A model generated the notes under the pieces. That model ran no database searches and had not been told where the DNA came from. It was given only the letters and a program-made list of their open reading frames with translations. A stretch of 19,269 bases of DNA, taken from a virus. Its lineage: Duplodnaviria > Heunggongvirae > Uroviricota > Caudoviricetes. The stretch lies in IMG/VR virus record IMGVR_UViG_3300029186_000016, positions 1-19,269 of that record, one strand, 5' to 3'. Both the position numbers and the translations under genes were made by a program. Positions 1-19,269 of the stretch are shown here, one piece after another. Every line of letters begins with the position of its first letter. The first letter of the stretch is position 1.

Positions 1-2
1 GA

Positions 3-539
3 CTCAATGTCATCGGGTCAAAATGGCCTGATGATCTTACAGAGAATACAACAGAGATTACTACAGAGAATAAAAACACTTCTCGTCCGGAAGCTTCGCA
101 ACCGGACCCGCAGGCGGTTGAACAGGATTTTTTAACCCGACACCCTGACGCGGTTGTGTTCAGTGCAAAAAAACGCCAGTGGGGCAATCAGGAGGATTTG
201 GCGTGTGCGCAGTGGATCTGGGGACGAATCGTGAGTCTTTACGAGCAGGCCGCCAGCGATGATGGCGAGATTTCGCGACCGAAAGAACCCAACTGGACCG
301 CATGGGCCAACGACGTGCGCACAATGCGGATGCTGGATGGCAGAACTCACAGACAAATTTGTGAAATGTTTGGTCGGGCGCAGCGGGATCCATTCTGGGT
401 AAAAAATATCATGAGTCCGTCAAAGCTTCGCGGAAAATGGGATGAACTGGTTATCCGCCTGGGGCGTTCGTCTGTACAGCGTTGTGTGAATCATATTTCT
501 GAGCCGGATACCGAAATTCCGCCGGGGTTCAGGGGGTAA
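3..539 (+). CDS. Phage replication initiation / replisome-organizer protein, C-terminal part (5' end lies outside the window)
   Basis: Frame is open from position 3 with no stop until 537-539. It ends 6 nt before the DnaC-like gene, the usual initiator-loader pairing in lambdoid phages. No catalytic motif recognised; assignment is by position. Confidence 0.55.
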   Translation, partial: LNVIGSKWPDDLTENTTEITTENKNTSRPEASQPDPQAVEQDFLTRHPDAVVFSAKKRQWGNQEDLACAQWIWGRIVSLYEQAASDDGEISRPKEPNWTAWANDVRTMRMLDGRTHRQICEMFGRAQRDPFWVKNIMSPSKLRGKWDELVIRLGRSSVQRCVNHISEPDTEIPPGFRG

Positions 540-545
540 CGGGCC

Positions 546-1292
546 ATGAAAAATATCGCGGCAGGTGGTGTTCTTGAGCGTATCCGTAAGCTGACCCCGC
601 AGCATGTAATCGCGCCGTACCGGACAGTGGATGAGTGGCGCGAGTGGCAACTGGCTGAAGGGCGAAAACGTAGCGAGGAGATCAACCGCCAGAATCGCCA
701 GTTGCGGGTGGAAAAAATCCTGAATCGTTCGGGCATCCAGCCTCTGCACAGCAAATGCTCGTTTGCGAATTATCAGGTGCAGAACGACGGGCAAAAACAT
801 GCGCTGAGCCAGGCAAAATCCATCGCTGACGAACTGATGACCGGGTGCACGAATTTTGTGTTCAGCGGTAAGCCGGGTACCGGAAAGAACCACCTTGCAG
901 CCGCCATTGGCAATCATCTTCTGGCGAAAGGTCGCAGCGTGATTGTGATAACGGTGGCTGATGTGATGCTGGCGTTACACAACAGCTACGACAATAAAAA
1001 CTCAGGCGAAAAATTTTTACAGGGGTTGTGTGATGTTGACCTGCTTGTCCTGGATGAAATCGGAATGCAGCGGGATACGCGCAACGAGCAGGTCACACTG
1101 AACCAGATAGTCGACCGCAGAACTGCTTCGATGCGTAGTGTCGGAATGCTGACGAACCTGAACCACGTAGCGATGAGTACGCTTCTTGGCGAGCGTGTGA
1201 TGGACCGCATGGTCATGAACGGTGGTCGCTGGGTGAATTTTAACTGGGAGAGCTGGCGTTCGAATGTCAGACACCTGAGGGTTGTGAAGTAA
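546..1292 (+). CDS. DnaC/IstB-like AAA+ helicase loader
   Basis: Walker A GKPGTGKN and Walker B DLLVLDEIG are readable in the 248-aa translation. Sits immediately after the putative initiator gene. Confidence 0.85.
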   Translation: MKNIAAGGVLERIRKLTPQHVIAPYRTVDEWREWQLAEGRKRSEEINRQNRQLRVEKILNRSGIQPLHSKCSFANYQVQNDGQKHALSQAKSIADELMTGCTNFVFSGKPGTGKNHLAAAIGNHLLAKGRSVIVITVADVMLALHNSYDNKNSGEKFLQGLCDVDLLVLDEIGMQRDTRNEQVTLNQIVDRRTASMRSVGMLTNLNHVAMSTLLGERVMDRMVMNGGRWVNFNWESWRSNVRHLRVVK

Positions 1293-1306
1293 TTTCAGGA
1301 GGACTT

Positions 1307-1723
1307 ATGGTAAAAGTTTTTACTCCCGAACAACGGGAAGAAGTAAAGGCGCGTATTGTGGAACTGGTACGCAGAGATGGTAGGAAAACGCGTAAACAAC
1401 TGGAAAATGAAACAGGGGCGACGAGACATCTGATTGAAGTTCTGGCGAAAGAACTGGTAGACCGTGGTGTTGTATATGGTTCAGGGCATGGAATATTCCC
1501 TTCTGAGCAGGTACGTAAAGACTGGATAAAAGCCCATAAAGAGATGTCTAAAGGTGCAGCGAAAAAGAAGAGCGACCCTGGCCTGATTTATTCATTACCA
1601 GATGGAGAGATACGCCACTACGACAGGCGTCAGAACATAATCTGTCTCGAGTGCCAGAAAAGCAAGGTTATGCAGCGTGTGCTGGCATTTTATCAGGGTA
1701 ATTTTCAGGAGGTGATGGCGTGA
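1307..1723 (+). CDS. Hypothetical nin-region protein (138 aa)
   Basis: Long ORF with AGGAGG-type SD upstream (caggaggacttATG). Its stop overlaps the next start (GTGA). Basic N-terminus may bind nucleic acid; function unknown. Confidence 0.6.
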   Translation: MVKVFTPEQREEVKARIVELVRRDGRKTRKQLENETGATRHLIEVLAKELVDRGVVYGSGHGIFPSEQVRKDWIKAHKEMSKGAAKKKSDPGLIYSLPDGEIRHYDRRQNIICLECQKSKVMQRVLAFYQGNFQEVMA

Positions 1724-2016
1724 GGGTGAGGGTTTATATCGCCGGTCCAATGACGGGGTATGAAAATTTCAACCGTGAGGCGTTTCACAAGGCAGAAGAG
1801 GAACTGAAACGGGAAGGGCATACCGTTTTAAATCCGGCTGTGCTTCCGGATGGGCTGACACAGCCGCACTACATGGATATTTGCATGGCAATGATTCGTT
1901 GTGTGGATGCGATTTACATGCTGAAAGGCTGGCAGCGGTCAGCGGGCGCTAAGGCAGAGCTGGCACTGGCGGAGAAACTGGGGCATGCGGTGATTTATCA
2001 GGAGGTGGCTCAATGA
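1720..2016 (+). CDS. DUF4406-like small protein (nucleoside 2-deoxyribosyltransferase-like fold family), 98 aa
   Basis: GTG start overlapping the upstream stop. The N-terminal VYIAGPMTG motif resembles the Rossmann-like glycine loop of this family as I recall it; family call is from memory. Confidence 0.55.
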   Translation: MRVRVYIAGPMTGYENFNREAFHKAEEELKREGHTVLNPAVLPDGLTQPHYMDICMAMIRCVDAIYMLKGWQRSAGAKAELALAEKLGHAVIYQEVAQ

Positions 2017-2474
2017 GAGAGGTTAACTATGAGGCGCTTCGTGAGGCAGCACAAAACTATCAGTCGACGCTGGCGTGGTATCAGGCTATCCCGGACAGCC
2101 CAAATGCTGAACGGGATTGTGATGCGGCTCTTGCTGCGTTTAAGCGTCACATCCGTCATCGGGAAGCGGATATTATCGCTGATTTGCTGGATGGGCTGGA
2201 AGAAGCAAAATCACAACTCAACGAGCAGCGTGAGTATTACGAAGGCGTTATCTCTGATGGGAGCAAGCGTATTGCTGAACTGGAAGCGCGGGAAGTTCAA
2301 TTACCGACTCGCTACGACCTTCGATATGGACACCCGATAAATGCAGATGAGCGACATGTCATGATACCTAAAGAAAATGGCAGTTGGCTTTACCTGATTG
2401 ACCTAGAACACGCATTACGCGTCGCTGGCATTCGCATCAAAGGAGAGGAGCATGGAAATAAAACCAGAGGATGA
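2013..2474 (+). CDS. Hypothetical phage protein (153 aa)
   Basis: ATGA start/stop overlap with the upstream gene and same-strand operon context. No motif recognised. Confidence 0.55.
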   Translation: MREVNYEALREAAQNYQSTLAWYQAIPDSPNAERDCDAALAAFKRHIRHREADIIADLLDGLEEAKSQLNEQREYYEGVISDGSKRIAELEAREVQLPTRYDLRYGHPINADERHVMIPKENGSWLYLIDLEHALRVAGIRIKGEEHGNKTRG

Positions 2475-2808
2475 GTTAAGCAATATCGTTTTATTTCCGG
2501 TAAAAGAGGATGACCCTCGTAATCAGGTTAATTTTCTTTATGAGCCATCGGAAAGACCATATTGTCATCACGCCTCTGTCCGGGTTGACGAAAAAGAGCG
2601 TCAGGTCCGCTGTAAAATCTGCGGTGCAGTTGTGGAGCCATTTGACTGGATGCTCTCTGTGGCGAAAAGAGAAACCAGACTGGCAGATGATGTAAGGCTC
2701 TTGCGTCAGGAGGAGCGGGAAAGGCGAAAAAATATAGAAAAGCTAATTCAGATTGAGCGTAACGCGAAAGCGCGGATACGCAGGGCGACAAAATCCAGAA
2801 CTGAATAA
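2452..2808 (+). CDS. Hypothetical protein with putative zinc-ribbon (118 aa)
   Basis: Cys/His cluster C-HH...C-x2-C and a highly basic C-terminus. Overlaps the upstream gene by 23 nt. Confidence 0.5.
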   Translation: MEIKPEDELSNIVLFPVKEDDPRNQVNFLYEPSERPYCHHASVRVDEKERQVRCKICGAVVEPFDWMLSVAKRETRLADDVRLLRQEERERRKNIEKLIQIERNAKARIRRATKSRTE

Positions 2809-2878
2809 TTAAATTTAGCTCTGTTAAAAATTTAATCCTTAACCGGAGGGATTTCTGCACCCTCAGAACATCAGGAGG

Positions 2879-2894
2879 CCGCCCGAAAGGGCGG
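2879..2894 (+). promoter_or_regulatory. GNRA-tetraloop hairpin (CCGCCC-GAAA-GGGCGG) between the Shine-Dalgarno and the start codon of the 2902 gene
   Basis: Perfect 6-bp GC stem with a GAAA loop, directly 3' of AGGAGG (2873-2878) and 7 nt 5' of ATG 2902. Confidence 0.6.
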
Positions 2895-2901
2895 TAGTTA
2901 A

Positions 2902-3084
2902 ATGCGAAAGTTTAAAATAATTATTGAAACGGGAATAGCCGGTGGAGATTTCGAGGATGAATTCGAAGTGGATGATGATGCGACGCCTGATGAAATACAT
3001 GACGAAGCAAAAGATATTTTCTTTAACTACTGCAATTACTCATATCACGAAATAAAAGACGAAGAGGAAGAACAAAATGGCTGA
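2902..3084 (+). CDS. Small highly acidic protein (60 aa)
   Basis: ORF with AGGAGG SD separated from the ATG by the hairpin. Asp/Glu-rich composition. Its stop overlaps the next start (ATGGCTGA). Confidence 0.55.
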   Translation: MRKFKIIIETGIAGGDFEDEFEVDDDATPDEIHDEAKDIFFNYCNYSYHEIKDEEEEQNG

Positions 3085-3253
3085 TTTTGGTTCAACTAAA
3101 TACAACGTCAGTTTTGAAGAATGGCATGAACTGTTAATGGACTATGCAGAGTTACGTGGTGGCAGTGCTGCTGATGCTGAAGCATGGCGTGATGATTATG
3201 AAGCAGGAAAAACTCCGGTCGAAGCATATTGTGATGAGTGGGGCGATGAATGA
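3077..3253 (+). CDS. Small acidic protein (58 aa), missing from the ORF track because it is under 60 aa
   Basis: Hand-translated: MADFGSTKYNVSFEEWHELLMDYAELRGGSAADAEAWRDDYEAGKTPVEAYCDEWGDE. Its start overlaps the upstream stop and its stop overlaps the downstream ATG (ATGA), so it fills the gap between two coupled genes exactly. Confidence 0.5.
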   Translation: MADFGSTKYNVSFEEWHELLMDYAELRGGSAADAEAWRDDYEAGKTPVEAYCDEWGDE

Positions 3254-3765
3254 GCGAGATTAATTATCAGGAAGGGCATGAAACGGCAGGGCAGGCAAAA
3301 CCAGTTGCATGGCGATATCGCTACGTGAAAAAAGACGTTACAGACTTTCAGGGGAAGCCGTGGGCTGGTGACTGGAAATATGTACCGACAAAAGAGGATT
3401 GTAACGACAGGCCGAACTATGAAATTCAGGCCTTATTCATCGGCTCGCCAGTCCCGGTGACATCAGAAGGACTGGTTAAAGCCGTGCGCTTTTATGAACA
3501 GGTAAAGCGTGAGAATCCGCCAGTCGAAACAGGAGCATGGAAGGATGCTGTTGACTGGGTGCTCAGAGAGGCCTGCTGCGCTGCCATTCTGGGTAAAGCT
3601 GACAATCCACCAGCATCCGGCAATCAGGTTAGCGAATTAACAATGTGGGTTAAACGACTGGTCAGTCAACTGAAAAAAGCTCAGCCGGACTGCAAATTAC
3701 CGGAGAAGGCGATGGATTACCTGAAACGAAATGGACTGATAAGCGTGGAGGATGTTTTACGATGA
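3250..3765 (+). CDS. Hypothetical phage protein (171 aa)
   Basis: Translationally coupled to the upstream small ORF. No motif recognised. Confidence 0.55.
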   Translation: MSEINYQEGHETAGQAKPVAWRYRYVKKDVTDFQGKPWAGDWKYVPTKEDCNDRPNYEIQALFIGSPVPVTSEGLVKAVRFYEQVKRENPPVETGAWKDAVDWVLREACCAAILGKADNPPASGNQVSELTMWVKRLVSQLKKAQPDCKLPEKAMDYLKRNGLISVEDVLR

Positions 3766-3885
3766 ATATTTAGACTAAAGAGTTTGTAACGCTATGTAAG
3801 TGATTTTTTCTGGTTTAGATATTTATATGTCCGGCCAAATTGAGGTGTGTTTAAATGTTATTGCACATTGATTGTAGGGGGAATA

Positions 3886-4065
3886 ATGAAAAACGCATTG
3901 CAGTTTTTGTTTGTTGCGTTCTGGTTGTTCGCATCATGTATGCCCATCATCTTCACAGCAAGGTATATGGAAAAAATTGATGTTTTGATATTAATGTTTG
4001 GACATATAAATGCCCTTTTTTTAGGGGTGTTCATGGCGGTCATGTGCATTGAATACTGGCGGTAA
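3886..4065 (+). CDS. Small two-helix membrane protein (59 aa) in an AT-rich islet
   Basis: Internal ATG at 3886 preceded by a GGGGGAA SD. Two hydrophobic segments (ALQFLFVAFWLFASCMPIIF and IDVLILMFGHINALFLGVFMAVMCI). The 3847 start in the track lacks an SD. Confidence 0.45.
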   Translation: MKNALQFLFVAFWLFASCMPIIFTARYMEKIDVLILMFGHINALFLGVFMAVMCIEYWR

Positions 4066-4120
4066 ATACAGCGAACGCCATTGGTTTAGTTGGATATTTA
4101 CTGTGCCGGACAAAAACGGT

Positions 4121-4148
4121 TTGCGGGGAAATCTTAGTTAAGTAGAAT
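4121..4148 (+). promoter_or_regulatory. Candidate sigma70 promoter for the hok/mok mRNA (-35 TTGCGG, 16-bp spacer, -10 TAGAAT)
   Basis: Hexamers read directly from sequence, about 120 nt upstream of mok, consistent with the long structured leader typical of hok mRNAs. Confidence 0.3.
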
Positions 4149-4219
4149 AACTGCGGGTGCTTGAGGCTATCTGTCTCAGGCATGAACACCAAAAGGCAGA
4201 TAGAGAAAAGCCCCAGTTA

Positions 4220-4276
4220 ACATTACGCGTCCTGCAAGACGCTTAACATTAATCTGAGGCCCAATCTATGTCTCAC
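4220..4276 (-). ncRNA. Candidate Sok-like antisense RNA
   Basis: Minus-strand promoter-like hexamers inside the mok 5' end (-35 TTGCCT = plus 4306-4311, 17-bp spacer, -10 TAACCT = plus 4283-4288) would start a transcript about 9 nt into mok running antisense to the leader, as in known hok/sok loci. Contains hairpin GCGTC-n6-GACGC (plus 4227-4242). No clear U-tract terminator, so ends are uncertain. Confidence 0.3.
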
Positions 4277-4480
4277 AAATGTAGGTTAGCCTCTTACGTG
4301 CCGAAAGGCAAGGAGAAGCAGGCTATGAAGCAGCAAAAGGCGATGTTAATCGCCCTGATCGTCATCTGTTTAACCGTCATAGTGACGGCACTGGTAACGA
4401 GGAAAGACCTCTGCGAGGTACGAATCCGAACCGGCCAGATGGAGGTTGCTGTTTTCGTAGACTACGAATCTAGAGAGTAA
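4268..4480 (+). CDS. mok: mok-like reading frame (in-frame N-terminal extension of hok, 70 aa)
   Basis: ORF begins 57 nt upstream of the hok ATG in the same frame, as I recall for the chromosomal mokC/hokC and mokB/hokB pairs. Confidence 0.45.
   Translation: MSHKCRLASYVPKGKEKQAMKQQKAMLIALIVICLTVIVTALVTRKDLCEVRIRTGQMEVAVFVDYESRE
4325..4480 (+). CDS. hok: Hok/Gef-family type I toxin (51 aa)
   Basis: MKQQKAMLIALIVICLTVIVTALVTRKDLCEVRIRTGQMEVAVFVDYESRE has one N-terminal TM helix and the conserved RKDLCEV...EVA...YES signature of Hok/Gef/RelF proteins. GGAG SD upstream. Confidence 0.85.
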   Translation: MKQQKAMLIALIVICLTVIVTALVTRKDLCEVRIRTGQMEVAVFVDYESRE

Positions 4481-4488
4481 GAGTGACC

Positions 4489-4512
4489 TGGCGGGAGAGT
4501 AATCTCCCGCCA
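4489..4512 (+). other. Perfect 10-bp hairpin (TGGCGGGAGA-GTAA-TCTCCCGCCA) 9 nt after the hok stop
   Basis: Read directly. Not followed by a T-tract, so it is more likely an mRNA 3' stability or fold-back element than an intrinsic terminator. A T-rich run follows at about 4564-4579. Confidence 0.5.
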
Positions 4513-4696
4513 CCTCTGATGTGTCGGCATCCTCAACGCACCCGCACTTAACCCGCTTCGACGGTTTTTGTTTTATTTTCAATGCGTTTTAACTTTTTTA
4601 AGACACCGGATATAGAATCCAAAACACTTAAGTAGCGCGCAGGGATAAGAGGGATGGCCCCCTGAAGGGGAGAGCTAATTATCCGGAAGGATTCTG

Positions 4697-4960
4697 ATGA
4701 TGAACATCGAAGAACTGCGTAAAATTTTTTGTGAAGATGGCCTCTATGCTGTGTGCGTTGAAAATGGAAATATTGTTAGTCATTGCCGCGTTCTGTGTTT
4801 GCGAAAGAAGCAAAGAAAGAGTGGGGCTGCGTTAATTAATTTTGTGGATGCTCGGGTGACGGACGGATTTATCTTGCGCGACGATGAGTTTGCCACTTCA
4901 TTACAGGCATTGAAAGAGATCGGAATAAAAGCTGGCTTTTCTGCTTTTTCAGAAGAATAA
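4697..4960 (+). CDS. Hypothetical small protein (87 aa), positionally equivalent to the small gene next to hokD in Qin-type prophages
   Basis: ORF with GGAAGGA SD. Identity to rem not verified; the context resemblance is from memory. Confidence 0.5.
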   Translation: MMNIEELRKIFCEDGLYAVCVENGNIVSHCRVLCLRKKQRKSGAALINFVDARVTDGFILRDDEFATSLQALKEIGIKAGFSAFSEE

Positions 4961-5026
4961 ACTCATCTACAATCTTGCGCGGGGCTGAACTCCCGCTGAG
5001 TAACACCGTGCCACCGGAGAAAACCG

Positions 5027-5305
5027 ATGGCACGCAACGCAAAATATTACAATCATAATAATTCGACCGTTCTTGCCTGCACGCACGAGCGGTATCCTCA
5101 CACATTCAAATCTGACTGGTATCAGCACGACCCCTGCACCGAAGAACAGGTCGAGTGGCTGATTCAGAACTACCGCAGACGTGGGTATGAGTTTAGGAAA
5201 GCCCTCAGCCTCGATTATCGTCTCTGGATAATCTACGTCAGACTCCCTTATTCCGAACGCCCACCGCGTCCGTCCCGCACATTCCAGCAACGGATCTGGA
5301 GGTAA
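5027..5305 (+). CDS. Hypothetical protein (92 aa)
   Basis: GGAGAAAA SD before the ATG. Stop TAA 5303-5305 sits one nt before the GTG start of the DUF968 gene, suggesting coupling. Confidence 0.45.
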   Translation: MARNAKYYNHNNSTVLACTHERYPHTFKSDWYQHDPCTEEQVEWLIQNYRRRGYEFRKALSLDYRLWIIYVRLPYSERPPRPSRTFQQRIWR

Positions 5306-5306
5306 C

Positions 5307-6365
5307 GTGCGGGTATTACTTCGATCTGTTCCGGTACCGGAACTTGGGCTGGTGGTCCTTAAGCCTAGTCGTGAATCCATGCAGGTATTCCGCAGCGGTC
5401 GTGTACTGGTGGAGCCGGAACCGAAAAGCATGCGCGGTCTGCCGTCCGGAGTCGTTCCTGCCGTTCGCCAGCCATTGGCGGAGGATAAATCACTACTGCC
5501 ATTTTTCAGCGATGAGCGGGTGATTCGTGCTGCTGGCGGTGCTGGTGCGCTGTCTGACTGGCTGTTACGCCACGTTAAATCCTGCCAGTGGCCTCATGGT
5601 GACTATCATCACAGTGAAATCGTCATACATCGTTACGGTACCGGCGCGATGGTGTTGTGCTGGCACTGCGACAACCAGCTGCGTGACCAGACCTCCGAAT
5701 CACTCGGGCAACTTGCTCATCAAAACCTGTCAGCATGGATGATTGACGTCATACGCCATGCAGTGAATGGCACGCAGGAGCGGGAATTATCGCTGGCTGA
5801 ATTGTGCTGCTGGGCTTCTGTAAATGATGTAGTGGATGCCATGACCGAAAATATGGCGCGTCGAATCCTGAAGCTTCCGAGTGAAAAAATCCGCTCAGTA
5901 TACCGCGAGAGCGACATCGTACCGGGAGAGCAGACCGCCATCAGCATACTGAAGCAGCGCACAAAAAATATTGCGCCGTTGCCTCACGCCCACCAGCAAC
6001 AGAATCCACCACAGGAAAAGACGGTGGTCAGCATTGCCGTTGATCCGGAGTCACCGGCTCAGTATCTCCAGCGCCAGAAACCACAACGGGAAGATATGCC
6101 TGTATACACGCGTTGGGTAAAAACGCAGAAATGCATGACGTGTGGCAATCAGGCAGATGATCCGCATCACATCATTGGTCATGGACTGGGAGGGATGGGA
6201 ACAAAGGCTGATGATTTGTTTGTTATTCCGCTGTGCCGTAAATGCCATAGCGAACTACACGCCGGGGTAAAAGATTTTGAAGAAAAACACGGCAGCCAGC
6301 TGTTGTTGCTGATTCGTTTTTTAATGCACGCGAGAAATTCGGGTGTCCTGAAGTGGAAAGCATGA
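5307..6365 (+). CDS. DUF968-family protein (YdfU-like) with C-terminal HNH-type Cys/His motif
   Basis: C-terminal CMTCGN...HHIIGHG...CRKCHSELH is an HNH/zinc-finger-like signature. GTG start with TGGAGG SD. Precedes rusA as in lambdoid nin/recombination regions. Confidence 0.7.
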   Translation: MRVLLRSVPVPELGLVVLKPSRESMQVFRSGRVLVEPEPKSMRGLPSGVVPAVRQPLAEDKSLLPFFSDERVIRAAGGAGALSDWLLRHVKSCQWPHGDYHHSEIVIHRYGTGAMVLCWHCDNQLRDQTSESLGQLAHQNLSAWMIDVIRHAVNGTQERELSLAELCCWASVNDVVDAMTENMARRILKLPSEKIRSVYRESDIVPGEQTAISILKQRTKNIAPLPHAHQQQNPPQEKTVVSIAVDPESPAQYLQRQKPQREDMPVYTRWVKTQKCMTCGNQADDPHHIIGHGLGGMGTKADDLFVIPLCRKCHSELHAGVKDFEEKHGSQLLLLIRFLMHARNSGVLKWKA

Positions 6366-6731
6366 ATGACTGAACGCATAGAATTTGTTTTGCCTTACCC
6401 GCCAACGGTGAACACTTACTGGCGACGTCGTGGCAGCACATATTTTGTATCAAAAGCCGGTGAGCGTTATCGCCGGGATGTGGCGCTTATTGTTCGCCAG
6501 CAGCGGCTGAAATTAAACCTGTCCGGAAGGCTGGCGATAAAGATTATTGCAGAGCCACCGGATAAACGTCGTCGTGACCTGGACAATATCCTGAAAGCAC
6601 CACTGGATGCGCTGACGCATGCCGGACTTCTCATAGACGACGAGCAGTTTGATGAAATCAATATTGTGCGCGGTCAGCTCGTTCCTGGGGGGCGGCTGGG
6701 CGTGAAGATTTACAAAATTGAGAGTGAGTGA
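6366..6731 (+). CDS. rusA: Holliday-junction resolvase RusA
   Basis: The 121-aa translation carries the acidic RRRDLDNILKAPLDAL...DDEQ motifs of the RusA family. Its start overlaps the upstream stop. Confidence 0.85.
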   Translation: MTERIEFVLPYPPTVNTYWRRRGSTYFVSKAGERYRRDVALIVRQQRLKLNLSGRLAIKIIAEPPDKRRRDLDNILKAPLDALTHAGLLIDDEQFDEINIVRGQLVPGGRLGVKIYKIESE

Positions 6732-7282
6732 TCGTAAATATGATATATCCGGAAATTACAGGCAAAAGCGGCGAGCATTTACGTCTAAAAACGCTGGAAG
6801 CCGTCTGGATCCAGGGGAAATTACGGATGTGGGGGCGTTGGTCGTACATAGGTGGTGGCAAACCAGGAAATATGTTCAATCAGTTGCTGGCATCCAAAAA
6901 ACTGACAAAAACCGCAATCAATGAAGCCCTGCGTAGAATCAGGGAGTCAGGGATTGATAAACCAGAGCTGGAAGCATTCTTGCGAGAGATGATCGCTGGC
7001 AGACAGAAGAGCTGGTTGTCTCACTGTACTGATGCAGAGGCGTTACGCATTGATGGGGTGATAAGTAAAGCGCTTGCACGTTATCCTGGATTGATTGATA
7101 TCCTGCGGCAAAGGTACGAAGGGCGGGGGATGAGTAAACGCAAAATGGCTGAATTGTTGAATGAGGTTCACCCTGAGTGGTGCTATGCAACATGCCGCAA
7201 TCGTATAGATATGTGGCTGAGAATAGCTGAGTTTATTCTGTATCCACTGATGCGAGATGCATTTTCTTTTACTGACGCTTAG
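6728..7282 (+). CDS. Putative late-gene antiterminator (Q-like)
   Basis: Position immediately after rusA and before a promoter/terminator region, and a WGRW-type motif near the N-terminus as in some Q-family proteins. The true start may be the ATG at 6740. Family membership not verified. Confidence 0.55.
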   Translation: MIVNMIYPEITGKSGEHLRLKTLEAVWIQGKLRMWGRWSYIGGGKPGNMFNQLLASKKLTKTAINEALRRIRESGIDKPELEAFLREMIAGRQKSWLSHCTDAEALRIDGVISKALARYPGLIDILRQRYEGRGMSKRKMAELLNEVHPEWCYATCRNRIDMWLRIAEFILYPLMRDAFSFTDA

Positions 7283-7339
7283 AATCTGGAGGGCGTTTGT
7301 TGTTGCACGAAGAGGATTTTTGGCTGGTAGTAAGGTTTA

Positions 7340-7447
7340 TGCAGTTTTAGAAAAAAAGCTTGTATTTTTAGCCATAAACTGTTTCAATCCAGCTACGCTT
7401 CGCAAAGCTGTACCGCGAGGCGAATAGCAGACATGGACACCTGAAAG
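7340..7447 (+). promoter_or_regulatory. Candidate late promoter (PR'-like) and Q-utilisation region
   Basis: Non-coding, A/T-rich stretch between the Q-like gene and a strong intrinsic terminator. Promoter-like hexamers are present (e.g. TTGTAT at 7360-7365) but the exact -10 is ambiguous. Confidence 0.4.
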
Positions 7448-7471
7448 AACCCGCTTTATGCGGGTTTTTTT
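7448..7471 (+). terminator. Rho-independent terminator (tR'-like)
   Basis: AACCCGC-TTTAT-GCGGGTT stem followed by a T7 run. Confidence 0.75.
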
Positions 7472-7594
7472 ATGCCTGAAAAACGGCACAGAACATTAAA
7501 CGCGCTGGTAGTTGTGAATACTGGTCTTTCAGCTTGCTGGCTTTTTGGACAAGAGTTATTGGTATGTCACGTTAACCGGAAAAGGGAAAAAGGC

Positions 7595-7792
7595 ATGCTA
7601 AAACAGCAGGATATGACCGAAACCGCCAGAGTGGTGTTTAATGAATTAAGCGTCACCGAACCGGCGACCGTCGGGGAAATTGCGCAGAATACTTACCTTT
7701 CACGCGAACGTTGCCAGTTAATACTGACTCAGCTTGTTATGGCGGGTCTGGCAGATTATCAGTTCGGTTGTTACAGACGCCTTCCGCAGTGA
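7595..7792 (+). CDS. Small winged-helix/HTH DNA-binding protein (65 aa)
   Basis: Internal ATG at 7595 with GGGAAAAAGG SD. Translation contains an HTH-like stretch TVGEIAQNTYLSRERCQLILTQLVMAGL. The 7472 start begins inside the terminator T-run with no SD and is rejected. Confidence 0.5.
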   Translation: MLKQQDMTETARVVFNELSVTEPATVGEIAQNTYLSRERCQLILTQLVMAGLADYQFGCYRRLPQ

Positions 7793-7942
7793 AGGCTTTT
7801 TAATTTGTGGTAATGGGCGGCTGGTGGGTGTTAGCGGCACCTGCCAGCCATCTGCTCATGCGTTGGGGTCACAAGCAAACCTCAGGCCCATCTGCTTTGC
7901 GCAAAAGCGGTATGAGCCTATCAGAGAAGTGCTTATTGATCT

Positions 7943-8992
7943 ATGATTAATACTGTAAAAATATCCAGTTGTGAGTTAATCAACGCTGATTGCCTGGAGT
8001 TTATCCAGACCTTACCGGAAAACTCTGTCGATCTGATAGTCACAGACCCGCCATACTTTAAAGTGAAGCCCGAGGGCTGGGATAACCAGTGGAAGGGCGA
8101 CGATGATTACCTGAAATGGCTGGACCAGTGTCTGGCGCAGTTCTGGCGGGTACTGAAGCCTGCCGGAAGTCTTTACCTGTTCTGTGGTCATCGCCTGGCA
8201 TCTGACACCGAAATCATGATGCGTGAGCGCTTTAATGTGCTGAACCACATTATCTGGGCGAAGCCGTCCGGACGCTGGAACGGGTGCAATAAGGAAAGTC
8301 TGCGGGCGTATTTTCCGGCAACAGAGCGCATTCTGTTTGCAGAACATTATCAGGGACCGTATCGCCCGAAAGATGATGGCTATGTGGCACAGGGGCGCGG
8401 GCTAAAACAGCACGTCATGGCCCCGCTGATTTCTTACTTTCGTGATGCGCGTAAATCACTGGGAATAACGTCAAAACAGATAGCGGAAGCCACCGGAAAG
8501 AAAAACATGGCTTCGCACTGGTTTGGTGCCAGTCAGTGGCAGTTACCGAACGAGGGTGATTACAATAAATTGCAGGCGTTGTTTGCGCGTGTTGCGGCAG
8601 AAAAACATCAGCGCGGGGAACTGGAAAAGCCACACCACCAGCTGGTCAGCACATACAGTGAGCTGAACCGGCAGTACACGGAACTGCTGAGTGAATATAA
8701 AAATTTGCGGCGGTATTTCGGTGTGACGGCGCAGGTTCCGTACACCGATGTCTGGACGCATAAACCGGTGCAGTACTATCCAGGAAAACATCCGTGCGAA
8801 AAACCGGCAGAAATGCTGCAGCAGATAATCAACGCGAGCAGTCGTCCGGGTGACCTGGTTGCAGATTTTTTTATGGGCTCAGGTTCAACGGTAAAAGCTG
8901 CACTGGCGCTCGGGCGTCGTGCGATTGGCGTTGAACTGGAGACCGGACGTTTTGAGCAGACAGTCAGGGAAGTTCAGGATTTAATCGTTTGA
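7943..8992 (+). CDS. Beta-class DNA methyltransferase (N6-adenine or N4-cytosine)
   Basis: Motif IV DPPY (LIVTDPPY) is N-terminal and motif I FxGxG (DFFMGSGST) is C-terminal, i.e. the beta-class order. A roughly 150-aa insert with an HTH-like segment lies between them. Confidence 0.85.
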   Translation: MINTVKISSCELINADCLEFIQTLPENSVDLIVTDPPYFKVKPEGWDNQWKGDDDYLKWLDQCLAQFWRVLKPAGSLYLFCGHRLASDTEIMMRERFNVLNHIIWAKPSGRWNGCNKESLRAYFPATERILFAEHYQGPYRPKDDGYVAQGRGLKQHVMAPLISYFRDARKSLGITSKQIAEATGKKNMASHWFGASQWQLPNEGDYNKLQALFARVAAEKHQRGELEKPHHQLVSTYSELNRQYTELLSEYKNLRRYFGVTAQVPYTDVWTHKPVQYYPGKHPCEKPAEMLQQIINASSRPGDLVADFFMGSGSTVKAALALGRRAIGVELETGRFEQTVREVQDLIV

Positions 8993-9041
8993 AACGGATG
9001 ATATTGAAGAATTAATTACGCGTCGTTATTATGCGGCTCCC

Positions 9042-9117
9042 GGCCCTTTAGCTCAGTGGTGAGAGCGAGCGACTCATAATCGCCAGGTCGCTGGTTCAAA
9101 TCCAGCAAGGGCCACCA
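9042..9117 (+). tRNA. ileZ: tRNA with anticodon CAU; resembles tRNA-Ile2 (lysidine type), though Met cannot be excluded from the anticodon alone
   Basis: Cloverleaf folded by hand: acceptor GGCCCTT/AAGGGCC, D-stem GCTC/GAGC, anticodon loop CTCATAA, T-loop TTCAAAT, encoded CCA. Sequence resembles E. coli ileX as I recall it. Confidence 0.8.
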
Positions 9118-9124
9118 TCACATA

Positions 9125-9201
9125 CCGCCATTAGCTCATCAGGATAGAGCGCCAGCCTTCGAAGCTGGTTGCGCGGGGTTCGAGTCCTCGATGGCGGTCC
9201 A
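9125..9201 (+). tRNA. argN: tRNA-Arg (anticodon UCG)
   Basis: Cloverleaf folded by hand: acceptor CCGCCAT/ATGGCGG (unusual C1:G72), D-stem GCTC/GAGC, anticodon stem CCAGC/GCTGG with loop CTTCGAA, T-loop TTCGAGT, encoded CCA. Confidence 0.75.
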
Positions 9202-9214
9202 TTATCTGTACCCT

Positions 9215-9291
9215 GCGTTGTTAGCTCAGCCGGACAGAGCAATTGCCTTCTAAGCAATCGGTCACTGGTTCGAATCCAGTACAACGCGCCA
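9215..9291 (+). tRNA. argO: tRNA-Arg (anticodon UCU)
   Basis: Cloverleaf folded by hand: acceptor GCGTTGT/ACAACGC, D-stem GCTC/GAGC, anticodon stem ATTGC/GCAAT with loop CTTCTAA, T-loop TTCGAAT, encoded CCA. Confidence 0.85.
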
Positions 9292-9305
9292 CACTTATTT
9301 TCCCT

Positions 9306-9331
9306 GGCTCGCTTTTGCGGGCCTTTTTTTT
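9306..9331 (+). terminator. Rho-independent terminator after the tRNA trio
   Basis: GGCTCGC-TTTT-GCGGGCC stem (one G-U pair) followed by T8. Confidence 0.7.
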
Positions 9332-9526
9332 AAATGTCTCACAATTCAGACGGTTGACTGTTGTCTGGTTGGCGGGGAGTTTGTTAAAAGAAACTGGCAT
9401 GGTGAATCCCCCTGTGCGGAGGGGCAATCAGCGAGTAGGTATATGGGATAATCGCGGATTCAGGTGCTGGTACTGAATTCACCGGGAGGCACCCGGCACC
9501 ATGCAATGGCACATAGCGCCACTCTC

Positions 9527-9562
9527 CAGCCCCTCTCCGGAGGGGCTGTTTATATTGATTTT
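9527..9562 (+). terminator. Strong GC hairpin plus T-rich tract (plus-strand terminator; also lies 3' of the minus-strand ORF)
   Basis: Perfect 9-bp stem CAGCCCCTC-TCCG-GAGGGGCTG followed by TTTATATTGATTTT. Confidence 0.65.
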
Positions 9563-9582
9563 GTCAGATGTGAGTAAACTGC

Positions 9583-9918
9583 TTATGGACTTTGTTGTTT
9601 TAGCCCATAAGGACATATTTGCAGAGTGCAACGGTTATTAAAGCATTCATTCAATACGTTATCTGTATTTGTAGGGCATTCCTGGCTGTTTTTGATTAAA
9701 TTCCAGAATGTTTTATTGAATGGTACTACGTTGTAAATGGTTACAGGTAGCACTTTGTTATTGAGCATGATGCCTGTGTGAGTCAGTGTAAATATACTTT
9801 CAGGAGGTAAGAAAGCATCCGATTGATACCAGATTATTAATTTTATTTTACTCCATATGACTGAAAAAGATATTCCGCATGATGGCTGGATAACTGTATC
9901 AATCACAATCCACTTCAT
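9583..9918 (-). CDS. Hypothetical protein (111 aa), AT-rich cargo gene on the opposite strand
   Basis: Only long ORF in a visibly AT-rich stretch. AAGGAAA SD 6 nt upstream of the ATG on the minus strand. Stop TAA. No recognisable motif or signal peptide. Confidence 0.45.
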
Positions 9919-10163
9919 TTAGTTTCCTTGTTTATGCCTTGCTGGTGATGTTCTGAAAAGTATAAATGATATTTTTGATTGTAAACCATAGAGCAGAATT
10001 ATTTTTCTGATGTTGTTTATTGTTTATTTAAATGCAGGGTGGTTTATATCTCGTCTTGTAGTTTATCCATGCATATCTGCTTGATGATGAGGTTTTTATT
10101 TAAGGTATGGTTTTGTGTTTTTTCTGTATTACATGTCAGGTATTTTAAAGAATCATTTTTCAG

Positions 10164-12035
10164 ATGGTGGAAAGAACCATGGCATTTAAACACTATGATG
10201 TTGTCAGGGCGGCGTCGCCGTCAGATCTTGCGGAAAAGCTGACACATAAACTGAAAGAGGGCTGGCAGCCGTTTGGTAGTCCGGTGGCCATAACCCCTTA
10301 TACCCTGATGCAGGCGATTGCAGCAGAAGGTGATGTGGTCGTCAGTGGTGCAACTGAGCCGGAGTGGTACTACGTCATCGTACTGGCCGGGCAATCCAAT
10401 GCCATGGCTTACGGTGAAGGGCTTCCGCTTCCGGATTCTTACGATGCGCCCCACCCACGCATTAAGCAACTGGCCCGTCGCAACACAGTGACTCCCGGTG
10501 GTAAAGCATGCGCATTTAACGACATCATTCCGGCAGACCACTGCCTGCATGATGTTCAGGATATGAGCGCACTGAATCATCCGAAGGCAGACCTGAGCAA
10601 AGGGCAGTACGGCTGTGTCGGCCAGGGCTTACATATTGCCAAAAAACTGCTTCCGTATATCCCGAATAACGCGGGGATCCTGCTGGTACCATGCTGTCGT
10701 GGTGGTTCGGCATTCACCCAGGGCGCGGAGGGGACATTCAGTGCGGACACGGGGGCCAGCCAGGATTCGGCACGCTGGGGTGTGGGTAAACCGTTATATC
10801 AGGACCTGATCGCACGCACCAAAGCGGCATTACAGAGGAACCCGAAAAATGTGTTGCTGGCGGTGTGCTGGATGCAGGGCGAATTTGACATGAGCGCTGC
10901 CACCTACGCACAGCAACCGGACCTGTTCACGGCCATGCTGAAGCAGTTCCGTACTGACCTTTCCGGATTTAACGCGCAGTGCCATGGCGGCAGTGCTGCA
11001 GTTGTACCGTGGATTTGTGGCGACACGACGTATTACTGGAAAAACACATACGGCACACAGTATGACTCCGTCTACGGCGCGTACAAAAACAGGGAGAGCG
11101 ACAACGTTTTCTTTGTGCCGTTCATGACCGACGGTAACGGCAACAACACGCCCACCAACTTACCGGCAGAAGACCCGGATATTGCTGATGCAGGTTATTA
11201 CGGCGCGCAATCCCGTAGTAATGGTAATTGGGTATCATCAAATCGCCCGACGCATTTCAGCTCATGGGCGCGTCGTGGCATTATTCCCGATCGTATGGCA
11301 ACTGCTATTCTGAACGTAGCCGGTCGCACCTTAGCCTTCATTAGTGGTAAGGCACCGGAAATCAAACCCTCGCCCGGCGGCGACACTCCATCGGGGCCGT
11401 CTGATGGTGACACATCCGTTCGTACAGTCTCCCTGCTGCCGACAGCCGGAGAGGCTGCTGCGCAGGGCTGGACCATCACCGGCGGCAGTGTTGCGCTGGA
11501 AGATGGTGTGTTTAAGGTTACCAAGCAGAGCAATAAAACCTGGTCCCTGATGCATCCGGTGGATGACGCAGTCTCCCTGCTGACACGGGGTGGCAGACTG
11601 AGCTGTAAGTTTCGACTGTCAGGCGCACTGACCAACAACCAGTTCGGTCTGGGAATTTATCTGTATACCGATGTAGCGTTACCTGACGTCGTGGCGATGA
11701 CCGGGACTGGTAACCCGTTCCTGATGTCGTTCTTCACCCAGACCACAGACGGCAAACTGAATCTGATGCATCACAGGAAAGCAGGAAACACAAAGTTGGG
11801 CGAGTTCGGGAATTACAGTAACGACTGGCAGACGCTGGAGCTGGTGTTCACCGCCGGCAGTGCCACGGTTACTCCGAAACTGAATGGAGTGGCTGGCCCG
11901 GCATTCCAGGTCATAAAAGACAGTCTGACACTGGGGCTGAATGCGCTGACGCTGACGGATATTACCAAAAATGCAGCGTATGGCGTTGAGATAGAAAGTC
12001 TGGTGCTGGAGATAAATGCACCGGCATCATCATAA
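10164..12035 (+). CDS. nanS-p: Prophage sialate O-acetylesterase (NanS-p-like; SGNH/SASA esterase core)
   Basis: VIVLAGQSNAMAYGEG carries the GQSN catalytic-serine motif of the SASA/DUF303 esterase domain. Size of about 620 aa and position between the tRNAs and the lysis genes match what I recall for nanS-p of EHEC prophages. The start could instead be the ATG at 10179. Confidence 0.75.
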   Translation: MVERTMAFKHYDVVRAASPSDLAEKLTHKLKEGWQPFGSPVAITPYTLMQAIAAEGDVVVSGATEPEWYYVIVLAGQSNAMAYGEGLPLPDSYDAPHPRIKQLARRNTVTPGGKACAFNDIIPADHCLHDVQDMSALNHPKADLSKGQYGCVGQGLHIAKKLLPYIPNNAGILLVPCCRGGSAFTQGAEGTFSADTGASQDSARWGVGKPLYQDLIARTKAALQRNPKNVLLAVCWMQGEFDMSAATYAQQPDLFTAMLKQFRTDLSGFNAQCHGGSAAVVPWICGDTTYYWKNTYGTQYDSVYGAYKNRESDNVFFVPFMTDGNGNNTPTNLPAEDPDIADAGYYGAQSRSNGNWVSSNRPTHFSSWARRGIIPDRMATAILNVAGRTLAFISGKAPEIKPSPGGDTPSGPSDGDTSVRTVSLLPTAGEAAAQGWTITGGSVALEDGVFKVTKQSNKTWSLMHPVDDAVSLLTRGGRLSCKFRLSGALTNNQFGLGIYLYTDVALPDVVAMTGTGNPFLMSFFTQTTDGKLNLMHHRKAGNTKLGEFGNYSNDWQTLELVFTAGSATVTPKLNGVAGPAFQVIKDSLTLGLNALTLTDITKNAAYGVEIESLVLEINAPASS

Positions 12036-12120
12036 AAAGTGAGCCAGTCAAATGGAAGGTATCGTTAAACTCACCGGTAGTGTCAGTGGGTCGTCTGAGA
12101 TGCCTGCATGAGTTATCAGA

Positions 12121-12150
12121 GCCATCAGTACTTAACTGGTGGCTTTTTTT
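12121..12150 (+). terminator. Rho-independent terminator between nanS-p and the holin gene
   Basis: GCCATCAG-TACTTAA-CTGGTGGC stem (one G-U pair) followed by T7. Confidence 0.7.
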
Positions 12151-12185
12151 ATTGTTGTCAGCTTCCGGATAACGGGAGACGGGGT

Positions 12186-12401
12186 ATGTACCAGATGGAA
12201 AAAATCACAACAGGTGTGTCATACACCACGTCAGCGGTGGGAACGGGCTACTGGTTCCTGCAGTTGCTGGACAGGGTTTCCCCGTCTCAGTGGGCGGCAA
12301 TAGGCGTGCTGGGGAGTCTGCTGTTTGGGTTGCTGACATATCTGACTAACCTGTATTTCAAAATCAGAGAGGACCGTCGTAAGGCGGCGCGGGGAGAGTA
12401 A
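12186..12401 (+). CDS. S: Holin, phage-21 S-type pinholin with dual start (Met1 and Met4)
   Basis: [10 protein letters not shown]...[40 protein letters not shown] closely resembles the S21 pinholin as I recall it. GGAGACGGGG SD before ATG 12186, with a second ATG at 12195. The track's 12108 start runs through the terminator and is rejected. Confidence 0.8.
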
Positions 12402-12405
12402 AGCG

Positions 12406-12750
12406 ATGAAGAAAAAATACGAACTGGTTGTTAAAGGGATAAATAATTACCCGAATAAGATTACTGTTACTGTGGCACTGGAAATTGGTGGGTATCCGTC
12501 ACTGTTGTTGCCAGATGTGGCGATTAGTCTTGACCGTACTGAAGATGCCACGCTGGAGTTTTACGAAGCTGAGGCGAAAAAGCAGGCGAAGCAGTTTTTC
12601 ATGGATGTTGCTGCCGGGTTATGTGAAGGGGATGGTCCGTTGCCGGAAAAGCGCCCCGTAATTTTAGAGGCGCAGGATGTGTTGATAACCTACAGAGGAA
12701 AACTACCGGGAATAATTACTGGTTCTCTGAAGACTCCACCGCTGGCCTGA
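12406..12750 (+). CDS. Hypothetical protein inserted between holin and endolysin (YdfR/DUF1327-like position), 114 aa
   Basis: ORF starts 5 nt after the holin stop and ends about 50 nt before the endolysin. A gene in this position exists in Qin-type prophages as I recall; identity not verified. Confidence 0.5.
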   Translation: MKKKYELVVKGINNYPNKITVTVALEIGGYPSLLLPDVAISLDRTEDATLEFYEAEAKKQAKQFFMDVAAGLCEGDGPLPEKRPVILEAQDVLITYRGKLPGIITGSLKTPPLA

Positions 12751-12800
12751 AGACTTAACATATCCAGGGATTTGAAATCGATAAACCCTGATAAATATCC

Positions 12801-13334
12801 ATGAACACCAAAATCAAATACGGCCTGTCGGCTGCCGTTCTGGCGCTGATTGCCGCAGGTGCGCCTGCGCCTGAAATCCTCGACCAGTTTCTGGATGAAA
12901 AGGAAGGTAACCACACCACGGCATACCGTGATGGCGCGGGTATCTGGACCATCTGCCGCGGTGCCATCCTGGTGGATGGCAAACCTGTCGTTCCGGGCAT
13001 GAAGTTGTCGAAGGAAAAATGCGACCGGGTTAACGCCATTGAGCGTGATAAGGCGCTGGCATGGGTGGAGAAAAACATCAGAGTGCCATTGAGTGAACCC
13101 CAGAAAGCGGGGATCGCGTCATTCTGTCCGTACAACATTGGCCCCGGTAAGTGTTTTCCGTCGACGTTTTATAAACGAATTAATGCAGGTGATCGCAGGG
13201 GAGCGTGTGAGGCGATTCGCTGGTGGATTAAGGACGGTGGCAGAGACTGCCGTATTCGCTCAAATAACTGTTACGGTCAGGTATCCCGTCGTGACCAGGA
13301 GAGCGCGCTGGCGTGCTGGGGAATCGACAGATAA
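12801..13334 (+). CDS. R: Endolysin, T4-lysozyme-like muramidase with N-terminal signal-anchor-release (SAR) segment
   Basis: Gly/Ala-rich weakly hydrophobic N-terminus (YGLSAAVLALIAAGAPAP) followed by the E-x8-D-x5-T catalytic spacing (EKEGNHTTAYRDGAGIWT). Pairing with a pinholin is expected for SAR endolysins. Confidence 0.8.
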   Translation: MNTKIKYGLSAAVLALIAAGAPAPEILDQFLDEKEGNHTTAYRDGAGIWTICRGAILVDGKPVVPGMKLSKEKCDRVNAIERDKALAWVEKNIRVPLSEPQKAGIASFCPYNIGPGKCFPSTFYKRINAGDRRGACEAIRWWIKDGGRDCRIRSNNCYGQVSRRDQESALACWGIDR

Positions 13335-13428
13335 GCAGAATATTTTGCTAATCAATGACGTTGGCCAAGGCGGACGGATAACACGAAATCCTGCGAACTG
13401 GCAAAATGTAAGTGAATAAAAGTAAAAA

Positions 13429-13463
13429 CCCCGTTTGTTGGCTGCAAGCGGGGTTTTGTGTTT
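13429..13463 (+). terminator. Rho-independent terminator-like hairpin downstream of the endolysin
   Basis: 9-bp stem CCCCGTTTG/CAAGCGGGG (one G-U pair) with a 7-nt loop, followed by TTTTGTGTTT. Confidence 0.55.
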
Positions 13464-13532
13464 CCTGACTCTGGAAAAGTCAAAGGAGAAAGTGTGTTTG
13501 ATTTTAGCAAACTGATTCGGGAGATTCGAGTG

Positions 13533-13631
13533 ATGGCTGAAAAATTATCCACCTGGAAGTTCATTCTTATCTGGCTGGTGTTTGTGATTATGGCCTCCGG
13601 TTATTTCATCGGTCAGATACGCTGGTGGTGA
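13533..13631 (+). CDS. Hydrophobic mini-ORF (32 aa) between endolysin and Rz
   Basis: Hand-translated: MAEKLSTWKFILIWLVFVIMASGYFIGQIRWW, a single predicted TM helix. GGAGA SD about 9 nt upstream. Its stop TGA overlaps the region of the Rz ATG (TGAAATG). Under the track's length cutoff. Confidence 0.35.
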   Translation: MAEKLSTWKFILIWLVFVIMASGYFIGQIRWW

Positions 13632-13632
13632 A

Positions 13633-14100
13633 ATGAACCGCGTACTGTGCGTGGTCATCATTGCCCTGCTGGTGGCCTGTGGTGCGCTTAGTCTGGGGCT
13701 GAATCATTACCGTGATAACGCCATAACCTACAAAGAGCAGCGCGATAAAAAAGTCAGTGAGCTGGAGCAGGCAAATGCAACCATTACTGATATGCAGCAG
13801 CGCCAGCGTGATGTTGCTGCACTTGATGCCAGATACTCGAGGGAATTAGCCGATGCGAGAGCTGAAAATGAAACTCTGCGCGCTGACGTTGCCGCTGGTC
13901 GTAAGCGCCTGCGGATCAACGCCACCTGCCCCGGTACCGTGCGTGAAGCCCCCACCACCTCCGGCGTGGATAATGCAACCGGCCCCCGACTGGCAGACAC
14001 CGCTGAACGGGATTATTTCACTCTCAGAGAGCGGTTGATGCTGATGCAGAAGCAGCTGGAAGTGGCGCAGGAATATATCCGCACTCAGTGCCTGAAATAA
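13633..14100 (+). CDS. Rz: Rz i-spanin
   Basis: N-terminal TM helix (VLCVVIIALLVACGALSL) then a coiled-coil-like periplasmic domain, with an embedded +1-frame lipoprotein gene. Confidence 0.75.
   Translation: MNRVLCVVIIALLVACGALSLGLNHYRDNAITYKEQRDKKVSELEQANATITDMQQRQRDVAALDARYSRELADARAENETLRADVAAGRKRLRINATCPGTVREAPTTSGVDNATGPRLADTAERDYFTLRERLMLMQKQLEVAQEYIRTQCLK
13868..14038 (+). CDS. Rz1: Rz1 o-spanin lipoprotein, embedded in Rz in another frame
   Basis: MKLCALTLPLVVSAC lipobox followed by a proline-rich segment (PPAPVPCVKPPPPPAW). Lies entirely within the Rz gene. Confidence 0.7.
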   Translation: MKLCALTLPLVVSACGSTPPAPVPCVKPPPPPAWIMQPAPDWQTPLNGIISLSESG

Positions 14101-14353
14101 GTTTTGCTGATGCGCGGTATTGTCGCCGTATCCCCGCATTAACAGAGACCGCAGCCCGACCGGGAGACTCCTCTGCGCGAGTGTGCGGGGATAATCAAAA
14201 ACGATACACACCGGGGTTTACCGCGTTAACGGAGCGCGGCGTTGTCCCCTCATAGTCGCCTGTCCGGTGCGATGGTGGAAGAAACCGGACTACATTGAAA
14301 ATGATAACCATTATCATTTTTGCGGGTCCTTTCCGGCGATCCGGGCCGTTACG

Positions 14354-14365
14354 GGGCGGCGACCT
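14354..14365 (+). other. cosN cohesive-end sequence GGGCGGCGACCT (lambda-type)
   Basis: Exact 12-mer present, flanked by ...GGCCGTTACG on the left and CGCGGGTTTTCGCTATTTATGAAAATTTTCCGG on the right, matching the lambda cos junction as I recall it. About 190 nt upstream of nu1. Confidence 0.8.
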
Positions 14366-14405
14366 CGCGGGTTTTCGCTATTTATGAAAATTTTCCGGGG
14401 AAAAT

Positions 14406-14514
14406 CATGTCGGTACTTCTCGAACATAACTATTTGTTTTTTCTAATATCGAATCCGTAAAAGGTCCGACATGAAAACGCCTAAAAAAGTCATTTTCGGG
14501 CACTTTCATGTCGG
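14406..14514 (+). repeat. cosB-like region: three copies of CATGTCGG in alternating orientation (putative small-terminase R sites) flanking an AT-rich IHF-like spacer
   Basis: CATGTCGG at 14406-14413 (+), CCGACATG at 14466-14473 (reverse complement) and CATGTCGG at 14507-14514 (+), with consensus about tTTCATGTCGGnCC. Lies between cosN and the nu1 start. Confidence 0.55.
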
Positions 14515-14541
14515 CCCCTGTATTTATTGTGAGACTGTTTC

Positions 14542-15061
14542 ATGAAGGTTAATAAAAAGAAACTTGCCGAAATTTTCAACGTGGATCCGCGAACGATTGA
14601 ACGCTGGCAGTCTCAGGGACTCCCTTGCGTCTCCGGAGGTGGTAAGGGCGTTGAATCTGTATTTGATACCGCCATGGCAATTCAGTGGTATGCGCAGAGG
14701 GAAGCTGATATCGAAAATGAAAAACTCCGTAAAGAGGTTGAGGATTACAGGGCTGCCAGTGAGGCAGATCTCCAGCCTGGGACTATTGAGTACGAACGCC
14801 ATCGACTTACGCGTGCGCAGGCCGACGCACAGGAGCTGAAGAATGCCAGAGACTCCGCAGAGGTGGTGGAAACCGCATTCTGTACTTTCGTGCTGTCACG
14901 GATCGCAGGTGAAATTGCCAGTATTCTTGACGGGATCCCTCTCTCGGTACAGCGGCGTTTTCCGGAACTGGAAAACCGACATGTTGATTTCCTGAAACGG
15001 GATATCATCAAAGCCATGAACAAAGCAGCCGCGCTGGATGAACTGATACCGGGGTTGCTGA

Positions 15062-15087
<26 letters not shown>
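14542..15087 (+). CDS. nu1: Terminase small subunit (lambda Nu1-like)
   Basis: The 181-aa translation resembles lambda gpNu1 as I recall it (N-terminal wHTH, C-terminal ...[17 protein letters not shown]). Its 3' end overlaps the GTG start of A. Confidence 0.9.
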
Positions 15088-18770
<3,683 letters not shown>

Positions 18771-18788
<18 letters not shown>

Positions 18789-19269
18789 TCTCCCGCATAT
18801 TGCCAGCATGGCTTTTAATGAGCCGCTGATGCTTGAACCCGCCTATGCGCGGGTTTTCTTTTGTGCGCTTGCAGGCCAGTTTGGGATCAGCCGCCTGACG
18901 GATGCAGTATCCGGCGACAGCCTGACTGCCGGAGAGGCACCCGCGGCGCTGGCGTTATCCGGTGATGATGACGGACCACGACAGGCCCGCAGTTATCAGG
19001 TCATGAACGGCATCGCCGTGCTGCCGGTGTCCGGTACGCTGGTCAGCCGGACGCGGGCGCTGCAGCCGTATTCGGGAATGACCGGTTACAACGGCATTAT
19101 CGCCCGTCTGCAACAGGCTGCCAGCGATCCGATGGTGGACGGCATTCTGCTGGATATGGACACACCGGGCGGGATGGTGGCGGGAGCATTTGACTGTGCT
19201 GACATCATCGCCCGTGTGCGAGACATAAAACCGGTATGGGCGCTGGCCAACGACATGAACTGCAGTGCA
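18771..19269 (+). CDS. C: Head maturation protease / scaffold (lambda gpC-like), 3' end outside the window
   Basis: GTG at 18771 opens a frame that stays open to the window end. N-terminal translation TAELRNLPHIASMAFNEPLMLEPAYARVFF matches lambda C as I recall it. Overlaps the B 3' end by 18 nt. Not in the ORF track because there is no in-window stop. Confidence 0.8.

What the first reader, a model, noticed from the sequence alone, without database searches (positions are those of the whole stretch)
1307..3765. Nin-like block of seven tightly coupled small ORFs of unknown function
Seven ORFs (138, 98, 153, 118, 60, 58 and 171 aa) are chained by overlapping start/stop codons (GTGA, ATGA, ATGGCTGA). 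None has a function I can assign with confidence. One resembles DUF4406 (VYIAGPMTG), one has a zinc-ribbon-like Cys/His cluster, and two are extremely acidic, as is often seen for DNA-mimic or anti-restriction proteins. This early region of lambdoid phages is a known reservoir of host-takeover and anti-defence genes.
Basis: partly seen in the sequence, partly recalled or inferred. Interest (0 to 1): 0.45.

Follow-up and report, generated by a model that had tools for sequence, protein, structure and literature searches.

The report
Ordinary lambdoid prophage accessory-gene block
This is the tightly packed, dispensable stretch of early genes between the replication genes and the late-gene activator of a lambda-like E. 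coli prophage; it is real, built from shuffled cassettes of known but mostly uncharacterised phage gene families, and ordinary.

Summary
All seven + strand ORFs exist exactly as described. RefSeq annotates them identically in E. coli genomes that match 100%. They show purifying selection (pN/pS 0.05-0.38). The chain is really two chains, four genes and three genes, separated by a 93-nt spacer.

The block lies between an O-like/DnaC-like replication pair and a Q-like antiterminator. That is the nin position of a Rac/Qin-type lambdoid prophage. ATGA/GTGA gene overlaps are the textbook hallmark of that region.

No ORF is homologous to a lambda Nin protein.
- ORF1 is a lambda Ren relative (DUF977).
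- ORF2 is DUF4406, distantly related to nucleoside deoxyribosyltransferases.
- ORF3 is an Ea22-family coiled-coil protein.
- ORF4 is a CxH...CxxC zinc ribbon followed by a 55-residue helix.
- ORF5 is DUF7167.
- ORF6 is a small acidic protein that also occurs in virulent phages.
- ORF7 is a mosaic with an Ea22-type leader.

ORF3-ORF7 match the cassette found in the exo-xis region of Stx phages, here moved to the rightward operon.

Nothing links the two acidic proteins to known DNA mimics or anti-restriction families, but that reading is not excluded. Verdict: a real and already catalogued accessory region of low novelty.

The parts
546..1292 (+). Context, upstream anchor: DnaC/IstB-like helicase loader. 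An O-like initiator C-terminus lies at 156-539.
   Evidence: PF01695 at 66.9 bits; phrog_50 at E 2e-84; phrog_391 for 156-539.
1307..1723 (+). ORF1, 138 aa, basic (pI 9.6). Ren-like protein (DUF977) with a putative N-terminal winged-helix region and a Ren-type C-terminus.
   Evidence: PF06163 at 109.9 bits. phrog_142 'Ren-like exclusion protein' at E 3.9e-40; lambda Ren hits the same family at 1.6e-41. BLASTP against lambda Ren gives E 1e-5. It sits directly after the loader gene, where lambda ren follows P. pN/pS is 0.28-0.38.
1720..2016 (+). ORF2, 98 aa, GTG start overlapping the ORF1 stop (GTGA). DUF4406, with distant sub-threshold similarity to nucleoside 2-deoxyribosyltransferases.
   Evidence: PF14359 at 129.4 bits. 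DUF1937 at 23.0 bits. Nuc_deoxyrib_tr is sub-threshold, with 6 of 32 relatives at E down to 5e-4. phrog_355 at E 2e-48. Y6, D53, S74, G76 and E80 are invariant. pN/pS is 0.05.
2013..2474 (+). ORF3, 153 aa. Ead/Ea22-family protein with the Ea22 N-terminal leader and coiled coil, but a non-lambda C-terminal domain.
   Evidence: PF13935 at 46.7 bits, cutoff 27. 39% identity to lambda Ea22 over residues 1-108, with LNEQREYYEGVISDGSKRIAELE nearly identical. No PDB sequence hit. pN/pS is 0.21.
2452..2808 (+). ORF4, 118 aa, overlapping ORF3 by 23 nt. A CxH-x13-CxxC zinc ribbon followed by one 55-residue helix with a basic ERNxKARxxRA end.
   Evidence: The family has 629 representatives at 50% clustering. 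C38, C54 and C57 are invariant and H40 is >=90% conserved. AF2 mean pLDDT is 87.8, with strands 43-54 and helix 63-117. The only structural match is the TFIIB zinc ribbon, prob 0.93, E 0.19. phrog_1621 at E 2e-57. pN/pS is 0.10.
2873..2901 (+). Leader of ORF5: Shine-Dalgarno AGGAGG (2873-2878), then a 7-bp hairpin with a GAAA tetraloop (2878-2895), then 6 nt before the ATG. It lies inside the 93-nt spacer (2809-2901) that marks the module boundary.
   Evidence: Sequence. Centroid fold. The leader travels with ORF5 behind a different upstream gene in 8 loci, and variants keep pairing through G.U pairs and a GNRA loop. No U tract, and no terminator called.
2902..3084 (+). ORF5, 60 aa, pI 4.05, net charge -15. 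DUF7167.
   Evidence: PF23768 at 55.1 bits, cutoff 24.4. phrog_1997 at E 9e-31. Homologues of 37-48% identity occur in Klebsiella Guernseyvirinae, Enterococcus Herelleviridae and Phapecoctavirus-type phages. pN/pS is 0.06.
3077..3253 (+). ORF6, 58 aa, pI 4.05, net charge -12. Small acidic protein with no Pfam family (phrog_519).
   Evidence: phrog_519 at E 4.5e-23. No Pfam hit. tblastn finds homologues in 202 phage records, including Ackermannviridae, a 116-kb Escherichia phage and Morganella phage Mecenats66. Conserved motif F..W...L...A...GG.A..A..W..DY..G. pN/pS is 0.13.
3250..3765 (+). ORF7, 171 aa. Mosaic protein with an Ea22-type leader (MSEINYQ), a beta-rich module (17-62), a conserved helical core (70-110) and a C-terminal helical module (115-171).
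   Evidence: phrog_660 at E 2e-75, plus a local hit to Ea22-type phrog_250. Alignment A1 shows modules 17-110 attached to Ea22 coiled coils or DUF551 in other proteins. The AF2 model is poor, mean pLDDT 51.6, confident only for ~18-63. pN/pS is 0.25.
6728..7282 (+). Context, downstream anchor: Q-like antiterminator that closes the nin-equivalent region. Between ORF7 and it lie hok/sok, two small ORFs, DUF968/HNH and RusA.
   Evidence: phrog_753 'anti-termination protein Q-like' at E 9e-79. RusA phrog_34 at E 1.5e-56. sok RNA at 120 bits. PGAP annotation.

Best explanation
The block is the promoter-proximal part of the nin-equivalent accessory region in the early-right operon of a Rac/Qin-type lambdoid prophage. 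The prophage has DicA/DicC-type immunity and its integrase end adjoins potC.

Expression (inferred). The genes have no promoter of their own. They are read through from the early-right promoter, via the replication genes, towards Q. Stop/start overlaps couple their translation.

Composition (shown). The block is a mosaic of independently exchangeable cassettes:
- (A) A Ren-like protein with a putative winged-helix region, plus a DUF4406 protein distantly related to nucleoside deoxyribosyltransferases.
- (B) An Ea22-family coiled-coil protein plus a zinc-ribbon/long-helix protein.
- (C) Two small acidic proteins plus a mosaic protein with an Ea22-type leader.
Cassettes B and C are the same genes that Stx phages carry in the leftward exo-xis region.

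Function (inferred by analogy with lambda ren, ea22 and the nin/exo-xis genes). These are non-essential modulators of the phage-host interaction, not core functions.
- ORF1: tolerance of Rex-type exclusion, or a replication-linked role.
- ORF2: binding or N-glycosidic cleavage of a nucleoside or nucleotide, using the invariant Glu80.
- ORF3, possibly together with ORF4: biasing the lysis-lysogeny decision.
- ORF5 and ORF6: binding and titrating a host or phage protein.

Status. Position, family membership, mosaicism and selection are shown. Co-transcription, coupling and all biochemical roles are inferred.
For: Position:
- O-like and DnaC-like genes lie upstream and a Q-like gene lies downstream.
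- PGAP context in the 100%-identical genome runs int-xis-exonuclease-dicB...dicA/dicC-ydaT-replication-block-hok-DUF968-rusA-Q-like-lysis-terminase.
- No sigma-70-like promoter was found on the + strand within 1307-3765, and no terminator-like site.
- ATGA packing and non-essentiality of nin regions are published (PMC8022706).

Families:
- Ren, DUF4406, Ea22 and DUF7167.
- The ORF4 zinc-ribbon family.

Mosaicism:
- Presence/absence patterns in 80 IMG/VR loci show ORF5-7 gained or lost as a unit at the spacer.
- ORF1 alleles are 55-68% identical next to ORF2 alleles that are 96-99% identical.
- 100 of 5,426 E. coli genomes carry >=80% of the queried segment (window 1200-3900), while 3,821 carry pieces.
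- The exo-xis location in phage ArgO145 is shown.
- The Ea22-like / zinc-ribbon gene pairing recurs at 33% identity in Enterobacter phage Tyrion.

Selection: pN/pS 0.05-0.38.

Functional analogies:
- Ea22 is pro-lysogenic and tetrameric (PMC10834534).
- Ren gave a two-hybrid interaction with the Rex proteins (bioRxiv 10.1101/2021.04.19.439022).
Against: No expression data were examined, so co-transcription and translational coupling are inferred from layout only.

The Ren relationship is distant: 32% identity over 57 aligned positions. The Rex phenotype may not transfer to a prophage with DicA-type immunity.

ORF2's link to deoxyribosyltransferases is sub-threshold in Pfam, and a profile search found no PDB relative. 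The catalytic role of Glu80 rests on a motif comparison from memory.

ORF3 lacks the lambda-type C-terminal domain, and ORF7 lacks the coiled coil. Ea22 function may therefore not carry over.

ORF4, ORF6 and ORF7 have no informative homologue of any kind.
Confidence: 0.8

Rival explanations
1. Anti-restriction / DNA-mimic reading. ORF5 and/or ORF6 fold into small acidic proteins that imitate DNA. They would block host nucleases or restriction enzymes (type I R-M, RecBCD/AddAB or similar) early in infection.
For: - Charge density is -0.25 and -0.21 per residue, with pI 4.05.
- Both families are under strong purifying selection.
- Both are spread across unrelated temperate and virulent phages. 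ORF6 relatives occur in Ackermannviridae and in 86-kb and 116-kb phages of Morganella and Escherichia. ORF5 relatives occur even in Enterococcus Herelleviridae. That spread fits a conserved, widespread target.
- ORF5 homologues abut exonuclease genes in two unrelated lineages. By my recollection, this is also where T7 places its RecBCD inhibitor gp5.9, next to gene 6.
Against: - No hit to any known anti-restriction or mimic family in Pfam, PHROGs, NCBIfam, PADLOC or PDB.
- Acidity alone is common among small early phage proteins.
- The exonuclease adjacency is absent in Phapecoctavirus-type phages and in Klebsiella lambdoids.
Confidence: 0.15
2. Prophage-encoded defence or superinfection-exclusion island. 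The block would be expressed from the lysogen to protect the host against other phages.
For: Lambdoid prophages often carry defence morons. A hok/sok module lies just downstream. PHROG files ORF1's family under 'moron, auxiliary metabolic gene and host takeover'.
Against: - No PADLOC hit apart from one chance-level match at E 0.033.
- No promoter-like site inside the block, and all genes are co-oriented and overlapped with the repressed early operon.
- The same genes sit in the lytic early-left operon of Stx phages and in virulent phages. That fits phage-side functions, not lysogen-side ones.
Confidence: 0.05
3. Some or all of the seven ORFs are decayed remnants or chance ORFs in a cryptic prophage and make no functional protein.
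For: Rac/Qin-type prophages are often defective. ORF7 is highly mosaic and folds poorly in AF2.
Against: - All distinct alleles are intact except one ORF4 allele, with pN/pS well below 1.
- Family-level conservation extends to distant phages.
- The surrounding prophage retains lysis, terminase, portal and capsid genes.
Confidence: 0.03

Closest known systems
Lambda/P22 nin region (ren through Q, early-right operon)
   Same: Same position between the replication genes and Q. Same dense packing with ATGA/GTGA stop-start overlaps. Both include a Ren-family first gene and a downstream Holliday-junction resolvase (RusA here).
   Different: None of ORF1-7 is homologous to NinB-NinI. Most of the gene content comes from ea/exo-xis-type families.
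Lambda Ren (phrog_142, 'Ren-like exclusion protein')
   Same: ORF1 and lambda Ren both match phrog_142 over their full length at about E 1e-40. They share the C-terminal ECxxSxxMxRVLAxY motif. Each follows the loader gene directly.
   Different: ORF1 is 42 residues longer and only 32% identical over 57 aligned positions. The host prophage has DicA-type rather than CI/Rex-type immunity. The Rex phenotype is untested.
Lambda Ea22 / P22 Ead family and the exo-xis cassette of Stx phages
   Same: ORF3 has the Ea22 leader and coiled coil, with a nearly identical 23-residue stretch. [quoted passage not shown]
   Different: Here the cassette is in the rightward operon. ORF3 has a different C-terminal domain from lambda Ea22. 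ORF7 keeps only the leader and lacks the coiled coil. ArgO145 has one extra 70-aa gene where the window has the 93-nt spacer.
Nucleoside 2-deoxyribosyltransferase / DNPH1 (Rcl) superfamily
   Same: ORF2 (DUF4406) has sub-threshold Pfam similarity to it, and 29 of 32 relatives weakly match DUF1937. It carries an invariant S-x-G-A-x-x-E motif that resembles the D-x-G-T-x-x-E catalytic motif (my recollection).
   Different: At 98 aa it is much shorter than typical members. It scores below the Pfam cutoff for PF05014. No PDB relative was found by profile search. Activity is unknown.
Small acidic phage inhibitors that mimic DNA (T7 Ocr, T7 gp5.9, ArdA, lambda Gam)
   Same: ORF5 and ORF6 resemble them in size class, extreme acidity, early expression context and, for ORF5 relatives, occasional adjacency to an exonuclease gene.
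   Different: No sequence or profile similarity to any of them. No structural evidence. No functional test.

Membership tests
Lambdoid nin region (positional definition) | Lies in the early-right operon between the replication genes and the Q antiterminator | tested here: met
   O-like and DnaC-like genes lie upstream. A Q-like gene (phrog_753, E 9e-79) lies downstream. Gene order is shown.
Lambdoid nin region (positional definition) | Exceptionally tight packing with overlapping ATGA-type stop/start codons | tested here: met
   Overlaps of 4, 4, 23, 8 and 4 nt, plus one 93-nt gap. The hallmark is described in PMC8022706.
Lambda Nin proteins (NinB-NinI) | Sequence homology of the ORFs to lambda Nin proteins | tested here: not met
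   BLASTP of ORF1-7 against lambda NinB, C, D, E, F, G, H and I gave no hit at E<=1.
Ren family (phrog_142 / DUF977) | Full-length profile match shared with lambda Ren | tested here: met
   ORF1 scores E 3.9e-40 and lambda Ren scores E 1.6e-41 against the same PHROG. Pairwise BLASTP gives E 1e-5. PF06163 scores 109.9 bits.
Ren family (phrog_142 / DUF977) | Confers resistance to Rex exclusion | not testable with these tools
   This is a genetic phenotype and needs a plating assay on RexAB hosts.
Ead/Ea22 family (PF13935) | N-terminal leader plus central coiled coil matching the Pfam model above its cutoff | tested here: met
   ORF3 scores 46.7 bits against a cutoff of 27. It is 39% identical to lambda Ea22 over residues 1-108.
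Ead/Ea22 family (PF13935) | Lambda-type C-terminal domain | tested here: not met
   The alignment to lambda Ea22 ends at residue 108. No PDB sequence match was found. Variable C-terminal domains are normal for the family (PMC10834534).
Ead/Ea22 family (PF13935), applied to ORF7 | Pfam match or coiled coil | tested here: not met
   ORF7 has no Pfam hit. It shares only the first ~16 residues with Ea22 proteins. Modules 17-110 occur as the C-terminal part of some Ea22-like proteins.
DUF4406 (PF14359) | Pfam model above the gathering score | tested here: met
   129.4 bits against a cutoff of 22, covering positions 2-91 of the 91-position model.
Nucleoside 2-deoxyribosyltransferase family (PF05014) | Profile match and catalytic Glu in a D-x-G-T-x-x-E-like motif | tested here: inconclusive
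   13.8 bits against a cutoff of 28.8. Six of 32 relatives reach E down to 5e-4. E80, S74 and G76 are invariant. No PDB relative was found by profile search. The motif equivalence is from memory, not from an alignment.
DUF7167 (PF23768) | Pfam model above the gathering score | tested here: met
   ORF5 scores 55.1 bits against a cutoff of 24.4.
Zinc ribbon (TFIIB-type, PF08271) | Four metal ligands on two knuckles flanking a beta hairpin | tested here: inconclusive
   The C38-x-H40...C54-x2-C57 ligands are invariant or >=90% conserved in 60 relatives. The AF2 hairpin at 43-54 has pLDDT above 90. Foldseek finds the TFIIB ribbon at prob 0.93 but E 0.19. The Pfam score of 21.6 is below the cutoff of 29. 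Metal binding is untested.
DksA/TraR zinc-finger regulators (such as lambda Orf73) | Match to the DksA/TraR zinc-finger model, with the coiled coil N-terminal to the finger | tested here: not met
   No such Pfam hit for ORF4 or for 60 relatives. The domain order is reversed, with the ribbon first and the helix after it.
Known anti-restriction / DNA-mimic families (Ocr, ArdA, Gam, gp5.9) | Sequence or profile similarity to a known member | tested here: not met
   Pfam, PHROGs, NCBIfam and PADLOC gave no relevant hit for ORF5 or ORF6. PDB profile searches returned nothing or only designed proteins.
Known anti-restriction / DNA-mimic families (Ocr, ArdA, Gam, gp5.9) | Surface array of carboxylates that mimics the DNA backbone; inhibition of a nuclease | not tested
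   Both structure-prediction jobs went to ORF7 and ORF4. Only bulk charge was measured.
Known anti-phage defence systems (PADLOC) | Match to a defence-system protein model | tested here: not met
   Only one chance-level hit, ORF4 against MTase_II at E 0.033.

The most novel reading that the evidence does not exclude
ORF5 (DUF7167) and/or ORF6 could be founding members of uncharacterised families of small acidic inhibitors, either DNA mimics or protein decoys. They would neutralise a widely conserved host nuclease or defence component. That would explain their presence in unrelated temperate and virulent phages of Enterobacteria and, for DUF7167, of Enterococcus. It would also explain the occasional placement of DUF7167 next to phage exonuclease genes. 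A second, weaker possibility is that the DUF4406 protein cleaves or sequesters a nucleotide used in host immune signalling.
Probability: 0.15. Interest if true: 0.55.

Novelty: already known. Interest (0 to 1): 0.17.

Why it matters
The finding matters little as a discovery. The region type, its packing and most of its gene families are already catalogued, and identical copies are annotated in RefSeq.

Its value is as a clean worked example of lambdoid mosaicism. An exo-xis-type cassette sits at the nin position, and the module boundaries fall on gene junctions.

It also yields three concrete candidates for experiment:
- two widely distributed small acidic proteins;
- a 629-cluster zinc-ribbon/coiled-coil family with no Pfam entry;
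- a minimal DUF4406 protein distantly related to deoxyribosyltransferases.
If any of these proved to be an anti-defence factor, the interest would rise.

Tried and rejected
1. PDB sequence and profile searches gave nothing meaningful. I ran ORF1, ORF2 and ORF3 as single sequences, and ORF2, ORF4, ORF5, ORF6 and ORF7 as alignment profiles. The only hits were coiled-coil noise, designed proteins and an ORF2 profile hit to 3ndn at E 0.017, which I judged spurious.

3. The AF2 model of ORF4 is good. Foldseek against PDB and BFVD matched only the ribbon. The afdb50 library was unavailable.

4. NCBIfam and PADLOC gave no useful hit.

5. I tested whether ORF1 equals K-12 YdaW. It does not (BLASTP E 13), so the retron-blocker result reported for ydaW does not apply.

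6. I considered ORF4 as a TraR/DksA-like protein and rejected it: no Pfam match and reversed domain order.

7. I considered the hairpin at 2878-2895 as an intrinsic terminator or nut-like boxB. It has no U tract and no terminator was called. A split ribosome-binding site fits better, but this is untested.

8. I tested whether DUF7167 is always next to an exonuclease. It is in two lineages and not in others.

9. The 'DUF5419' label on a Morganella phage homologue of ORF6 found no Pfam support.

10. Literature searches for DUF4406, DUF977, DUF1937 and DUF7167 found no functional study.

With the ORF5 alignment it returned only 100%-identical copies.

Full report
**Observation**

The ORF list and sequence show seven + strand ORFs at exactly the stated coordinates and sizes. 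Their spans are 1307-1723, 1720-2016, 2013-2474, 2452-2808, 2902-3084, 3077-3253 and 3250-3765.

Four junctions are the quoted overlaps: GTGA at 1720, ATGA at 2013, ATGGCTGA at 3077 and ATGA at 3250. Two junctions were not described. ORF3 and ORF4 overlap by 23 nt, and a 93-nt non-coding spacer separates ORF4 from ORF5. The block is therefore a four-gene chain followed by a three-gene chain.

ORF5 and ORF6 have pI 4.05 and net charges of -15 and -12. They are also AT-richer than the window (GC 0.37 and 0.44 against 0.51).

**Are they genes?**

- The segment 1200-3900 is 100% identical to several RefSeq E. coli chromosomes, and PGAP annotates the same seven CDS there.
- Every ORF hits a PHROG family at E between 1e-23 and 1e-75.
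- Across 80 IMG/VR loci, all distinct alleles are intact except one ORF4 allele. pN/pS against the window is 0.05 (ORF2), 0.21 (ORF3), 0.10 (ORF4), 0.06 (ORF5), 0.13 (ORF6) and 0.25 (ORF7).
- Divergent ORF1 alleles give 0.28-0.38.
- These counts are not phylogenetically independent, but the direction is clear.

**Context**

Upstream lie the C-terminus of an O-like initiator and a DnaC/IstB-like loader. Downstream lie a hok/sok module, two small ORFs, a DUF968/HNH protein, RusA and a Q-like antiterminator. After those come a DNA methyltransferase, tRNAs, lysis genes and terminase.

The identical chromosome places int, xis, an exonuclease, dicB and dicA/dicC to the left, with the integrase end of the prophage adjoining potC. 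This is a Rac/Qin-type lambdoid prophage.

The block therefore occupies the nin position of the early-right operon. No promoter-like site lies on the + strand inside it, and no terminator-like site was found. The literature describes lambdoid nin regions as non-essential and 'exceptionally tightly packed' with overlapping ATGA motifs (PMC8022706).

**What the genes are**

By homology the block is not made of Nin proteins. BLASTP of all seven against lambda NinB-NinI gave nothing at E<=1.

ORF1 is DUF977 (110 bits).
- It matches phrog_142, 'Ren-like exclusion protein', over its full length at E 3.9e-40. Lambda Ren itself matches the same family at 1.6e-41.
- The pairwise alignment is weak but significant (E 1e-5) and shares a C-terminal ECxxSxxMxRVLAxY motif.
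- Like ren after P, ORF1 directly follows the loader gene.
- Both proteins have weak MarR/winged-helix signals at the N-terminus.

ORF2 is DUF4406 (129 bits).
- Twenty-nine of 32 relatives also touch DUF1937, and six touch the nucleoside 2-deoxyribosyltransferase model.
- Y6, D53, S74, G76 and E80 are invariant.
- No solved relative was found.

ORF3 is an Ead/Ea22-family protein (46.7 bits).
- Its leader and coiled coil match lambda Ea22, including a nearly identical LNEQREYYEGVISDGSKRIAELE stretch.
- Its C-terminal domain is different.
- Variable C-terminal domains are typical of the family. Ea22 is tetrameric and pro-lysogenic, and its molecular target is unknown (PMC10834534).

ORF4 belongs to a family with 629 clusters at 50% identity.
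- C38, C54 and C57 are invariant and H40 is nearly so. A DPFD motif follows, and the protein ends in a basic ERNxKARxxRA stretch.
- AlphaFold (pLDDT 87.8) predicts a small zinc ribbon followed by a single 55-residue helix.
- The only structural resemblance is to the TFIIB ribbon.
- No Pfam model passes its cutoff.

ORF5 is DUF7167 (55 bits).

ORF6 has no Pfam family. It does have clear homologues (45-60% identity) in 202 phage records, many of them virulent. These include Ackermannviridae, a 116-kb Escherichia phage and an 86-kb Morganella phage.

ORF7 (phrog_660) starts with the Ea22 leader MSEINYQ and is otherwise a patchwork.
- Its modules 17-62 and 70-110 occur in other proteins as the C-terminal part of Ea22-like coiled-coil proteins, or fused to DUF551.
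- Its model is poor.

**Mosaic structure**

- In 80 loci anchored on ORF2, ORF5-ORF7 are present or absent as a unit, and the break is at the spacer. ORF3 and ORF4 usually travel together.
- ORF1 alleles differ by 32-45% in protein sequence, while the adjoining ORF2 stays 96-99% identical. Even the GTGA junction is therefore an exchange point.
- In Stx phage ArgO145 and Stx2a phages, the same genes lie in the leftward early operon between the exo/bet/gam genes and int. The series there runs Ea22-like, zinc ribbon, DUF7167, the 58-aa protein and another Ea22-like gene. This is the classic exo-xis region.
- The last 17 residues of ORF3 are shared with an otherwise different ArgO145 Ea22-like protein. 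The reason is that they overlap the start of ORF4.
- The pairing of an Ea22-like gene with an ORF4 relative, again with an overlap, recurs at 33% identity in Enterobacter phage Tyrion. Elsewhere ORF4 relatives follow NinG or a NinX-like gene.
- One hundred of 5,426 complete E. coli genomes carry at least 80% of the queried segment (window 1200-3900). Pieces occur in 3,821.

**Mechanism**

The best-supported account is this. The genes are dispensable early-operon passengers. They are read through from the early-right promoter and translationally coupled. They are exchanged as cassettes by recombination at conserved junctions.

By analogy with lambda ren, ea22 and the nin/exo-xis genes, they tune the phage-host interaction rather than carry out core functions. 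The individual roles assigned in the best-explanation section are inferences.

**The DNA-mimic idea**

For:
- high charge density;
- strong selection;
- a broad phage host range, which for DUF7167 includes Enterococcus phages;
- adjacency of DUF7167 genes to exonuclease genes in two unrelated lineages.

Against:
- no similarity to any known mimic or anti-restriction family in any library;
- the exonuclease adjacency is not general;
- acidity is common in small early proteins.

No structure could be predicted for these two proteins. I put this reading at about 0.15.

**Comparison and verdict**

The region type, its packing and five of the seven families are catalogued, and identical annotated copies exist. 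That makes it 'already known' in kind, and the finding is ordinary.

The residual interest lies in the untested small acidic proteins, the large unnamed zinc-ribbon/coiled-coil family and the minimal DUF4406 protein.

Noticed in passing
window 2873-2904: The leader of ORF5 looks like a split ribosome-binding site. AGGAGG (2873-2878) lies 23 nt upstream of the ATG, and a 7-bp hairpin with a GAAA tetraloop (2878-2895) sits in between. Folding would bring the Shine-Dalgarno to about 6 nt from the start. The 33-nt leader travels with ORF5 behind a different upstream gene in 8 loci. Rare variants keep pairing through G.U pairs and a GGCA loop.
   Followed up: partly
window 4155-4480: A hok/sok toxin-antitoxin module lies just downstream of the block. 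The Rfam sok match is 120 bits at 4155-4330, and the Hok/Gef ORF ends at 4480.
   Followed up: no
window 9042-9557 and 9583-9918 (-): Three tRNA genes (Ile, Arg, Arg) and an STnc100 sRNA match (133 bits) follow the prophage DNA methyltransferase. An iraM anti-adapter gene lies on the opposite strand.
   Followed up: no
window 1720-1723 (ORF1/ORF2 junction); loci L005-L084: There is a sharp mosaic boundary exactly at the GTGA overlap. ORF1 alleles are only 55-68% identical in protein sequence, while the adjacent ORF2 is 96-99% identical in the same loci.
   Followed up: partly
window 3077-3253; L172-L175: ORF6 relatives (45-60% identity) are single small genes in virulent phages of several families: Ackermannviridae Ag3 and Magnus, Morganella phage Mecenats66, and Enterobacter phage Arya. 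One is labelled DUF5419, a label Pfam does not support.
   Followed up: partly
window 2902-3084; L086-L088: DUF7167 homologues overlap the start of a 454-aa exonuclease gene in Klebsiella Guernseyvirinae. They overlap the end of a 180-aa exonuclease gene in Enterococcus Herelleviridae. They are not next to an exonuclease in Phapecoctavirus-type phages.
   Followed up: partly
window 2424-2474; L002 6578-6628: The C-terminal 17 residues of ORF3 (AGIRIKGEEHGNKTRG) are conserved in an otherwise different 344-aa Ea22-like protein of phage ArgO145. This appears to be because the stretch overlaps the ribosome-binding site and start of ORF4.
   Followed up: yes
hit H12, PP818812.1 (Actinobacillus phage vB_Apl-pPE4): A phage recorded as infecting Actinobacillus pleuropneumoniae carries a segment 93% identical at DNA level to this E. 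coli prophage block. That is unexpected for its stated host.
   Followed up: no
window 2902-3253: ORF5 and ORF6 have clearly lower GC (0.37 and 0.44; GC3 0.33 and 0.27) than the window average of 0.51. This fits a different origin for this cassette.
   Followed up: no

What the first reader, a model, noticed from the sequence alone, without database searches (positions are those of the whole stretch)
2843..2904. Structured ribosome-binding site: GNRA hairpin inserted between the SD and the start codon
AGGAGG (2873-2878) is 23 nt from ATG 2902, too far for normal initiation. The intervening 16 nt form a perfect CCGCCC-GAAA-GGGCGG hairpin (2879-2894), and folding it leaves an effective spacing of about 7 nt. 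This resembles the hairpin-bridged initiation sites described for phage T4 genes such as gene 38 (established knowledge). It implies structure-dependent and possibly temperature- or helicase-sensitive translation of the acidic 60-aa protein and the coupled 58-aa ORF. A weaker hairpin GAGGG-n9-CCCTC lies at 2846-2864.
Basis: partly seen in the sequence, partly recalled or inferred. Interest (0 to 1): 0.5.

Follow-up and report, generated by a model that had tools for sequence, protein, structure and literature searches.

The report
Portable hairpin-bridged ribosome-binding cassette
A strong ribosome-binding sequence in an E. coli prophage sits 23 bases from its start codon, and a very stable RNA hairpin appears to bridge the gap; the same small unit is reused in front of at least five unrelated phage genes and occurs in 44% of complete E. 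coli genomes, making it a second natural example of a design so far shown only in phage T4.

Summary
AGGAGG lies at 2873-2878. A perfect CCGCCC-GAAA-GGGCGG hairpin lies at 2879-2894. UAGUUAA follows, then ATG 2902, which opens a 60-aa DUF7167 gene. A weaker hairpin lies at 2846-2864.

The feature is not specific to this gene. It is the 3' end of a conserved intergenic cassette of lambdoid prophages, found at 3222 places in 2379 of 5426 complete E. coli genomes. The cassette links at least 10 upstream gene families to at least five unrelated downstream families. In every family the start codon lies 6-11 nt after the hairpin, and most of them have no Shine-Dalgarno (SD) sequence of their own.

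Hairpin variation is mostly C>U in the 5' arm, which keeps G.U pairs. The 3' arm is nearly invariant. DUF4014 genes carry either this cassette (6 nt from hairpin to ATG) or an ordinary AAGGAG-6 nt-GTG site.

I read the T4 gene 38 site directly and it has the same anatomy.

Best explanation: a constitutive hairpin-bridged ("split") SD, analogous to T4 but not homologous. The hairpin (-12 to -14 kcal/mol) is too stable to sense temperature.

Formal covariation cannot be shown because the copies are too similar. Function has not been tested experimentally.

The parts
2452..2808 (+). Upstream 118-aa ORF (weak zinc-ribbon match). Its stop TAA at 2806-2808 lies 94 nt before ATG 2902, so there is no direct translational coupling into the cassette.
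   Evidence: This is the commonest upstream partner (family U0, 57 of 167 instances).
2809..2833 (+). AT-rich leader (ATTAAATTTAGCTCTGTTAAAAATTT). It is conserved only in some contexts and is replaced by unrelated sequence in others.
2834..2844 (+). Conserved block AATCCTTAACC (CCTTAA is invariant). It marks the left edge of the core shared by all full-length copies. UCCU 2836-2839 can pair weakly with AGGA 2873-2876.
2846..2864 (+). Hairpin 1, GAGGG-n9-CCCUC (about -6 to -7 kcal/mol). Its 5' arm, GGAGG(G), is itself SD-like. In ArgO145-type phages it serves as the ordinary SD of an inserted 70-aa gene. Its 3' arm CCCUC would otherwise be able to pair with the true SD.
   Evidence: It is absent from the 28 contigs whose copies consist of SD plus hairpin only, so it is dispensable for the unit.
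2873..2878 (+). Shine-Dalgarno AGGAGG. The predicted duplex with the 16S 3' end is -10.3 kcal/mol. It abuts the stem directly. The GGAG core is unpaired with probability about 0.32.
   Evidence: Variants GGGAGG, CGGAGG and AGGAGA all keep GGAG.
2879..2894 (+). Hairpin 2, the clamp: CCGCCC-GAAA-GGGCGG with a GNRA tetraloop. It extends to 2878-2895 if the G.U pair forms.
2895..2901 (+). A/U-rich spacer UAGUUAA. It gives an effective SD-to-start distance of 7 nt and contains the in-frame stop TAA 2899-2901.
   Evidence: Spacers in other families are 6, 8, 9 and 11 nt.
2902..3084 (+). 60-aa acidic protein of Pfam family DUF7167. This is the gene served by the cassette in this window.
3077..3253 (+). 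58-aa ORF. It overlaps the DUF7167 stop (ATGGCTGA) and has its own ordinary GAGGAA 8-9 nt upstream. It is probably coupled.
3250..3765 (+). 171-aa ORF whose start overlaps the previous stop (ATGA). It is the third gene of the coupled block.

Best explanation
The element is the business end of a roughly 60-95-nt portable intercistronic cassette found in the early accessory regions of lambdoid (Rac-like and Stx-type) prophages. The cassette supplies a complete translation initiation region to whichever gene is joined to it.

Proposed mechanism:
1. In the mRNA the GC-rich GNRA hairpin folds at once and stays folded. This step is predicted by calculation.
2. The hairpin loops out 16 nt, so the strong SD AGGAGG, which abuts the base of the stem, comes within an effective 6-11 nt of the AUG. 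This geometry can be read from the sequence.
3. The 30S subunit pairs with the SD and places the AUG in the P site while the hairpin protrudes, as was shown experimentally for T4 genes 38 and 25. For this element the step is inferred by analogy.
4. Because the SD touches the stem, the SD/anti-SD helix may stack coaxially on it. This is inference only.
5. Hairpin 1 ties up a CCCUC that could otherwise mask the SD. This is predicted, and it is dispensable.

The device is constitutive, not a thermosensor. It is an analogue of the T4 sites, not a homologue.
For: 1. Anatomy and stability are as described.

2. The unit is portable. SD plus hairpin precedes DUF7167 (7 nt to ATG), DUF4014 (6), a group starting MTELTK/MAELTK/MQEIKE (8-9), a Q-like antiterminator protein PF06530 (11) and a 43-aa ORF (8). 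It sits behind at least 10 upstream families, in more than 20 pairings. All distances fall in the functional SD window.

3. These joints leave too little room for a gene's own SD. Only the 11-nt spacer carries one (GGAG). The best alternative SD-like site, GGGCGGU at -6.6 kcal/mol, is locked inside the stem.

4. In 28 contigs of ArgO145-type phages the SD-hairpin-spacer unit occurs without the upstream half, 4 nt after the stop of another gene. It is therefore the self-sufficient core.

5. There is a natural swap. DUF4014 genes have either the cassette with a 6-nt spacer or an ordinary AAGGAG-AGUGAU-GUG site.

6. The substitution pattern points to RNA-level constraint. In copies located without reference to the hairpin, 103 of 116 are fully paired. 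There are 38 C>U changes in the 5' arm, all giving G.U, against 3 G>A changes in the 3' arm. One pair is compensated (CCACCC/GGGUGG). Among DUF7167 copies, diversity in the 3' arm (0.022) and loop (0.053) is at or below that of codon positions 1-2 (0.05). Diversity in the 5' arm (0.15) matches third codon positions (0.148).

7. The start codon position is kept. The Pfam DUF7167 and DUF4014 profiles begin at these ATGs, and seven contigs carry an ATG>GTG change at the same position.

8. There is a direct precedent. The T4 gene 38 site read here has the same design. A review reports reductions from 22 to 5 nt (gene 38) and 27 to 11 nt (gene 25), and loss of translation when the stem is destabilised (PMC3014915).

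9. No promoter-like or terminator-like site and no Rfam family explains the region.
Against: - There is no experimental evidence for this element.
- Copies are about 90% identical per column, so formal covariation is not significant. Shuffles match the observed pairing, and only one pair is changed on both sides. A covariance-model search of 1.07 Mb found no diverged copies. Conservation could therefore largely reflect recent spread.
- The C>U versus G>A asymmetry rests on few independent mutations: 10 versus 2 changes counted once per distinct hairpin sequence.
- Thirteen of 116 copies have one or two mismatches. A diverged Salmonella copy (AAGAGG-CCGCCC-GAAA-GGAUGG) still precedes an intact DUF4014 gene. 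A perfect stem is therefore not indispensable.
- Standard thermodynamic views treat a stable structure inside the ribosome footprint as inhibitory.
- The SD core is predicted to be only about 30% accessible.
- Three orphan copies have no start codon after the hairpin.
Confidence: 0.62

Rival explanations
1. The element is only a recombination linker. On this view the conserved intergenic segment persists because it provides shared homology at which lambdoid phages swap neighbouring genes (the classical modular-evolution idea, from established knowledge). The hairpin would then be incidental, neutral or even mildly inhibitory to translation. This explanation can also be true alongside the main one.
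For: The cassette sits at mosaic joints between at least 10 upstream and at least 5 downstream families. Homology ends at or just after the hairpin, also in an orphan copy joined to a convergent foreign gene. Copies are nearly identical and occur up to 7 times per genome. Covariation is not significant.
Against: This view does not explain three things: why the joints lie 6-11 nt from start codons that lack their own SD, why a strong SD always abuts the stem, and why changes concentrate on G.U-compatible positions of one arm. Genes joined this way would go untranslated unless the cassette's SD works across the hairpin.
Confidence: 0.15
2. The hairpin is a protein-binding operator. A phage or host RNA-binding protein would recognise the GNRA hairpin next to the SD in order to repress or time translation. 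One variant is a boxB-like site for an N-type antiterminator.
For: The top of the stem, GCCC-GAAA-GGGC, resembles lambda boxB GCCCU-GAAAA-AGGGC (from memory, not tested). The loop is nearly invariant (diversity 0.053). The position next to the SD is typical of translational operators such as those of T4 RegA.
Against: The cassette occurs in phages of different immunity and antiterminator types and at several places per genome, deep inside operons. The loop is a tetraloop, not a pentaloop. There is no boxA at the usual distance. Loop variants UAAA, AAAA and GGCA exist. No candidate binding protein co-occurs consistently.
Confidence: 0.07
3. The hairpin is an RNA stability, processing or transcription-pausing element. 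It would protect the upstream or downstream mRNA segment from exonucleases or RNase E. Alternatively it would act as a nascent-RNA pause hairpin that halts RNA polymerase near the start codon. On this view its position next to the SD is secondary.
For: Very stable GC hairpins capped by tetraloops are common stabilisers (established knowledge). The hairpin lies 8-13 nt upstream of the AUG, a distance compatible with hairpin-stabilised pausing (inference). Orphan copies sit at the end of an operon.
Against: This does not account for the fixed adjacency of a strong SD, the 6-11-nt window to start codons, or the natural swap with an ordinary ribosome-binding site. There is no U-tract and no terminator-like match on either strand.
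Confidence: 0.08
4. The hairpin is an intrinsic transcription terminator, or a chance inverted repeat.
For: In unrelated phyla the same 21-mer is the 5' half of longer terminator stems (GGAGGCCGCCC-GAAA-GGGCGGCCUCC followed by a U-run).
Against: Here the stem is followed by UAGUUAAAUG and, on the other strand, by CCUCCUGAUG. There is no U-run and no terminator-like site. One of 200 shuffles folds as well. The element recurs at 3222 places.
Confidence: 0.02

Closest known systems
Phage T4 gene 38 translation initiation region (hairpin-bridged SD)
   Same: A strong SD abuts a 6-8-bp GC-rich stem capped by an ultra-stable tetraloop, followed by a short A/U-rich spacer and AUG. The raw distance of 22-23 nt is reduced to 5-7 nt. 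Predicted hairpin stability is similar: -13.0 kcal/mol for T4 against -12.4 to -14.4 here (PMC3014915).
   Different: There is no sequence homology (UUCG loop and AGGGGC stem in T4; GAAA loop and CCGCCC stem here). The T4 site belongs to one gene of a virulent phage. This one is a mobile cassette serving at least five gene families in temperate prophages. The T4 site has mutational proof; this one has none.
[quoted passage not shown]
   Same: An intercistronic site where a structure shortens 27 nt to 11 nt. It is conserved among close relatives only, and it enhances rather than represses initiation (PMC3014915).
   Different: I did not read the gene 25 sequence here. That site is tied to one gene junction, and its conservation was shown over 38 T4-related phages. 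Here the spread is across different genes rather than across diverged orthologues.
Lambda nut-site boxB hairpin
   Same: A short GC stem with a GNRA-type loop in a lambdoid early transcript. The stem top GCCC/GGGC is alike (from memory).
   Different: This loop is a tetraloop, not a pentaloop. There is no boxA at the proper distance. Copies are not promoter-proximal and there are several per genome. The hairpin is followed at a fixed distance by start codons.
Module-boundary 'linker' homologies of lambdoid phages (modular evolution theory)
   Same: A conserved short sequence at gene boundaries flanked by interchangeable genes.
   Different: Linkers were proposed as recombination substrates without a defined RNA function. 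This one carries a complete SD-hairpin-spacer initiation region.
Engineered insulated ribosome-binding parts (bicistronic designs, hairpin insulators) in synthetic biology
   Same: A fixed upstream part intended to give translation initiation that is independent of the downstream gene (from general knowledge).
   Different: This element is natural. The mechanism differs, and insulation was not tested here.

Membership tests
Hairpin-bridged (split) Shine-Dalgarno initiation region, T4 gene 38/25 type | A strong SD lies too far from the start codon for ordinary initiation (more than about 15 nt). | tested here: met
   AGGAGG is 23 nt from ATG 2902. The predicted duplex with the 16S 3' end is -10.3 kcal/mol.
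Hairpin-bridged (split) Shine-Dalgarno initiation region, T4 gene 38/25 type | The intervening sequence forms a stable local hairpin that leaves the SD and the AUG outside it. | tested here: met
   The hairpin is -12.4 to -14.4 kcal/mol. The arms are unpaired with probability 0.0002. The GGAG core is about 0.32 unpaired. Only G2878 is drawn into the stem.
Hairpin-bridged (split) Shine-Dalgarno initiation region, T4 gene 38/25 type | The effective SD-to-start distance after folding falls within the functional range (T4: 5 and 11 nt). | tested here: met
   The distance is 7 nt here and 6, 8, 9 or 11 nt in the other gene families. The ordinary site of DUF4014 homologues has 6 nt.
Hairpin-bridged (split) Shine-Dalgarno initiation region, T4 gene 38/25 type | No competing SD lies at the ordinary distance. 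| tested here: met
   The best alternative is GGGCGGU (-6.6 kcal/mol), which lies inside the stem. The spacers are A/U-rich. The exception is the Q-like family, whose 11-nt spacer carries GGAG.
Hairpin-bridged (split) Shine-Dalgarno initiation region, T4 gene 38/25 type | The structure is conserved among relatives, with base-pair covariation. | tested here: inconclusive
   97% of cells are paired, one pair is compensated, and G.U-compatible changes dominate (38 against 3). However, shuffles reach the observed values, and no diverged copies were found.
Hairpin-bridged (split) Shine-Dalgarno initiation region, T4 gene 38/25 type | Stem-destabilising mutations lower translation and compensatory mutations restore it. 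| not testable with these tools
   This needs reporter fusions or toeprinting. It has been shown for T4 only (PMC3014915).
Hairpin-bridged (split) Shine-Dalgarno initiation region, T4 gene 38/25 type | Common descent with the T4 elements. | tested here: not met
   The stems, loops and flanks are different. The resemblance is one of design, so this is an analogue.
Intrinsic (Rho-independent) terminator | A GC-rich stem-loop is followed directly by a U-run. | tested here: not met
   There is no U-run on either strand, and no terminator-like site in 2300-3400.
Lambdoid nut site (boxA plus boxB) | A boxB stem with a five-base GNRA-like loop, a boxA about 8 nt upstream, and one promoter-proximal site per early operon. 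| tested here: not met
   The loop has four bases on a 6-7-bp stem. By eye there is only a 7-of-10 resemblance to boxA, about 35 nt upstream. There are up to 7 copies per genome in mid-operon positions, and some copies lack the upstream half.
Any curated RNA family (Rfam 15) | A match to a covariance model at or near the gathering score. | tested here: not met
   Nothing matches at the site. The best chance-level hit has E = 1.4.

The most novel reading that the evidence does not exclude
The cassette may be a natural, context-independent 'plug-in' translation start. The clamp hairpin would fix the geometry of the SD and keep it from pairing with whatever coding sequence follows, so that any gene recombined in at its start codon is expressed at once. 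The same conserved 60-95 nt would serve as the homology at which lambdoid prophages shuffle accessory genes. One small RNA device would then underlie both the expression and the exchange of accessory genes in nearly half of E. coli genomes.
Probability: 0.3. Interest if true: 0.6.

Novelty: new member of a known kind. Interest (0 to 1): 0.45.

Why it matters
Hairpin-bridged SD sites are textbook curiosities known from two genes of phage T4. If this element works the same way, the design arose independently in temperate phages. It would also be common (3222 copies in 5426 complete E. coli genomes) and reusable in front of unrelated genes.

This has three practical consequences:
- Gene finders and initiation-rate calculators that penalise structure between the SD and the start, or that require 5-10 nt linear spacing, would mis-score these genes. 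Some DUF7167 gene calls are already wrongly extended through the hairpin.
- It offers a compact natural part for gene expression design.
- It gives a concrete, testable example of a functional sequence sitting exactly at the mosaic joints of lambdoid phages.

Tried and rejected
- Rfam at gathering and permissive thresholds found nothing at the site.
- The promoter and terminator scan found nothing in the intergenic region.
- A scan of one genome per species with the SD-hairpin 21-mer gave 41 hits. Only three are the element (Shigella, Citrobacter braakii, and a small contig filed under Collinsella). The rest are unrelated long terminator stems, so the element is confined to enterobacterial prophages.
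- E. coli K-12 Rac lacks it, so K-12 ribosome-profiling data cannot be used.
- I looked for diverged relatives that could supply covariation. DUF7167 is restricted to E. coli and always carries the cassette. The covariance model found no new copies.
- I considered a small upstream ORF running through the hairpin. It has no usable start codon, only an ATT directly after GGAGGG, so I rejected it.
- Using the 3' arm GGGCGGU as the real SD would require melting a hairpin of -12 kcal/mol or more, so I rejected it.
- The thermosensor idea is rejected on predicted stability.
- A switch in which CCUC 2861-2864 masks the SD is about 6 kcal/mol worse than hairpin 1 plus hairpin 2. It is also absent from the SD-hairpin-only copies.
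- Literature searches by sequence, by DUF7167 and by topic found no description of this element. The prophage Pas and STnc100 sRNAs lie elsewhere, in the late region.
- Caveat on sampling: the second viral scan required an intact 3' arm. The asymmetry figures I quote therefore come only from copies located without reference to the hairpin.

Full report
**Observation**

I read window 2400-3500. AGGAGG lies at 2873-2878. CCGCCC-GAAA-GGGCGG lies at 2879-2894. UAGUUAA lies at 2895-2901. The ATG at 2902 opens a 60-aa ORF (2902..3084).

The 46 nt around the site fold at -15.9 kcal/mol against -8.5 +/- 2.3 for shuffles (1 of 200 shuffles folds as well). The hairpin alone is -12.4 kcal/mol, or -14.4 with the G2878-U2895 pair. 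In local ensemble folding its 3' arm is open with probability 0.0002. The GGAG core of the SD is open with probability about 0.32.

The start codon is secure for three reasons:
- TAA at 2899-2901 is in frame immediately upstream.
- The Pfam DUF7167 profile positions 1-60 align to residues 2-53.
- RefSeq annotates an identical copy from this ATG.

**Setting**

The window is the early region of a lambdoid (Rac-like) prophage. It holds a DnaC-like gene, DUF977, DUF4406 and an Ead/Ea22-like gene. Then comes the 118-aa ORF, the cassette, and three overlapping small genes (60, 58 and 171 aa). These are followed by hok/sok, DUF968 and RusA.

**The element is not gene-specific**

BLAST against phage records showed that the roughly 65-nt intergenic piece recurs without the flanking genes. 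I read six records and about 200 viral contigs. These show a conserved cassette running from AATCCTTAACC through hairpin 1, the SD and hairpin 2.

The cassette is joined downstream to:
- DUF7167, with 7 nt from hairpin to ATG;
- DUF4014, with 6 nt;
- a group of proteins starting MTELTK, MAELTK or MQEIKE, with 8-9 nt;
- a Q-like antiterminator protein (PF06530), with 11 nt;
- a 43-aa ORF, with 8 nt.

It is joined upstream to at least 10 different gene families, in more than 20 pairings. It occurs at 3222 places in 2379 of 5426 complete E. coli genomes, up to 7 per genome. Outside E. coli and Shigella I found it only in Salmonella and Citrobacter.

In ArgO145-type Stx phages a 70-aa gene sits between the two halves of the cassette. 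That gene uses the GGAGG of the 5' half as an ordinary SD. Its stop codon lies 4 nt before AGGAGG-hairpin-UAGUUAA-AUG (28 contigs). The SD-hairpin-spacer unit is therefore the self-sufficient core, and hairpin 1 is dispensable.

**Is the architecture otherwise common?**

It is not. I scanned 1.52 Mb of these phage contigs on both strands for an SD, then a perfect hairpin, then an ATG 4-12 nt later, then an ORF of at least 40 codons. The scan returned only this cassette and one probable chance hit.

**Evidence that the cassette's SD is used across the hairpin**

1. Every downstream family starts 6-11 nt after the stem. That is inside the functional SD-to-start window and too short to hold an SD of the gene's own. 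Only the 11-nt spacer contains one (GGAG).
2. The best alternative SD-like site is GGGCGGU (-6.6 kcal/mol, against -10.3 for AGGAGG), and it is locked in the stem.
3. There is a natural swap. DUF4014 genes in E. albertii and in some E. coli have an ordinary AAGGAG-AGUGAU-GUG site, with 6 nt of spacing. This equals the 6 nt that follow the hairpin in the cassette-served copies.
4. The start position is maintained. Pfam profiles begin at these ATGs, and seven contigs carry ATG>GTG at the same place.

**Evidence for RNA-level constraint on the stem**

I took only copies located without reference to hairpin 2: 116 copies with 16 distinct hairpin sequences. Of these, 103 are fully paired. There are 38 C>U changes at four positions of the 5' arm, all of which give G.U pairs. 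There are 3 G>A changes in the 3' arm, which give C.A mismatches. One pair changed on both sides, CCACCC/GGGUGG.

Among unique DUF7167 copies, per-site diversity is:
- 0.022 in the 3' arm;
- 0.053 in the loop;
- 0.15 in the 5' arm;
- 0.05 at codon positions 1-2;
- 0.148 at codon position 3.

G>A changes are frequent at unpaired positions of the cassette, so the asymmetry is not simply a mutational bias.

This evidence is suggestive and not conclusive. Independent events are few: 10 versus 2 changes counted once per distinct hairpin sequence. The formal pair count on 58 unique sequences does not exceed the shuffles. A covariance model found no diverged copies in 1.07 Mb. Some copies with one or two mismatches, including a diverged Salmonella copy, still precede intact genes.

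**Comparison with the known kind**

A review of T4 post-transcriptional control covers genes 38 and 25. It states that an RNA structure between the SD and the AUG reduces 22 nt to 5 and 27 nt to 11. It also states that destabilising mutations lower initiation, and that the gene 25 arrangement is conserved among close T-even phages (PMC3014915).

I fetched T4 and read the gene 38 site: AAGGAG, then AGGGGC-UUCG-GCCCUU, then CUAAAU, then AUG. The hairpin is -13.0 kcal/mol. The design is the same as here: a strong SD abutting a GC stem with an ultra-stable tetraloop, a short A/U spacer, and then the AUG. The sequences are unrelated, so this is an analogue, not a homologue.

The hairpin is predicted to remain folded to about 90 C, and it does not sequester the SD core. 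Temperature sensing is therefore unlikely. The element would be a constitutive clamp. It is also a shared cassette, not a property of the DUF7167 gene.

**Rivals**

- A pure recombination-linker role fits the mosaic joints and may well coexist with the main explanation. It does not explain the SD adjacency, the 6-11-nt window or the one-armed substitution pattern.
- A protein operator or boxB-like site is disfavoured by the tetraloop, the missing boxA, the multiple mid-operon copies in phages of different types, and the loop variants.
- A terminator is excluded by the absence of a U-run. In other phyla the same 21-mer does form the first half of longer terminator stems.
- Stability or pausing roles cannot be excluded with these tools.

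**Verdict**

The most likely function is a hairpin-bridged SD that serves as a portable initiation region (confidence about 0.6). This makes it a new member of a known but rare kind. No paper in the searchable library describes it. Reporter mutagenesis, toeprinting or initiation-site profiling would settle the question.

Noticed in passing
window 4155-4480: A hok/sok-type type I toxin-antitoxin locus. There is a sok RNA match at 4155-4330 (120 bits) and a Hok-like ORF at 4268..4480. RefSeq annotates it as hokD in an identical prophage.
   Followed up: partly
window 9042-9557: A prophage tRNA cluster: Met(cat) 9042-9117, Arg(tcg) 9125-9201 and Arg(tct) 9215-9291. It is followed by the sRNA STnc100 at 9368-9557 (133 bits). 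A 2026 preprint relates STnc100 to the PasD prophage sRNAs.
   Followed up: partly
window 3077-3084 and 3250-3253: Two start/stop overlaps, ATGGCTGA and ATGA, chain the 60-, 58- and 171-aa ORFs. The cassette therefore probably drives a three-gene coupled block.
   Followed up: partly
proteins P0002-P0006 and P0009; corresponds to window 2821-2901: Many database gene calls for DUF7167 are 84-93 aa long. In copies with the spacer TAGTGAA or TAATGAA the reading frame stays open through the hairpin, and gene finders extend the N-terminus. The window's TAGTTAA spacer has an in-frame TAA, which shows the extension is not real.
   Followed up: partly
L150 (Citrobacter braakii) 1250-1330, minus strand; also L052: These are orphan cassettes with no start codon after the hairpin. 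In L150 a foreign convergent 184-aa membrane-protein gene is joined about 10 nt after the 3' edge of the stem. The loop is AAAA in the two viral-contig orphans.
   Followed up: partly
L004 (phage ArgO145) 2596-2900, minus strand: A 70-aa gene (gp16-like) is inserted between the cassette's 5' half and the SD-hairpin. It uses the GGAGG of the 5' half as an ordinary SD (7 nt to ATG). This 70-aa gene plus the SD-hairpin also precedes DUF4014 in other contigs.
   Followed up: partly
L286 and L287 (Salmonella) 555-603: A diverged copy, AAGAGG-CCGCCC-GAAA-GGATGG-TAATGA-ATG, has one mismatch and one G.U pair in the stem. It lies before an intact DUF4014 gene and downstream of a TraM-like activator gene.
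   Followed up: no
L002 (phage Rac-SA53) 1594-2359: An IS1 is inserted about 29 nt after the hairpin, inside the 43-aa ORF served by the cassette.
   Followed up: no
L126-L166 (diverse phyla): The exact 21-mer GGAGGCCGCCCGAAAGGGCGG recurs in Acidobacteria, Chloroflexi, Alphaproteobacteria and others. There it forms the first half and loop of longer stems (…GGGCGGCCTCC followed by a T-run), which are typical terminators. This is convergence on a GC stem with a GAAA loop, not homology.
   Followed up: partly
database names for DUF4014 proteins P0085, P0127, P0166 and P0181: Some DUF4014 proteins, one of the families served by the cassette, are named 'sugar / O-polysaccharide acetyltransferase inhibitor' by their source records. 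I did not check the origin of these names.
   Followed up: no
L004 (phage ArgO145) 940-1305: An HNH endonuclease gene lies two genes downstream of a cassette copy. I did not examine whether homing-type endonucleases contribute to the sharp mosaic joints at the cassette.
   Followed up: no

Follow-up and report, generated by a model that had tools for sequence, protein, structure and literature searches.

The 59-codon open reading frame that lies a short distance upstream of hok in a lambdoid prophage, here called ORF59, is very probably, on comparative sequence evidence, a true gene, coding for a tiny membrane protein with two helices. We consider it likely that ORF59 is a genuine gene missing from RefSeq, that its product is a 59-residue helical hairpin of the inner membrane, and that it represents an unnamed family of two lineages (referred to here as type A, which includes ORF59, and type B) confined to Escherichia and Shigella. 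The family is absent from RefSeq and from all of the family libraries that we searched. It is of a familiar kind, the phage-borne small membrane accessory proteins, and not a new system.

The window, by which we mean the whole stretch of DNA analyzed (19,269 nucleotides, positions 1 to 19,269 of IMG/VR record IMGVR_UViG_3300029186_000016), is a lambdoid prophage. Upstream of ORF59 it encodes a DnaC/IstB-like replication protein (546..1292), a DUF977 protein, an Ead/Ea22 protein, several small ORFs, and a PHROG-660 protein. From ORF59 onward, the order is hok/sok, a Rem-like ORF, DUF968 (5307..6365), RusA (6366..6731), and a Q-like antiterminator (6728..7282), after which come a DNA methylase, a DUF1737/SASA esterase, a P21-type holin, lysozyme, terminase, and portal. 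ORF59 has the replication genes on one side and Q on the other and shares their strand, which is an early-right (nin-type) placement, and this gene order bears out an earlier reading of the window from its letters alone (the sequence-only reading), which had put ORF59 between nin-type early genes and the hok leader. The ORF59 stop codon is 90 nt before the start of the match to RF01794 (sok), which we take as the approximate 5' end of the hok mRNA. The 3' end of the PHROG-660 gene is a mosaic junction, with the homology of relatives beginning at ~3619 or ~3730. These two starting points fall within the last 12 to 50 codons of the gene, and that C-terminal stretch is common to the unrelated PHROG families 660, 924, 8171, and 30109, a typical in-gene mosaic junction.

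ORF59 runs from an ATG at 3886 to a TAA at 4063-4065 (3886..4065, plus strand) and encodes 59 residues: MKNALQFLFVAFWLFASCMPIIFTARYMEKIDVLILMFGHINALFLGVFMAVMCIEYWR. Kyte-Doolittle analysis revealed two hydrophobic segments (residues ~4 to 25 and ~33 to 55; GRAVY of +1.2) separated by the sequence RYMEKID, and AlphaFold2, run on a small alignment, predicted helices at residues 2 to 27 and 30 to 58 with a mean pLDDT of 76.5. The C terminus is merely EYWR, without the charged cytoplasmic tail typical of holins. The sequence-only reading had described just such a 59-codon frame with its own Shine-Dalgarno sequence and two hydrophobic helices, and the sequence, the hydropathy profile, and the structure prediction all agree with it. 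That reading had also placed ORF59 and hok together in one AT-rich islet, which holds for the ORF59 side (34 to 38% GC across 3700-4100) but not for the hok locus (45 to 52% GC). Coordinates of the features in this part of the window are collected in Table 1.

Table 1. Features of the window around ORF59
Feature	Position	Strand	Remarks
PHROG 660 gene, 171 aa, no assigned function	3250..3765	+	early-region gene upstream of ORF59
AT-rich spacer 5' of ORF59	3766..3885	+	without a consensus sigma-70 promoter; aligns to type B only with heavy gapping
Shine-Dalgarno AGGGGG	3876..3881	+	4 nt 5' of the ORF59 ATG
ORF59	3886..4065	+	codes for a predicted two-pass membrane protein of 59 aa; represents type A of the unnamed family, which has two members
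Helix 1 of ORF59 (residues ~4-25)	3895..3960	+	hydropathy, AlphaFold2
Helix 2 of ORF59 (residues ~33-55)	3982..4050	+	hydropathy, AlphaFold2
T7 run inside helix 2 of ORF59	4016..4022	+	
Spacer, ORF59 stop to left edge of hok module	4066..4107	+	~65-70% identical to type B over ~22-45 nt
Region 5' of hok mRNA, presumed hok promoter (placement inferred)	4108..4154	+	left end of portable hok module
hok mRNA leader and Sok target	4155..4330	+	Rfam RF01794, 120 bits
mok frame, overlaps hok	starts 4268		
hok toxin CDS, 51 aa	4325..4480	+	PF01848, clear member

We assessed how widely this DNA occurs and how it is annotated. The 389-bp stretch from 3766 to 4154 is present in 1,585 of 5,426 complete E. 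coli genomes, in all of them at 95% identity or higher, and the exact ORF59 protein is encoded on at least 1,000 contigs; E. coli ATCC 25922 is one of the type-A carriers. RefSeq (PGAP) places no annotation under ORF59 in any of the records listed or inspected, while some GenBank and UniProt entries carry it as a "membrane protein" or "hypothetical protein" (A0A0J2DWW3_ECOLX). Type-B DNA is found, likewise unannotated, in ~1,045 complete E. coli genomes, and the main type-B protein cluster (P0088) is an intact 59-aa protein on at least 1,000 contigs; E. coli 83972 is among the type-B carriers. Counting both types, as many as about half of complete E. coli genomes appear to carry this conserved gene for a small membrane protein (~1,585 and ~1,045 of 5,426, respectively; some genomes may carry both). 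Two kinds of label were encountered over the ORF59 region in public phage records: an antisense ORF in Escherichia phage PhiR42_1 (locus L251, 2407..2658, minus strand) and the name "hornerin" (ON470619 and ON470612 are listed for artifactual annotations). Both appear to be artifacts, given that type B does not keep the antisense frame open.

Searches for relatives beyond these two types gave little. No entry in Pfam, PHROG, NCBIfam, PADLOC, or the PDB sequence set matched ORF59; PADLOC returned 0 families at an E value of ≤10, and the PHROGs likewise returned 0. The lone marginal match was that of TIGR03647 to type B (E = 0.031), which is below that model's cutoff and probably compositional. 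When the AlphaFold2 hairpin was compared with BFVD using Foldseek, nothing was found at an E value of ≤0.001, and the only matches were generic helical hairpins; together with the PADLOC and PHROG results, this led us to reject ORF59 as a catalogued defense or exclusion protein. All that a word-indexed protein search returned were copies from E. coli and Shigella with over 75% identity to ORF59, along with truncated or fused variants. We also looked for a third lineage by profile search, in GTDB genomes, and in metagenomes, and recovered nothing other than types A and B and a single degraded copy of type A (L205), in which a 1-nt deletion breaks the frame; tblastn against plasmids and phages gave the same two types only. 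Literature searches for the ORF59 peptide found nothing, and those combining hokD with small membrane proteins found nothing relevant. Given that RefSeq and the family libraries omit it, ORF59 is invisible to pan-genome, defense-island, and small-protein surveys.

The existence of the frame is not in itself telling: an ATG-started ORF of at least 59 aa is present in 19% of dinucleotide shuffles of 3766-4154 (P ~ 0.19). The length of ORF59 is thus within chance, and the case for a gene depends on comparative evidence. Such evidence came from a homology search, a check that the sequence-only reading had proposed. Using phmmer against 1.84 billion representative proteins, we recovered, besides near-identical copies, only three proteins (P0037, P0038, and P0039; 41 to 45% identical). 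One of these, P0037, is exactly 59 aa long, is 44% identical to ORF59, and matches it from residue 1 to residue 59; it defines type B, a diverged homologue whose frame is conserved. The two coding sequences have 59 codons each, share their start and stop positions, and align over 180 nt without a gap at 59% nucleotide identity, whereas the upstream flanks can be aligned only with many gaps. The N termini (MKN in type A and MRK in type B) align at the ATG, which is preceded by AGGGA in type B; in type A, the Shine-Dalgarno site at 3876-3881 reads AGGAGG in many relatives, including the common "IFGY" haplotype. A 72-aa version of ORF59 started by the GTG at 3847 was rejected, as the extension seems not to be conserved in type B, where (in L206) the frame of the upstream ATG hits a stop and is out of frame with the ATG of the type-B gene (ORF-B). 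An antisense 63-aa ORF (3858..4049, minus strand) was rejected as well, since it contains 2 stops in type B.

To evaluate the frame, we compared the 73 differences between types A and B with a null model in which the same 73 substitutions were re-placed randomly on sites with the same original base (20,000 trials). The differences fall at codon positions 1, 2, and 3 in numbers of 25, 18, and 30, a skew that is not significant alone (chi-square test, P ~ 0.2). By the Nei-Gojobori method (NG86), pN is 0.34 and pS is 0.70, giving a dN/dS of 0.23 in the ORF59 frame compared to 0.49 and 1.1 in the shifted frames. The start, stop, length, and reading frame have outlasted synonymous change that has reached saturation, and the amino acid replacements between the two types are conservative. 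Under random re-placement, the frame stayed open in only 2.1% of trials (P = 0.021). Among the open trials, the number of identical residues was 18.9 ± 2.5, compared to 26 observed (P = 0.002); the BLOSUM62 score was 76 ± 16, compared to 154 observed, a value that was never reached and lies ~4.7 standard deviations out; and the hydropathy correlation was 0.51 ± 0.09, compared to 0.72 observed. Of the six frames, +0 alone is open in both types, and it has by far the best protein score. Type B was discovered via a protein database, which biases its ascertainment toward intact frames, but the joint improbability is far too small for a handful of unseen broken copies to explain. With only two lineages, all of the evolutionary evidence amounts to one pairwise comparison, and from this comparison we conclude that the ORF59 frame was, as far as the sequences indicate, under purifying selection at the protein level for most of the divergence between A and B.

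The type-B locus itself is a remnant. Its order is ttcA, an integrase fragment, a DUF1627 fragment, ORF-B, a 3' remnant of hok (E = 2e-6, with an internal stop), a pseudogenized ABC permease, and uspF. In E. coli APEC E18006 (serotype O1:K1:H7; L208, 4213..6399, between ttcA and uspF), it is a heavily decayed lambdoid remnant with an intact ORF-B and a frameshifted metal ABC permease. The remnant occupies the Rac attachment region in ~1,045 genomes.

Twenty columns are invariant between the two lineages, and they outline how the protein may work. In helix 1, they include L5, L8, W13, S17, C18, P20, I21, I22, and T24 (S17-C18-x-P20-I-I-x-T24); in helix 2, they include L36, F38, G39, N42, A43, L44, and G47 (L36-x-F38-G39-x-x-N42-A43-L44-x-x-G47); and E56-x-W58-R59 is also invariant. 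On one face of helix 2, the small residues G39, A43, and G47 line up at positions i, i+4, and i+8. The gene would be transcribed by read-through with the delayed-early operon, as suggested by the failure of a promoter and terminator scan to find anything for ORF59 on either strand, although the scan also missed the hok promoter and so is insensitive. Translation would start from the gene's own Shine-Dalgarno sequence, and the protein is predicted to insert so that its N and C termini face the cytoplasm and a short loop reaches the periplasm. Charges in type B are +2 at the N terminus (R2 and K3) and -2 in the loop (E26 and E30). The protein may then act through the packing face G39-A43-G47, flanked by H40 and N42, and through the polar cluster S17, C18, P20, and T24 of helix 1. 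Both elements would lie in the half of each helix nearer the periplasm, and this placement suggests that the helices pack tightly, either among copies of the protein or against a different membrane protein. We tentatively suggest, from these sequence features, that ORF59 could serve the phage as an accessory factor in the membrane, modulating a process there such as exclusion or the homeostasis of the envelope or of ions.

The closest known parallels are small nin-region and moron accessory proteins of lambdoid phages, for example the products of the lambda nin ORFs, and inner-membrane exclusion proteins that phages encode (T4 Imm, lambda SieB). ORF59 has in common with them an early-right location between the replication genes and Q, small size, AT richness, mosaicism, a predicted inner-membrane location, and temperate E. 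coli phages as carriers, but neither its sequence nor a profile search links it to any of them (PHROG, Pfam, NCBIfam, and PADLOC all gave no match). Bacterial small membrane proteins missed by annotation form a class that has been reviewed (PMC12648545). Members of that class resemble ORF59 in being shorter than 60 aa, hydrophobic, omitted by pipelines, and recognizable only by comparative or ribosome-profiling evidence; they are mostly single-helix, core-genome-encoded regulators of transporters or kinases, whereas ORF59 has two predicted helices and is phage borne.

A membrane-damaging role is the first alternative to consider. According to this explanation, ORF59 is a second toxin, a viroporin, or a pinholin-like pore that oligomerizes via G39-A43-G47 and dissipates the membrane potential alongside Hok, as part of a composite killer or abortive-infection device. 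The predicted two-helix hairpin of holin-like size would fit, as would the invariant small-residue face with the polar residues H40 and N42 next to it; oligomeric channels, the S21 pinholin among them, typically have glycine-zipper-like faces of this sort. ORF59 also adjoins hok in both lineages. Class II holins such as pinholin S21 (PF04971) likewise have two transmembrane helices, fewer than 100 residues, and a small-residue face on helix 2. ORF59 differs from them in having no profile match, no charged C-terminal tail, and a location outside the lysis cassette. We rejected it as a P21-type holin because it does not match PF04971, has an hhalign probability of only 0.1% against the window's own holin, and lacks the charged tail, and as a lysis-cassette holin because it is in the wrong location, upstream of Q. 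The phage has its own S21-type holin (PF04971, 12108..12401), which sits with the lysozyme gene (12801..13334) in a lysis cassette ~8 kb downstream of ORF59. Nor does ORF59 qualify as a Hok/Gef protein, for it has no PF01848 match at an E value of ≤1 (Pfam), an hhalign probability of 1.8%, and two predicted helices. Hok/Gef proteins are also small hydrophobic membrane peptides, and hok is adjacent to ORF59 on the same strand, but they have a single helix and a conserved, Cys-containing periplasmic tail, and we detected no mok-like leader frame, fold-back mRNA, or Sok-like RNA for ORF59. Rfam gave no antisense RNA in 3766-4154, and the insensitive promoter and terminator scan gave no signal on either strand, that could supply an antidote. 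Furthermore, ORF59 is intact in remnants stripped of phage regulation, which sits poorly with an unregulated toxin, unless the gene is silent in them, and this persistence argues mildly against a potent toxin. On balance, we regard a pore or toxin as unlikely.

The integrity of ORF59 across its relatives bears on the remaining alternatives. An intact 59-aa product is encoded in 196 of 198 IMG/VR locus entries (two sets sharing contigs, found with an anchor in the N-terminal half), and the frame is ungapped and full length in 221 of the 231 loci examined; the sequence-only reading had named lack of conservation as a ground for refuting its proposal, and these counts speak against such a lack. 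ORF59 is intact even in the most divergent complete-genome copies (96.9 to 97.9% identical), although the upstream gene in these copies carries the RefSeq label "frameshifted; internal stop" and hok in UMNK88 has given way to an ISNCY element. In about one-fourth of the distinct type-A loci, an IS sits exactly at the hok ATG and the hok CDS is gone, with ORF59 unchanged. This arrangement resembles the IS-linked inactivation of the K-12 chromosomal hok loci. Examples of an ISNCY-family IS at the hok start (window position 4326), followed by a FlxA-like gene, are found in L091 (~9290 onward), L254 (1232..1586), and L251 (3015..4328).

Broken or altered forms of ORF59 do occur. Frameshifted variants in public protein sets (55 aa and 83 to 84 aa) diverge at or near the T7 run at 4016-4022; the 55-aa variant ends in ...GVHGGHVH, the 83- to 84-aa variants read into the next frame, and both could reflect either slippage or sequencing errors. 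A 92-aa variant (P0002) reads past the stop at 4063-4065, and several chimeric products break at approximately residues 23 to 45. Truncations at mosaic junctions are also seen.

Within the lineages, the polymorphism tells a different story from the divergence between them. All 13 polymorphic sites are nonsynonymous: 9:0 in type A (A16V, I31V, M37I, H40Y, A43V, V48G, V52G, M53T, and Y57C) and 4:0 in type B, so that there is no excess of synonymous over nonsynonymous variants (0:13). At the same loci, hok has a synonymous-to-nonsynonymous ratio of 9:13, the upstream gene one of 5:10, and a 92-aa gene farther downstream one of 42:38. A 13:0 outcome has a probability of ~0.06 under neutrality with ~20% synonymous sites and would be very unlikely at the ratio of the neighboring genes. 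It argues for selection on the protein that is, to judge by these sequences, relaxed or diversifying at present, and it is compatible with a loss of constraint in grounded prophages, with recent variants that are slightly deleterious, with diversifying selection, or with a small number of sequencing errors. Variant density is low across the whole of 3750-4250 (~5 per 100 nt, compared to 16.5 in the hok leader), and the block therefore looks recently spread.

One way to take these data is that ORF59 is a domesticated phage membrane protein that diversifies through contact with incoming phages or the host envelope, making it a new two-helix exclusion or defense family historically coupled to hok/sok. 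The basis for such a proposal is that ORF59 is intact in grounded remnants whose hok and neighboring phage genes have decayed and that 13 of 13 polymorphisms are nonsynonymous. We give it little credence.

Another explanation is that ORF59 is spurious: a T-rich noncoding spacer 5' of hok that is open by accident, with its conservation due to recent descent or to hitchhiking with hok. The plus strand around ORF59 is indeed T-rich (AT skew of about -0.23), and hydrophobic codons come free on a T-rich strand, so that the look of a membrane protein would follow from T-rich codons encoding hydrophobic residues. The explanation also draws on the nonsignificant ORF length (P = 0.19), the lack of a RefSeq call in all of the records listed or inspected, the phage record that annotates an antisense ORF instead, the 9 nonsynonymous and 0 synonymous type-A variants, as expected without protein constraint, and the low diversity, which spans the whole 3750-4250 block and not ORF59 alone. 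What it does not accommodate is type B, which at 59% nucleotide identity still has exactly 59 codons, begins and ends at the same positions, and shows no indel; a frame that chance would seldom leave open (P = 0.021); a protein similarity 4.7 standard deviations above random placement; the lowest dN/dS in the ORF59 frame; and the breakage of all other frames, including the antisense frame, in type B. A structured-RNA alternative is weak: the folding z-scores are -2.06 on the plus strand and -0.68 on the minus strand, and Rfam has no family in 3766-4154, the downstream sok/hok matches being the sole ones. We therefore rejected the region as a known RNA. In light of the comparison with type B, we find a spurious ORF quite improbable and retain the genuine membrane protein gene as the preferred explanation.

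The relationship of this gene to hok appears to be one of long neighborhood without obligate dependence. The order ORF then hok is present in both lineages, and its presence in the deeply diverged type B indicates that it is the older arrangement. In the Sakai prophage Sp11, homology to the window begins only at 4108, and a different gene (ECs_2199) lies upstream of a complete hok module. ORF59 and hok are thus separable modules, contrary to the single shared insertion assumed in the sequence-only reading. In K-12 Qin, homology begins only at 4311, and just 14 nt upstream of the hok ATG are kept, which indicates that relBE took the place of both ORF59 and the promoter, leader, and Sok region of hok. 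Two distinct mosaic breakpoints are therefore seen to the left of hok, at 4311 (K-12 Qin) and at 4108 (Sakai Sp11). In keeping with this, relBE has been described as having integrated later, cutting short the ancestral hokD/mok frame (PMC6379469). The suggestion that ORF59 is replacement cargo for relBE must accordingly be reversed, given the 4311 junction, the published account, and the type-B order: relBE is the later insertion in K-12. The local history is corrected in that ORF59 followed by hok is the older order and the textbook K-12 relBE-hokD arrangement is derived. Separately, in L026, ~1.26 kb (~2693..3957) is inserted between the ORF59 stop and the hok promoter, at the equivalent of window position ~4078, and in L128 homology simply ends at the equivalent of that position.

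That ORF59 works together with Hok, whether by tempering it in the membrane as an immunity or modulator protein or as a helper that Hok requires for its action, could be read from the order kept across the deep A-B split and from the single low-diversity block formed by ORF59 and the 5' part of the hok locus, but we judge it very unlikely, because hok modules exist without ORF59 in Sp11 (from 4108) and K-12 Qin (from 4311), hok-like loci occur in all 5,426 genomes (median of 4 per genome) compared to 1,585 for ORF59, ORF59 is intact where hok is deleted or IS replaced, and hok is controlled by the Sok antisense RNA with no protein needed. The survival of ORF59 where hok has been destroyed makes an obligate partnership with Hok in particular unlikely. 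Taken with its location and its lack of match to holins, these observations hint that ORF59 is neither the phage's holin nor an obligate Hok partner.

As a probable membrane protein gene, ORF59 is a concrete candidate among the growing set of phage-borne small membrane proteins. It adjoins a classic hok/sok killer locus, and so its role bears on the use that prophages make of hok/sok; its confinement to one species group makes its wider significance moderate.

Two further ORFs downstream of hok drew our attention. The 87-aa ORF at 4697..4960 (plus strand) is the positional counterpart of the Qin "protein Rem" (annotated in L001 and in K-12). PHROG 340 is its only match, none being found in Pfam or NCBIfam, and few of the fetched loci have its sequence class (7 full-length matches). 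Between this Rem-like gene and DUF968 is the 92-aa ORF (5027..5305, plus strand) whose 42 synonymous and 38 nonsynonymous variants are given above. Of these 80 variants, 45 are at codon position 3, and this third-position-rich polymorphism indicates that the 92-aa ORF, despite having no family match, is clearly a real gene.

What the first reader, a model, noticed from the sequence alone, without database searches (positions are those of the whole stretch)
4066..4600. Intact-looking hok/mok type I toxin locus with candidate sok antisense promoter and a perfect 3' hairpin
The 51-aa ORF at 4325..4480 has the Hok/Gef/RelF signature, with an in-frame upstream mok-like extension from 4268. On the minus strand, promoter-like hexamers (TTGCCT, 17 bp, TAACCT) sit inside the first 45 nt of mok, exactly where Sok promoters lie in known loci. 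A perfect 10-bp hairpin follows the stop at 4489-4512, and direct repeats TTAACATTA (4217-4225 and 4243-4251) flank a small hairpin in the leader. Many chromosomal hok loci are decayed, whereas this one looks complete. It sits in the prophage early/nin region, where it could act in prophage maintenance or abortive infection.
Basis: partly seen in the sequence, partly recalled or inferred. Interest (0 to 1): 0.5.

Follow-up and report, generated by a model that had tools for sequence, protein, structure and literature searches.

The report
Prophage hok/mok/sok toxin-antitoxin cassette
This is a complete copy of a well-known small "host-killing" toxin gene (hok) with its antisense-RNA antidote (sok), carried in a lambda-like prophage of E. 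coli; it is a close allele of the already characterised hokW-sokW and hokD loci, so it is ordinary.

Summary
The peptide is a Hok/Gef family member (Pfam 78.7 bits, cut-off 22). The leader 4155-4330 matches the Rfam hok/sok model RF01794 (120 bits, cut-off 59).

The 535-bp stretch is 100% identical in six complete E. coli chromosomes. It is about 93% identical to thousands of loci annotated hokD. [quoted passage not shown]

All the regulatory RNA elements of the R1 paradigm can be placed:
- tac 4155-4166 pairs with fbi 4531-4543, with compensatory covariation across 31 related loci.
- A 5' metastable hairpin is predicted.
- An ucb anti-SD sequesters the mok SD.
- Sok is a 71-nt antisense RNA (4276 to 4206), and its promoter hexamers and spacer match those of the mutationally tested sokW promoter.
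- The 10-bp hairpin corresponds to the family's conserved 3' hairpin, which protects the processed mRNA in R1.

Two caveats apply. The sok promoter hexamers match consensus at only 7 of 12 positions, which is chance level on their own. The intrinsic terminator is degenerate in this allele.

Verdict: interpretation supported, already known, low interest.

The parts
4121..4148 (+). Candidate hok/mok mRNA promoter: -35 TTGCGG (4121-4126), 16-nt spacer, -10 TAGAAT (4143-4148); +1 about G4155
   Evidence: Read from sequence. A -10-like hexamer (TAGAAT/TATAAT/TACAAT/TATATT) sits at a fixed 6 nt before GGG[U/C]GCUUGAGG in the related loci. It matches consensus at only 8 of 12 positions and was not reported by the scan. 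The transcription start is inferred from the start of the Rfam model.
4155..4166 (+). tac (translational activator element), 5' end of hok mRNA: GGGUGCUUGAGG
   Evidence: Start of the Rfam RF01794 match. It pairs with 4531-4543 in the MFE fold of the full-length RNA. Compensatory changes occur in relatives.
4157..4183 (+). Predicted 5' metastable hairpin of the nascent transcript (tac 4157-4167 pairs with 4173-4183)
   Evidence: The MFE of 4155-4185 is -16.9 kcal/mol with an 11-bp stem. This corresponds to the metastable structure described for R1 hok mRNA (PMC9841398). Prediction only.
4208..4216 (+). ucb / anti-SD box (AAGCCCCAG). It pairs with the mok SD in the full-length RNA and with tac in the processed RNA.
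   Evidence: In the full-length MFE, 4210-4216 pairs with 4254-4260. The tac/ucb stem is the first helix of the Rfam model. Enforcing tac/ucb costs 2.3 kcal/mol in the truncated RNA. The full open form (tac/ucb plus SD/dcb) costs 10.3 kcal/mol in the truncated RNA and 17.8 in the full-length RNA.
4206..4276 (-). Predicted Sok antisense RNA, 71 nt: a 14-nt single-stranded 5' tail, a long imperfect hairpin and a CUUUU tail. It covers the mok SD and AUG.
   Evidence: Maps onto the annotated 71-nt sokW misc_RNA of 933W. It has the same predicted fold (-29.2 against -29.9 kcal/mol) and 7 differences, 6 of them in the first 16 nt. The transcript itself was not observed here.
4217..4251 (+). TTAACATTA direct repeats (4217-4225, 4243-4251) flanking the apical GCGTC/GACGC hairpin. 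Together they form the upper part of the Sok terminator stem (its complement in hok mRNA).
   Evidence: Folds. It shows as a 16-nt insert relative to the Rfam consensus. It is shared by 933W and other Escherichia prophage alleles, and the apical stem covaries in L027/L028.
4256..4259 (+). mok Shine-Dalgarno GAGG
   Evidence: It lies 8 nt before ATG 4268. GAGG is invariant in the 32-locus alignment. It is sequestered by ucb in the full-length fold.
4268..4480 (+). mok ORF (70 aa), in frame with hok and sharing its stop
   Evidence: The architecture is the same as annotated mokW/hokW of 933W. In the R1-type plasmid locus, mok is in a different frame.
4283..4311 (-). sok promoter: -35 TTGCCT (4311-4306), 17 nt, -10 TAACCT (4288-4283)
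   Evidence: Aligns as identical to 933W across the hexamers and spacer, 4283-4311. The sokW -10 TAACCT was replaced in the promoter-less construct, which lost antitoxin activity (PMC8621323; primers, results). It matches consensus at only 7 of 12 positions.
4290..4294 (+). dcb (GCCUC), partner of the mok SD region in the open, Sok-accessible hairpin
   Evidence: Third helix of the Rfam model. AGCCUCUUAC is nearly invariant across loci. The pairing is not the MFE in my folds.
4325..4480 (+). hok toxin ORF, 51 aa, preceded by SD AGGAG (4311-4315)
   Evidence: Pfam PF01848 at 78.7 bits. PHROG 251 'MokW-like host killing'. 48 of 51 residues identical to HokW and 46 of 51 to K-12-type HokD. RefSeq WP_050487771.1.
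4458..4472 (+). Candidate TadA A-to-I editing site: Tyr47 codon UAC (4463-4465, A4464) in UACG. A possible 4-bp stem UAGA/UCUA would present the loop CUACGAA.
   Evidence: UACGAA is invariant in all 32 loci, and the flanking stem covaries (C-G/U-A 17:15, G-C/A-U 20:9). Editing of the homologous Tyr of hokC/D/E in K-12 is reported in PMC5630033. The tRNA-like hairpin is only -0.2 kcal/mol, against -3.6 for a competing local stem. Inference only.
4489..4512 (+). Perfect 10-bp GC-rich hairpin with GUAA loop: the likely 3'-end hairpin of the processed (truncated) hok mRNA
   Evidence: Sequence. The hairpin is conserved in all related loci, with some compensatory changes. In R1, the last stem-loop of the truncated mRNA protects it from 3'-5' exonucleases (PMC9841398).
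4531..4543 (+). fbi (fold-back inhibitory element) CCUCAACGCACCC, complementary to tac with one bulged C
   Evidence: Duplex of -21.5 kcal/mol, reached by 2 of 1000 shuffles. An equivalent element starts 45-56 nt after the stop in 30 of 32 loci. Covariation: U-A in 18 loci against C-G in 11.
4552..4579 (+). Degenerate intrinsic terminator: CCCGC-UUCG-ACGG followed by a T-rich run
   Evidence: Relatives carry CCCGCUUCGGCGGG plus a U-run (-12.8 to -17 kcal/mol). This allele has a G-to-A change and one G fewer, giving -3.1 kcal/mol. The terminator scan did not report it.

Best explanation
The locus is a complete hok/mok/sok type I toxin-antitoxin cassette of the prophage hokW/hokD subfamily. It sits as a self-contained 'moron' in the nin region of a lambdoid prophage.

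Mechanism, taken from the R1 paradigm and mapped onto this sequence:
1. A constitutive promoter makes a stable mRNA of about 400 nt starting near G4155.
2. While nascent, the 5' end folds into a metastable hairpin.
3. When complete, the 5' tac pairs with the 3' fbi and ucb masks the mok SD, so the RNA is neither translated nor bound by Sok.
4. Slow 3' trimming back to the 10-bp hairpin (4489-4512) removes fbi. tac then switches to ucb, and the mok translation-initiation region opens.
5. The unstable 71-nt Sok RNA (4276 to 4206) pairs with it through its single-stranded 5' tail. The duplex is destroyed by RNase III.
6. When Sok is no longer replenished, mok is translated. Coupled translation of hok then gives a 51-aa inner-membrane peptide that collapses the membrane potential.

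Shown here: family membership, presence and placement of every element, and predicted plus covariation-supported pairings.

Inferred: transcripts, processing, toxicity and the trigger.

Most likely biological role: help with host lysis and phage release on prophage induction, by analogy with the 93%-identical hokW-sokW. Prophage retention and phage exclusion remain possible.
For: - Peptide family: Pfam HOK_GEF 78.7 bits against a cut-off of 22; PHROG 251 'MokW-like host killing', E = 1.8e-31.
- Leader RNA: Rfam RF01794 at 120.1 bits against 59, full-length match 4155-4330. This is higher than 933W (113.5) and the R1-type plasmid locus (88.9).
- Distribution: 100% identity to six complete E. 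coli chromosomes, about 93% to loci annotated hokD, with matches in 4938 of 5426 genomes.
- Closest characterised relative: 92.6% identity to 933W hokW/mokW/sokW, which carries an annotated sokW RNA.
- Folding: the full-length MFE pairs 4155-4166 with 4531-4543 and 4210-4216 with 4254-4260. The nascent hairpin is -16.9 kcal/mol. tac/ucb costs 2.3 kcal/mol after removal of fbi; the full open form costs 10.3 in the truncated RNA and 17.8 in the full-length RNA.
- Covariation: an equivalent tac/fbi duplex is found in 30 of 32 related loci with compensatory changes. RNAalifold keeps tac/fbi, the ucb/SD hairpin and the 3' hairpin, and 18 pairs show double changes.
- Experiments on the relative: HokW is toxic; sokW neutralises it from its own promoter and partly needs RNase III and Hfq; sokW disappears and HokW appears after mitomycin C; deletion halves phage release (PMC8621323).
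- R1 regulatory model: PMC9841398.
Against: - No expression data exist for this locus.
- Both promoters are weak matches to consensus (7 and 8 of 12). Neither was found by the scan, and such matches are common.
- The unconstrained MFE of the truncated RNA keeps the metastable 5' hairpin rather than tac/ucb. Enforcing tac/ucb alone still leaves the mok SD in a small local stem. The SD/dcb hairpin costs a further 8 kcal/mol in my folds.
- The intrinsic terminator is degenerate in this allele, so the 3' end and the full-length species may differ from the model.
- According to the literature summarised, chromosomal hokA/B/C loci with intact-looking elements did not mediate post-segregational killing.
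- Hok differs from HokW at 3 residues (M39, R50, E51), whose effect is unknown.
Confidence: 0.85

Rival explanations
1. The cassette is structurally intact but physiologically silent. It would be a hitch-hiking relic that is transcribed weakly or not at all and contributes nothing to the prophage or the host, like the chromosomal hok loci reported not to give post-segregational killing.
For: - Weak promoter matches.
- Degenerate terminator in this allele.
- Decayed or truncated copies are common in the same genomes: L012, L041, L045 and the relE-hokD copies L013/L039/L050.
- The literature summary says chromosomal hokA/B/C did not mediate killing and were not rifampicin-activated.
Against: - Every element of a multi-part RNA switch is preserved. 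Pairings are maintained by compensatory changes across genera, which indicates purifying selection on regulation.
- The 93%-identical hokW-sokW is expressed from the Sp5 prophage and has a measurable phenotype.
- The sok promoter hexamers and spacer are identical to the functional sokW promoter.
Confidence: 0.15
2. The cassette is active, but its main role is prophage addiction (killing of cells that lose the prophage) or abortive infection against superinfecting phages. This is what the first reader proposed, as opposed to help with lysis on induction.
For: - The R1 hok/sok system is the paradigm of post-segregational killing, and its overexpression protected against T4 (summary).
- hok genes are about four-fold enriched in prophages.
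- The stable-mRNA / unstable-antisense logic responds to any shut-off of host transcription.
Against: - The only experiment on a close relative found a role in induction-linked lysis and phage release, and no growth effect of deletion under normal conditions.
- hok is not enriched next to defence systems.
Confidence: 0.3
3. The ORF and hairpins are a chance resemblance, or a different small membrane-protein gene rather than a hok locus.
For: None found. The only support is that short hydrophobic ORFs and 7-of-12 promoter matches are common.
Against: Pfam, PHROG and Rfam all match far above threshold. The locus aligns nearly identically to annotated hokW/mokW/sokW.
Confidence: 0.01

Closest known systems
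hokW-mokW-sokW of Stx2 phage 933W / Sakai prophage Sp5 (AF125520; Takada et al. 2021, PMC8621323)
   Same: - 92.6% DNA identity over 4112-4553.
- Hok is identical at 48 of 51 residues, including the C-terminal VFVDYES variant.
- mok is in frame.
- Sok is 71 nt with the same fold and the same 16-nt apical extension and TTAACATTA arms.
- The sok promoter hexamers and spacer, the tac, the fbi and the stem length of the 3' hairpin are the same.
   Different: - Six of the seven Sok differences fall in its first 16 nt, so mok codons 2-4 read SHK instead of LNT.
- Hok has M39, R50 and E51 where HokW has T39, E50 and K51.
- Genome position differs: the nin region here, against near attR after the tail genes in 933W.
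- Sequence downstream of fbi is unrelated: a degenerate terminator here and no similar sequence in 933W.
hokD (relF) of the Qin prophage, E. coli K-12 type (relB-relE-hokD)
   Same: - Hok is identical at 46 of 51 residues.
- The coding region, 3' hairpin, fbi and downstream sequence are homologous.
- The prophage type is the same: dicB, ydfA/C, dicA and dicC are in the neighbourhood.
- PGAP names the 93%-identical full-length loci 'hokD'.
   Different: The K-12-type copy (L013/L039/L050) has relE immediately upstream. It lacks the promoter, tac, ucb, sok and mok start, and gets no Rfam hit. The window copy has all of these. The C-terminus is VFVDYESRE here and VFTAYEPEE there.
hok/mok/sok (parB) of plasmid R1 and IncF relatives (example pHK23a, L054)
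   Same: - It has the same set of elements in the same order: tac, ucb, mok SD, sok promoter inside mok, hok, a GC-rich 3' hairpin and fbi (model).
- Both match RF01794 and PF01848.
- Both carry the UACGAA Tyr codon near the C-terminus.
   Different: - Protein identity is only about 42%.
- mok is in a different reading frame from hok in the R1 type, but in frame here.
- The Sok-terminator hairpin lacks the apical extension.
- The R1 system is plasmid-borne with a proven post-segregational killing role. This one is prophage-borne.
hokC (gef)/mokC/sokC-type chromosomal loci (L017-L026)
   Same: mok is in frame, and tac/fbi and the 3' hairpin are the same. Hok is identical at 38 of 51 positions in ungapped comparison.
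   Different: These loci lack the 18-nt apical extension of the Sok hairpin. They have G-U wobble in tac/fbi. They lie in the core chromosome rather than in a prophage.

Membership tests
Hok/Gef toxin family (Pfam PF01848) | A peptide of about 50 aa with an N-terminal transmembrane helix and the conserved C-terminal periplasmic motif (…TRKxLCE…E-V-A…YE…) | tested here: met
   78.7 bits against a gathering cut-off of 22, profile positions 1-42 of 42. PHROG 251 E = 1.8e-31. 94% identical to HokW.
hok/sok type I TA locus (Rfam RF01794; R1 parB paradigm) | Structured 5' leader of hok mRNA: tac/ucb stem, complement of the Sok terminator hairpin, Sok-target hairpin (mok SD/dcb), and a small hairpin before the hok SD | tested here: met
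   The covariance model gives 120.1 bits against 59, positions 1-157 of 157, at 4155-4330.
hok/sok type I TA locus | Overlapping mok reading frame, with its own SD, starting upstream of hok and required for hok translation | tested here: met
   ATG 4268 with GAGG 8 nt upstream gives a 70-aa ORF that runs through hok in frame, as annotated for mokW. Translational coupling itself is not testable here.
hok/sok type I TA locus | cis-encoded antisense Sok RNA with its promoter inside mok, a single-stranded 5' tail complementary to the mok translation-initiation region, and a terminator hairpin | tested here: met
   It is homologous to the annotated 71-nt sokW. The promoter hexamers and spacer are identical, and the predicted fold is the same. 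This is met at sequence level only: the hexamers are 7 of 12 to consensus and no transcript data exist.
hok/sok type I TA locus | Long-range 5'-3' pairing (tac/fbi) that locks the full-length mRNA | tested here: met
   Twelve base pairs with one bulge between 4155-4166 and 4531-4543 in the MFE. Duplex of -21.5 kcal/mol, reached by 2 of 1000 shuffles. Compensatory U-A/C-G (18:11), and G-C/A-U at the twelfth tac position, across loci.
hok/sok type I TA locus | Stable hairpin just 3' of hok that defines and protects the 3' end of the processed, active mRNA | tested here: met
   Perfect 10-bp stem at 4489-4512. It is conserved in all 32 loci, with some double changes. Its function is known from R1 mutagenesis. 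Processing itself is not testable here.
hok/sok type I TA locus | Refolding of the truncated mRNA into the open (tac/ucb, SD/dcb) conformation | tested here: inconclusive
   The unconstrained MFE of 4155-4516 keeps the 5' metastable hairpin. The tac/ucb form is 2.3 kcal/mol above the MFE. Adding SD/dcb puts it 10.3 above, against 17.8 when fbi is present. The direction of the effect fits the model, but the open state is not predicted as the ground state.
hok/sok type I TA locus | Toxicity of Hok and neutralisation by Sok; unstable antitoxin and stable toxin mRNA | not testable with these tools
   Shown for the 93%-identical hokW-sokW (PMC8621323). Not shown for this allele.
Prophage hokD/hokW subfamily | Intrinsic terminator CCCGC-UUCG-GCGGG plus a U-run a few nt after fbi. 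It is present in the nin-region alleles but not in 933W. | tested here: not met
   The window has CCCGC-UUCG-ACGG, which leaves only a 3-bp stem in the fold (-3.1 kcal/mol, against -12.8 to -17 in L006-L023). This is not a defining feature of the wider family, since 933W lacks it.
TadA-edited hok mRNAs (Bar-Yaacov et al. 2017) | Tyr codon UAC followed by G (UACG) at the C-terminal conserved position, presented in a hairpin loop | tested here: inconclusive
   UACGAA is present (4463-4468) and invariant across loci, and the flanking stem covaries. The loop CUACGAA equals the tRNA-Arg2 anticodon loop as I recall it. However, the tRNA-like hairpin is -0.2 kcal/mol, against -3.6 for a competing stem. 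Editing itself is not testable here.

The most novel reading that the evidence does not exclude
The one part of the cassette that varies freely between otherwise near-identical alleles is the Sok 5' recognition tail and its target (4263-4279, mok codons 1-4). Paralogous cassettes in one genome carry different tails. Examples are L004 and L007 in one E. coli genome, and L008 in a Shigella genome that also holds L005 and L010. This could be an 'address code' that keeps up to nine hok/sok cassettes per genome from cross-neutralising each other, so that each prophage's toxin answers only to its own antidote.

In addition, this allele, like hokW, places the editable Tyr47 codon in a loop identical to the tRNA-Arg2 anticodon loop. 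TadA editing (Y47C, completing a Cys30-Cys47 pair) might therefore be an unusually efficient second switch on toxicity.
Probability: 0.25. Interest if true: 0.35.

Novelty: already known. Interest (0 to 1): 0.1.

Why it matters
It matters little beyond correct annotation. RefSeq annotates only the Hok CDS in the identical genomes. The mok ORF, the Sok RNA, the mRNA boundaries and the regulatory elements can now be placed to the nucleotide.

The locus is a convenient natural full-length counterpart of the truncated K-12 hokD. It is also an allele of hokW with a different Sok recognition tail and a broken terminator. It could therefore be used to test Sok specificity between co-resident prophage cassettes, and to test whether 3'-end formation matters for the fold-back lock. 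None of this would surprise a specialist. hok genes are known to be enriched in prophages, and the hokW-sokW relative has been characterised.

Tried and rejected
1. The consensus promoter/terminator scan of 3800-4800 found neither the hok promoter, the sok promoter nor a terminator after fbi. Its thresholds exclude 7-8 of 12 matches, so I relied on homology instead. I also quantified how common such matches are (480 sites).
2. I considered the TTAACATTA direct repeats as a duplication or transposition footprint and rejected that reading. TTAA is self-complementary and the two copies pair as stem arms. The whole segment is shared with 933W and other alleles.
3. I considered the 16-nt insertion relative to the Rfam consensus as a possible novelty and rejected it. 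It is a subfamily-wide apical extension of the Sok hairpin, and its stem covaries in L027/L028.
4. Unconstrained folding of the truncated mRNA did not give the textbook open conformation. Constrained folds show only that removing fbi lowers its cost.
5. The tRNA-like presentation of UACG is not the favoured local fold, so the editing idea stays an inference.
6. Look-up of Steif & Meyer 2012 by DOI failed because the paper is not held.
7. The unannotated 72-aa ORF upstream (3847-4065) matched no Pfam or PHROG family. I left it as a passing note.
8. The sliding entropy analysis among 10 close alleles put the Sok-tail region only third, after two hairpin loops. This is suggestive of diversification but not proof.
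Full report
**Observation.**
- The 51-aa ORF 4325-4480 reads MKQQKAMLIALIVICLTVIVTALVTRKDLCEVRIRTGQMEVAVFVDYESRE.
- An in-frame ATG at 4268 gives a 70-aa mok-like ORF.
- The minus strand carries TTGCCT (4311-4306), 17 nt, then TAACCT (4288-4283).
- A perfect 10-bp stem with a GUAA loop lies at 4489-4512.
- TTAACATTA occurs at 4217-4225 and 4243-4251, around a GCGTC/GACGC hairpin.

The promoter hexamers match the sigma-70 consensus at only 7 of 12 positions. They were not reported by the consensus scan, and 480 sites of equal quality exist on the two strands of the window. By themselves they are at chance level.

**Identity.**
- The peptide scores 78.7 bits against Pfam HOK_GEF, cut-off 22. It also hits PHROG 251, 'MokW-like host killing'.
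- The plus-strand leader 4155-4330 matches the whole Rfam model RF01794 at 120.1 bits, cut-off 59. That is higher than the 933W locus (113.5), a Photorhabdus locus (103.3) and an R1-type IncF plasmid locus (88.9).
- The 535-bp stretch is 100% identical in six complete E. coli chromosomes, where only a 'Hok/Gef family protein' CDS is annotated.
- It is about 93% identical to loci annotated hokD. 4938 of 5426 complete E. coli genomes hold a match, with up to nine places per genome.
- Among phages it is 92.6% identical to the hokW/mokW/sokW locus of 933W, where the antisense RNA is annotated.
- Hok is identical at 48 of 51 residues to HokW and at 46 of 51 to K-12-type HokD. It is about 42% identical to R1-type Hok.

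**Context.** In the identical genome, the locus lies in an apparently complete lambdoid prophage integrated beside potC.
- Upstream are the integrase, excisionase, exonuclease, dicB, dicA/dicC and replication genes.
- Next come a string of small nin-type genes, the hok locus, DUF968, RusA and a DUF1133 protein.
- Downstream are a methyltransferase, three tRNAs, the lysis genes, terminase and portal.

The 'early/nin region' placement is therefore right. In 933W the same cassette sits elsewhere, near attR. Homology between the two covers only about 4112-4553. The cassette thus behaves as a self-contained moron.

**Anatomy.** The R1 regulatory model (summarised in PMC9841398) maps element by element.
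- hok promoter: a candidate TTGCGG-16-TAGAAT precedes G4155. A -10-like hexamer stands at the same distance from GGG[U/C]GCUUGAGG in the related loci.
- Metastable hairpin: the nascent 5' end is predicted to form an 11-bp hairpin (4157-4167 with 4173-4183, -16.9 kcal/mol).
- Full-length lock: in the full-length RNA the MFE pairs tac 4155-4166 with fbi 4531-4543 (12 bp, one bulge). It also pairs ucb 4210-4216 with the mok SD region 4254-4260.
- tac/fbi strength: the duplex is -21.5 kcal/mol, and only 2 of 1000 shuffled 3' UTRs reach that value.
- tac/fbi in relatives: in 50 related loci from Escherichia, Shigella, Kluyvera, Citrobacter, Pantoea, Photorhabdus and others, an equivalent duplex starts 45-56 nt after the stop in 30 of the 32 loci that have a tac.
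- Covariation: tac position 4 and its partner switch together, U-A in 18 loci and C-G in 11. Position 12 switches G-C to A-U.
- Consensus fold: RNAalifold on the 32-locus alignment keeps tac/fbi, the ucb/SD hairpin, the 3' hairpin and a small hairpin around the UACG codon. Eighteen pairs show double changes.

**The 10-bp hairpin.** It is the family-conserved stem directly after hok. In R1 the corresponding last stem-loop of the processed mRNA protects it from 3'-5' exonucleases. Trimming back to it would remove fbi. Enforcing the tac/ucb stem costs 2.3 kcal/mol in the truncated RNA. The full open form (tac/ucb plus SD/dcb) costs 17.8 kcal/mol in the full-length RNA and 10.3 in the truncated one. 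The open form is not the predicted ground state.

**Sok.** The annotated 71-nt sokW maps onto 4276 to 4206.
- The predicted fold is a 14-nt free 5' tail, a long imperfect hairpin and a CUUUU end. This matches sokW (-29.2 against -29.9 kcal/mol).
- The 'direct repeats' are the arms of this hairpin. TTAA pairs with TTAA, and CA/CA forms an internal loop.
- The small hairpin between the repeats is an apical extension. It is absent from the Rfam consensus and from the hokC-type and Photorhabdus loci. It is shared by 933W and other Escherichia prophage alleles and covaries in L027/L028.
- The hexamers and spacer (4283-4311) are identical to 933W.
- In PMC8621323 the promoter-less construct replaced exactly this -10 (primers YO-421/422). 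That construct lost protection, and sokW supplied in trans partly restored it.

**Function.** For hokW-sokW the paper shows the following:
- HokW is toxic.
- sokW neutralises it, and this partly depends on RNase III and Hfq.
- After mitomycin C, sokW disappears and HokW appears in the inner membrane in a RecA-dependent way.
- Lysis starts earlier when the locus is present.
- Deleting the locus halves phage release.

By homology I take this as the most likely role here. Prophage addiction and phage exclusion remain possible, and hok genes are about four-fold enriched in prophages. None of this was tested for this allele.

**Differences and blemishes.**
1. mok is in frame with hok, as in mokW and the hokC-type loci, whereas in the R1-type locus it is in another frame.
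2. Six of the seven Sok differences from sokW lie in its first 16 nt, the recognition tail. This segment is among the three most variable in ten close alleles, the other two being hairpin loops.
3. The intrinsic terminator found in nin-region relatives (CCCGCUUCGGCGGG plus U-run, -12.8 to -17 kcal/mol) is reduced to a 3-bp stem here (-3.1 kcal/mol). Read-through into the downstream 87-aa gene is therefore possible. 933W lacks this terminator altogether and its locus still works.
4. The K-12-type hokD copy behind relE lacks the whole 5' half.

**Verdict.** This is an already known kind of locus and a close allele of characterised ones. Its value lies in annotation and as material for small follow-up questions (Sok specificity, terminator loss, TadA editing).

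Noticed in passing
window 4458-4472 (A4464): The Tyr47 codon UAC of hok lies in UACGAA, which is invariant in all 32 related loci. In this allele and in hokW, a 4-bp stem UAGA/UCUA could present the loop CUACGAA. As I recall it, that is identical to the tRNA-Arg2 anticodon loop, the natural TadA substrate. Editing of the homologous Tyr in hokC/D/E is published. The tRNA-like fold is only -0.2 kcal/mol, against -3.6 for a competing UUCGUA/UACGAA stem.
   Followed up: partly
window 4263-4279 (Sok 5' tail / mok codons 1-4): This short segment differs sharply between otherwise near-identical alleles (TCTCACAAATG, CTGAACACATG, CTTTGCACATG, CTAGACACATG and others). Paralogous copies within one genome carry different versions. 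This could keep co-resident Sok RNAs specific to their own hok mRNA.
   Followed up: partly
window 4552-4579: The hok mRNA terminator hairpin is degraded in this allele by a G-to-A change and the loss of one G relative to CCCGCUUCGGCGGG in relatives. Transcription may read through towards the 87-aa gene at 4697-4960, which has its own promoter-like site TTAACT-18-TAGAAT at 4589-4618.
   Followed up: partly
window 3847-4065 (+): An unannotated 72-aa, very hydrophobic ORF (internal ATG gives MKNALQFLFVAFWLFASCMPIIF...) ends just before the finding's stretch, in an AT-rich gap that RefSeq leaves empty. It has no Pfam or PHROG match. It could be a small membrane protein or noise.
   Followed up: partly
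window 9368-9557 (+) and 9042-9288 (+): There is an Rfam STnc100 sRNA match (133 bits). Just upstream are three tRNA genes (annotated Ile, Arg, Arg in the identical genome). They lie between the methyltransferase gene and the lysis region of the prophage.
   Followed up: no
L001 20518-20853 (about window 9583-9918, minus strand): The prophage carries an anti-adapter protein IraM gene and a SASA-family carbohydrate esterase just before the holin. These are typical lambdoid moron cargo.
   Followed up: no
L002 447-535 (phage 933W): Rfam sRNA-Xcc1 matches at 69 bits about 2.4 kb upstream of hokW in 933W. It is unrelated to the finding.
   Followed up: no
L020, L022, L053 (genome-contig hits): Near-identical hok fragments appear on very short contigs labelled Acinetobacter idrijaensis, Xanthomonas pisi and a gut MAG. 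These are most likely E. coli or phage contamination in those assemblies rather than real occurrences.
   Followed up: no

What the first reader, a model, noticed from the sequence alone, without database searches (positions are those of the whole stretch)
7472..8992. Beta-class DNA methyltransferase preceded by a small wHTH protein and a pair of direct repeats
The MTase (DPPY then FxGxG) has no adjacent restriction endonuclease, so it is an orphan that could serve anti-restriction or epigenetic control. Immediately upstream is a 65-aa HTH-containing ORF (7595..7792). The 150-bp spacer before the MTase carries two copies of (G/C)CCATCTGCT 40 bp apart (7847-7856 and 7887-7896) plus a palindrome TTGCGCAA (7897-7904). 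This layout resembles controller (C-protein)-regulated methyltransferases. The MTase also has a large central insert with an HTH-like segment.
Basis: partly seen in the sequence, partly recalled or inferred. Interest (0 to 1): 0.5.

Follow-up and report, generated by a model that had tools for sequence, protein, structure and literature searches.

The report
Structured leader gating a promiscuous phage methyltransferase
The methyltransferase is a close relative of M.EcoGII, a known prophage enzyme that methylates every adenine, and the "spacer with repeats" in front of it is a conserved folded RNA leader, absent from Rfam, that base-pairs the enzyme's ribosome-binding region.

Summary
The sequence features exist where stated, but the C-protein reading does not hold.

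- **Setting.** The window is an E. coli lambdoid prophage. The order is Q-like antiterminator, terminator, 65-aa winged-helix ORF (7595-7792), 150-nt spacer, methyltransferase (7943-8992), tRNAs, lysis genes, terminase.
- **Methyltransferase.** It is at least 91% identical to M.EcoGII. That enzyme is the characterised non-specific adenine methyltransferase, silent in lysogens and harmful when over-expressed. The "central insert" is its normal target-recognition domain.
- **Spacer.** It is more conserved than neutral sites in the flanking genes: 58-80% identity where four-fold codon sites keep 23-57%. It folds into helices supported by compensatory changes in 72 distinct sequences from Enterobacterales and Vibrio. 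Helix P3 pairs the 13 bases before the start codon. No Rfam family matches.
They are pieces of these helices. The repeat is perfect in only 1 of 72 variants.
- **Small protein.** It is a real gene (dN/dS 0.14) with a minimal winged-helix fold, not a C-protein fold. It accompanies the leader in about 70% of loci.
- **Distant relatives.** Vibrio and Shewanella relatives carry a Mu Com-like zinc-ribbon gene before the methyltransferase.

Best model: Q-dependent late transcription plus Mu com/mom-like translational gating of a toxic modification enzyme. The activator is unknown; the winged-helix protein is the leading candidate.

The parts
6728..7282 (+). Q-like late antiterminator (DUF1133; RefSeq start at 6740)
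   Evidence: PF06576 E=2e-101 with a weaker PF06530 Phage_antitermQ match. phrog_753 'anti-termination protein Q-like' E=9e-79. A Q gene sits at this position in all related phages.
7360..7388 (+). Candidate late promoter (PR'-like): TTGTAT, 17 nt, TTCAAT. Weak and inferred only.
   Evidence: Read from the sequence. It scores 8 of 12, below the scan threshold. A start near 7395 would give a roughly 75-nt RNA ending at the terminator. That stretch gives sub-threshold Rfam matches to short prophage RNAs: AgrB 27 bits, isrK 21.6 bits.
7444..7470 (+). tR'-like intrinsic terminator (AAAGAACCCGC / GCGGGTTTTTT) between Q and the module
   Evidence: Inverted repeat I2 followed by a T run. The conserved module shared with other phages starts here, at query position 163-178. 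SfV annotates a rho-independent terminator at the same place.
7595..7792 (+). 65-aa stand-alone winged-helix protein (phrog_331, function unknown)
   Evidence: AF2 pLDDT 90.5, three helices plus a beta hairpin. Foldseek finds winged-helix domains of IclR/MarR regulators, SelB and Z-alpha. Median dN/dS is 0.14, and helix 3 (RCQLILTQL) is nearly invariant. 334 homologues, none with a tested function.
7779..7806 (+). P0 hairpin (7779-7784 / 7791-7796) plus U-rich tail. Terminator-like; holds the small ORF's stop codon.
   Evidence: Terminator-like hit. A hairpin at this spot with a different sequence occurs in most Enterobacteriaceae loci, including loci without the small ORF.
7803..7942 (+). Conserved structured 5' leader of the methyltransferase mRNA (helices P1-P5). 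Not in Rfam.
   Evidence: Alignments A1 and A4. RNAalifold. Pair counts: 94.6% of cells paired against 23-44% in slid controls, and 18 pairs with compensatory change against 4-9. MFE -70.4 kcal/mol, z=-3.0. Nucleotide identity 58-80% where four-fold sites keep 23-57%. No Rfam match at E<=10, or at E<=1 in three divergent loci.
7813..7859 (+). P1 (7814-7818 / 7854-7858) stacked on the P2 hairpin (7819-7832 / 7836-7849). The invariant AAUGGGCG lies at its 5' edge.
   Evidence: Helix coordinates. P2 shows compensatory changes: GGCUGGU..ACCAGCC in E. coli, GACUGUA..UACAGUC in Proteus and Providencia, UGCGGUG..CACCGCC in Serratia.
7820..7827 (+). Chi octamer GCTGGTGG forming the 5' arm of P2
   Evidence: An exact Chi is present in 55 of 72 distinct leaders. 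It is replaced by compensating sequences in Proteus, Providencia, Serratia and Vibrio.
7866..7942 (+). Long irregular hairpin. P3 is 7866-7871 / 7937-7942, P3b is 7873-7877 / 7930-7934, P3c is 7881-7883 / 7924-7926. P4 is 7884-7887 / 7916-7919 with 7889-7891 / 7912-7914. P5 is 7892-7898 / 7904-7910. P3 and P3b pair positions -13 to -1 of the methyltransferase AUG.
   Evidence: One search gives the coordinates; most of those positions are unpaired with probability below 0.1. Compensatory changes occur in all 8 pairs of P3 and P3b and in 2 pairs of P4. In Vibrio L192 the same 3' strand is AUGAC, the start of the com-like ORF.
7943..8992 (+). M.EcoGII-type beta-class N6-adenine DNA methyltransferase, 349 aa
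   Evidence: PF01555. 319 of 350 residues identical to the M.EcoGII sequence read from the PMC11551740 supplement. 90% identical to the phage 1720a-02 enzyme that the M.EcoGII paper names as very similar.
9042..9291 (+). Three tRNA genes (CAT, TCG, TCT anticodons) that follow the module in the late operon (context)
   Evidence: ARAGORN and Rfam. In Stx phages such as phiP27 the stx genes follow these tRNAs.

Best explanation
This is the DNA-protection module of a lambdoid prophage's late operon. It is controlled at two levels.

1. **The enzyme.** It is an M.EcoGII-type methyltransferase, expected to methylate adenines without sequence preference. That would protect progeny phage DNA from many restriction systems. 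This is shown by homology; the activity is inferred from the characterised orthologue.
2. **Transcription.** The gene lies downstream of the Q antiterminator, behind a tR'-like terminator and a second terminator-like hairpin (P0). Only Q-modified polymerase should reach it, which would explain the silence in lysogens. This is inferred from gene order and from established lambda and Stx-phage biology.
3. **The leader.** The 140 nt before the start codon fold into a conserved RNA. A 5' hairpin (P1/P2) is followed by a long hairpin (P3-P5). The base of that hairpin pairs the -13 to -1 region, including the nearly invariant UGAUC that probably serves as the ribosome-binding sequence. The structure is shown by covariation. 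Its function is inferred: it holds translation of a toxic enzyme down until something opens it, as the translation-inhibition structure of phage Mu mom does.
4. **The opener.** It is unknown. The best candidate is the 65-aa winged-helix protein encoded just upstream. It could act on the leader as phage Mu Com acts on mom mRNA.
For: **Enzyme identity**
- Identity to M.EcoGII and to the 1720a-02 enzyme.
- Published properties of M.EcoGII: non-specific, silent in the lysogen, deleterious when expressed (PMC5778455; PMC7544214).

**Late-operon position**
- Q, terminator, small ORF, methyltransferase, then lysis genes in SfV, mEp460, and Morganella and Providencia phages.
- Q ... methyltransferase, tRNA, stx2e in phiP27.
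- The module occurs in 2881 of 5426 complete E. coli genomes.

**Leader under selection**
- It is more conserved than the flanking coding DNA.
- It is found directly before the methyltransferase ATG in more than 50 of 80 species representatives.

**RNA structure**
- 94.6% of cells paired against 23-44% in slid controls.
- 18 pairs with compensatory change against 4-9 in slid controls.
- 0 of 500 shuffles reach the observed values.
- G-U pairs favour the sense strand: 94.6% paired against 86.3% on the antisense strand.
- The MFE and centroid folds reproduce the consensus structure, z=-3.0.
- No conserved reading frame crosses the spacer: the mini-ORF is 6-45 codons long and its stop moves.

**Link to translation**
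- P3 and P3b cover -13 to -1.
- In Vibrio the same helix covers the AUG of whatever ORF follows.

**Mu-like logic**
- Shewanella and Vibrio relatives have a Com-like zinc ribbon directly upstream of, or overlapping, the methyltransferase (PF10122, 33 bits in L203).
- The Com/TIS mechanism, and com-linked non-specific methyltransferases, are published (PMC6483171, PMC3299994).

**Winged-helix protein as candidate**
- It is conserved next to the leader and has an invariant helix 3.
- Weak homologues sit at the same position in Vibrio.
Against: - No expression, binding or methylation data were available. Every functional step beyond homology and structure is inference.
- Energy models alone do not make this ribosome-binding region exceptional. 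Unpaired probability is 0.18, third lowest of 26 genes in the window, and the family mean is 0.30.
- About 30% of loci keep the leader and methyltransferase without the winged-helix gene. That protein therefore cannot be an obligatory cis-encoded activator.
- Winged helices usually bind DNA.
- Most sequences are related enterobacterial prophages, so the shuffle controls overstate significance. The slid controls are the fairer comparison.
- The 5' strand of P1 and P2 is nearly invariant in Enterobacteriaceae and contains Chi. Part of the conservation could therefore be selected at the DNA level.
Confidence: 0.6

Rival explanations
1. The small protein is a controller (C-protein)-like transcription factor that binds the two direct repeats and the palindrome in the spacer DNA, and so times methyltransferase transcription.
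For: - The small HTH-type gene lies directly upstream of the methyltransferase, and this synteny is conserved.
- The 9-mer occurs twice against 0.17 expected.
Against: - The fold is a winged helix, not the all-helical Xre type of C proteins.
- There is no endonuclease gene.
- The repeat is perfect in 1 of 72 variants.
- Repeats and palindrome are accounted for as strands and a loop of covarying RNA helices.
- No promoter-like site lies in the spacer.
- C-boxes lie upstream of the C gene, not downstream.
Confidence: 0.05
2. The winged-helix protein is a DNA-binding regulator with a different target. That target could be its own upstream region, the invariant ATGGGC / GCCCAT inverted pair as DNA, or m6A-modified DNA. 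The RNA leader would work on its own as a constitutive damper of translation.
For: - Winged helices are mostly DNA binders, and the top fold matches are IclR and MarR regulators.
- The leader persists without the protein in about 30% of loci.
- Helix 3 is invariant while the P2 stem sequence varies. If the protein binds here, it reads invariant bases rather than the stem.
Against: - The protein has only 65 residues and no obvious dimerisation or effector domain.
- No conserved palindrome was seen upstream of its gene.
- Its tight, long-range linkage to the leader and methyltransferase, rather than to other late genes, suggests a shared task.
Confidence: 0.2
3. The leader is a ligand- or condition-sensing riboregulator that toggles between two folds. 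Candidate signals are SAM or SAH, temperature, or RNase III cleavage of the roughly 20-bp P1/P2 stack. No dedicated protein activator would be needed.
For: - Many invariant unpaired bases: AAUGGGCG, CAU, UCAC, AAC(C/U), GCCCA, GAGCnUA.
- AUGGGC can pair with either GCUCAU (P1) or GCCCAU. One natural double change (Mixta L134: AUGAGC with GGCUCA) keeps the second pairing.
- The alternative fold costs only about 5.7 kcal/mol in the window.
Against: - No match to any Rfam riboswitch.
- Only one double change supports the alternative pairing.
- No ligand can be inferred from sequence.
Confidence: 0.12
4. The spacer is conserved for a DNA-level reason rather than as RNA. Candidates are a Chi recombination and protection site, or another protein-binding site.
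For: - A perfect Chi in the orientation expected to face a RecBCD entering from cos.
- Chi is present in 55 of 72 leaders.
- Mosaic junctions fall right after it in 15 viral loci.
Against: - Chi explains 8 of about 140 conserved positions.
- It is replaced by compensating hairpin arms in Proteus, Providencia, Serratia and Vibrio.
- G-U pairs favour sense-strand RNA.
- Covariation extends through P3-P5.
Confidence: 0.06
5. The spacer encodes a small protein. That would be the 45-codon ORF starting at ATG 7813 (MGGWWVL...), whose stop overlaps the methyltransferase start.
For: - The ATG and the first six codons are invariant in Enterobacteriaceae.
- In the window and in Proteus types the ORF ends at or over the methyltransferase ATG.
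Against: - ORF length varies over 6, 7, 16, 30, 33, 43 and 45 codons.
- Single-base indels change the frame while the nucleotides stay conserved.
Confidence: 0.03

Closest known systems
M.EcoGII (and M.EcoGI) of E. coli O104:H4 C227-11, the non-specific adenine methyltransferase
   Same: Same length (349 aa) and at least 91% identity. Same DPPY ... FxGxG order with a central four-helix target-recognition domain. Same home in lambdoid prophages.
   Different: Nothing of substance in the protein. What is added here is the genomic setting: late operon, upstream winged-helix gene and conserved RNA leader. The M.EcoGII papers I read do not describe this setting.
Phage Mu com-mom operon: Com zinc-finger activator plus the translation-inhibition structure on mom mRNA
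   Same: A late-expressed, host-toxic, broad-specificity adenine-modifying enzyme. Its translation start region is sequestered in a stem. A hairpin lies 5' of that stem, and a small nucleic-acid-binding protein is encoded immediately upstream (PMC6483171, PMC3299994). Vibrio and Shewanella relatives of this methyltransferase actually carry a Com-like gene.
   Different: The enzyme is a SAM-dependent methyltransferase, not Mom. The upstream protein in this window is a winged helix, not a Com zinc ribbon. The leader sequence is unrelated as far as tested. No activator binding has been shown.
Com-linked non-specific adenine methyltransferases of Mu-like prophages (Hin1523, Nma1821, Hia5)
   Same: Promiscuous adenine methyltransferases that take the place of an anti-restriction function in a temperate phage. 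They were not detected in lysogens and are presumed to be translationally gated (PMC3299994).
   Different: A different phage type (Mu-like against lambdoid). Judging by the catalytic aspartate near residue 194 used in that paper, probably a different methyltransferase class; I did not compare the sequences.
Controller (C-protein) regulated restriction-modification systems
   Same: A small HTH-type gene precedes a modification gene.
   Different: C proteins are Xre-type helical dimers that bind inverted C-boxes upstream of their own gene and time an endonuclease. Here the fold is a winged helix, there is no endonuclease, and the 'boxes' are non-conserved direct repeats inside an RNA structure.
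Lambda and Stx-phage late operon control (Q, PR', tR')
   Same: Q gene, a short promoter-proximal region ending in an intrinsic terminator, then late genes. In Stx phages this same methyltransferase module lies between Q and stx.
   Different: The promoter itself was not identified with confidence here. Q is of the DUF1133 type.

Membership tests
M.EcoGII-type beta-class N6-adenine DNA methyltransferase | N6_N4_Mtase domain with motif IV (DPPY) N-terminal and motif I (FxGxG) C-terminal | tested here: met
   PF01555 E=1.7e-44 across residues 29-340. TDPPYF lies at 34-39 and FMGSG at 310-314.
M.EcoGII-type beta-class N6-adenine DNA methyltransferase | Close full-length sequence identity to the characterised enzyme, including the central target-recognition domain | tested here: met
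   319 of 350 residues identical to the machine-read M.EcoGII sequence, with no gaps in the central domain. 90% identical to the 1720a-02 homologue.
M.EcoGII-type beta-class N6-adenine DNA methyltransferase | Methylates adenine in any sequence context | not testable with these tools
   Needs methylome or enzyme assays. Inferred from 91% identity only.
M.EcoGII-type beta-class N6-adenine DNA methyltransferase | Encoded in a prophage and silent in the lysogen | tested here: inconclusive
   The prophage late-operon location is shown. The expression state cannot be tested here.
Controller (C-protein) regulated R-M system | Controller is an Xre-type, all-helical HTH protein | tested here: not met
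   The AF2 model is three helices plus a beta hairpin. Foldseek finds winged-helix domains only. Pfam gives only a sub-threshold TrmB hit.
Controller (C-protein) regulated R-M system | Conserved inverted-repeat C-boxes upstream of the controller gene | tested here: not met
   The repeats are direct, lie downstream of the small gene, and are perfect in 1 of 72 variants. No conserved palindrome was seen upstream of the small gene.
Controller (C-protein) regulated R-M system | Cognate restriction endonuclease gene in the same unit | tested here: not met
   The neighbours are Q, tRNAs, an IraM-like gene, an esterase and lysis genes.
Mu com/mom-type translational gating | Translation start region of the modification gene sequestered in a conserved stem | tested here: met
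   P3 and P3b pair -13 to -1. All 8 of their pairs show compensatory change. Caveat: predicted accessibility is only third lowest of 26 genes.
Mu com/mom-type translational gating | Com zinc-ribbon protein (PF10122) encoded immediately upstream | tested here: not met
   The upstream protein in the window is a winged helix with no Com match. A Com-like ORF is present in Shewanella L203 (33.3 bits, above the cut-off). Vibrio relatives score below the cut-off (18 bits).
Mu com/mom-type translational gating | Activator binds a hairpin 5' of the inhibitory stem and exposes the start site | not testable with these tools
   A suitable hairpin (P1/P2) exists. Binding needs experiments.
Any described RNA family (Rfam 15) | Covariance-model match over 7803-7942 | tested here: not met
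   No match at E<=10 in the window. No match at E<=1 over the homologous stretch of Proteus, Vibrio and Salmonella loci.
TrmB / MarR-type winged-helix transcription factor | Winged-helix fold | tested here: met
TrmB / MarR-type winged-helix transcription factor | Reaches the family's curated score and has the dimerisation or effector parts of those regulators | tested here: not met
   TrmB scores 18 bits against a 25.6 cut-off. No NCBIfam hit. The protein is a bare 65-aa domain.
Chi recombination hotspot | Octamer 5'-GCTGGTGG-3' oriented toward the cos end | tested here: met
   It lies at 7820-7827 on the strand of late transcription, with terminase genes downstream at 14542. Activity was not tested, and the orientation rule is taken from established lambda genetics.

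The most novel reading that the evidence does not exclude
The 65-aa winged-helix protein and the leader together form a Com-like translational switch built from different parts. The winged helix would bind the invariant bases around the P1/P2 hairpin of the late mRNA and shift AUGGGC from pairing with GCUCAU to pairing with GCCCAU. That would unzip P4 and P3 and release the ribosome-binding site of a methyltransferase that would otherwise kill the cell. This would be a new class of phage RNA-binding translational activator. It would also be the native control circuit of an enzyme widely used as a laboratory tool, and it sits directly upstream of stx in many Shiga-toxin phages.
Probability: 0.2. 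Interest if true: 0.75.

Novelty: new variant of a known kind. Interest (0 to 1): 0.55.

Why it matters
- **An open question about M.EcoGII.** The enzyme is widely used as a laboratory reagent, and its relatives sit in about half of complete E. coli genomes. The papers I read report only that the native gene is silent. They do not say how it is kept silent and then released.
- **A testable answer.** A conserved, covarying leader that pairs the ribosome-binding region gives a concrete hypothesis. The Com-like genes in distant relatives tie it to the classic Mu mom paradigm.
- **A wider pattern.** It suggests that phages repeatedly gate promiscuous adenine modifiers at the level of translation.
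- **Position in Stx phages.** The element lies on the late transcript just upstream of the toxin genes, so its processing or folding could bear on that transcript.
- **A new RNA family.** The leader is a candidate RNA family, and a working covariance model was built here.

Tried and rejected
- **Direct repeats as operators.** Rejected because they are not conserved as repeats.
- **Palindrome as a protein site.** It is the top of hairpin P5.
- **The 106-aa extended small ORF from 7472.** Rejected because of a frame-breaking indel in SfV and the RefSeq call.
- **Small peptide in the spacer.** Rejected because the length and frame vary.
- **Chi as the reason for the invariant 21-mer.** Only partly right. 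Proteus, Providencia, Serratia and Vibrio replace it with compensating arms.
- **Known RNA family.** None found in two Rfam scans.
- **Promoter inside the module.** The consensus scan found none on the + strand between 6700 and 9000.
- **Energy-only test of ribosome-site occlusion.** The window's site is low (0.18) but not unique, so the argument rests on covariation.
- **Metagenome scan with GGTCACAAGCNAACC.** Of 120 loci, only 14 were real leaders, and none added variants.
- **Homology of the Vibrio upstream ORFs to the small protein.** Suggestive only: hhalign probability 28% with E=6e-4, and hmmsearch E=0.0035 and 0.024.
- **Literature.** Searches for a described regulator or leader of M.EcoGII-type genes, and for prophage sRNAs at this site, found nothing relevant.
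Full report
**Where the window comes from**

The window matches a prophage of E. coli WP5-S18-ESBL-08 at 100% identity. The RefSeq annotation and my Pfam scans agree on the gene order:

- DUF968 gene, then RusA.
- A Q-like antiterminator (DUF1133, 6728-7282).
- The 65-aa ORF (7595-7792).
- The methyltransferase (7943-8992).
- Three tRNA genes (9042-9291).
- An IraM-like gene on the other strand.
- A sialate esterase, holin, lysozyme and Rz.
- Terminase from 14542.

This is the late region of a lambdoid phage. An inverted repeat followed by a T run lies at 7444-7470, between Q and the small ORF. The block shared with other phages begins exactly there. Phage SfV annotates a rho-independent terminator at the same position.

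**Checking the observation**

All features are at the stated coordinates.

- The methyltransferase has TDPPYF near its N-terminus and FMGSG near its C-terminus. It matches PF01555.
- The small ORF is 65 aa.
- The spacer is 150 nt.
- CCATCTGCT occurs at 7848-7856 and 7888-7896 and nowhere else in the window. Chance expectation is 0.17, and 2 of 200 shuffles reach two copies.
- TTTGCGCAAA at 7896-7905 is a palindrome.
- No endonuclease gene is nearby.

The longer 106-aa reading from 7472, which set the finding's start coordinate, is not supported.

**The methyltransferase is a known enzyme**

The protein has the same length as M.EcoGII. It is 319/350 identical to the M.EcoGII sequence printed in the supplement of PMC11551740. 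That copy is machine-read and has a few reading errors, so the true identity is at least 91%. The protein is also 90% identical to the phage 1720a-02 enzyme, which the original M.EcoGII paper names as very similar.

M.EcoGII methylates adenine in any context, in DNA and RNA. It is not expressed in the lysogen. The authors report that constitutive expression is deleterious (PMC5778455; PMC7544214).

The catalytic fold is made of residues 1-134 and 260-349. Residues 160-237 form a four-helix target-recognition domain (PMC11551740).

The module is common. 2881 of 5426 complete E. coli genomes have a match. In Stx phages such as phiP27 it lies between Q and the toxin genes.

**The spacer is the interesting part**

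I aligned the region from nine phages: E. coli, Shigella SfV, Klebsiella, Morganella and Providencia. The spacer was more conserved than the coding DNA on either side.

Across pairs where four-fold degenerate sites of the methyltransferase keep only 23-57% identity, the spacer keeps 58-80%.

It is not coding. The only ORF that starts in it (ATG 7813) is 6 to 45 codons long in different variants. Single-base indels shift its frame while the nucleotides remain conserved.

An exact-word scan of viral contigs gave 119 loci. A protein-guided scan of species-representative genomes gave 80 loci.

I built a covariance model from 45 distinct leaders. It finds the element immediately before the methyltransferase ATG in these genera:

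- Escherichia, Salmonella, Citrobacter, Enterobacter, Klebsiella, Kluyvera and Buttiauxella.
- Erwinia, Rosenbergiella and Mixta.
- Providencia, Proteus and Morganella.
- Serratia.
- Three Vibrio loci, more weakly.

**The structure**

RNAalifold, single-sequence folding and the model alignment agree. Window coordinates are:

| Helix | 5' strand | 3' strand |
|---|---|---|
| P0 | 7779-7784 | 7791-7796 |
| P1 | 7814-7818 | 7854-7858 |
| P2 | 7819-7832 | 7836-7849 |
| P3 | 7866-7871 | 7937-7942 |
| P3b | 7873-7877 | 7930-7934 |
| P3c | 7881-7883 | 7924-7926 |
| P4 (lower part) | 7884-7887 | 7916-7919 |
| P4 (upper part) | 7889-7891 | 7912-7914 |
| P5 | 7892-7898 | 7904-7910 |

Pair counts on 72 distinct sequences:

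| Measure | Observed | Slid controls | 500 shuffles |
|---|---|---|---|
| Cells forming a standard pair | 94.6% | 23-44% | none reach it |
| Pairs with a compensatory change | 18 of 33 | 4-9 | mean 9.7, none reach 18 |
| Covariation score | 0.227 | at most 0.073 | none reach it |

The sequences are related, so I give most weight to the slid controls.

- P2 changes on both arms: GGCUGGU..ACCAGCC in E. coli, GACUGUA..UACAGUC in Proteus and Providencia, UGCGGUG..CACCGCC in Serratia.
- All eight pairs of P3 and P3b show compensatory changes.
- G-U pairs make the sense strand fit better than the antisense strand, 94.6% against 86.3%.
- The sense strand folds at -70.4 kcal/mol (z=-3.0). The antisense strand folds at -56.8 kcal/mol.
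- No Rfam family matches at E<=10 in the window.
- None matches at E<=1 across three divergent loci.

- Copy 1 of the repeat is the 3' end of P2, the junction, and part of the P1 3' strand.
- Copy 2 is the 5' strand of P4 and P5.
- The palindrome is the top of P5.
- In 71 of 72 distinct leaders the two 'copies' share only 3-6 of 9 positions.

**Link to translation**

P3 and P3b pair positions -13 to -1 of the methyltransferase AUG. Most of those bases are unpaired with probability below 0.1 in the window.

The nearly invariant UGAUC just before the AUG is complementary to the GGAUCA of the 16S rRNA 3' end. Its partner strand G(G/A)UCAC resembles that rRNA sequence. This reading rests on my knowledge of the 16S sequence and is an inference.

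In Vibrio L192 the equivalent 3' strand is AUGAC, the start codon of the ORF that follows the leader there. The helix therefore tracks the next translation start rather than a particular gene.

One caveat matters. By energy models alone the site is only third lowest of 26 genes in the window, and the family mean is 0.30. The case rests on covariation, not on thermodynamics.

**The Mu connection**

In Shewanella L203 the methyltransferase is preceded and overlapped by a 55-aa ORF that passes the Pfam threshold for Mu Com (PF10122, 33.3 bits). Vibrio relatives have similar CxxC...CxxC ORFs, with Com as a best or near-best hit but below threshold.

Mu Com binds a hairpin next to the translation-inhibition structure of mom mRNA and exposes the start site. 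Mom is a host-toxic, broad-specificity adenine modifier (PMC6483171; PMC3299994). Mu-like prophages of Haemophilus and Neisseria have com-like genes followed by non-specific adenine methyltransferases.

The enterobacterial module has the same logic: a late, toxic, promiscuous modifier, a sequestered start, an upstream hairpin, and a small nucleic-acid-binding protein. It has no Com.

**The small protein**

- It is a real gene. Median dN/dS is 0.14, and against SfV dN is 0.027 with dS 0.88.
- The model (pLDDT 90.5) is a three-helix, two-strand winged helix.
- Structure matches are winged-helix domains of IclR and MarR regulators, methyltransferase dimerisation domains, SelB bound to RNA, and Z-alpha. 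None is a C protein.
- PHROGs files it as unknown (phrog_331).
- Source databases call it 'TrmB family' or 'DprA-like winged helix', without tested function.
- Helix 3 (RCQLILTQL) is nearly invariant while the N-terminal half diverges to about 50%. That implies a conserved target.
- It lies directly upstream of the leader in 108 of 129 motif-bearing viral segments and in 38 of about 55 genome loci.
- It is absent from 4 viral and about 17 genome loci that keep the leader and methyltransferase.
- Weakly similar ORFs sit at the same position in Vibrio and Aliivibrio.

The protein is therefore linked to the module but separable from it. It is the leading candidate for a factor acting on the leader, and the evidence goes no further than that.

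**A possible switch**

The invariant AUGGGC can pair with GCUCAU (P1) or with the invariant GCCCAU, which is the 5' strand of P4. In Mixta L134 both otherwise invariant sites have changed together (AUGAGC with GGCUCA), which keeps the second pairing. Forcing that pairing in the window costs 5.7 kcal/mol. This is one event, so I treat it as a lead.

**Verdict**

The enzyme is already known. The C-protein interpretation fails on its defining features. What is new is a conserved, covarying leader RNA, with an associated winged-helix gene, that most likely gates translation of a toxic methyltransferase in the Q-dependent late operon. Only the structure and the conservation are shown here. The function, the trigger and the role of the small protein are inferred.

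Noticed in passing
window 7820-7827 (and 5348, 13219, 13621, 13668 on +; 3607, 5990, 8635 on -): The 5' arm of hairpin P2 is a perfect Chi octamer on the strand of late transcription, left of cos. Chi occurs 8 times in the window against 0.77 expected. In 15 viral loci the small ORF and the Chi motif are followed by unrelated DNA straight after the motif, for example in L013, L029, L047 and L087. This suggests a mosaic junction at Chi.
   Followed up: partly
window 7360-7473: The stretch between Q and the terminator looks like a short promoter-proximal transcript of about 75 nt. It gives sub-threshold Rfam matches to prophage and Hfq-binding sRNAs: AgrB 27.1 bits, isrK 21.6 bits, OrzO-P 20.9 bits. 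It may be a late-promoter sRNA of the kind known from other lambdoid prophages.
   Followed up: no
window 9004-9291 and 9300-10160: A promoter-like site (TTGAAG, 17 nt, TATTAT) lies just before the three tRNA genes. ARAGORN calls the first tRNA Met (CAT), while RefSeq calls it Ile. The slot that holds stx in phiP27 carries no toxin genes here. An IraM-like gene sits on the opposite strand at 9583-9918.
   Followed up: no
L193, L195, L196, L199, L207 about 60-200 nt upstream of the methyltransferase; also L191 about 2160-2200: Vibrio, Aliivibrio and Psychromonas loci share a conserved non-coding motif, (GAUGC)CUUGAGUACCUGAGACCCA ... GGAGAGGAAGCA, followed by a hairpin. It lies between the small upstream ORF and the methyltransferase or leader. 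No Rfam family matched it in L191, apart from a weak isrJ hit nearby.
   Followed up: no
L190, L191, L192, L201, L203, L197 (ORFs ending just before or overlapping the methyltransferase start): Mu Com-like zinc-ribbon ORFs of 36-55 aa precede M.EcoGII-family methyltransferases in Vibrio and Shewanella. In Vibrio the order is small winged-helix-like ORF, leader-like RNA, com-like ORF, methyltransferase.
   Followed up: partly
window 4325-4480: A Hok/Gef-family toxin gene is annotated in the early region of the same prophage (L001 9043-9198).
   Followed up: no
L172 (Erwinia tracheiphila) about 2160-2500: In this locus the small ORF lacks its stop and reads on through the leader, giving 114 aa. 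This is probably a decayed or mis-assembled copy.
   Followed up: no

What the first reader, a model, noticed from the sequence alone, without database searches (positions are those of the whole stretch)
9332..10163. The stx position holds no toxin but an AT-rich islet with a divergently transcribed 111-aa ORF of unknown function
In Stx-converting phages the stxAB operon sits directly after the tRNA trio and before nanS-p (established knowledge, recalled from memory). Here Q, the MTase, the three tRNAs, nanS-p and the lysis genes are all present, but the slot has no A/B-toxin-like ORFs. It holds about 800 bp of visibly AT-rich DNA flanked by intrinsic terminators (9306-9331, 9527-9562) and a single minus-strand ORF (9583..9918) with a strong SD, several Cys residues, no signal peptide and no motif I recognise. 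The ORF is transcribed against the late operon and shares an AT-rich divergent promoter region (9919-10163) with nanS-p. A long open frame in AT-rich, stop-codon-prone DNA is unlikely by chance. This is a good candidate for an uncharacterised moron such as a defence, anti-defence or host-interaction factor.
Basis: partly seen in the sequence, partly recalled or inferred. Interest (0 to 1): 0.65.

Follow-up and report, generated by a model that had tools for sequence, protein, structure and literature searches.

The report
Prophage copy of known iraL gene

Summary
The sequence features are real, but the gene is not unknown. The minus-strand ORF 9583..9918 is 111/111 aa identical to IraL of uropathogenic E. 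coli CFT073 (c1429, WP_000871291.1). It scores 162 bits against the NCBIfam IraM model (cut-off 121) and matches the solved IraM core (PDB 8TWD, E 9e-32). IraL is a published RssB anti-adaptor that stabilises RpoS in log phase (PMC4045071). The published 5'-RACE end of its mRNA maps to window 9951 with 31 of 32 bases matching.

The GC-rich left part of the finding, 9368-9557 (+), is an STnc100-family small RNA (Rfam RF02076, 133 bits).

Comparison with related phages puts the true AT-rich insert at about 9549-10178 (630 bp, 32.7% GC). It lies between the sRNA and nanS-p. In the two Stx1 phages checked, and in Stx2 phages according to two papers, stx lies upstream of that sRNA. The two cargo slots are therefore adjacent, not identical.

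The islet occurs in 1446 of 5426 complete E. coli genomes and in four phage records. dN/dS is 0.15-0.31.

Verdict: a true moron and host-interaction gene, but already known and annotated. Low interest.

The parts
9042..9291 (+). Three phage tRNA genes. tRNA-CAU is called Met by ARAGORN and tRNA-Ile by RefSeq (ileZ type). The other two are tRNA-Arg-UCG and tRNA-Arg-UCU. They form the left landmark of the cargo region.
9306..9331 (+). Intrinsic terminator-like hairpin plus T-run after the tRNA cluster. It is conserved in the related phages PPwrbA_EH2201 and Nil3.
9368..9557 (+). STnc100-family small RNA gene (Rfam RF02076), related to EcOnc27/sRNA103 and PasD. It includes its own terminator hairpin at 9527-9548. 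GC is 55.8%. The RefSeq pseudo-CDS at 9387-9512 (-) lies wholly inside it and is probably an annotation artefact.
   Evidence: 133.1 bits against gathering score 47, E 1.4e-29, full model 1-206; homologues at the same place in L002-L006 and L008
9549..10178 (.). The iraL islet: a 630-bp AT-rich module (32.7% GC). It replaces the ~220-bp spacer that iraL-less relatives carry between the sRNA terminator stem and the nanS-p start codon.
   Evidence: alignment A1; composition
9583..9918 (-). iraL coding sequence: 111 aa, an RssB anti-adaptor of the IraM/IraL/RssC family.
9919..9951 (-). iraL 5' UTR of 33 nt. The transcription start is placed at 9951 by homology to the 5'-RACE end published for CFT073. 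The SD sequence AAGGA lies at -11..-7.
   Evidence: 31 of 32 match, 0 expected by chance; PMC4045071 section 'iraL TSS identification'
9959..9985 (-). Probable sigma-70 promoter of iraL: -10 TATACT (9959-9964) and -35 TTTACA (9980-9985) with a 15-nt spacer. This is my reading of the sequence upstream of the mapped start. The hexamers printed in the paper's figure were not available to me.
   Evidence: sequence; alignment A3; PMC4045071 states that sigma-70-like -10/-35 elements lie upstream of the TSS
9952..10178 (-). AT-rich upstream regulatory region of iraL. The stretch 9919-10178, which includes the 33-nt 5' UTR, is 30.4% GC. It is conserved among iraL loci and aligns only patchily with the K-12 iraM upstream region. 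Its right end also supplies the ribosome-binding region of nanS-p.
10179..12035 (+). nanS-p-type SASA-family carbohydrate esterase, the first late-operon gene after the cargo region and its right landmark.

Best explanation
The interval holds two known elements of lambdoid-prophage late regions.

(1) 9583..9918 (-) is iraL. Its product IraL is a small protein of the IraM/IraL/RssC family. It binds RssB, the adaptor that delivers the stationary-phase sigma factor RpoS to the ClpXP protease. Binding stops that delivery, so RpoS is stabilised. For IraL this happens already in exponential phase. The gene sits on a 630-bp AT-rich islet (9549-10178) with its own sigma-70 promoter (TSS about 9951). 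It points against the Q-dependent late operon, so it can be expressed from the repressed prophage. It is a lysogenic-conversion gene.

(2) 9368-9557 (+) is an STnc100-family, probably Hfq-binding, small RNA with its own terminator, convergent with iraL.

Shown here: identity of the protein, family membership, the mapped 5' end by homology, the islet boundaries, its distribution and purifying selection. Taken from the literature: RssB binding and RpoS stabilisation. Inferred: expression from this particular prophage, and expression in the lysogenic state.
For: The protein is 111/111 aa identical to CFT073 IraL. The RefSeq protein WP_000871291.1 is the same in CFT073's potB prophage, in genomes near-identical to the window and in O104:H4. 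The coding sequence differs from CFT073 by one synonymous base.

NCBIfam NF007393 'anti-adapter protein IraM' scores 162 bits against a cut-off of 121, over residues 1-110. PDB 8TWD IraM(1-78) matches at E 9.1e-32 without gaps. Of the 13 IraM residues reported to contact RssB, 10 are identical in IraL: I4, I6, W22, K26, I42, C14, F18, W30, I61 and Y62. The other three are conservative changes: T13S, H63N and I64V (alignments).

The published 5'-RACE sequence of iraL mRNA matches 9920-9951 (-) at 31 of 32 positions.

Experiments on the identical protein are in PMC4045071: deletion and complementation change RpoS level and stability, and two-hybrid and co-purification assays show binding to RssB. 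iraL mRNA rises 1.6 log2 on a shift to 37 C (PMC12890032). IraL levels rise in a fur mutant (PMC7157518).

dN/dS is 0.15-0.17 against K-12 iraM and 0.17-0.31 among iraL alleles. The frame is intact in all 7 alleles sampled. The islet is found in 1446 of 5426 complete E. coli genomes and in 4 phage records, at least one annotated as a partial genome. The sRNA evidence is, and homologues are reported as Hfq-bound sRNAs downstream of stx2B (PMC12711010).
Against: No expression or binding data exist for this particular strain or prophage. The window differs from CFT073 at a few promoter and UTR positions: a C-to-T change in the UTR, an A/T difference next to the -35 and an A/G difference at -3. 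The effect of these on expression is unknown. The generic promoter scan did not report the mapped promoter, because its spacer is 15 nt. On the minus strand no canonical intrinsic terminator follows iraL: the sRNA hairpin has no T-run on that side. The 3' end of the mRNA is therefore undefined. Pfam has no model for the family, and PHROGs lists it as 'unknown function'.
Confidence: 0.93

Rival explanations
1. The ORF is the orthologue of K-12 IraM: a PhoP-activated, H-NS-silenced anti-adaptor induced by Mg2+ starvation, as the RefSeq product name suggests, rather than IraL.
For: RefSeq names it 'anti-adapter protein IraM'. It passes the NCBIfam IraM subfamily model. Its upstream region is AT-rich (30% GC), like H-NS-silenced genes.
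Against: It is only 66/107 (62%) identical to K-12 IraM but 100% identical to IraL. PMC4045071 reports that iraL and iraM matches form two non-overlapping groups, each at least 95% identical internally. The upstream region aligns with iraL loci and only patchily with iraM. The RACE-mapped iraL 5' end is present. By eye I found no canonical PhoP box (two TGTTTA-type repeats 11 bp apart) at the -35; only one GGTTTA half-site is there.
Confidence: 0.04
2. The ORF is an uncharacterised defence, anti-defence or other phage-directed factor. On this view RssB binding is incidental or secondary.
For: It sits in a cargo hotspot of the phage late region. PHROGs has a full-length phage family for it (phrog_4407, E 3e-73) labelled 'unknown function'. 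No one appears to have tested phage phenotypes; this is only my impression from the papers found.
Against: There is no PADLOC hit. A specific host target and phenotype are published for the identical protein (PMC4045071). The RssB-contact residues of IraM are conserved.
Confidence: 0.02
3. The ORF is a chance open frame or a decaying remnant in AT-rich DNA, and the only functional element in the interval is the sRNA.
For: The DNA is AT-rich and the protein is short. There is no Pfam domain. The sRNA is a strong Rfam match.
Against: An ORF this long arises in 15 of 5000 shuffles. dN/dS is 0.15-0.31 and the frame is intact in all sampled alleles, including the 93.5%-identical one. A solved structure exists for the paralogue. 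Genetics and biochemistry are published for the identical protein.
Confidence: 0.01

Closest known systems
IraL of E. coli CFT073 (c1429; Hryckowian et al. 2014, mBio, PMC4045071)
   Same: The protein is identical (111/111 aa), and the coding sequence differs by one synonymous base. The mapped 5' UTR matches at 31 of 32 positions. The setting is the same kind: a lambdoid prophage late region with the order Q, tRNAs, STnc100-like sRNA, iraL (-), nanS-p/DUF1737, holin.
   Different: In CFT073 the prophage sits at potB, carries an IS200 and a DUF3927 ORF upstream, and has a truncated nanS-p. Here an MTase gene precedes the tRNAs, nothing lies between the tRNAs and the sRNA, and nanS-p is full length. 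A few promoter-region bases also differ.
IraM of E. coli K-12 (b1160; structure with RssB, PDB 8TWD)
   Same: It belongs to the same family (NF007393). It is 62% identical without gaps, 10 of 13 RssB-contact residues are identical, and all five Cys and the C-terminal ICPYGLK are shared.
   Different: It is a paralogue, not an orthologue. Regulation differs: iraM is induced by Mg2+ starvation, whereas iraL is expressed in log phase (PMC4045071). Two-hybrid data report that IraL contacts only the RssB N-terminal domain while IraM contacts both domains. IraL has four extra C-terminal residues. K-12 iraM lies beside the e14 attachment site, with no STnc100 match in the 12-kb K-12 stretch scanned.
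STnc100 / EcOnc27 (sRNA103) / PasD family of prophage small RNAs
   Same: It is a full-length match to RF02076 with a terminal intrinsic terminator. It occupies the same position as in Stx phages and stx-less relatives, directly upstream of the sialate-esterase (nanS-p) region (PMC12370729, PMC12711010, bioRxiv 10.64898/2026.05.13.724894).
   Different: Here it follows the tRNAs directly rather than stxB. Its terminator tail is supplied by the iraL islet (GTTTATATTGATTTTG instead of TTCTTATGG). Function and targets of this variant are unknown.
stxAB cargo of Stx-converting phages
   Same: The late-region neighbourhood is the same: after Q and the tRNAs and before nanS-p and the lysis genes. 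Both are accessory cargo.
   Different: No toxin ORFs are present. stx lies on the late-operon strand upstream of the sRNA. iraL lies on the opposite strand downstream of the sRNA, with its own promoter.
AgvB anti-sRNA (RF02702) of EHEC/Shigella prophages
   Same: In Shigella phage 75/02 Stx, AgvB occupies the same gap between the STnc100-like sRNA and nanS-p, also on the minus strand (L005 3666-3725). Like iraL it is a small antagonist of a host regulator.
   Different: AgvB is an RNA that sponges GcvB, not a protein. Its score is only just above the gathering threshold (56.6 against 56). No AgvB-like sequence is found in the window.

Membership tests
IraM/IraL/RssC anti-adaptor family (NCBIfam NF007393) | Full-length sequence match above the curated cut-off | tested here: met
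   162 bits against a cut-off of 121, residues 1-110 on profile positions 1-113 of 114
IraM/IraL/RssC anti-adaptor family (NCBIfam NF007393) | Homology to the structurally defined IraM core (beta-barrel, residues 1-78) | tested here: met
   phmmer against PDB 8TWD_A gives E 9.1e-32 with a gapless 78-residue alignment. The fold itself was not modelled.
IraM/IraL/RssC anti-adaptor family (NCBIfam NF007393) | Conservation of the residues that contact RssB in the IraM-RssB crystal structure (clusters I-III) | tested here: met
   10 of 13 are identical and 3 are conservative (T13S, H63N, I64V). The residue list is from bioRxiv 10.1101/2023.01.07.523045 and the alignments are.
IraM/IraL/RssC anti-adaptor family (NCBIfam NF007393) | Binds RssB and stabilises RpoS against ClpXP | not testable with these tools
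   Published for the identical protein from CFT073 (PMC4045071). Not measured for this strain.
IraL (as opposed to IraM) | At least 95% nucleotide identity to CFT073 iraL over the whole coding region (criterion used in PMC4045071) | tested here: met
   One synonymous difference in 336 nt and 111/111 aa
IraL (as opposed to IraM) | iraL promoter and 5' UTR as mapped by 5' RACE | tested here: met
   31 of 32 match at 9920-9951 (-), with none expected by chance. The upstream region aligns along its whole length with CFT073.
IraM orthologue (K-12 b1160) | At least 95% identity to K-12 iraM | tested here: not met
   62% aa identity; dS about 1.5
Shiga toxin operon (stxAB) | A-subunit (~315 aa) and B-subunit (~89 aa) ORFs on the late-operon strand between the tRNAs and nanS-p | tested here: not met
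   There are no such ORFs. The annotation of the collinear genome has none.
STnc100 sRNA family (Rfam RF02076) | Covariance-model score above the gathering threshold over the full model | tested here: met
   133.1 bits against 47, model positions 1-206 of 206
STnc100 sRNA family (Rfam RF02076) | Expressed as a discrete, Hfq-associated RNA | not testable with these tools
   Reported for homologues (EcOnc27/sRNA103 and PasD) in PMC12711010 and bioRxiv 10.64898/2026.05.13.724894. An intrinsic terminator is present. The folding z-score of -1.95 is unremarkable.
Phage 'moron' (independent cargo unit) | Present or absent between related phages with sharp boundaries, and with deviant base composition | tested here: met
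   Homology breaks at about 9548 and resumes at about 10177-10179 when compared with L002, L003, L005 and L006. The islet is 32.7% GC against 51.1% for the window.
Phage 'moron' (independent cargo unit) | Own promoter and own terminator | tested here: inconclusive
   A promoter is supported by homology to the RACE-mapped start. No canonical terminator lies on the minus strand downstream of the stop codon; only the sRNA hairpin is there, without a T-run on that side.

The most novel reading that the evidence does not exclude
The gap between the STnc100-family sRNA and nanS-p may be a dedicated 'antisense cargo' slot of lambdoid late regions. It would be filled alternately by small antagonists of host global regulators: iraL against RssB/RpoS proteolysis here, and AgvB against GcvB in Shigella phage 75/02. 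The tightly linked, convergent sRNA-iraL pair might form a regulatory unit. iraL has no terminator of its own, so its transcript could run antisense into the sRNA. Q-antiterminated late transcription reading through the sRNA terminator could in turn silence iraL on induction. This would couple host RpoS levels to the lysogeny/lysis state of the prophage.
Probability: 0.1. Interest if true: 0.4.

Novelty: already known. Interest (0 to 1): 0.12.

Why it matters
It matters little as a discovery. iraL was described in 2014 and is annotated in over a quarter of complete E. coli genomes. What this check adds is modest. It gives an exact map of the islet (9549-10178). It shows that stx and iraL use adjacent but different slots separated by an STnc100-family sRNA gene. 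It points out that a RefSeq pseudo-CDS is drawn over that sRNA and that PHROGs still lists the IraL family as 'unknown function'. For the scan, it is a useful negative: an AT-rich, reverse-oriented small ORF in the stx neighbourhood is here a known RpoS-stabilising conversion gene, not a new defence or virulence factor.

Tried and rejected
Pfam gave no hit, so the family is absent from Pfam, not from knowledge.

PADLOC gave no hit, so the defence reading is not supported.

The generic sigma-70 scan returned two minus-strand sites, no more than the shuffles give. It missed the RACE-supported promoter and was not used as evidence either way.

I first transferred annotation from L001 (FDAARGOS_536). 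BLAST showed it is collinear with the window only over about 7460-14847. I replaced it with L013, which matches at 99.7% over all 19269 bases.

I looked for an AgvB remnant or any other Rfam family in 9292-10250 at E up to 1. Only STnc100 appeared. The ordinary ~220-bp spacer of an Stx1 phage also has no significant Rfam match.

I checked whether O104:H4 carries iraL inside its Stx phage, which would show both slots filled at once. It does not: iraL is in a separate stx-less prophage.

RNA folding of the sRNA alone is not distinctive (z = -1.95). The Rfam covariance score is the real evidence.

I did not run the large protein-database searches or structure prediction. Identity to a characterised protein and a solved paralogue made them unnecessary.

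Full report
**1. What is in the sequence**

Between the three phage tRNA genes (9042-9291) and the esterase gene nanS-p there is no toxin-like ORF. The minus-strand ATG ORF 9583..9918 (111 aa) exists exactly as described. It has AAGGA 7-11 nt upstream of the ATG. Terminator-like hairpins are found at 9306-9323 and 9527-9548.

The composition is not uniform. Positions 9368-9557 are 55.8% GC. Positions 9549-10178 are 32.7% GC, against 51.1% for the whole window. An ORF of at least 111 codons arose in 15 of 5000 shuffles of the AT-rich stretch.

**2. The ORF is iraL**

NCBIfam places the protein in NF007393, 'anti-adapter protein IraM', at 162 bits against a curated cut-off of 121. phmmer against the PDB finds IraM residues 1-78 (8TWD) at E 9.1e-32 without gaps. 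Pfam has no model. PHROGs has a full-length family, phrog_4407, labelled 'unknown function'. PADLOC has nothing.

Megablast finds the 909-bp region at 100% identity in many E. coli chromosomes, and the ORF is annotated there as 'anti-adapter protein IraM', WP_000871291.1. The same protein accession is annotated in the potB prophage of CFT073. Direct comparison gives 111/111 identical residues, and the coding sequences differ by one synonymous base.

That CFT073 gene, c1429 (PMC12890032), is iraL. Hryckowian et al. 2014 (PMC4045071) characterised it. Deletion and complementation change RpoS level and stability in exponential phase. The protein binds RssB in two-hybrid and co-purification assays. 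The gene is widespread in E. coli and Shigella but absent from laboratory strains.

Their 5'-RACE end of the mRNA, ACATCACCAGCAAGGCATAAACAAGGAAACCA, matches window 9920-9951 on the minus strand at 31 of 32 positions, with none expected by chance. This places the transcription start at 9951 and gives a 33-nt leader. Upstream I read a -10 TATACT (9959-9964) and a -35 TTTACA (9980-9985).

K-12 IraM is 62% identical. It shares 10 of the 13 residues that contact RssB in the crystal structure, and the other three are conservative changes.

**3. Selection and distribution**

Seven iraL alleles were sampled: the window, CFT073, phage vB_EcoS-640R1 and four other genomes, down to 93.5% identity across the islet. 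All keep the frame. dN/dS is 0.17-0.31 among them and 0.15-0.17 against iraM.

The islet occurs in 1446 of 5426 complete E. coli genomes, at 1-3 copies per genome. It is annotated as the anti-adaptor in every listed record. It also occurs in four phage records, at least one of which is annotated as a partial genome. The alternative outcome, a homology search that identifies the gene, is what happened.

**4.

Positions 9368-9557 (+) match Rfam RF02076, STnc100, over the full model at 133 bits against a gathering score of 47. The '9527-9562 terminator' is this RNA's terminator.

Homologous sRNA genes sit at the same place in every related locus I fetched. The literature describes the Stx2-phage copy about 75 nt downstream of stx2B (PMC12370729). 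It overlaps the Hfq-bound sRNA EcOnc27/sRNA103 (PMC12711010). A recent preprint relates STnc100 to the PasD sRNAs that lie next to the esterase gene.

RefSeq draws a 'partial hypothetical protein' pseudo-CDS at 9387-9512 (-), entirely inside this RNA. It is most likely an annotation artefact.

**5. Exact anatomy of the cargo region**

I aligned the window with four loci: a stx-less wrbA phage (L002), phage Nil3 (L003) and two Stx1 phages (L005, L006). Homology runs through the sRNA up to the terminator stem at about 9548. It resumes at the nanS-p start codon 10179.

The window therefore carries a 630-bp module in place of the ~220-bp spacer of the other phages. This module supplies the tail of the sRNA terminator, iraL with its promoter, and the ribosome-binding region of nanS-p.

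In both Stx1 phages stx1AB lies upstream of the sRNA, and two papers report the same for Stx2 phages. In other iraL prophages, TerB or DUF3927 ORFs occupy that upstream slot. So stx and iraL use neighbouring, distinct slots.

The downstream slot is itself variable. In Shigella phage 75/02 Stx it holds an AgvB match on the minus strand, at 56.6 bits against a gathering score of 56.

The iraL islet appears tightly linked to the sRNA. 1429 genomes cover at least 80% of the sRNA-plus-islet query, and 1428 cover at least 80% of the islet alone. The sRNA itself is far more widespread, at 8036 places in 2860 genomes.

**6. How it most likely works**

IraL is made from its own promoter on the strand opposite the late operon, and so presumably from the repressed prophage. 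It binds RssB and prevents delivery of RpoS to ClpXP. This raises RpoS already in growing cells.

The protein identity, family, contact residues and promoter are shown here. The biochemical and physiological steps come from PMC4045071 and from the IraM-RssB structure paper. Expression from this particular prophage is inferred.

The rivals are each unlikely. The IraM-orthologue reading fails on identity and on promoter context. The defence or anti-defence reading has no support. A chance ORF is contradicted by selection and by the published experiments.

**7. Novelty**

The gene and the sRNA are both known and annotated. The slot map and the annotation gaps are minor additions. An untested idea remains: that the convergent sRNA-iraL pair and late-operon read-through form a regulatory unit. 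I rate it at about 10%.

Noticed in passing
window 4155-4480: A hok/sok type I toxin-antitoxin locus. The sok RNA (RF01794, 120 bits) lies at 4155-4330 (+), and a Hok/Gef CDS is annotated at 4325-4480 in the collinear genome.
   Followed up: partly
L005 3666-3725 (Shigella phage 75/02 Stx, minus strand): An AgvB anti-sRNA match (RF02702, 56.6 bits against gathering score 56) sits between the STnc100-like sRNA and nanS-p. This is the same gap and the same strand as iraL in the window. The gap looks like a variable slot for small antisense-oriented cargo.
   Followed up: partly
window 9387-9512 (-): RefSeq genomes annotate a 'partial hypothetical protein' pseudo-CDS that lies wholly inside the STnc100-family sRNA gene. 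It is probably an annotation artefact repeated across many genomes.
   Followed up: partly
window 9583-9918 (-): PHROGs family phrog_4407 matches IraL over its full length (E 3e-73) but is labelled 'unknown function'. Pfam has no model for the IraM/IraL family. Phage-oriented annotation would therefore miss this known gene.
   Followed up: yes
window 9583-9672 (-), protein residues 82-111: IraL and K-12 IraM share all five cysteines (C14, C82, C93, C98, C103) and an identical ICPYGLK motif near the C-terminus. The IraM structure paper removed this tail as proteolytically unstable and called it less conserved and flexible. A metal- or redox-related role for the tail is untested.
   Followed up: no
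window 10164-10181: The longest nanS-p ORF starts at ATG 10164. The start conserved with other phages and used by RefSeq is ATG 10179 (MAFKHYDVV). The iraL islet replaces the GGGAGG ribosome-binding site seen in other phages with GGTGGAAAG.
   Followed up: partly
window 12036-12185: The intergenic region between the nanS-p stop and the holin start contains a strong terminator-like hairpin (12118-12146 plus a T-run, + strand). A 2026 preprint places the PasA/PasC prophage sRNAs at this position. No Rfam family reached its gathering score there.
   Followed up: no
window 9042-9117: ARAGORN calls this tRNA-Met (CAT), but RefSeq annotates it as tRNA-Ile. That fits the ileZ-type tRNA of Stx-phage tRNA clusters, whose CAU anticodon is modified to read AUA.
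   Followed up: no
L007 33053-33184; L008 630-1222; L014 4112-4243: In other iraL-carrying prophages the stretch between the tRNAs and the sRNA, which is the true stx slot, holds small DUF3927 ORFs or a TerB-family gene. In the window this slot is empty: only 76 nt separate the last tRNA from the sRNA.
   Followed up: partly
L012 6413-7003 (E. coli K-12): K-12 iraM lies about 100 bp beyond the icdC end of the annotated e14 prophage feature, so just outside e14. It sits next to the prophage-like gene ycgX (DUF1398). There is no STnc100 match in the 12-kb K-12 stretch scanned. PMC4045071 describes iraM as being 'on the e14 prophage'.
   Followed up: partly

What the first reader, a model, noticed from the sequence alone, without database searches (positions are those of the whole stretch)
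12186..13631. Lysis cassette: dual-start pinholin and SAR endolysin split by an inserted ORF, with a terminator and a hydrophobic mini-ORF before Rz/Rz1
The holin has the phage-21 pinholin signature with two in-frame starts (M1, M4), i.e. an antiholin/holin pair. The endolysin has a SAR-like N-terminus and an E/D/T triad. Between them lies a 114-aa ORF of unknown role. After the endolysin there is a terminator-like hairpin (13429-13463), then a 32-codon single-TM ORF (13533..13631) whose stop abuts the Rz start. A terminator between R and Rz is unusual for lambdoid cassettes. The mini-ORF could be a small membrane modulator of lysis timing or a leader peptide coupling Rz translation.
Basis: partly seen in the sequence, partly recalled or inferred. 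Interest (0 to 1): 0.45.

Follow-up and report, generated by a model that had tools for sequence, protein, structure and literature searches.

The report
Antisense-guarded mini membrane gene before Rz
An ordinary phage-21-type lysis cassette carries, between its endolysin and spanin genes, a small mobile unit: a hairpin, a ribosome-site-hiding leader and a 45-codon membrane-protein gene that probably holds its own antisense promoter. The unit is spread through phages of many bacteria, is uncharacterised, and sits in about one in six E. coli genomes.

Summary
They are an S21-type holin with Met1 and Met4, a DUF1327/YdfR gene, a SAR-type GH24 endolysin, and Rz/Rz1. All lie downstream of a Q antiterminator in an E. 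coli lambdoid prophage.

The hairpin and the mini-ORF are not separate oddities. They form one conserved mobile cassette:
- an A-tract, a 14-bp hairpin (13425-13457) and a U-tract
- an anti-SD/SD hairpin
- a 45-codon ORF that starts at GTG 13494, not ATG 13533

The ORF shows a clear coding signature and encodes an N-in single-pass membrane protein (phrog_6632, function unknown). The same cassette follows five endolysin types and precedes three spanin types. It also lies in baseplate and tail operons, in Enterobacterales, Pseudomonas and an Azoarcus MAG. 924 of 5426 complete E. coli genomes carry it.

Codons 3-5 are frozen at synonymous sites and read TGnTAnnnT on the minus strand. That matches an extended -10 promoter aimed at the hairpin, predicting a ~78-nt antisense RNA over the ORF's ribosome site. 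No expression data were available, so the antisense RNA and any toxicity or lysis-timing role are inferred.

The parts
12186..12401 (+). Class II (phage 21 S-type) holin, 71 aa, with in-frame starts at 12186 (Met1) and 12195 (Met4). The extension is Met-Tyr-Gln and has no Lys or Arg.
   Evidence: PF04971 E 9e-33 and phrog holin families. PGAP calls it 'class II holin'. One weakly and one strongly hydrophobic segment.
12406..12750 (+). DUF1327/YdfR-family gene, 114 aa, inserted between holin and endolysin. It is AT-richer than its neighbours.
   Evidence: PF07041 E 2.4e-45. PGAP calls it 'YdfR family'. It is absent from PA2, where S and R are adjacent. GC is 0.467 against 0.54-0.55 for neighbours. 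K-12 YdfR binds the RNase E N-terminal domain (PMC13232886).
12801..13334 (+). SAR-type GH24 endolysin, 177 aa. Residues ~8-24 form a Gly/Ala-rich N-terminal segment; E35, D44 and T50 are present.
   Evidence: PF00959 E 1.3e-23. PDB hits 3hde/3hdf (lysozyme) and 4zpu (RrrD). Sequence and hydropathy.
13335..13423 (+). Post-endolysin spacer. It is shared with phages that lack the cassette, and the cassette's left boundary lies at its end.
   Evidence: Homology with PA2 and SPN3UB runs to about 13424 and then ends.
13425..13457 (.). HP1: a 14-bp hairpin flanked by an A-tract (13416-13428) and a U-tract (13454-13463), so it is terminator-like on both strands.
   Evidence: Scan and fold. 95% of cells are paired and 8 of 12 pairs show compensatory change across 19 diverse copies. 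An A-tract is present in all 19.
13461..13489 (+). Leader hairpin HP2: anti-SD UUUCCU (13461-13466), stem 13467-13470 with 13478-13481, and SD AGGAGA (13484-13489), which pairs with the anti-SD.
   Evidence: Fold. Stems differ between relatives (CCTTG/CAAGG, CCTG/CAGG, CATG/CATG, CTTG/CAAG, TGACT/AGTCA, CCTTCTG/CAGAAGG). HP2 core is 89% paired with 3 of 5 pairs compensatory; anti-SD:SD is 79% paired.
13494..13631 (+). 45-codon ORF (GTG start, TGA stop): MFDFSKLIREIRVMAEKLSTWKFILIWLVFVIMASGYFIGQIRWW. It has a charged N-terminus (net +2), one TM segment (~23-41) and C-terminal RWW.
   Evidence: PGAP WP_000459345. phrog_6632 E 1e-29, matching 1-45 of 45. Homologues at 40-98% identity. Synonymous variation at most codons. 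Hydropathy.
13533..13535 (+). It is a possible secondary start, preceded by GGGAG at 13519-13523.
   Evidence: ATG in 28 of 28 close relatives and codon 10 is GAG in 27 of 28. Position 14 is Leu or Phe in some distant relatives, so an internal start is not universal.
13501..13509 (-). Predicted extended -10 promoter on the minus strand, TGCTAAAAT, which is the complement of codons 3-6.
   Evidence: Synonymous sites of codons 3-5 are frozen (GAT 25/26, codon 4 third base T 28/28, AGC 27/27). TGnTAnnnT is kept in register in 11 of 12 distinct strings, and also in L097, L122, L175 and L196, although the amino acids differ (DFS, DIS, DYS, NFI, KYI, DYI, NSS). The hexamer is kept at the same distance from HP1 in type X, where the coding differs.
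13417..13495 (-). Predicted ~78-nt antisense RNA. It runs from a start near the ORF's start codon, across the SD and HP2, to HP1 and its U-tract.
   Evidence: Inferred from the promoter above plus HP1 as a minus-strand terminator. The fold gives two hairpins with z = -4.46. No expression data.
13633..14100 (+). Rz i-spanin, 155 aa. Its ATG lies one base after the mini-ORF stop, and GGTGGTGA within the last mini-ORF codons is its only SD-like sequence.
   Evidence: PF03245 E 8e-49. N-terminal TM segment. PGAP calls it 'lysis protein'.
13853..14038 (+). Rz1 o-spanin lipoprotein, embedded in the +1 frame of Rz, with lipobox ...VVSAC.
   Evidence: PF06085 E 7.6e-21. Sequence.

Best explanation
The region is a canonical phage-21-type lysis cassette (pinholin, SAR endolysin, Rz/Rz1) in the Q-dependent late operon of an E. 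coli lambdoid prophage. It carries two AT-richer insertions.

The first insertion is a DUF1327/YdfR gene at the S/R junction.

The second, at the R/Rz junction, is a self-contained mobile cassette. In order, it holds:
- a bidirectional terminator-like hairpin (HP1)
- a short leader whose UUUCC pairs with the Shine-Dalgarno sequence around a small hairpin (HP2)
- a weak GTG start
- a 45-aa N-in single-pass membrane protein

The cassette has no room for a sense promoter. The protein can therefore be made only from transcripts that read through HP1, here Q-antiterminated late transcripts. Even then its translation is throttled by the occluded SD and the GTG start.

Codons 3-5 double as a minus-strand extended -10 promoter. 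That promoter would fire a ~78-nt antisense RNA ending at HP1 and complementary to the ORF's ribosome-binding region. In a lysogen this RNA would silence leaky expression. During lytic growth it would be outrun by late mRNA.

The ORF stops one base before the Rz ATG, so ribosomes finishing it are delivered to Rz.

Shown: the gene identities, the unit's mobility, the coding signature, structure covariation and the frozen nucleotides. Inferred: read-through dependence, SD occlusion in vivo, the antisense RNA, coupling to Rz, and any toxicity or lysis-timing effect.
For: Gene identities. A Q antiterminator lies upstream at 6728-7282.

One unit:
- The A-tract, HP1, U-tract, HP2, SD and ORF travel together in Salmonella, Citrobacter, Edwardsiella, Yersinia, Sodalis, Brenneria, Pantoea and Pseudomonas, in an Azoarcus MAG and in metagenomes. 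Similarity starts at the A-tract and ends at the stop codon.
- PA2 has ant at the same junction, with homology ending at 13424.
- GC is 0.44-0.46 for the cassette against 0.55 for R and Rz.

Structure: 90.1% of cells are paired against 80.6% in shuffles (0/500). 13 pairs have double changes against 5.4 expected (0/500). Slid controls give 39-62%.

Coding: synonymous variation is seen at most codons, for example five Arg codons at codon 9 and four Gly codons at codon 36. Every relative is a small protein of 24 to 95 aa.

Weak starts: GTG or TTG in 15 of 15 relatives and 51 of 51.

Antisense promoter:
- Codons 3-5 are frozen.
- TGnTAnnnT is kept in register while the amino acids change. The only variable base of codon 5 (AGC or ATC) is the free 'n'.
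- L197 reads TGATATAAT, the full consensus.
- The minus-strand U-tract is present in all 19 representatives. This includes the Azoarcus copy, where the plus-strand U-tract is degenerate.
- HP2 and anti-SD G.U pairs favour the minus strand, 19 to 8.

Context and prevalence: one distant member sits among ParE/RelB/HicB loci with 600 nt of non-coding DNA upstream. The cassette is in 924 of 5426 E. coli genomes.
Against: - There are no transcript, ribosome or protein data for either strand.
- The simple sigma-70 scan did not call the minus-strand site, because its -35 is poor (TCGAAT or TCGCAA, 3 of 6).
- One distant member (L194) and the type Y variants lack the motif in register.
- A/T-rich early codons could be selected for open mRNA structure. 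That would explain part of the frozen pattern, but not AGC/ATC.
- HP1 G.U pairs favour the plus strand, 14 to 4, so strand assignment by wobble pairs is mixed.
- A toxin gene without its own promoter is atypical for type I systems.
- P2/Mu-like hosts of the cassette have no known antitermination to read through HP1.
Confidence: 0.5

Rival explanations
1. This is a late-only small membrane protein cassette with no antisense RNA. HP1 is simply a sense-strand terminator or insulator that only antiterminated polymerase passes. The leader throttles translation. The frozen nucleotides in codons 3-5, 10 and 12 serve translation initiation, for example an unstructured A/U-rich start region and an internal SD for Met14.
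For: HP1 wobble pairs favour the plus strand, 14 to 4. A plus-strand U-tract is present in 18 of 19 copies. GGAG or GAGG precedes Met14 in close relatives. Type Y and L194 lack the minus-strand motif. The -35 is poor.
Against: An open-structure preference does not explain an invariant AGC/ATC at codon 5. It also does not explain why exactly the T, G, T, A and T positions of an extended -10 stay fixed while the amino acids change. It does not account for the strictly conserved A-tract at the cassette's left edge, or for the Azoarcus copy, whose hairpin is terminator-like only on the minus strand.
Confidence: 0.25
2. The 45-aa protein is a dedicated lysis accessory factor, such as a regulator of SAR-endolysin release, pinholin timing or spanin activation. 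It is placed between endolysin and spanin for that reason.
For: The cassette follows five unrelated endolysin types: GH24, Peptidase_M15_4, GH19, GH108 and a fifth type (L090). It precedes three spanin types: Rz/Rz1, DUF2570+LysC and an unnamed pair. In lysis contexts its stop lies 1 nt before the i-spanin ATG, whatever the spanin family.
Against: The same cassette lies between baseplate genes, tail-tip genes K and I, and tape-measure and distal-tail genes. It also lies after a tail-tube-like gene, in a T7_gp14-type internal-virion-protein region, and next to type II TA loci. There is no similarity to any known holin, antiholin or releasin family in Pfam, NCBIfam or PHROGs.
Confidence: 0.15
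3. The ORF matters only as an upstream reading frame. Its translation opens or feeds the Rz start (leader-peptide coupling), and the peptide itself has no function.
For: The junction reads TGA-A-ATG, and GGTGGTGA in the last codons is the only SD-like sequence for Rz. The Gifsy-1 isrK-orf45-anrP locus works this way (PMC4825925).
Against: The amino-acid sequence, the TM segment and the RWW end are conserved with abundant synonymous change. In orf45 the nucleotide sequence is conserved and the amino-acid sequence is not. Many copies are followed by genes with their own SD 4-20 nt away, or by a gene on the other strand.
Confidence: 0.06
4. There is nothing special here: an ordinary terminator after R and a chance hydrophobic ORF.
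For: The number of terminator-like sites in the region is at chance level. Many annotations leave the ORF out.
Against: There is in-frame conservation across orders of bacteria, a PHROG family, structure covariation and a fixed architecture.
Confidence: 0.02

Closest known systems
Phage 21 lysis cassette (S21 pinholin, R21 SAR endolysin, Rz/Rz1) and its E. coli prophage copies (DLP12 essD-rrrD-rzpD)
   Same: The holin matches the P21 holin family with Met1 and Met4 starts. The endolysin matches PDB 3hde/3hdf and 4zpu (RrrD), with E35/D44/T50 and a Gly/Ala-rich N-terminus. Rz1 is embedded in Rz.
   Different: There are two insertions (DUF1327 and the hairpin-ORF cassette). The holin's N-terminal extension is MYQ with no positive charge. 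From memory, S21 has MKS, and the Lys matters for antiholin behaviour, so the antiholin role of the long form is not assured.
Qin prophage essQ-ydfR-rrrQ of E. coli K-12 (YdfR, DUF1327)
   Same: The same family and the same position between holin and lysozyme. PGAP names it YdfR family.
   Different: The product here is 114 aa, against 103 aa for K-12 YdfR. The reported RNase E N-terminal-domain binding and RNA co-purification (PMC13232886) were shown only for the K-12 protein.
Type I toxin-antitoxin loci (hok/sok, ldr/rdl, ibs/sib). A sok copy lies in this same window at 4155-4330.
   Same: Both have a small hydrophobic single-TM protein of under 60 aa, an occluded ribosome site, and a predicted short antisense RNA over the translation-initiation region. 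That RNA has its own promoter inside the gene and its own terminator. One relative sits among TA loci.
   Different: There is no sense promoter inside the unit. It is embedded in phage late operons and is unrelated in sequence to known families (no Pfam, NCBIfam, PADLOC or Rfam hit). Neither toxicity nor the antisense RNA has been shown.
Gifsy-1 isrK-orf45-anrP (PMC4825925)
   Same: A terminator hairpin lies directly upstream of a 45-codon ORF whose ribosome site sits in a hairpin. Expression needs terminator read-through. The ORF's stop abuts the next gene's start, giving translational coupling.
   Different: orf45 has two AUG starts, and its amino-acid sequence is not conserved. The regulator there is a sense sRNA acting in trans. 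There is no Rfam IsrK hit here. This is an analogy, not homology.
Phage antisense RNAs: P22 sar (blocks ant translation), lambda OOP and paQ (listed in PMC5415839). Also BTP1 STnc6030, antisense to late genes (bioRxiv 10.1101/787010).
   Same: A short or late-gene antisense RNA encoded inside a temperate phage, opposing translation or stability of a phage mRNA.
   Different: Those are fixed features of particular phages. This one would be part of a portable cassette that carries its target with it.
Morons of temperate phages (extra genes between late-operon genes, e.g. HK97 gp15; concept cited in PMC4104026)
   Same: It is inserted between conserved neighbours, is AT-richer than them, encodes a small membrane protein and occurs at many positions in late operons.
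   Different: Classical morons have a promoter upstream and a terminator downstream. Here the terminator is upstream, there is no sense promoter, and nothing separates the ORF from the next gene.

Membership tests
Class II / phage 21 S-type pinholin | Sequence match to the P21 holin S family | tested here: met
   PF04971 E 9e-33, residues 5-67.
Class II / phage 21 S-type pinholin | Two TM segments, the first weakly hydrophobic | tested here: met
   Only residues ~36-54 exceed the hydropathy threshold. Residues ~10-28 are Gly/Ser/Thr-rich.
Class II / phage 21 S-type pinholin | Dual-start motif giving holin and antiholin, with an extra positive charge on the long form | tested here: inconclusive
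   Met1 and Met4 are present, but the extension MYQ carries no Lys or Arg. The charge requirement is recalled from the S21 and lambda S literature, not tested here.
SAR endolysin (R21 type) | GH24 lysozyme fold with a Glu-8aa-Asp-5aa-Thr triad | tested here: met
   PF00959. PDB 3hde/3hdf and 4zpu at E about 1e-15. E35, D44 and T50 are in the sequence.
SAR endolysin (R21 type) | N-terminal signal-anchor-release segment rich in Gly, Ala and Ser | tested here: met
   GLSAAVLALIAAGAPAP, residues 8-24, with moderate hydropathy. Release from the membrane is not testable here.
DUF1327 / YdfR | Full-length match to the family profile | tested here: met
   PF07041 E 2.4e-45, 1-112. phrog_406 E 4e-64.
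Two-component spanin Rz/Rz1, embedded architecture | An i-spanin with an N-terminal TM segment, and an o-spanin lipoprotein encoded inside it in another frame | tested here: met
   PF03245 and PF06085. TM segment and lipobox VVSAC. Coordinates.
phrog_6632 small protein family | Full-length match to the 45-position profile | tested here: met
   E 1.2e-29, positions 1-45 of 45.
Intrinsic (Rho-independent) terminator | A G+C-rich stem followed by a U-tract | tested here: met
   14 pairs, 6 of them G-C, followed by TTTTGTGTTT. On the minus strand the tail is TTTTTACTTTTATT.
Intrinsic (Rho-independent) terminator | Termination in vivo or in vitro | not testable with these tools
   This needs Term-seq or reporter assays.
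Type I toxin-antitoxin system | Small hydrophobic membrane peptide | tested here: met
   45 aa with one TM segment.
Type I toxin-antitoxin system | Antisense or partly complementary sRNA with its own promoter | tested here: inconclusive
   A conserved TGnTAnnnT lies on the minus strand, with HP1 as its terminator. No transcript evidence.
Type I toxin-antitoxin system | The toxin mRNA has its own promoter | tested here: not met
   There are 36 nt between HP1 and the SD, and similarity starts at the A-tract, so no sense promoter lies inside the unit.
Type I toxin-antitoxin system | Toxicity of the peptide, relieved by the RNA | not testable with these tools
   This needs expression experiments.
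Moron (promoter-gene-terminator insert in a late operon) | Inserted between genes that are adjacent in relatives, with deviant composition | tested here: met
   PA2 and relatives. GC content.
Moron (promoter-gene-terminator insert in a late operon) | Own promoter upstream and terminator downstream | tested here: not met
   The terminator is upstream, and the ORF abuts the next gene.
IsrK/orf45 locus | Homology to the IsrK RNA or to orf45 | tested here: not met
   No Rfam IsrK hit at the gathering threshold or at E up to 10. The properties of orf45 differ.

The most novel reading that the evidence does not exclude
The hairpin plus mini-ORF is a previously undescribed family of portable, antisense-RNA-controlled small-membrane-protein cassettes with type I toxin-antitoxin-like logic but no sense promoter. 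The family has spread through the late operons of temperate phages of Gamma- and Betaproteobacteria. The antitoxin-like promoter is written into codons 3-5 of the protein gene, and the upstream 'terminator' belongs to the antisense RNA. In lambdoid phages, including Stx phages, it sits at the endolysin/spanin junction. There it would gate a membrane-active peptide, and through coupling Rz, to the very end of the lytic cycle.
Probability: 0.4. Interest if true: 0.7.

Novelty: new variant of a known kind. Interest (0 to 1): 0.55.

Why it matters
**Prevalence and annotation.** About 17% of complete E. coli genomes carry this unit inside their lysis cassettes, including O157:H7 (Stx1a, Stx2a and Stx2c phages) and ST131. 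Annotation pipelines call it inconsistently, no function is known, and its RNA leader is in no Rfam family.

**If the antisense RNA and translational gate are real.** The unit would add a regulatory layer to the last step of the lytic cycle in phages whose lysis releases Shiga toxin. It would also be an example of a gene whose first codons are constrained by a promoter on the other strand.

**Phage evolution.** The unit is a compact, clearly delimited case for asking how morons move. The same ~210-bp unit, with a sharp left boundary at an A-tract and a right boundary at its stop codon, is found next to unrelated genes in several bacterial orders.

**The neighbouring gene.** The DUF1327/YdfR gene now has an experimental lead, RNase E binding.

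Tried and rejected
- **Known families for the 45-aa protein:** Pfam, NCBIfam and PADLOC gave nothing. Only phrog_6632, of unknown function, matched.
- **Known RNA families:** Rfam at the gathering threshold on the window and on 15 diverse loci gave nothing at the leader. So did the permissive search on 13250-13700; the best hit was the rimP leader on the minus strand, 28 bits against 47 needed.
- **AgvB/AsxR anti-sRNAs:** rejected. They lie at the PR' moron site, not between R and Rz.
- **Pas sRNAs:** PasA/PasC lie between the esterase and the holin, upstream of this finding. PasB could not be compared because no sequence is held.
- **IsrK-orf45 homology:** rejected; it is only an architectural analogue.
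- **The scan's minus-strand promoter at 13616..13587:** its -10 (ATTATG on the plus strand) is not conserved in SPN3UB.
- **Intramolecular pairing as the cause of the frozen codons 3-5 and 12:** the candidate stems (AAAGUCAAA/UUUGAUUUU in the window; GCAA/UUGC) are not conserved between subgroups.
- **RNAalifold on the MAFFT alignment:** it found only HP1. HP2 had to be specified by hand because its register shifts between subgroups.
- **Met14 as a universal second start:** weakened by distant relatives with Leu or Phe at that position.
- **Wobble-pair asymmetry to assign the transcribed strand:** the answer was mixed.
- **Genome AR_0372 as a proxy for the whole window:** it is identical only from about 12000 onward, so the upstream genes were identified directly.
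Full report
**Where the window comes from.** The 12100-14150 stretch is 100% identical to many E. coli chromosomes and about 94-95% identical to Stx1a, Stx2a and Stx2c converting phages. Upstream lie RusA, a Q-type antiterminator (6728-7282) and a DNA methylase. Then come three tRNAs, an STnc100-type sRNA and a SASA esterase. Downstream lies Nu1. The finding therefore sits in the Q-dependent late operon of a lambdoid prophage.

**Checking the observation.**
- The holin (12186-12401) matches the phage 21 holin family (PF04971, E 9e-33). It begins MYQM, so Met1 and Met4 are both present.
- The 114-aa ORF (12406-12750) is a full-length DUF1327/YdfR protein (E 2.4e-45).
- The lysozyme (12801-13334) is GH24. 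It matches the solved structures 3hde/3hdf and RrrD 4zpu. It has E35/D44/T50 and a Gly/Ala-rich N-terminal segment.
- Rz (13633-14100) and the embedded Rz1 (13853-14038) match their families.
- The hairpin is 13425-13457, with 14 pairs and a U-rich tail.
- An ORF ends at 13631, one base before the Rz ATG. It is in a different frame from Rz.

The sequence features are therefore real.

**Correcting the mini-ORF.** PGAP, when it annotates the ORF at all, starts it at GTG 13494, giving 45 aa (WP_000459345). PHROGs holds a 45-position family, phrog_6632, of unknown function. It matches residues 1-45 at E 1e-29. tblastn and profile searches find relatives at 40-98% identity:
- in Escherichia, Salmonella, Citrobacter, Enterobacter, Klebsiella and Yersinia
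- in Edwardsiella, Pantoea, Brenneria, Sodalis, Providencia and Pseudomonas
- in an Azoarcus MAG and in metagenomes

An exhaustive profile search of 1.84 billion representatives finds only 80 clusters, all 29-95 aa.

Across 28 distinct coding sequences most codons vary synonymously. Codon 9 uses CGG, AGG, CGT, CGC and CGA, and codon 36 uses all four Gly codons. This is a translated gene.

In the close family every copy starts with GTG or TTG: 15 of 15 and 51 of 51. Some distant relatives use ATG.

The product has a charged N-terminal 22 residues (net +2), one hydrophobic segment (~23-41) and a C-terminal RWW. By the positive-inside rule it should be N-in, C-out. That is an inference.

**The hairpin and the ORF are one mobile unit.** In every relative examined the same order is found: an A-tract (consensus AAAGCAAAA), a G+C-rich hairpin, a U-tract, GTTTCY, a 4-7-bp hairpin, the SD, the start and the ORF. 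Similarity begins at the A-tract and ends at the stop codon.

- In 933W-like phage PA2, homology with the window runs from the end of R to 13424 and then stops. PA2 carries an ant gene there instead.
- The unit is AT-richer (0.44-0.46 GC) than R and Rz (0.55).
- On 19 diverse copies a hand-specified structure (HP1, anti-SD:SD, HP2) has 90.1% of cells paired, against 80.6% in shuffles (0/500).
- 13 pairs show changes on both sides, against 5.4 expected (0/500). Slid controls fall to 39-62%.
- HP2 stems differ outright between subgroups: CCTTG/CAAGG, CCTG/CAGG, CATG/CATG, CTTG/CAAG, TGACT/AGTCA and CCTTCTG/CAGAAGG.
- In single-sequence folds the conserved UUUCY after HP1 pairs with the SD. The leader therefore occludes the ribosome site.
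- A pattern search for the enteric leader in viral contigs gave 69 hits: 54 with an intact family ORF and 4 with a disrupted one. A further 11 front variant small membrane ORFs that also end in (I/V)RWW (types X and Y).

**Context.** The unit follows GH24, Peptidase_M15_4, GH19, GH108 and one further endolysin type. It precedes Rz/Rz1, DUF2570+LysC or an unnamed spanin-like pair. It also lies:
- between baseplate V-like and W-like genes
- between tail-tip genes K and I
- after tape-measure, tail-tube-like and tail-tip genes
- in a T7_gp14-type region
- in one lineage, among ParE/RelB/HicB loci

The unit is enriched at the endolysin/spanin junction but is not lysis-specific. In E. coli it is common, in 924 of 5426 complete genomes.

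**An overlapping signal inside the ORF.** Against the background of free synonymous change, five codons are frozen:
- codon 3: GAT in 25 of 26
- codon 4: third base T in 28 of 28
- codon 5: AGC in 27 of 27
- codon 10: GAG in 27 of 28
- codon 12: CGA in 27 of 27

Read on the minus strand, codons 3-6 give TTTGCTAAAATC, that is TGnTAAAAT. This is the consensus form of an extended -10 promoter (TGnTATAAT, established knowledge).

The motif survives where the amino acids do not. The pairs are DFS/TGCTAAAAT, DIS/TGCTAATAT, DLS/TGCTAAGAT and DYS/TGCTATAGT. They continue with EFS/TGCTAAACT, NFI and DFI/TGATAAAAT, DII/TGATAATAT and KYI/TGATATACT. The last two are DYI/TGATATAAT and NSS/TGCTAGAAT. Codon 5 is Ser AGC or Ile ATC, and the one base that differs is the free 'n' of TGn. 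In type X the first codons encode something else (MNINL), yet TAATAT sits at the same distance from HP1.

A start about 7 nt downstream of this -10 falls on the ORF's start codon. The transcript would run across the SD and HP2 into HP1. On the minus strand HP1 is followed by a U-tract in all 19 representatives. That includes the Azoarcus copy, whose plus-strand tail is not U-rich. The predicted RNA (13495 to about 13417, ~78 nt) folds into two hairpins with z = -4.46.

Exceptions are L194 and type Y. The -35 is weak (TCGNNN), which extended -10 promoters tolerate. The frozen CGA is the only Arg codon that gives T-x-G there. Wobble-pair asymmetry is mixed: HP1 favours the plus strand 14 to 4, and HP2 with the anti-SD favours the minus strand 19 to 8. 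That is what would be expected if both strands are used, but it proves nothing.

**How it most likely works.** The lysis genes are a standard pinholin/SAR-endolysin/spanin set. The inserted unit has no room for a sense promoter: 36 nt separate HP1 from the SD, and there is no conservation upstream. Its protein can therefore be made only from read-through transcripts, here Q-modified late transcription. It is further held down by SD occlusion and a GTG start.

I infer that a constitutive antisense RNA from the embedded promoter adds a third lock in lysogens. Late transcription would overwhelm it, or shut it off by head-on transcription. The ORF's stop lies one base before the Rz ATG, and the only SD-like sequence for Rz (GGTGGTGA) is inside the ORF's last codons. 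Translation of the unit therefore probably feeds Rz.

What the protein does in the membrane is unknown. The tight control suggests it is harmful if made early. This is type I toxin-antitoxin logic, but a defining feature of that family, a toxin promoter, was tested and not met. I therefore say it works like such a system, not that it is one.

**Met14.** Distant relatives have Leu or Phe there, so this is at most a subgroup feature.

**The 114-aa ORF.** It belongs to DUF1327/YdfR and occupies the same place as ydfR in the K-12 Qin prophage. PA2 lacks it. A 2026 study found that K-12 YdfR binds the catalytic N-terminal half of RNase E in two-hybrid and pull-down assays. It also co-purifies with RNA. 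Over-expression had little effect on the transcriptome (PMC13232886). A role in protecting or processing late mRNA is a reasonable guess, but only a guess.

**Comparison with known systems.** The closest architectural precedent is Gifsy-1 isrK-orf45-anrP. There, terminator read-through yields an mRNA whose 45-codon ORF has a hidden ribosome site and is coupled to the next gene (PMC4825925). That ORF is conserved as nucleotides rather than as protein, has AUG starts, and is opened by a sense sRNA. There is no sequence relationship.

Phage antisense RNAs such as P22 sar, lambda OOP and paQ (PMC5415839) and BTP1 STnc6030 (10.1101/787010) are functional precedents. Morons are the evolutionary precedent, but the promoter-gene-terminator layout is inverted here.

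**Verdict.** The lysis cassette itself is ordinary. The hairpin plus mini-ORF is a real, widespread, uncharacterised mobile unit with an unusual conserved leader. Strong comparative evidence points to a second function written into its first codons, most likely an antisense promoter. It is a new variant of known kinds (moron, or antisense-controlled small membrane protein). Everything beyond the comparative evidence needs the experiments listed.

Noticed in passing
window 4155-4330 (+): Rfam sok antitoxin RNA (120 bits). A hok/sok-type type I toxin-antitoxin locus therefore lies in the early region of the same prophage.
   Followed up: no
window 9042-9288 and 9368-9557 (+): Three tRNA genes are followed by an STnc100-family sRNA (133 bits), upstream of the SASA esterase. 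A 2026 preprint relates STnc100 to the PasD sRNAs of pathogenic E. coli.
   Followed up: partly
window 12118-12146 (+): A terminator-like hairpin (12 pairs, then TTTTTATTGTT) lies between the esterase and the holin. This is the position where PasA/PasC sRNAs are described (esterase-PasA-holin-lysozyme). Identity with PasA was not checked, because no sequence was available.
   Followed up: partly
window 13335-13423; L123 (PA2) 2501-2640; L004 (SPN3UB) 2347-2430: A ~90-nt spacer after the endolysin is conserved even in phages without the cassette. It holds a loop-less palindrome (TTGGCCAA here, GTGGCGCCAC in SPN3UB). PA2 continues with a different terminator-like hairpin (GGCACC-gtaa-GGTGCC, then TTTGTCATTTCTG) at the point where the cassette starts here.
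   Followed up: partly
L004 (Salmonella phage SPN3UB) 2236-2346: An unannotated 36-codon hydrophobic ORF (MSKRDVSALCFLMAAAVAISGNDGWGWLIFAGIIIL) overlaps the endolysin stop (ATGA), upstream of the spacer and the cassette.
   Followed up: no
L126, L147, L148, L150, L157, L170, L189, L192 (type X); L128, L137, L168 (type Y); L133, L182: The same leader fronts variant small membrane ORFs. Type X is 52 aa, starts with GTG and ends VVRWW. Type Y has an 8-codon uORF (MCREVCSL) overlapping the GTG of a ~56-aa ORF that ends AIRWW just before Rz. L133 and L182 have two small TM ORFs in tandem, the second ending AIRWW.
   Followed up: partly
L130, L145, L169, L179: These are decayed copies of the 45-codon ORF. 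Three have poly-G frameshifts in codons 9-11, and one has its start changed from GTG to GTA. The leader is intact in all.
   Followed up: no
L199 and L200, 1501-1635: A distant family member (44 aa, ATG start) keeps HP1, a 7-bp HP2 and the minus-strand TGCTAGAAT. It stands alone among ParE/RelB, YafQ/RelB and HicB loci, with ~600 nt of non-coding DNA upstream.
   Followed up: partly
L006/L111 (Pseudomonas phages) ~2670-2790: In P. aeruginosa siphophages the cassette lies in a cluster of small ORFs between tail genes K and I. It is followed by another 38-codon hydrophobic ORF.
   Followed up: no
window 12186-12197: The holin's N-terminal extension is Met-Tyr-Gln, without the positive charge that, from memory, gives the long forms of S21 and lambda S their antiholin character.
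   Followed up: no
window 14354-14365: GGGCGGCGACCT matches the lambda cohesive-end sequence as I recall it. It lies ~180 nt upstream of Nu1 (14542-15087). The 440-nt Rz-Nu1 gap is otherwise unannotated.
   Followed up: no
window 1-11300 versus NZ_CP027134.1: The genome that is identical across the lysis cassette is not collinear with the window upstream of about 11300. This is mosaicism immediately upstream of the esterase's 3' end.
   Followed up: partly
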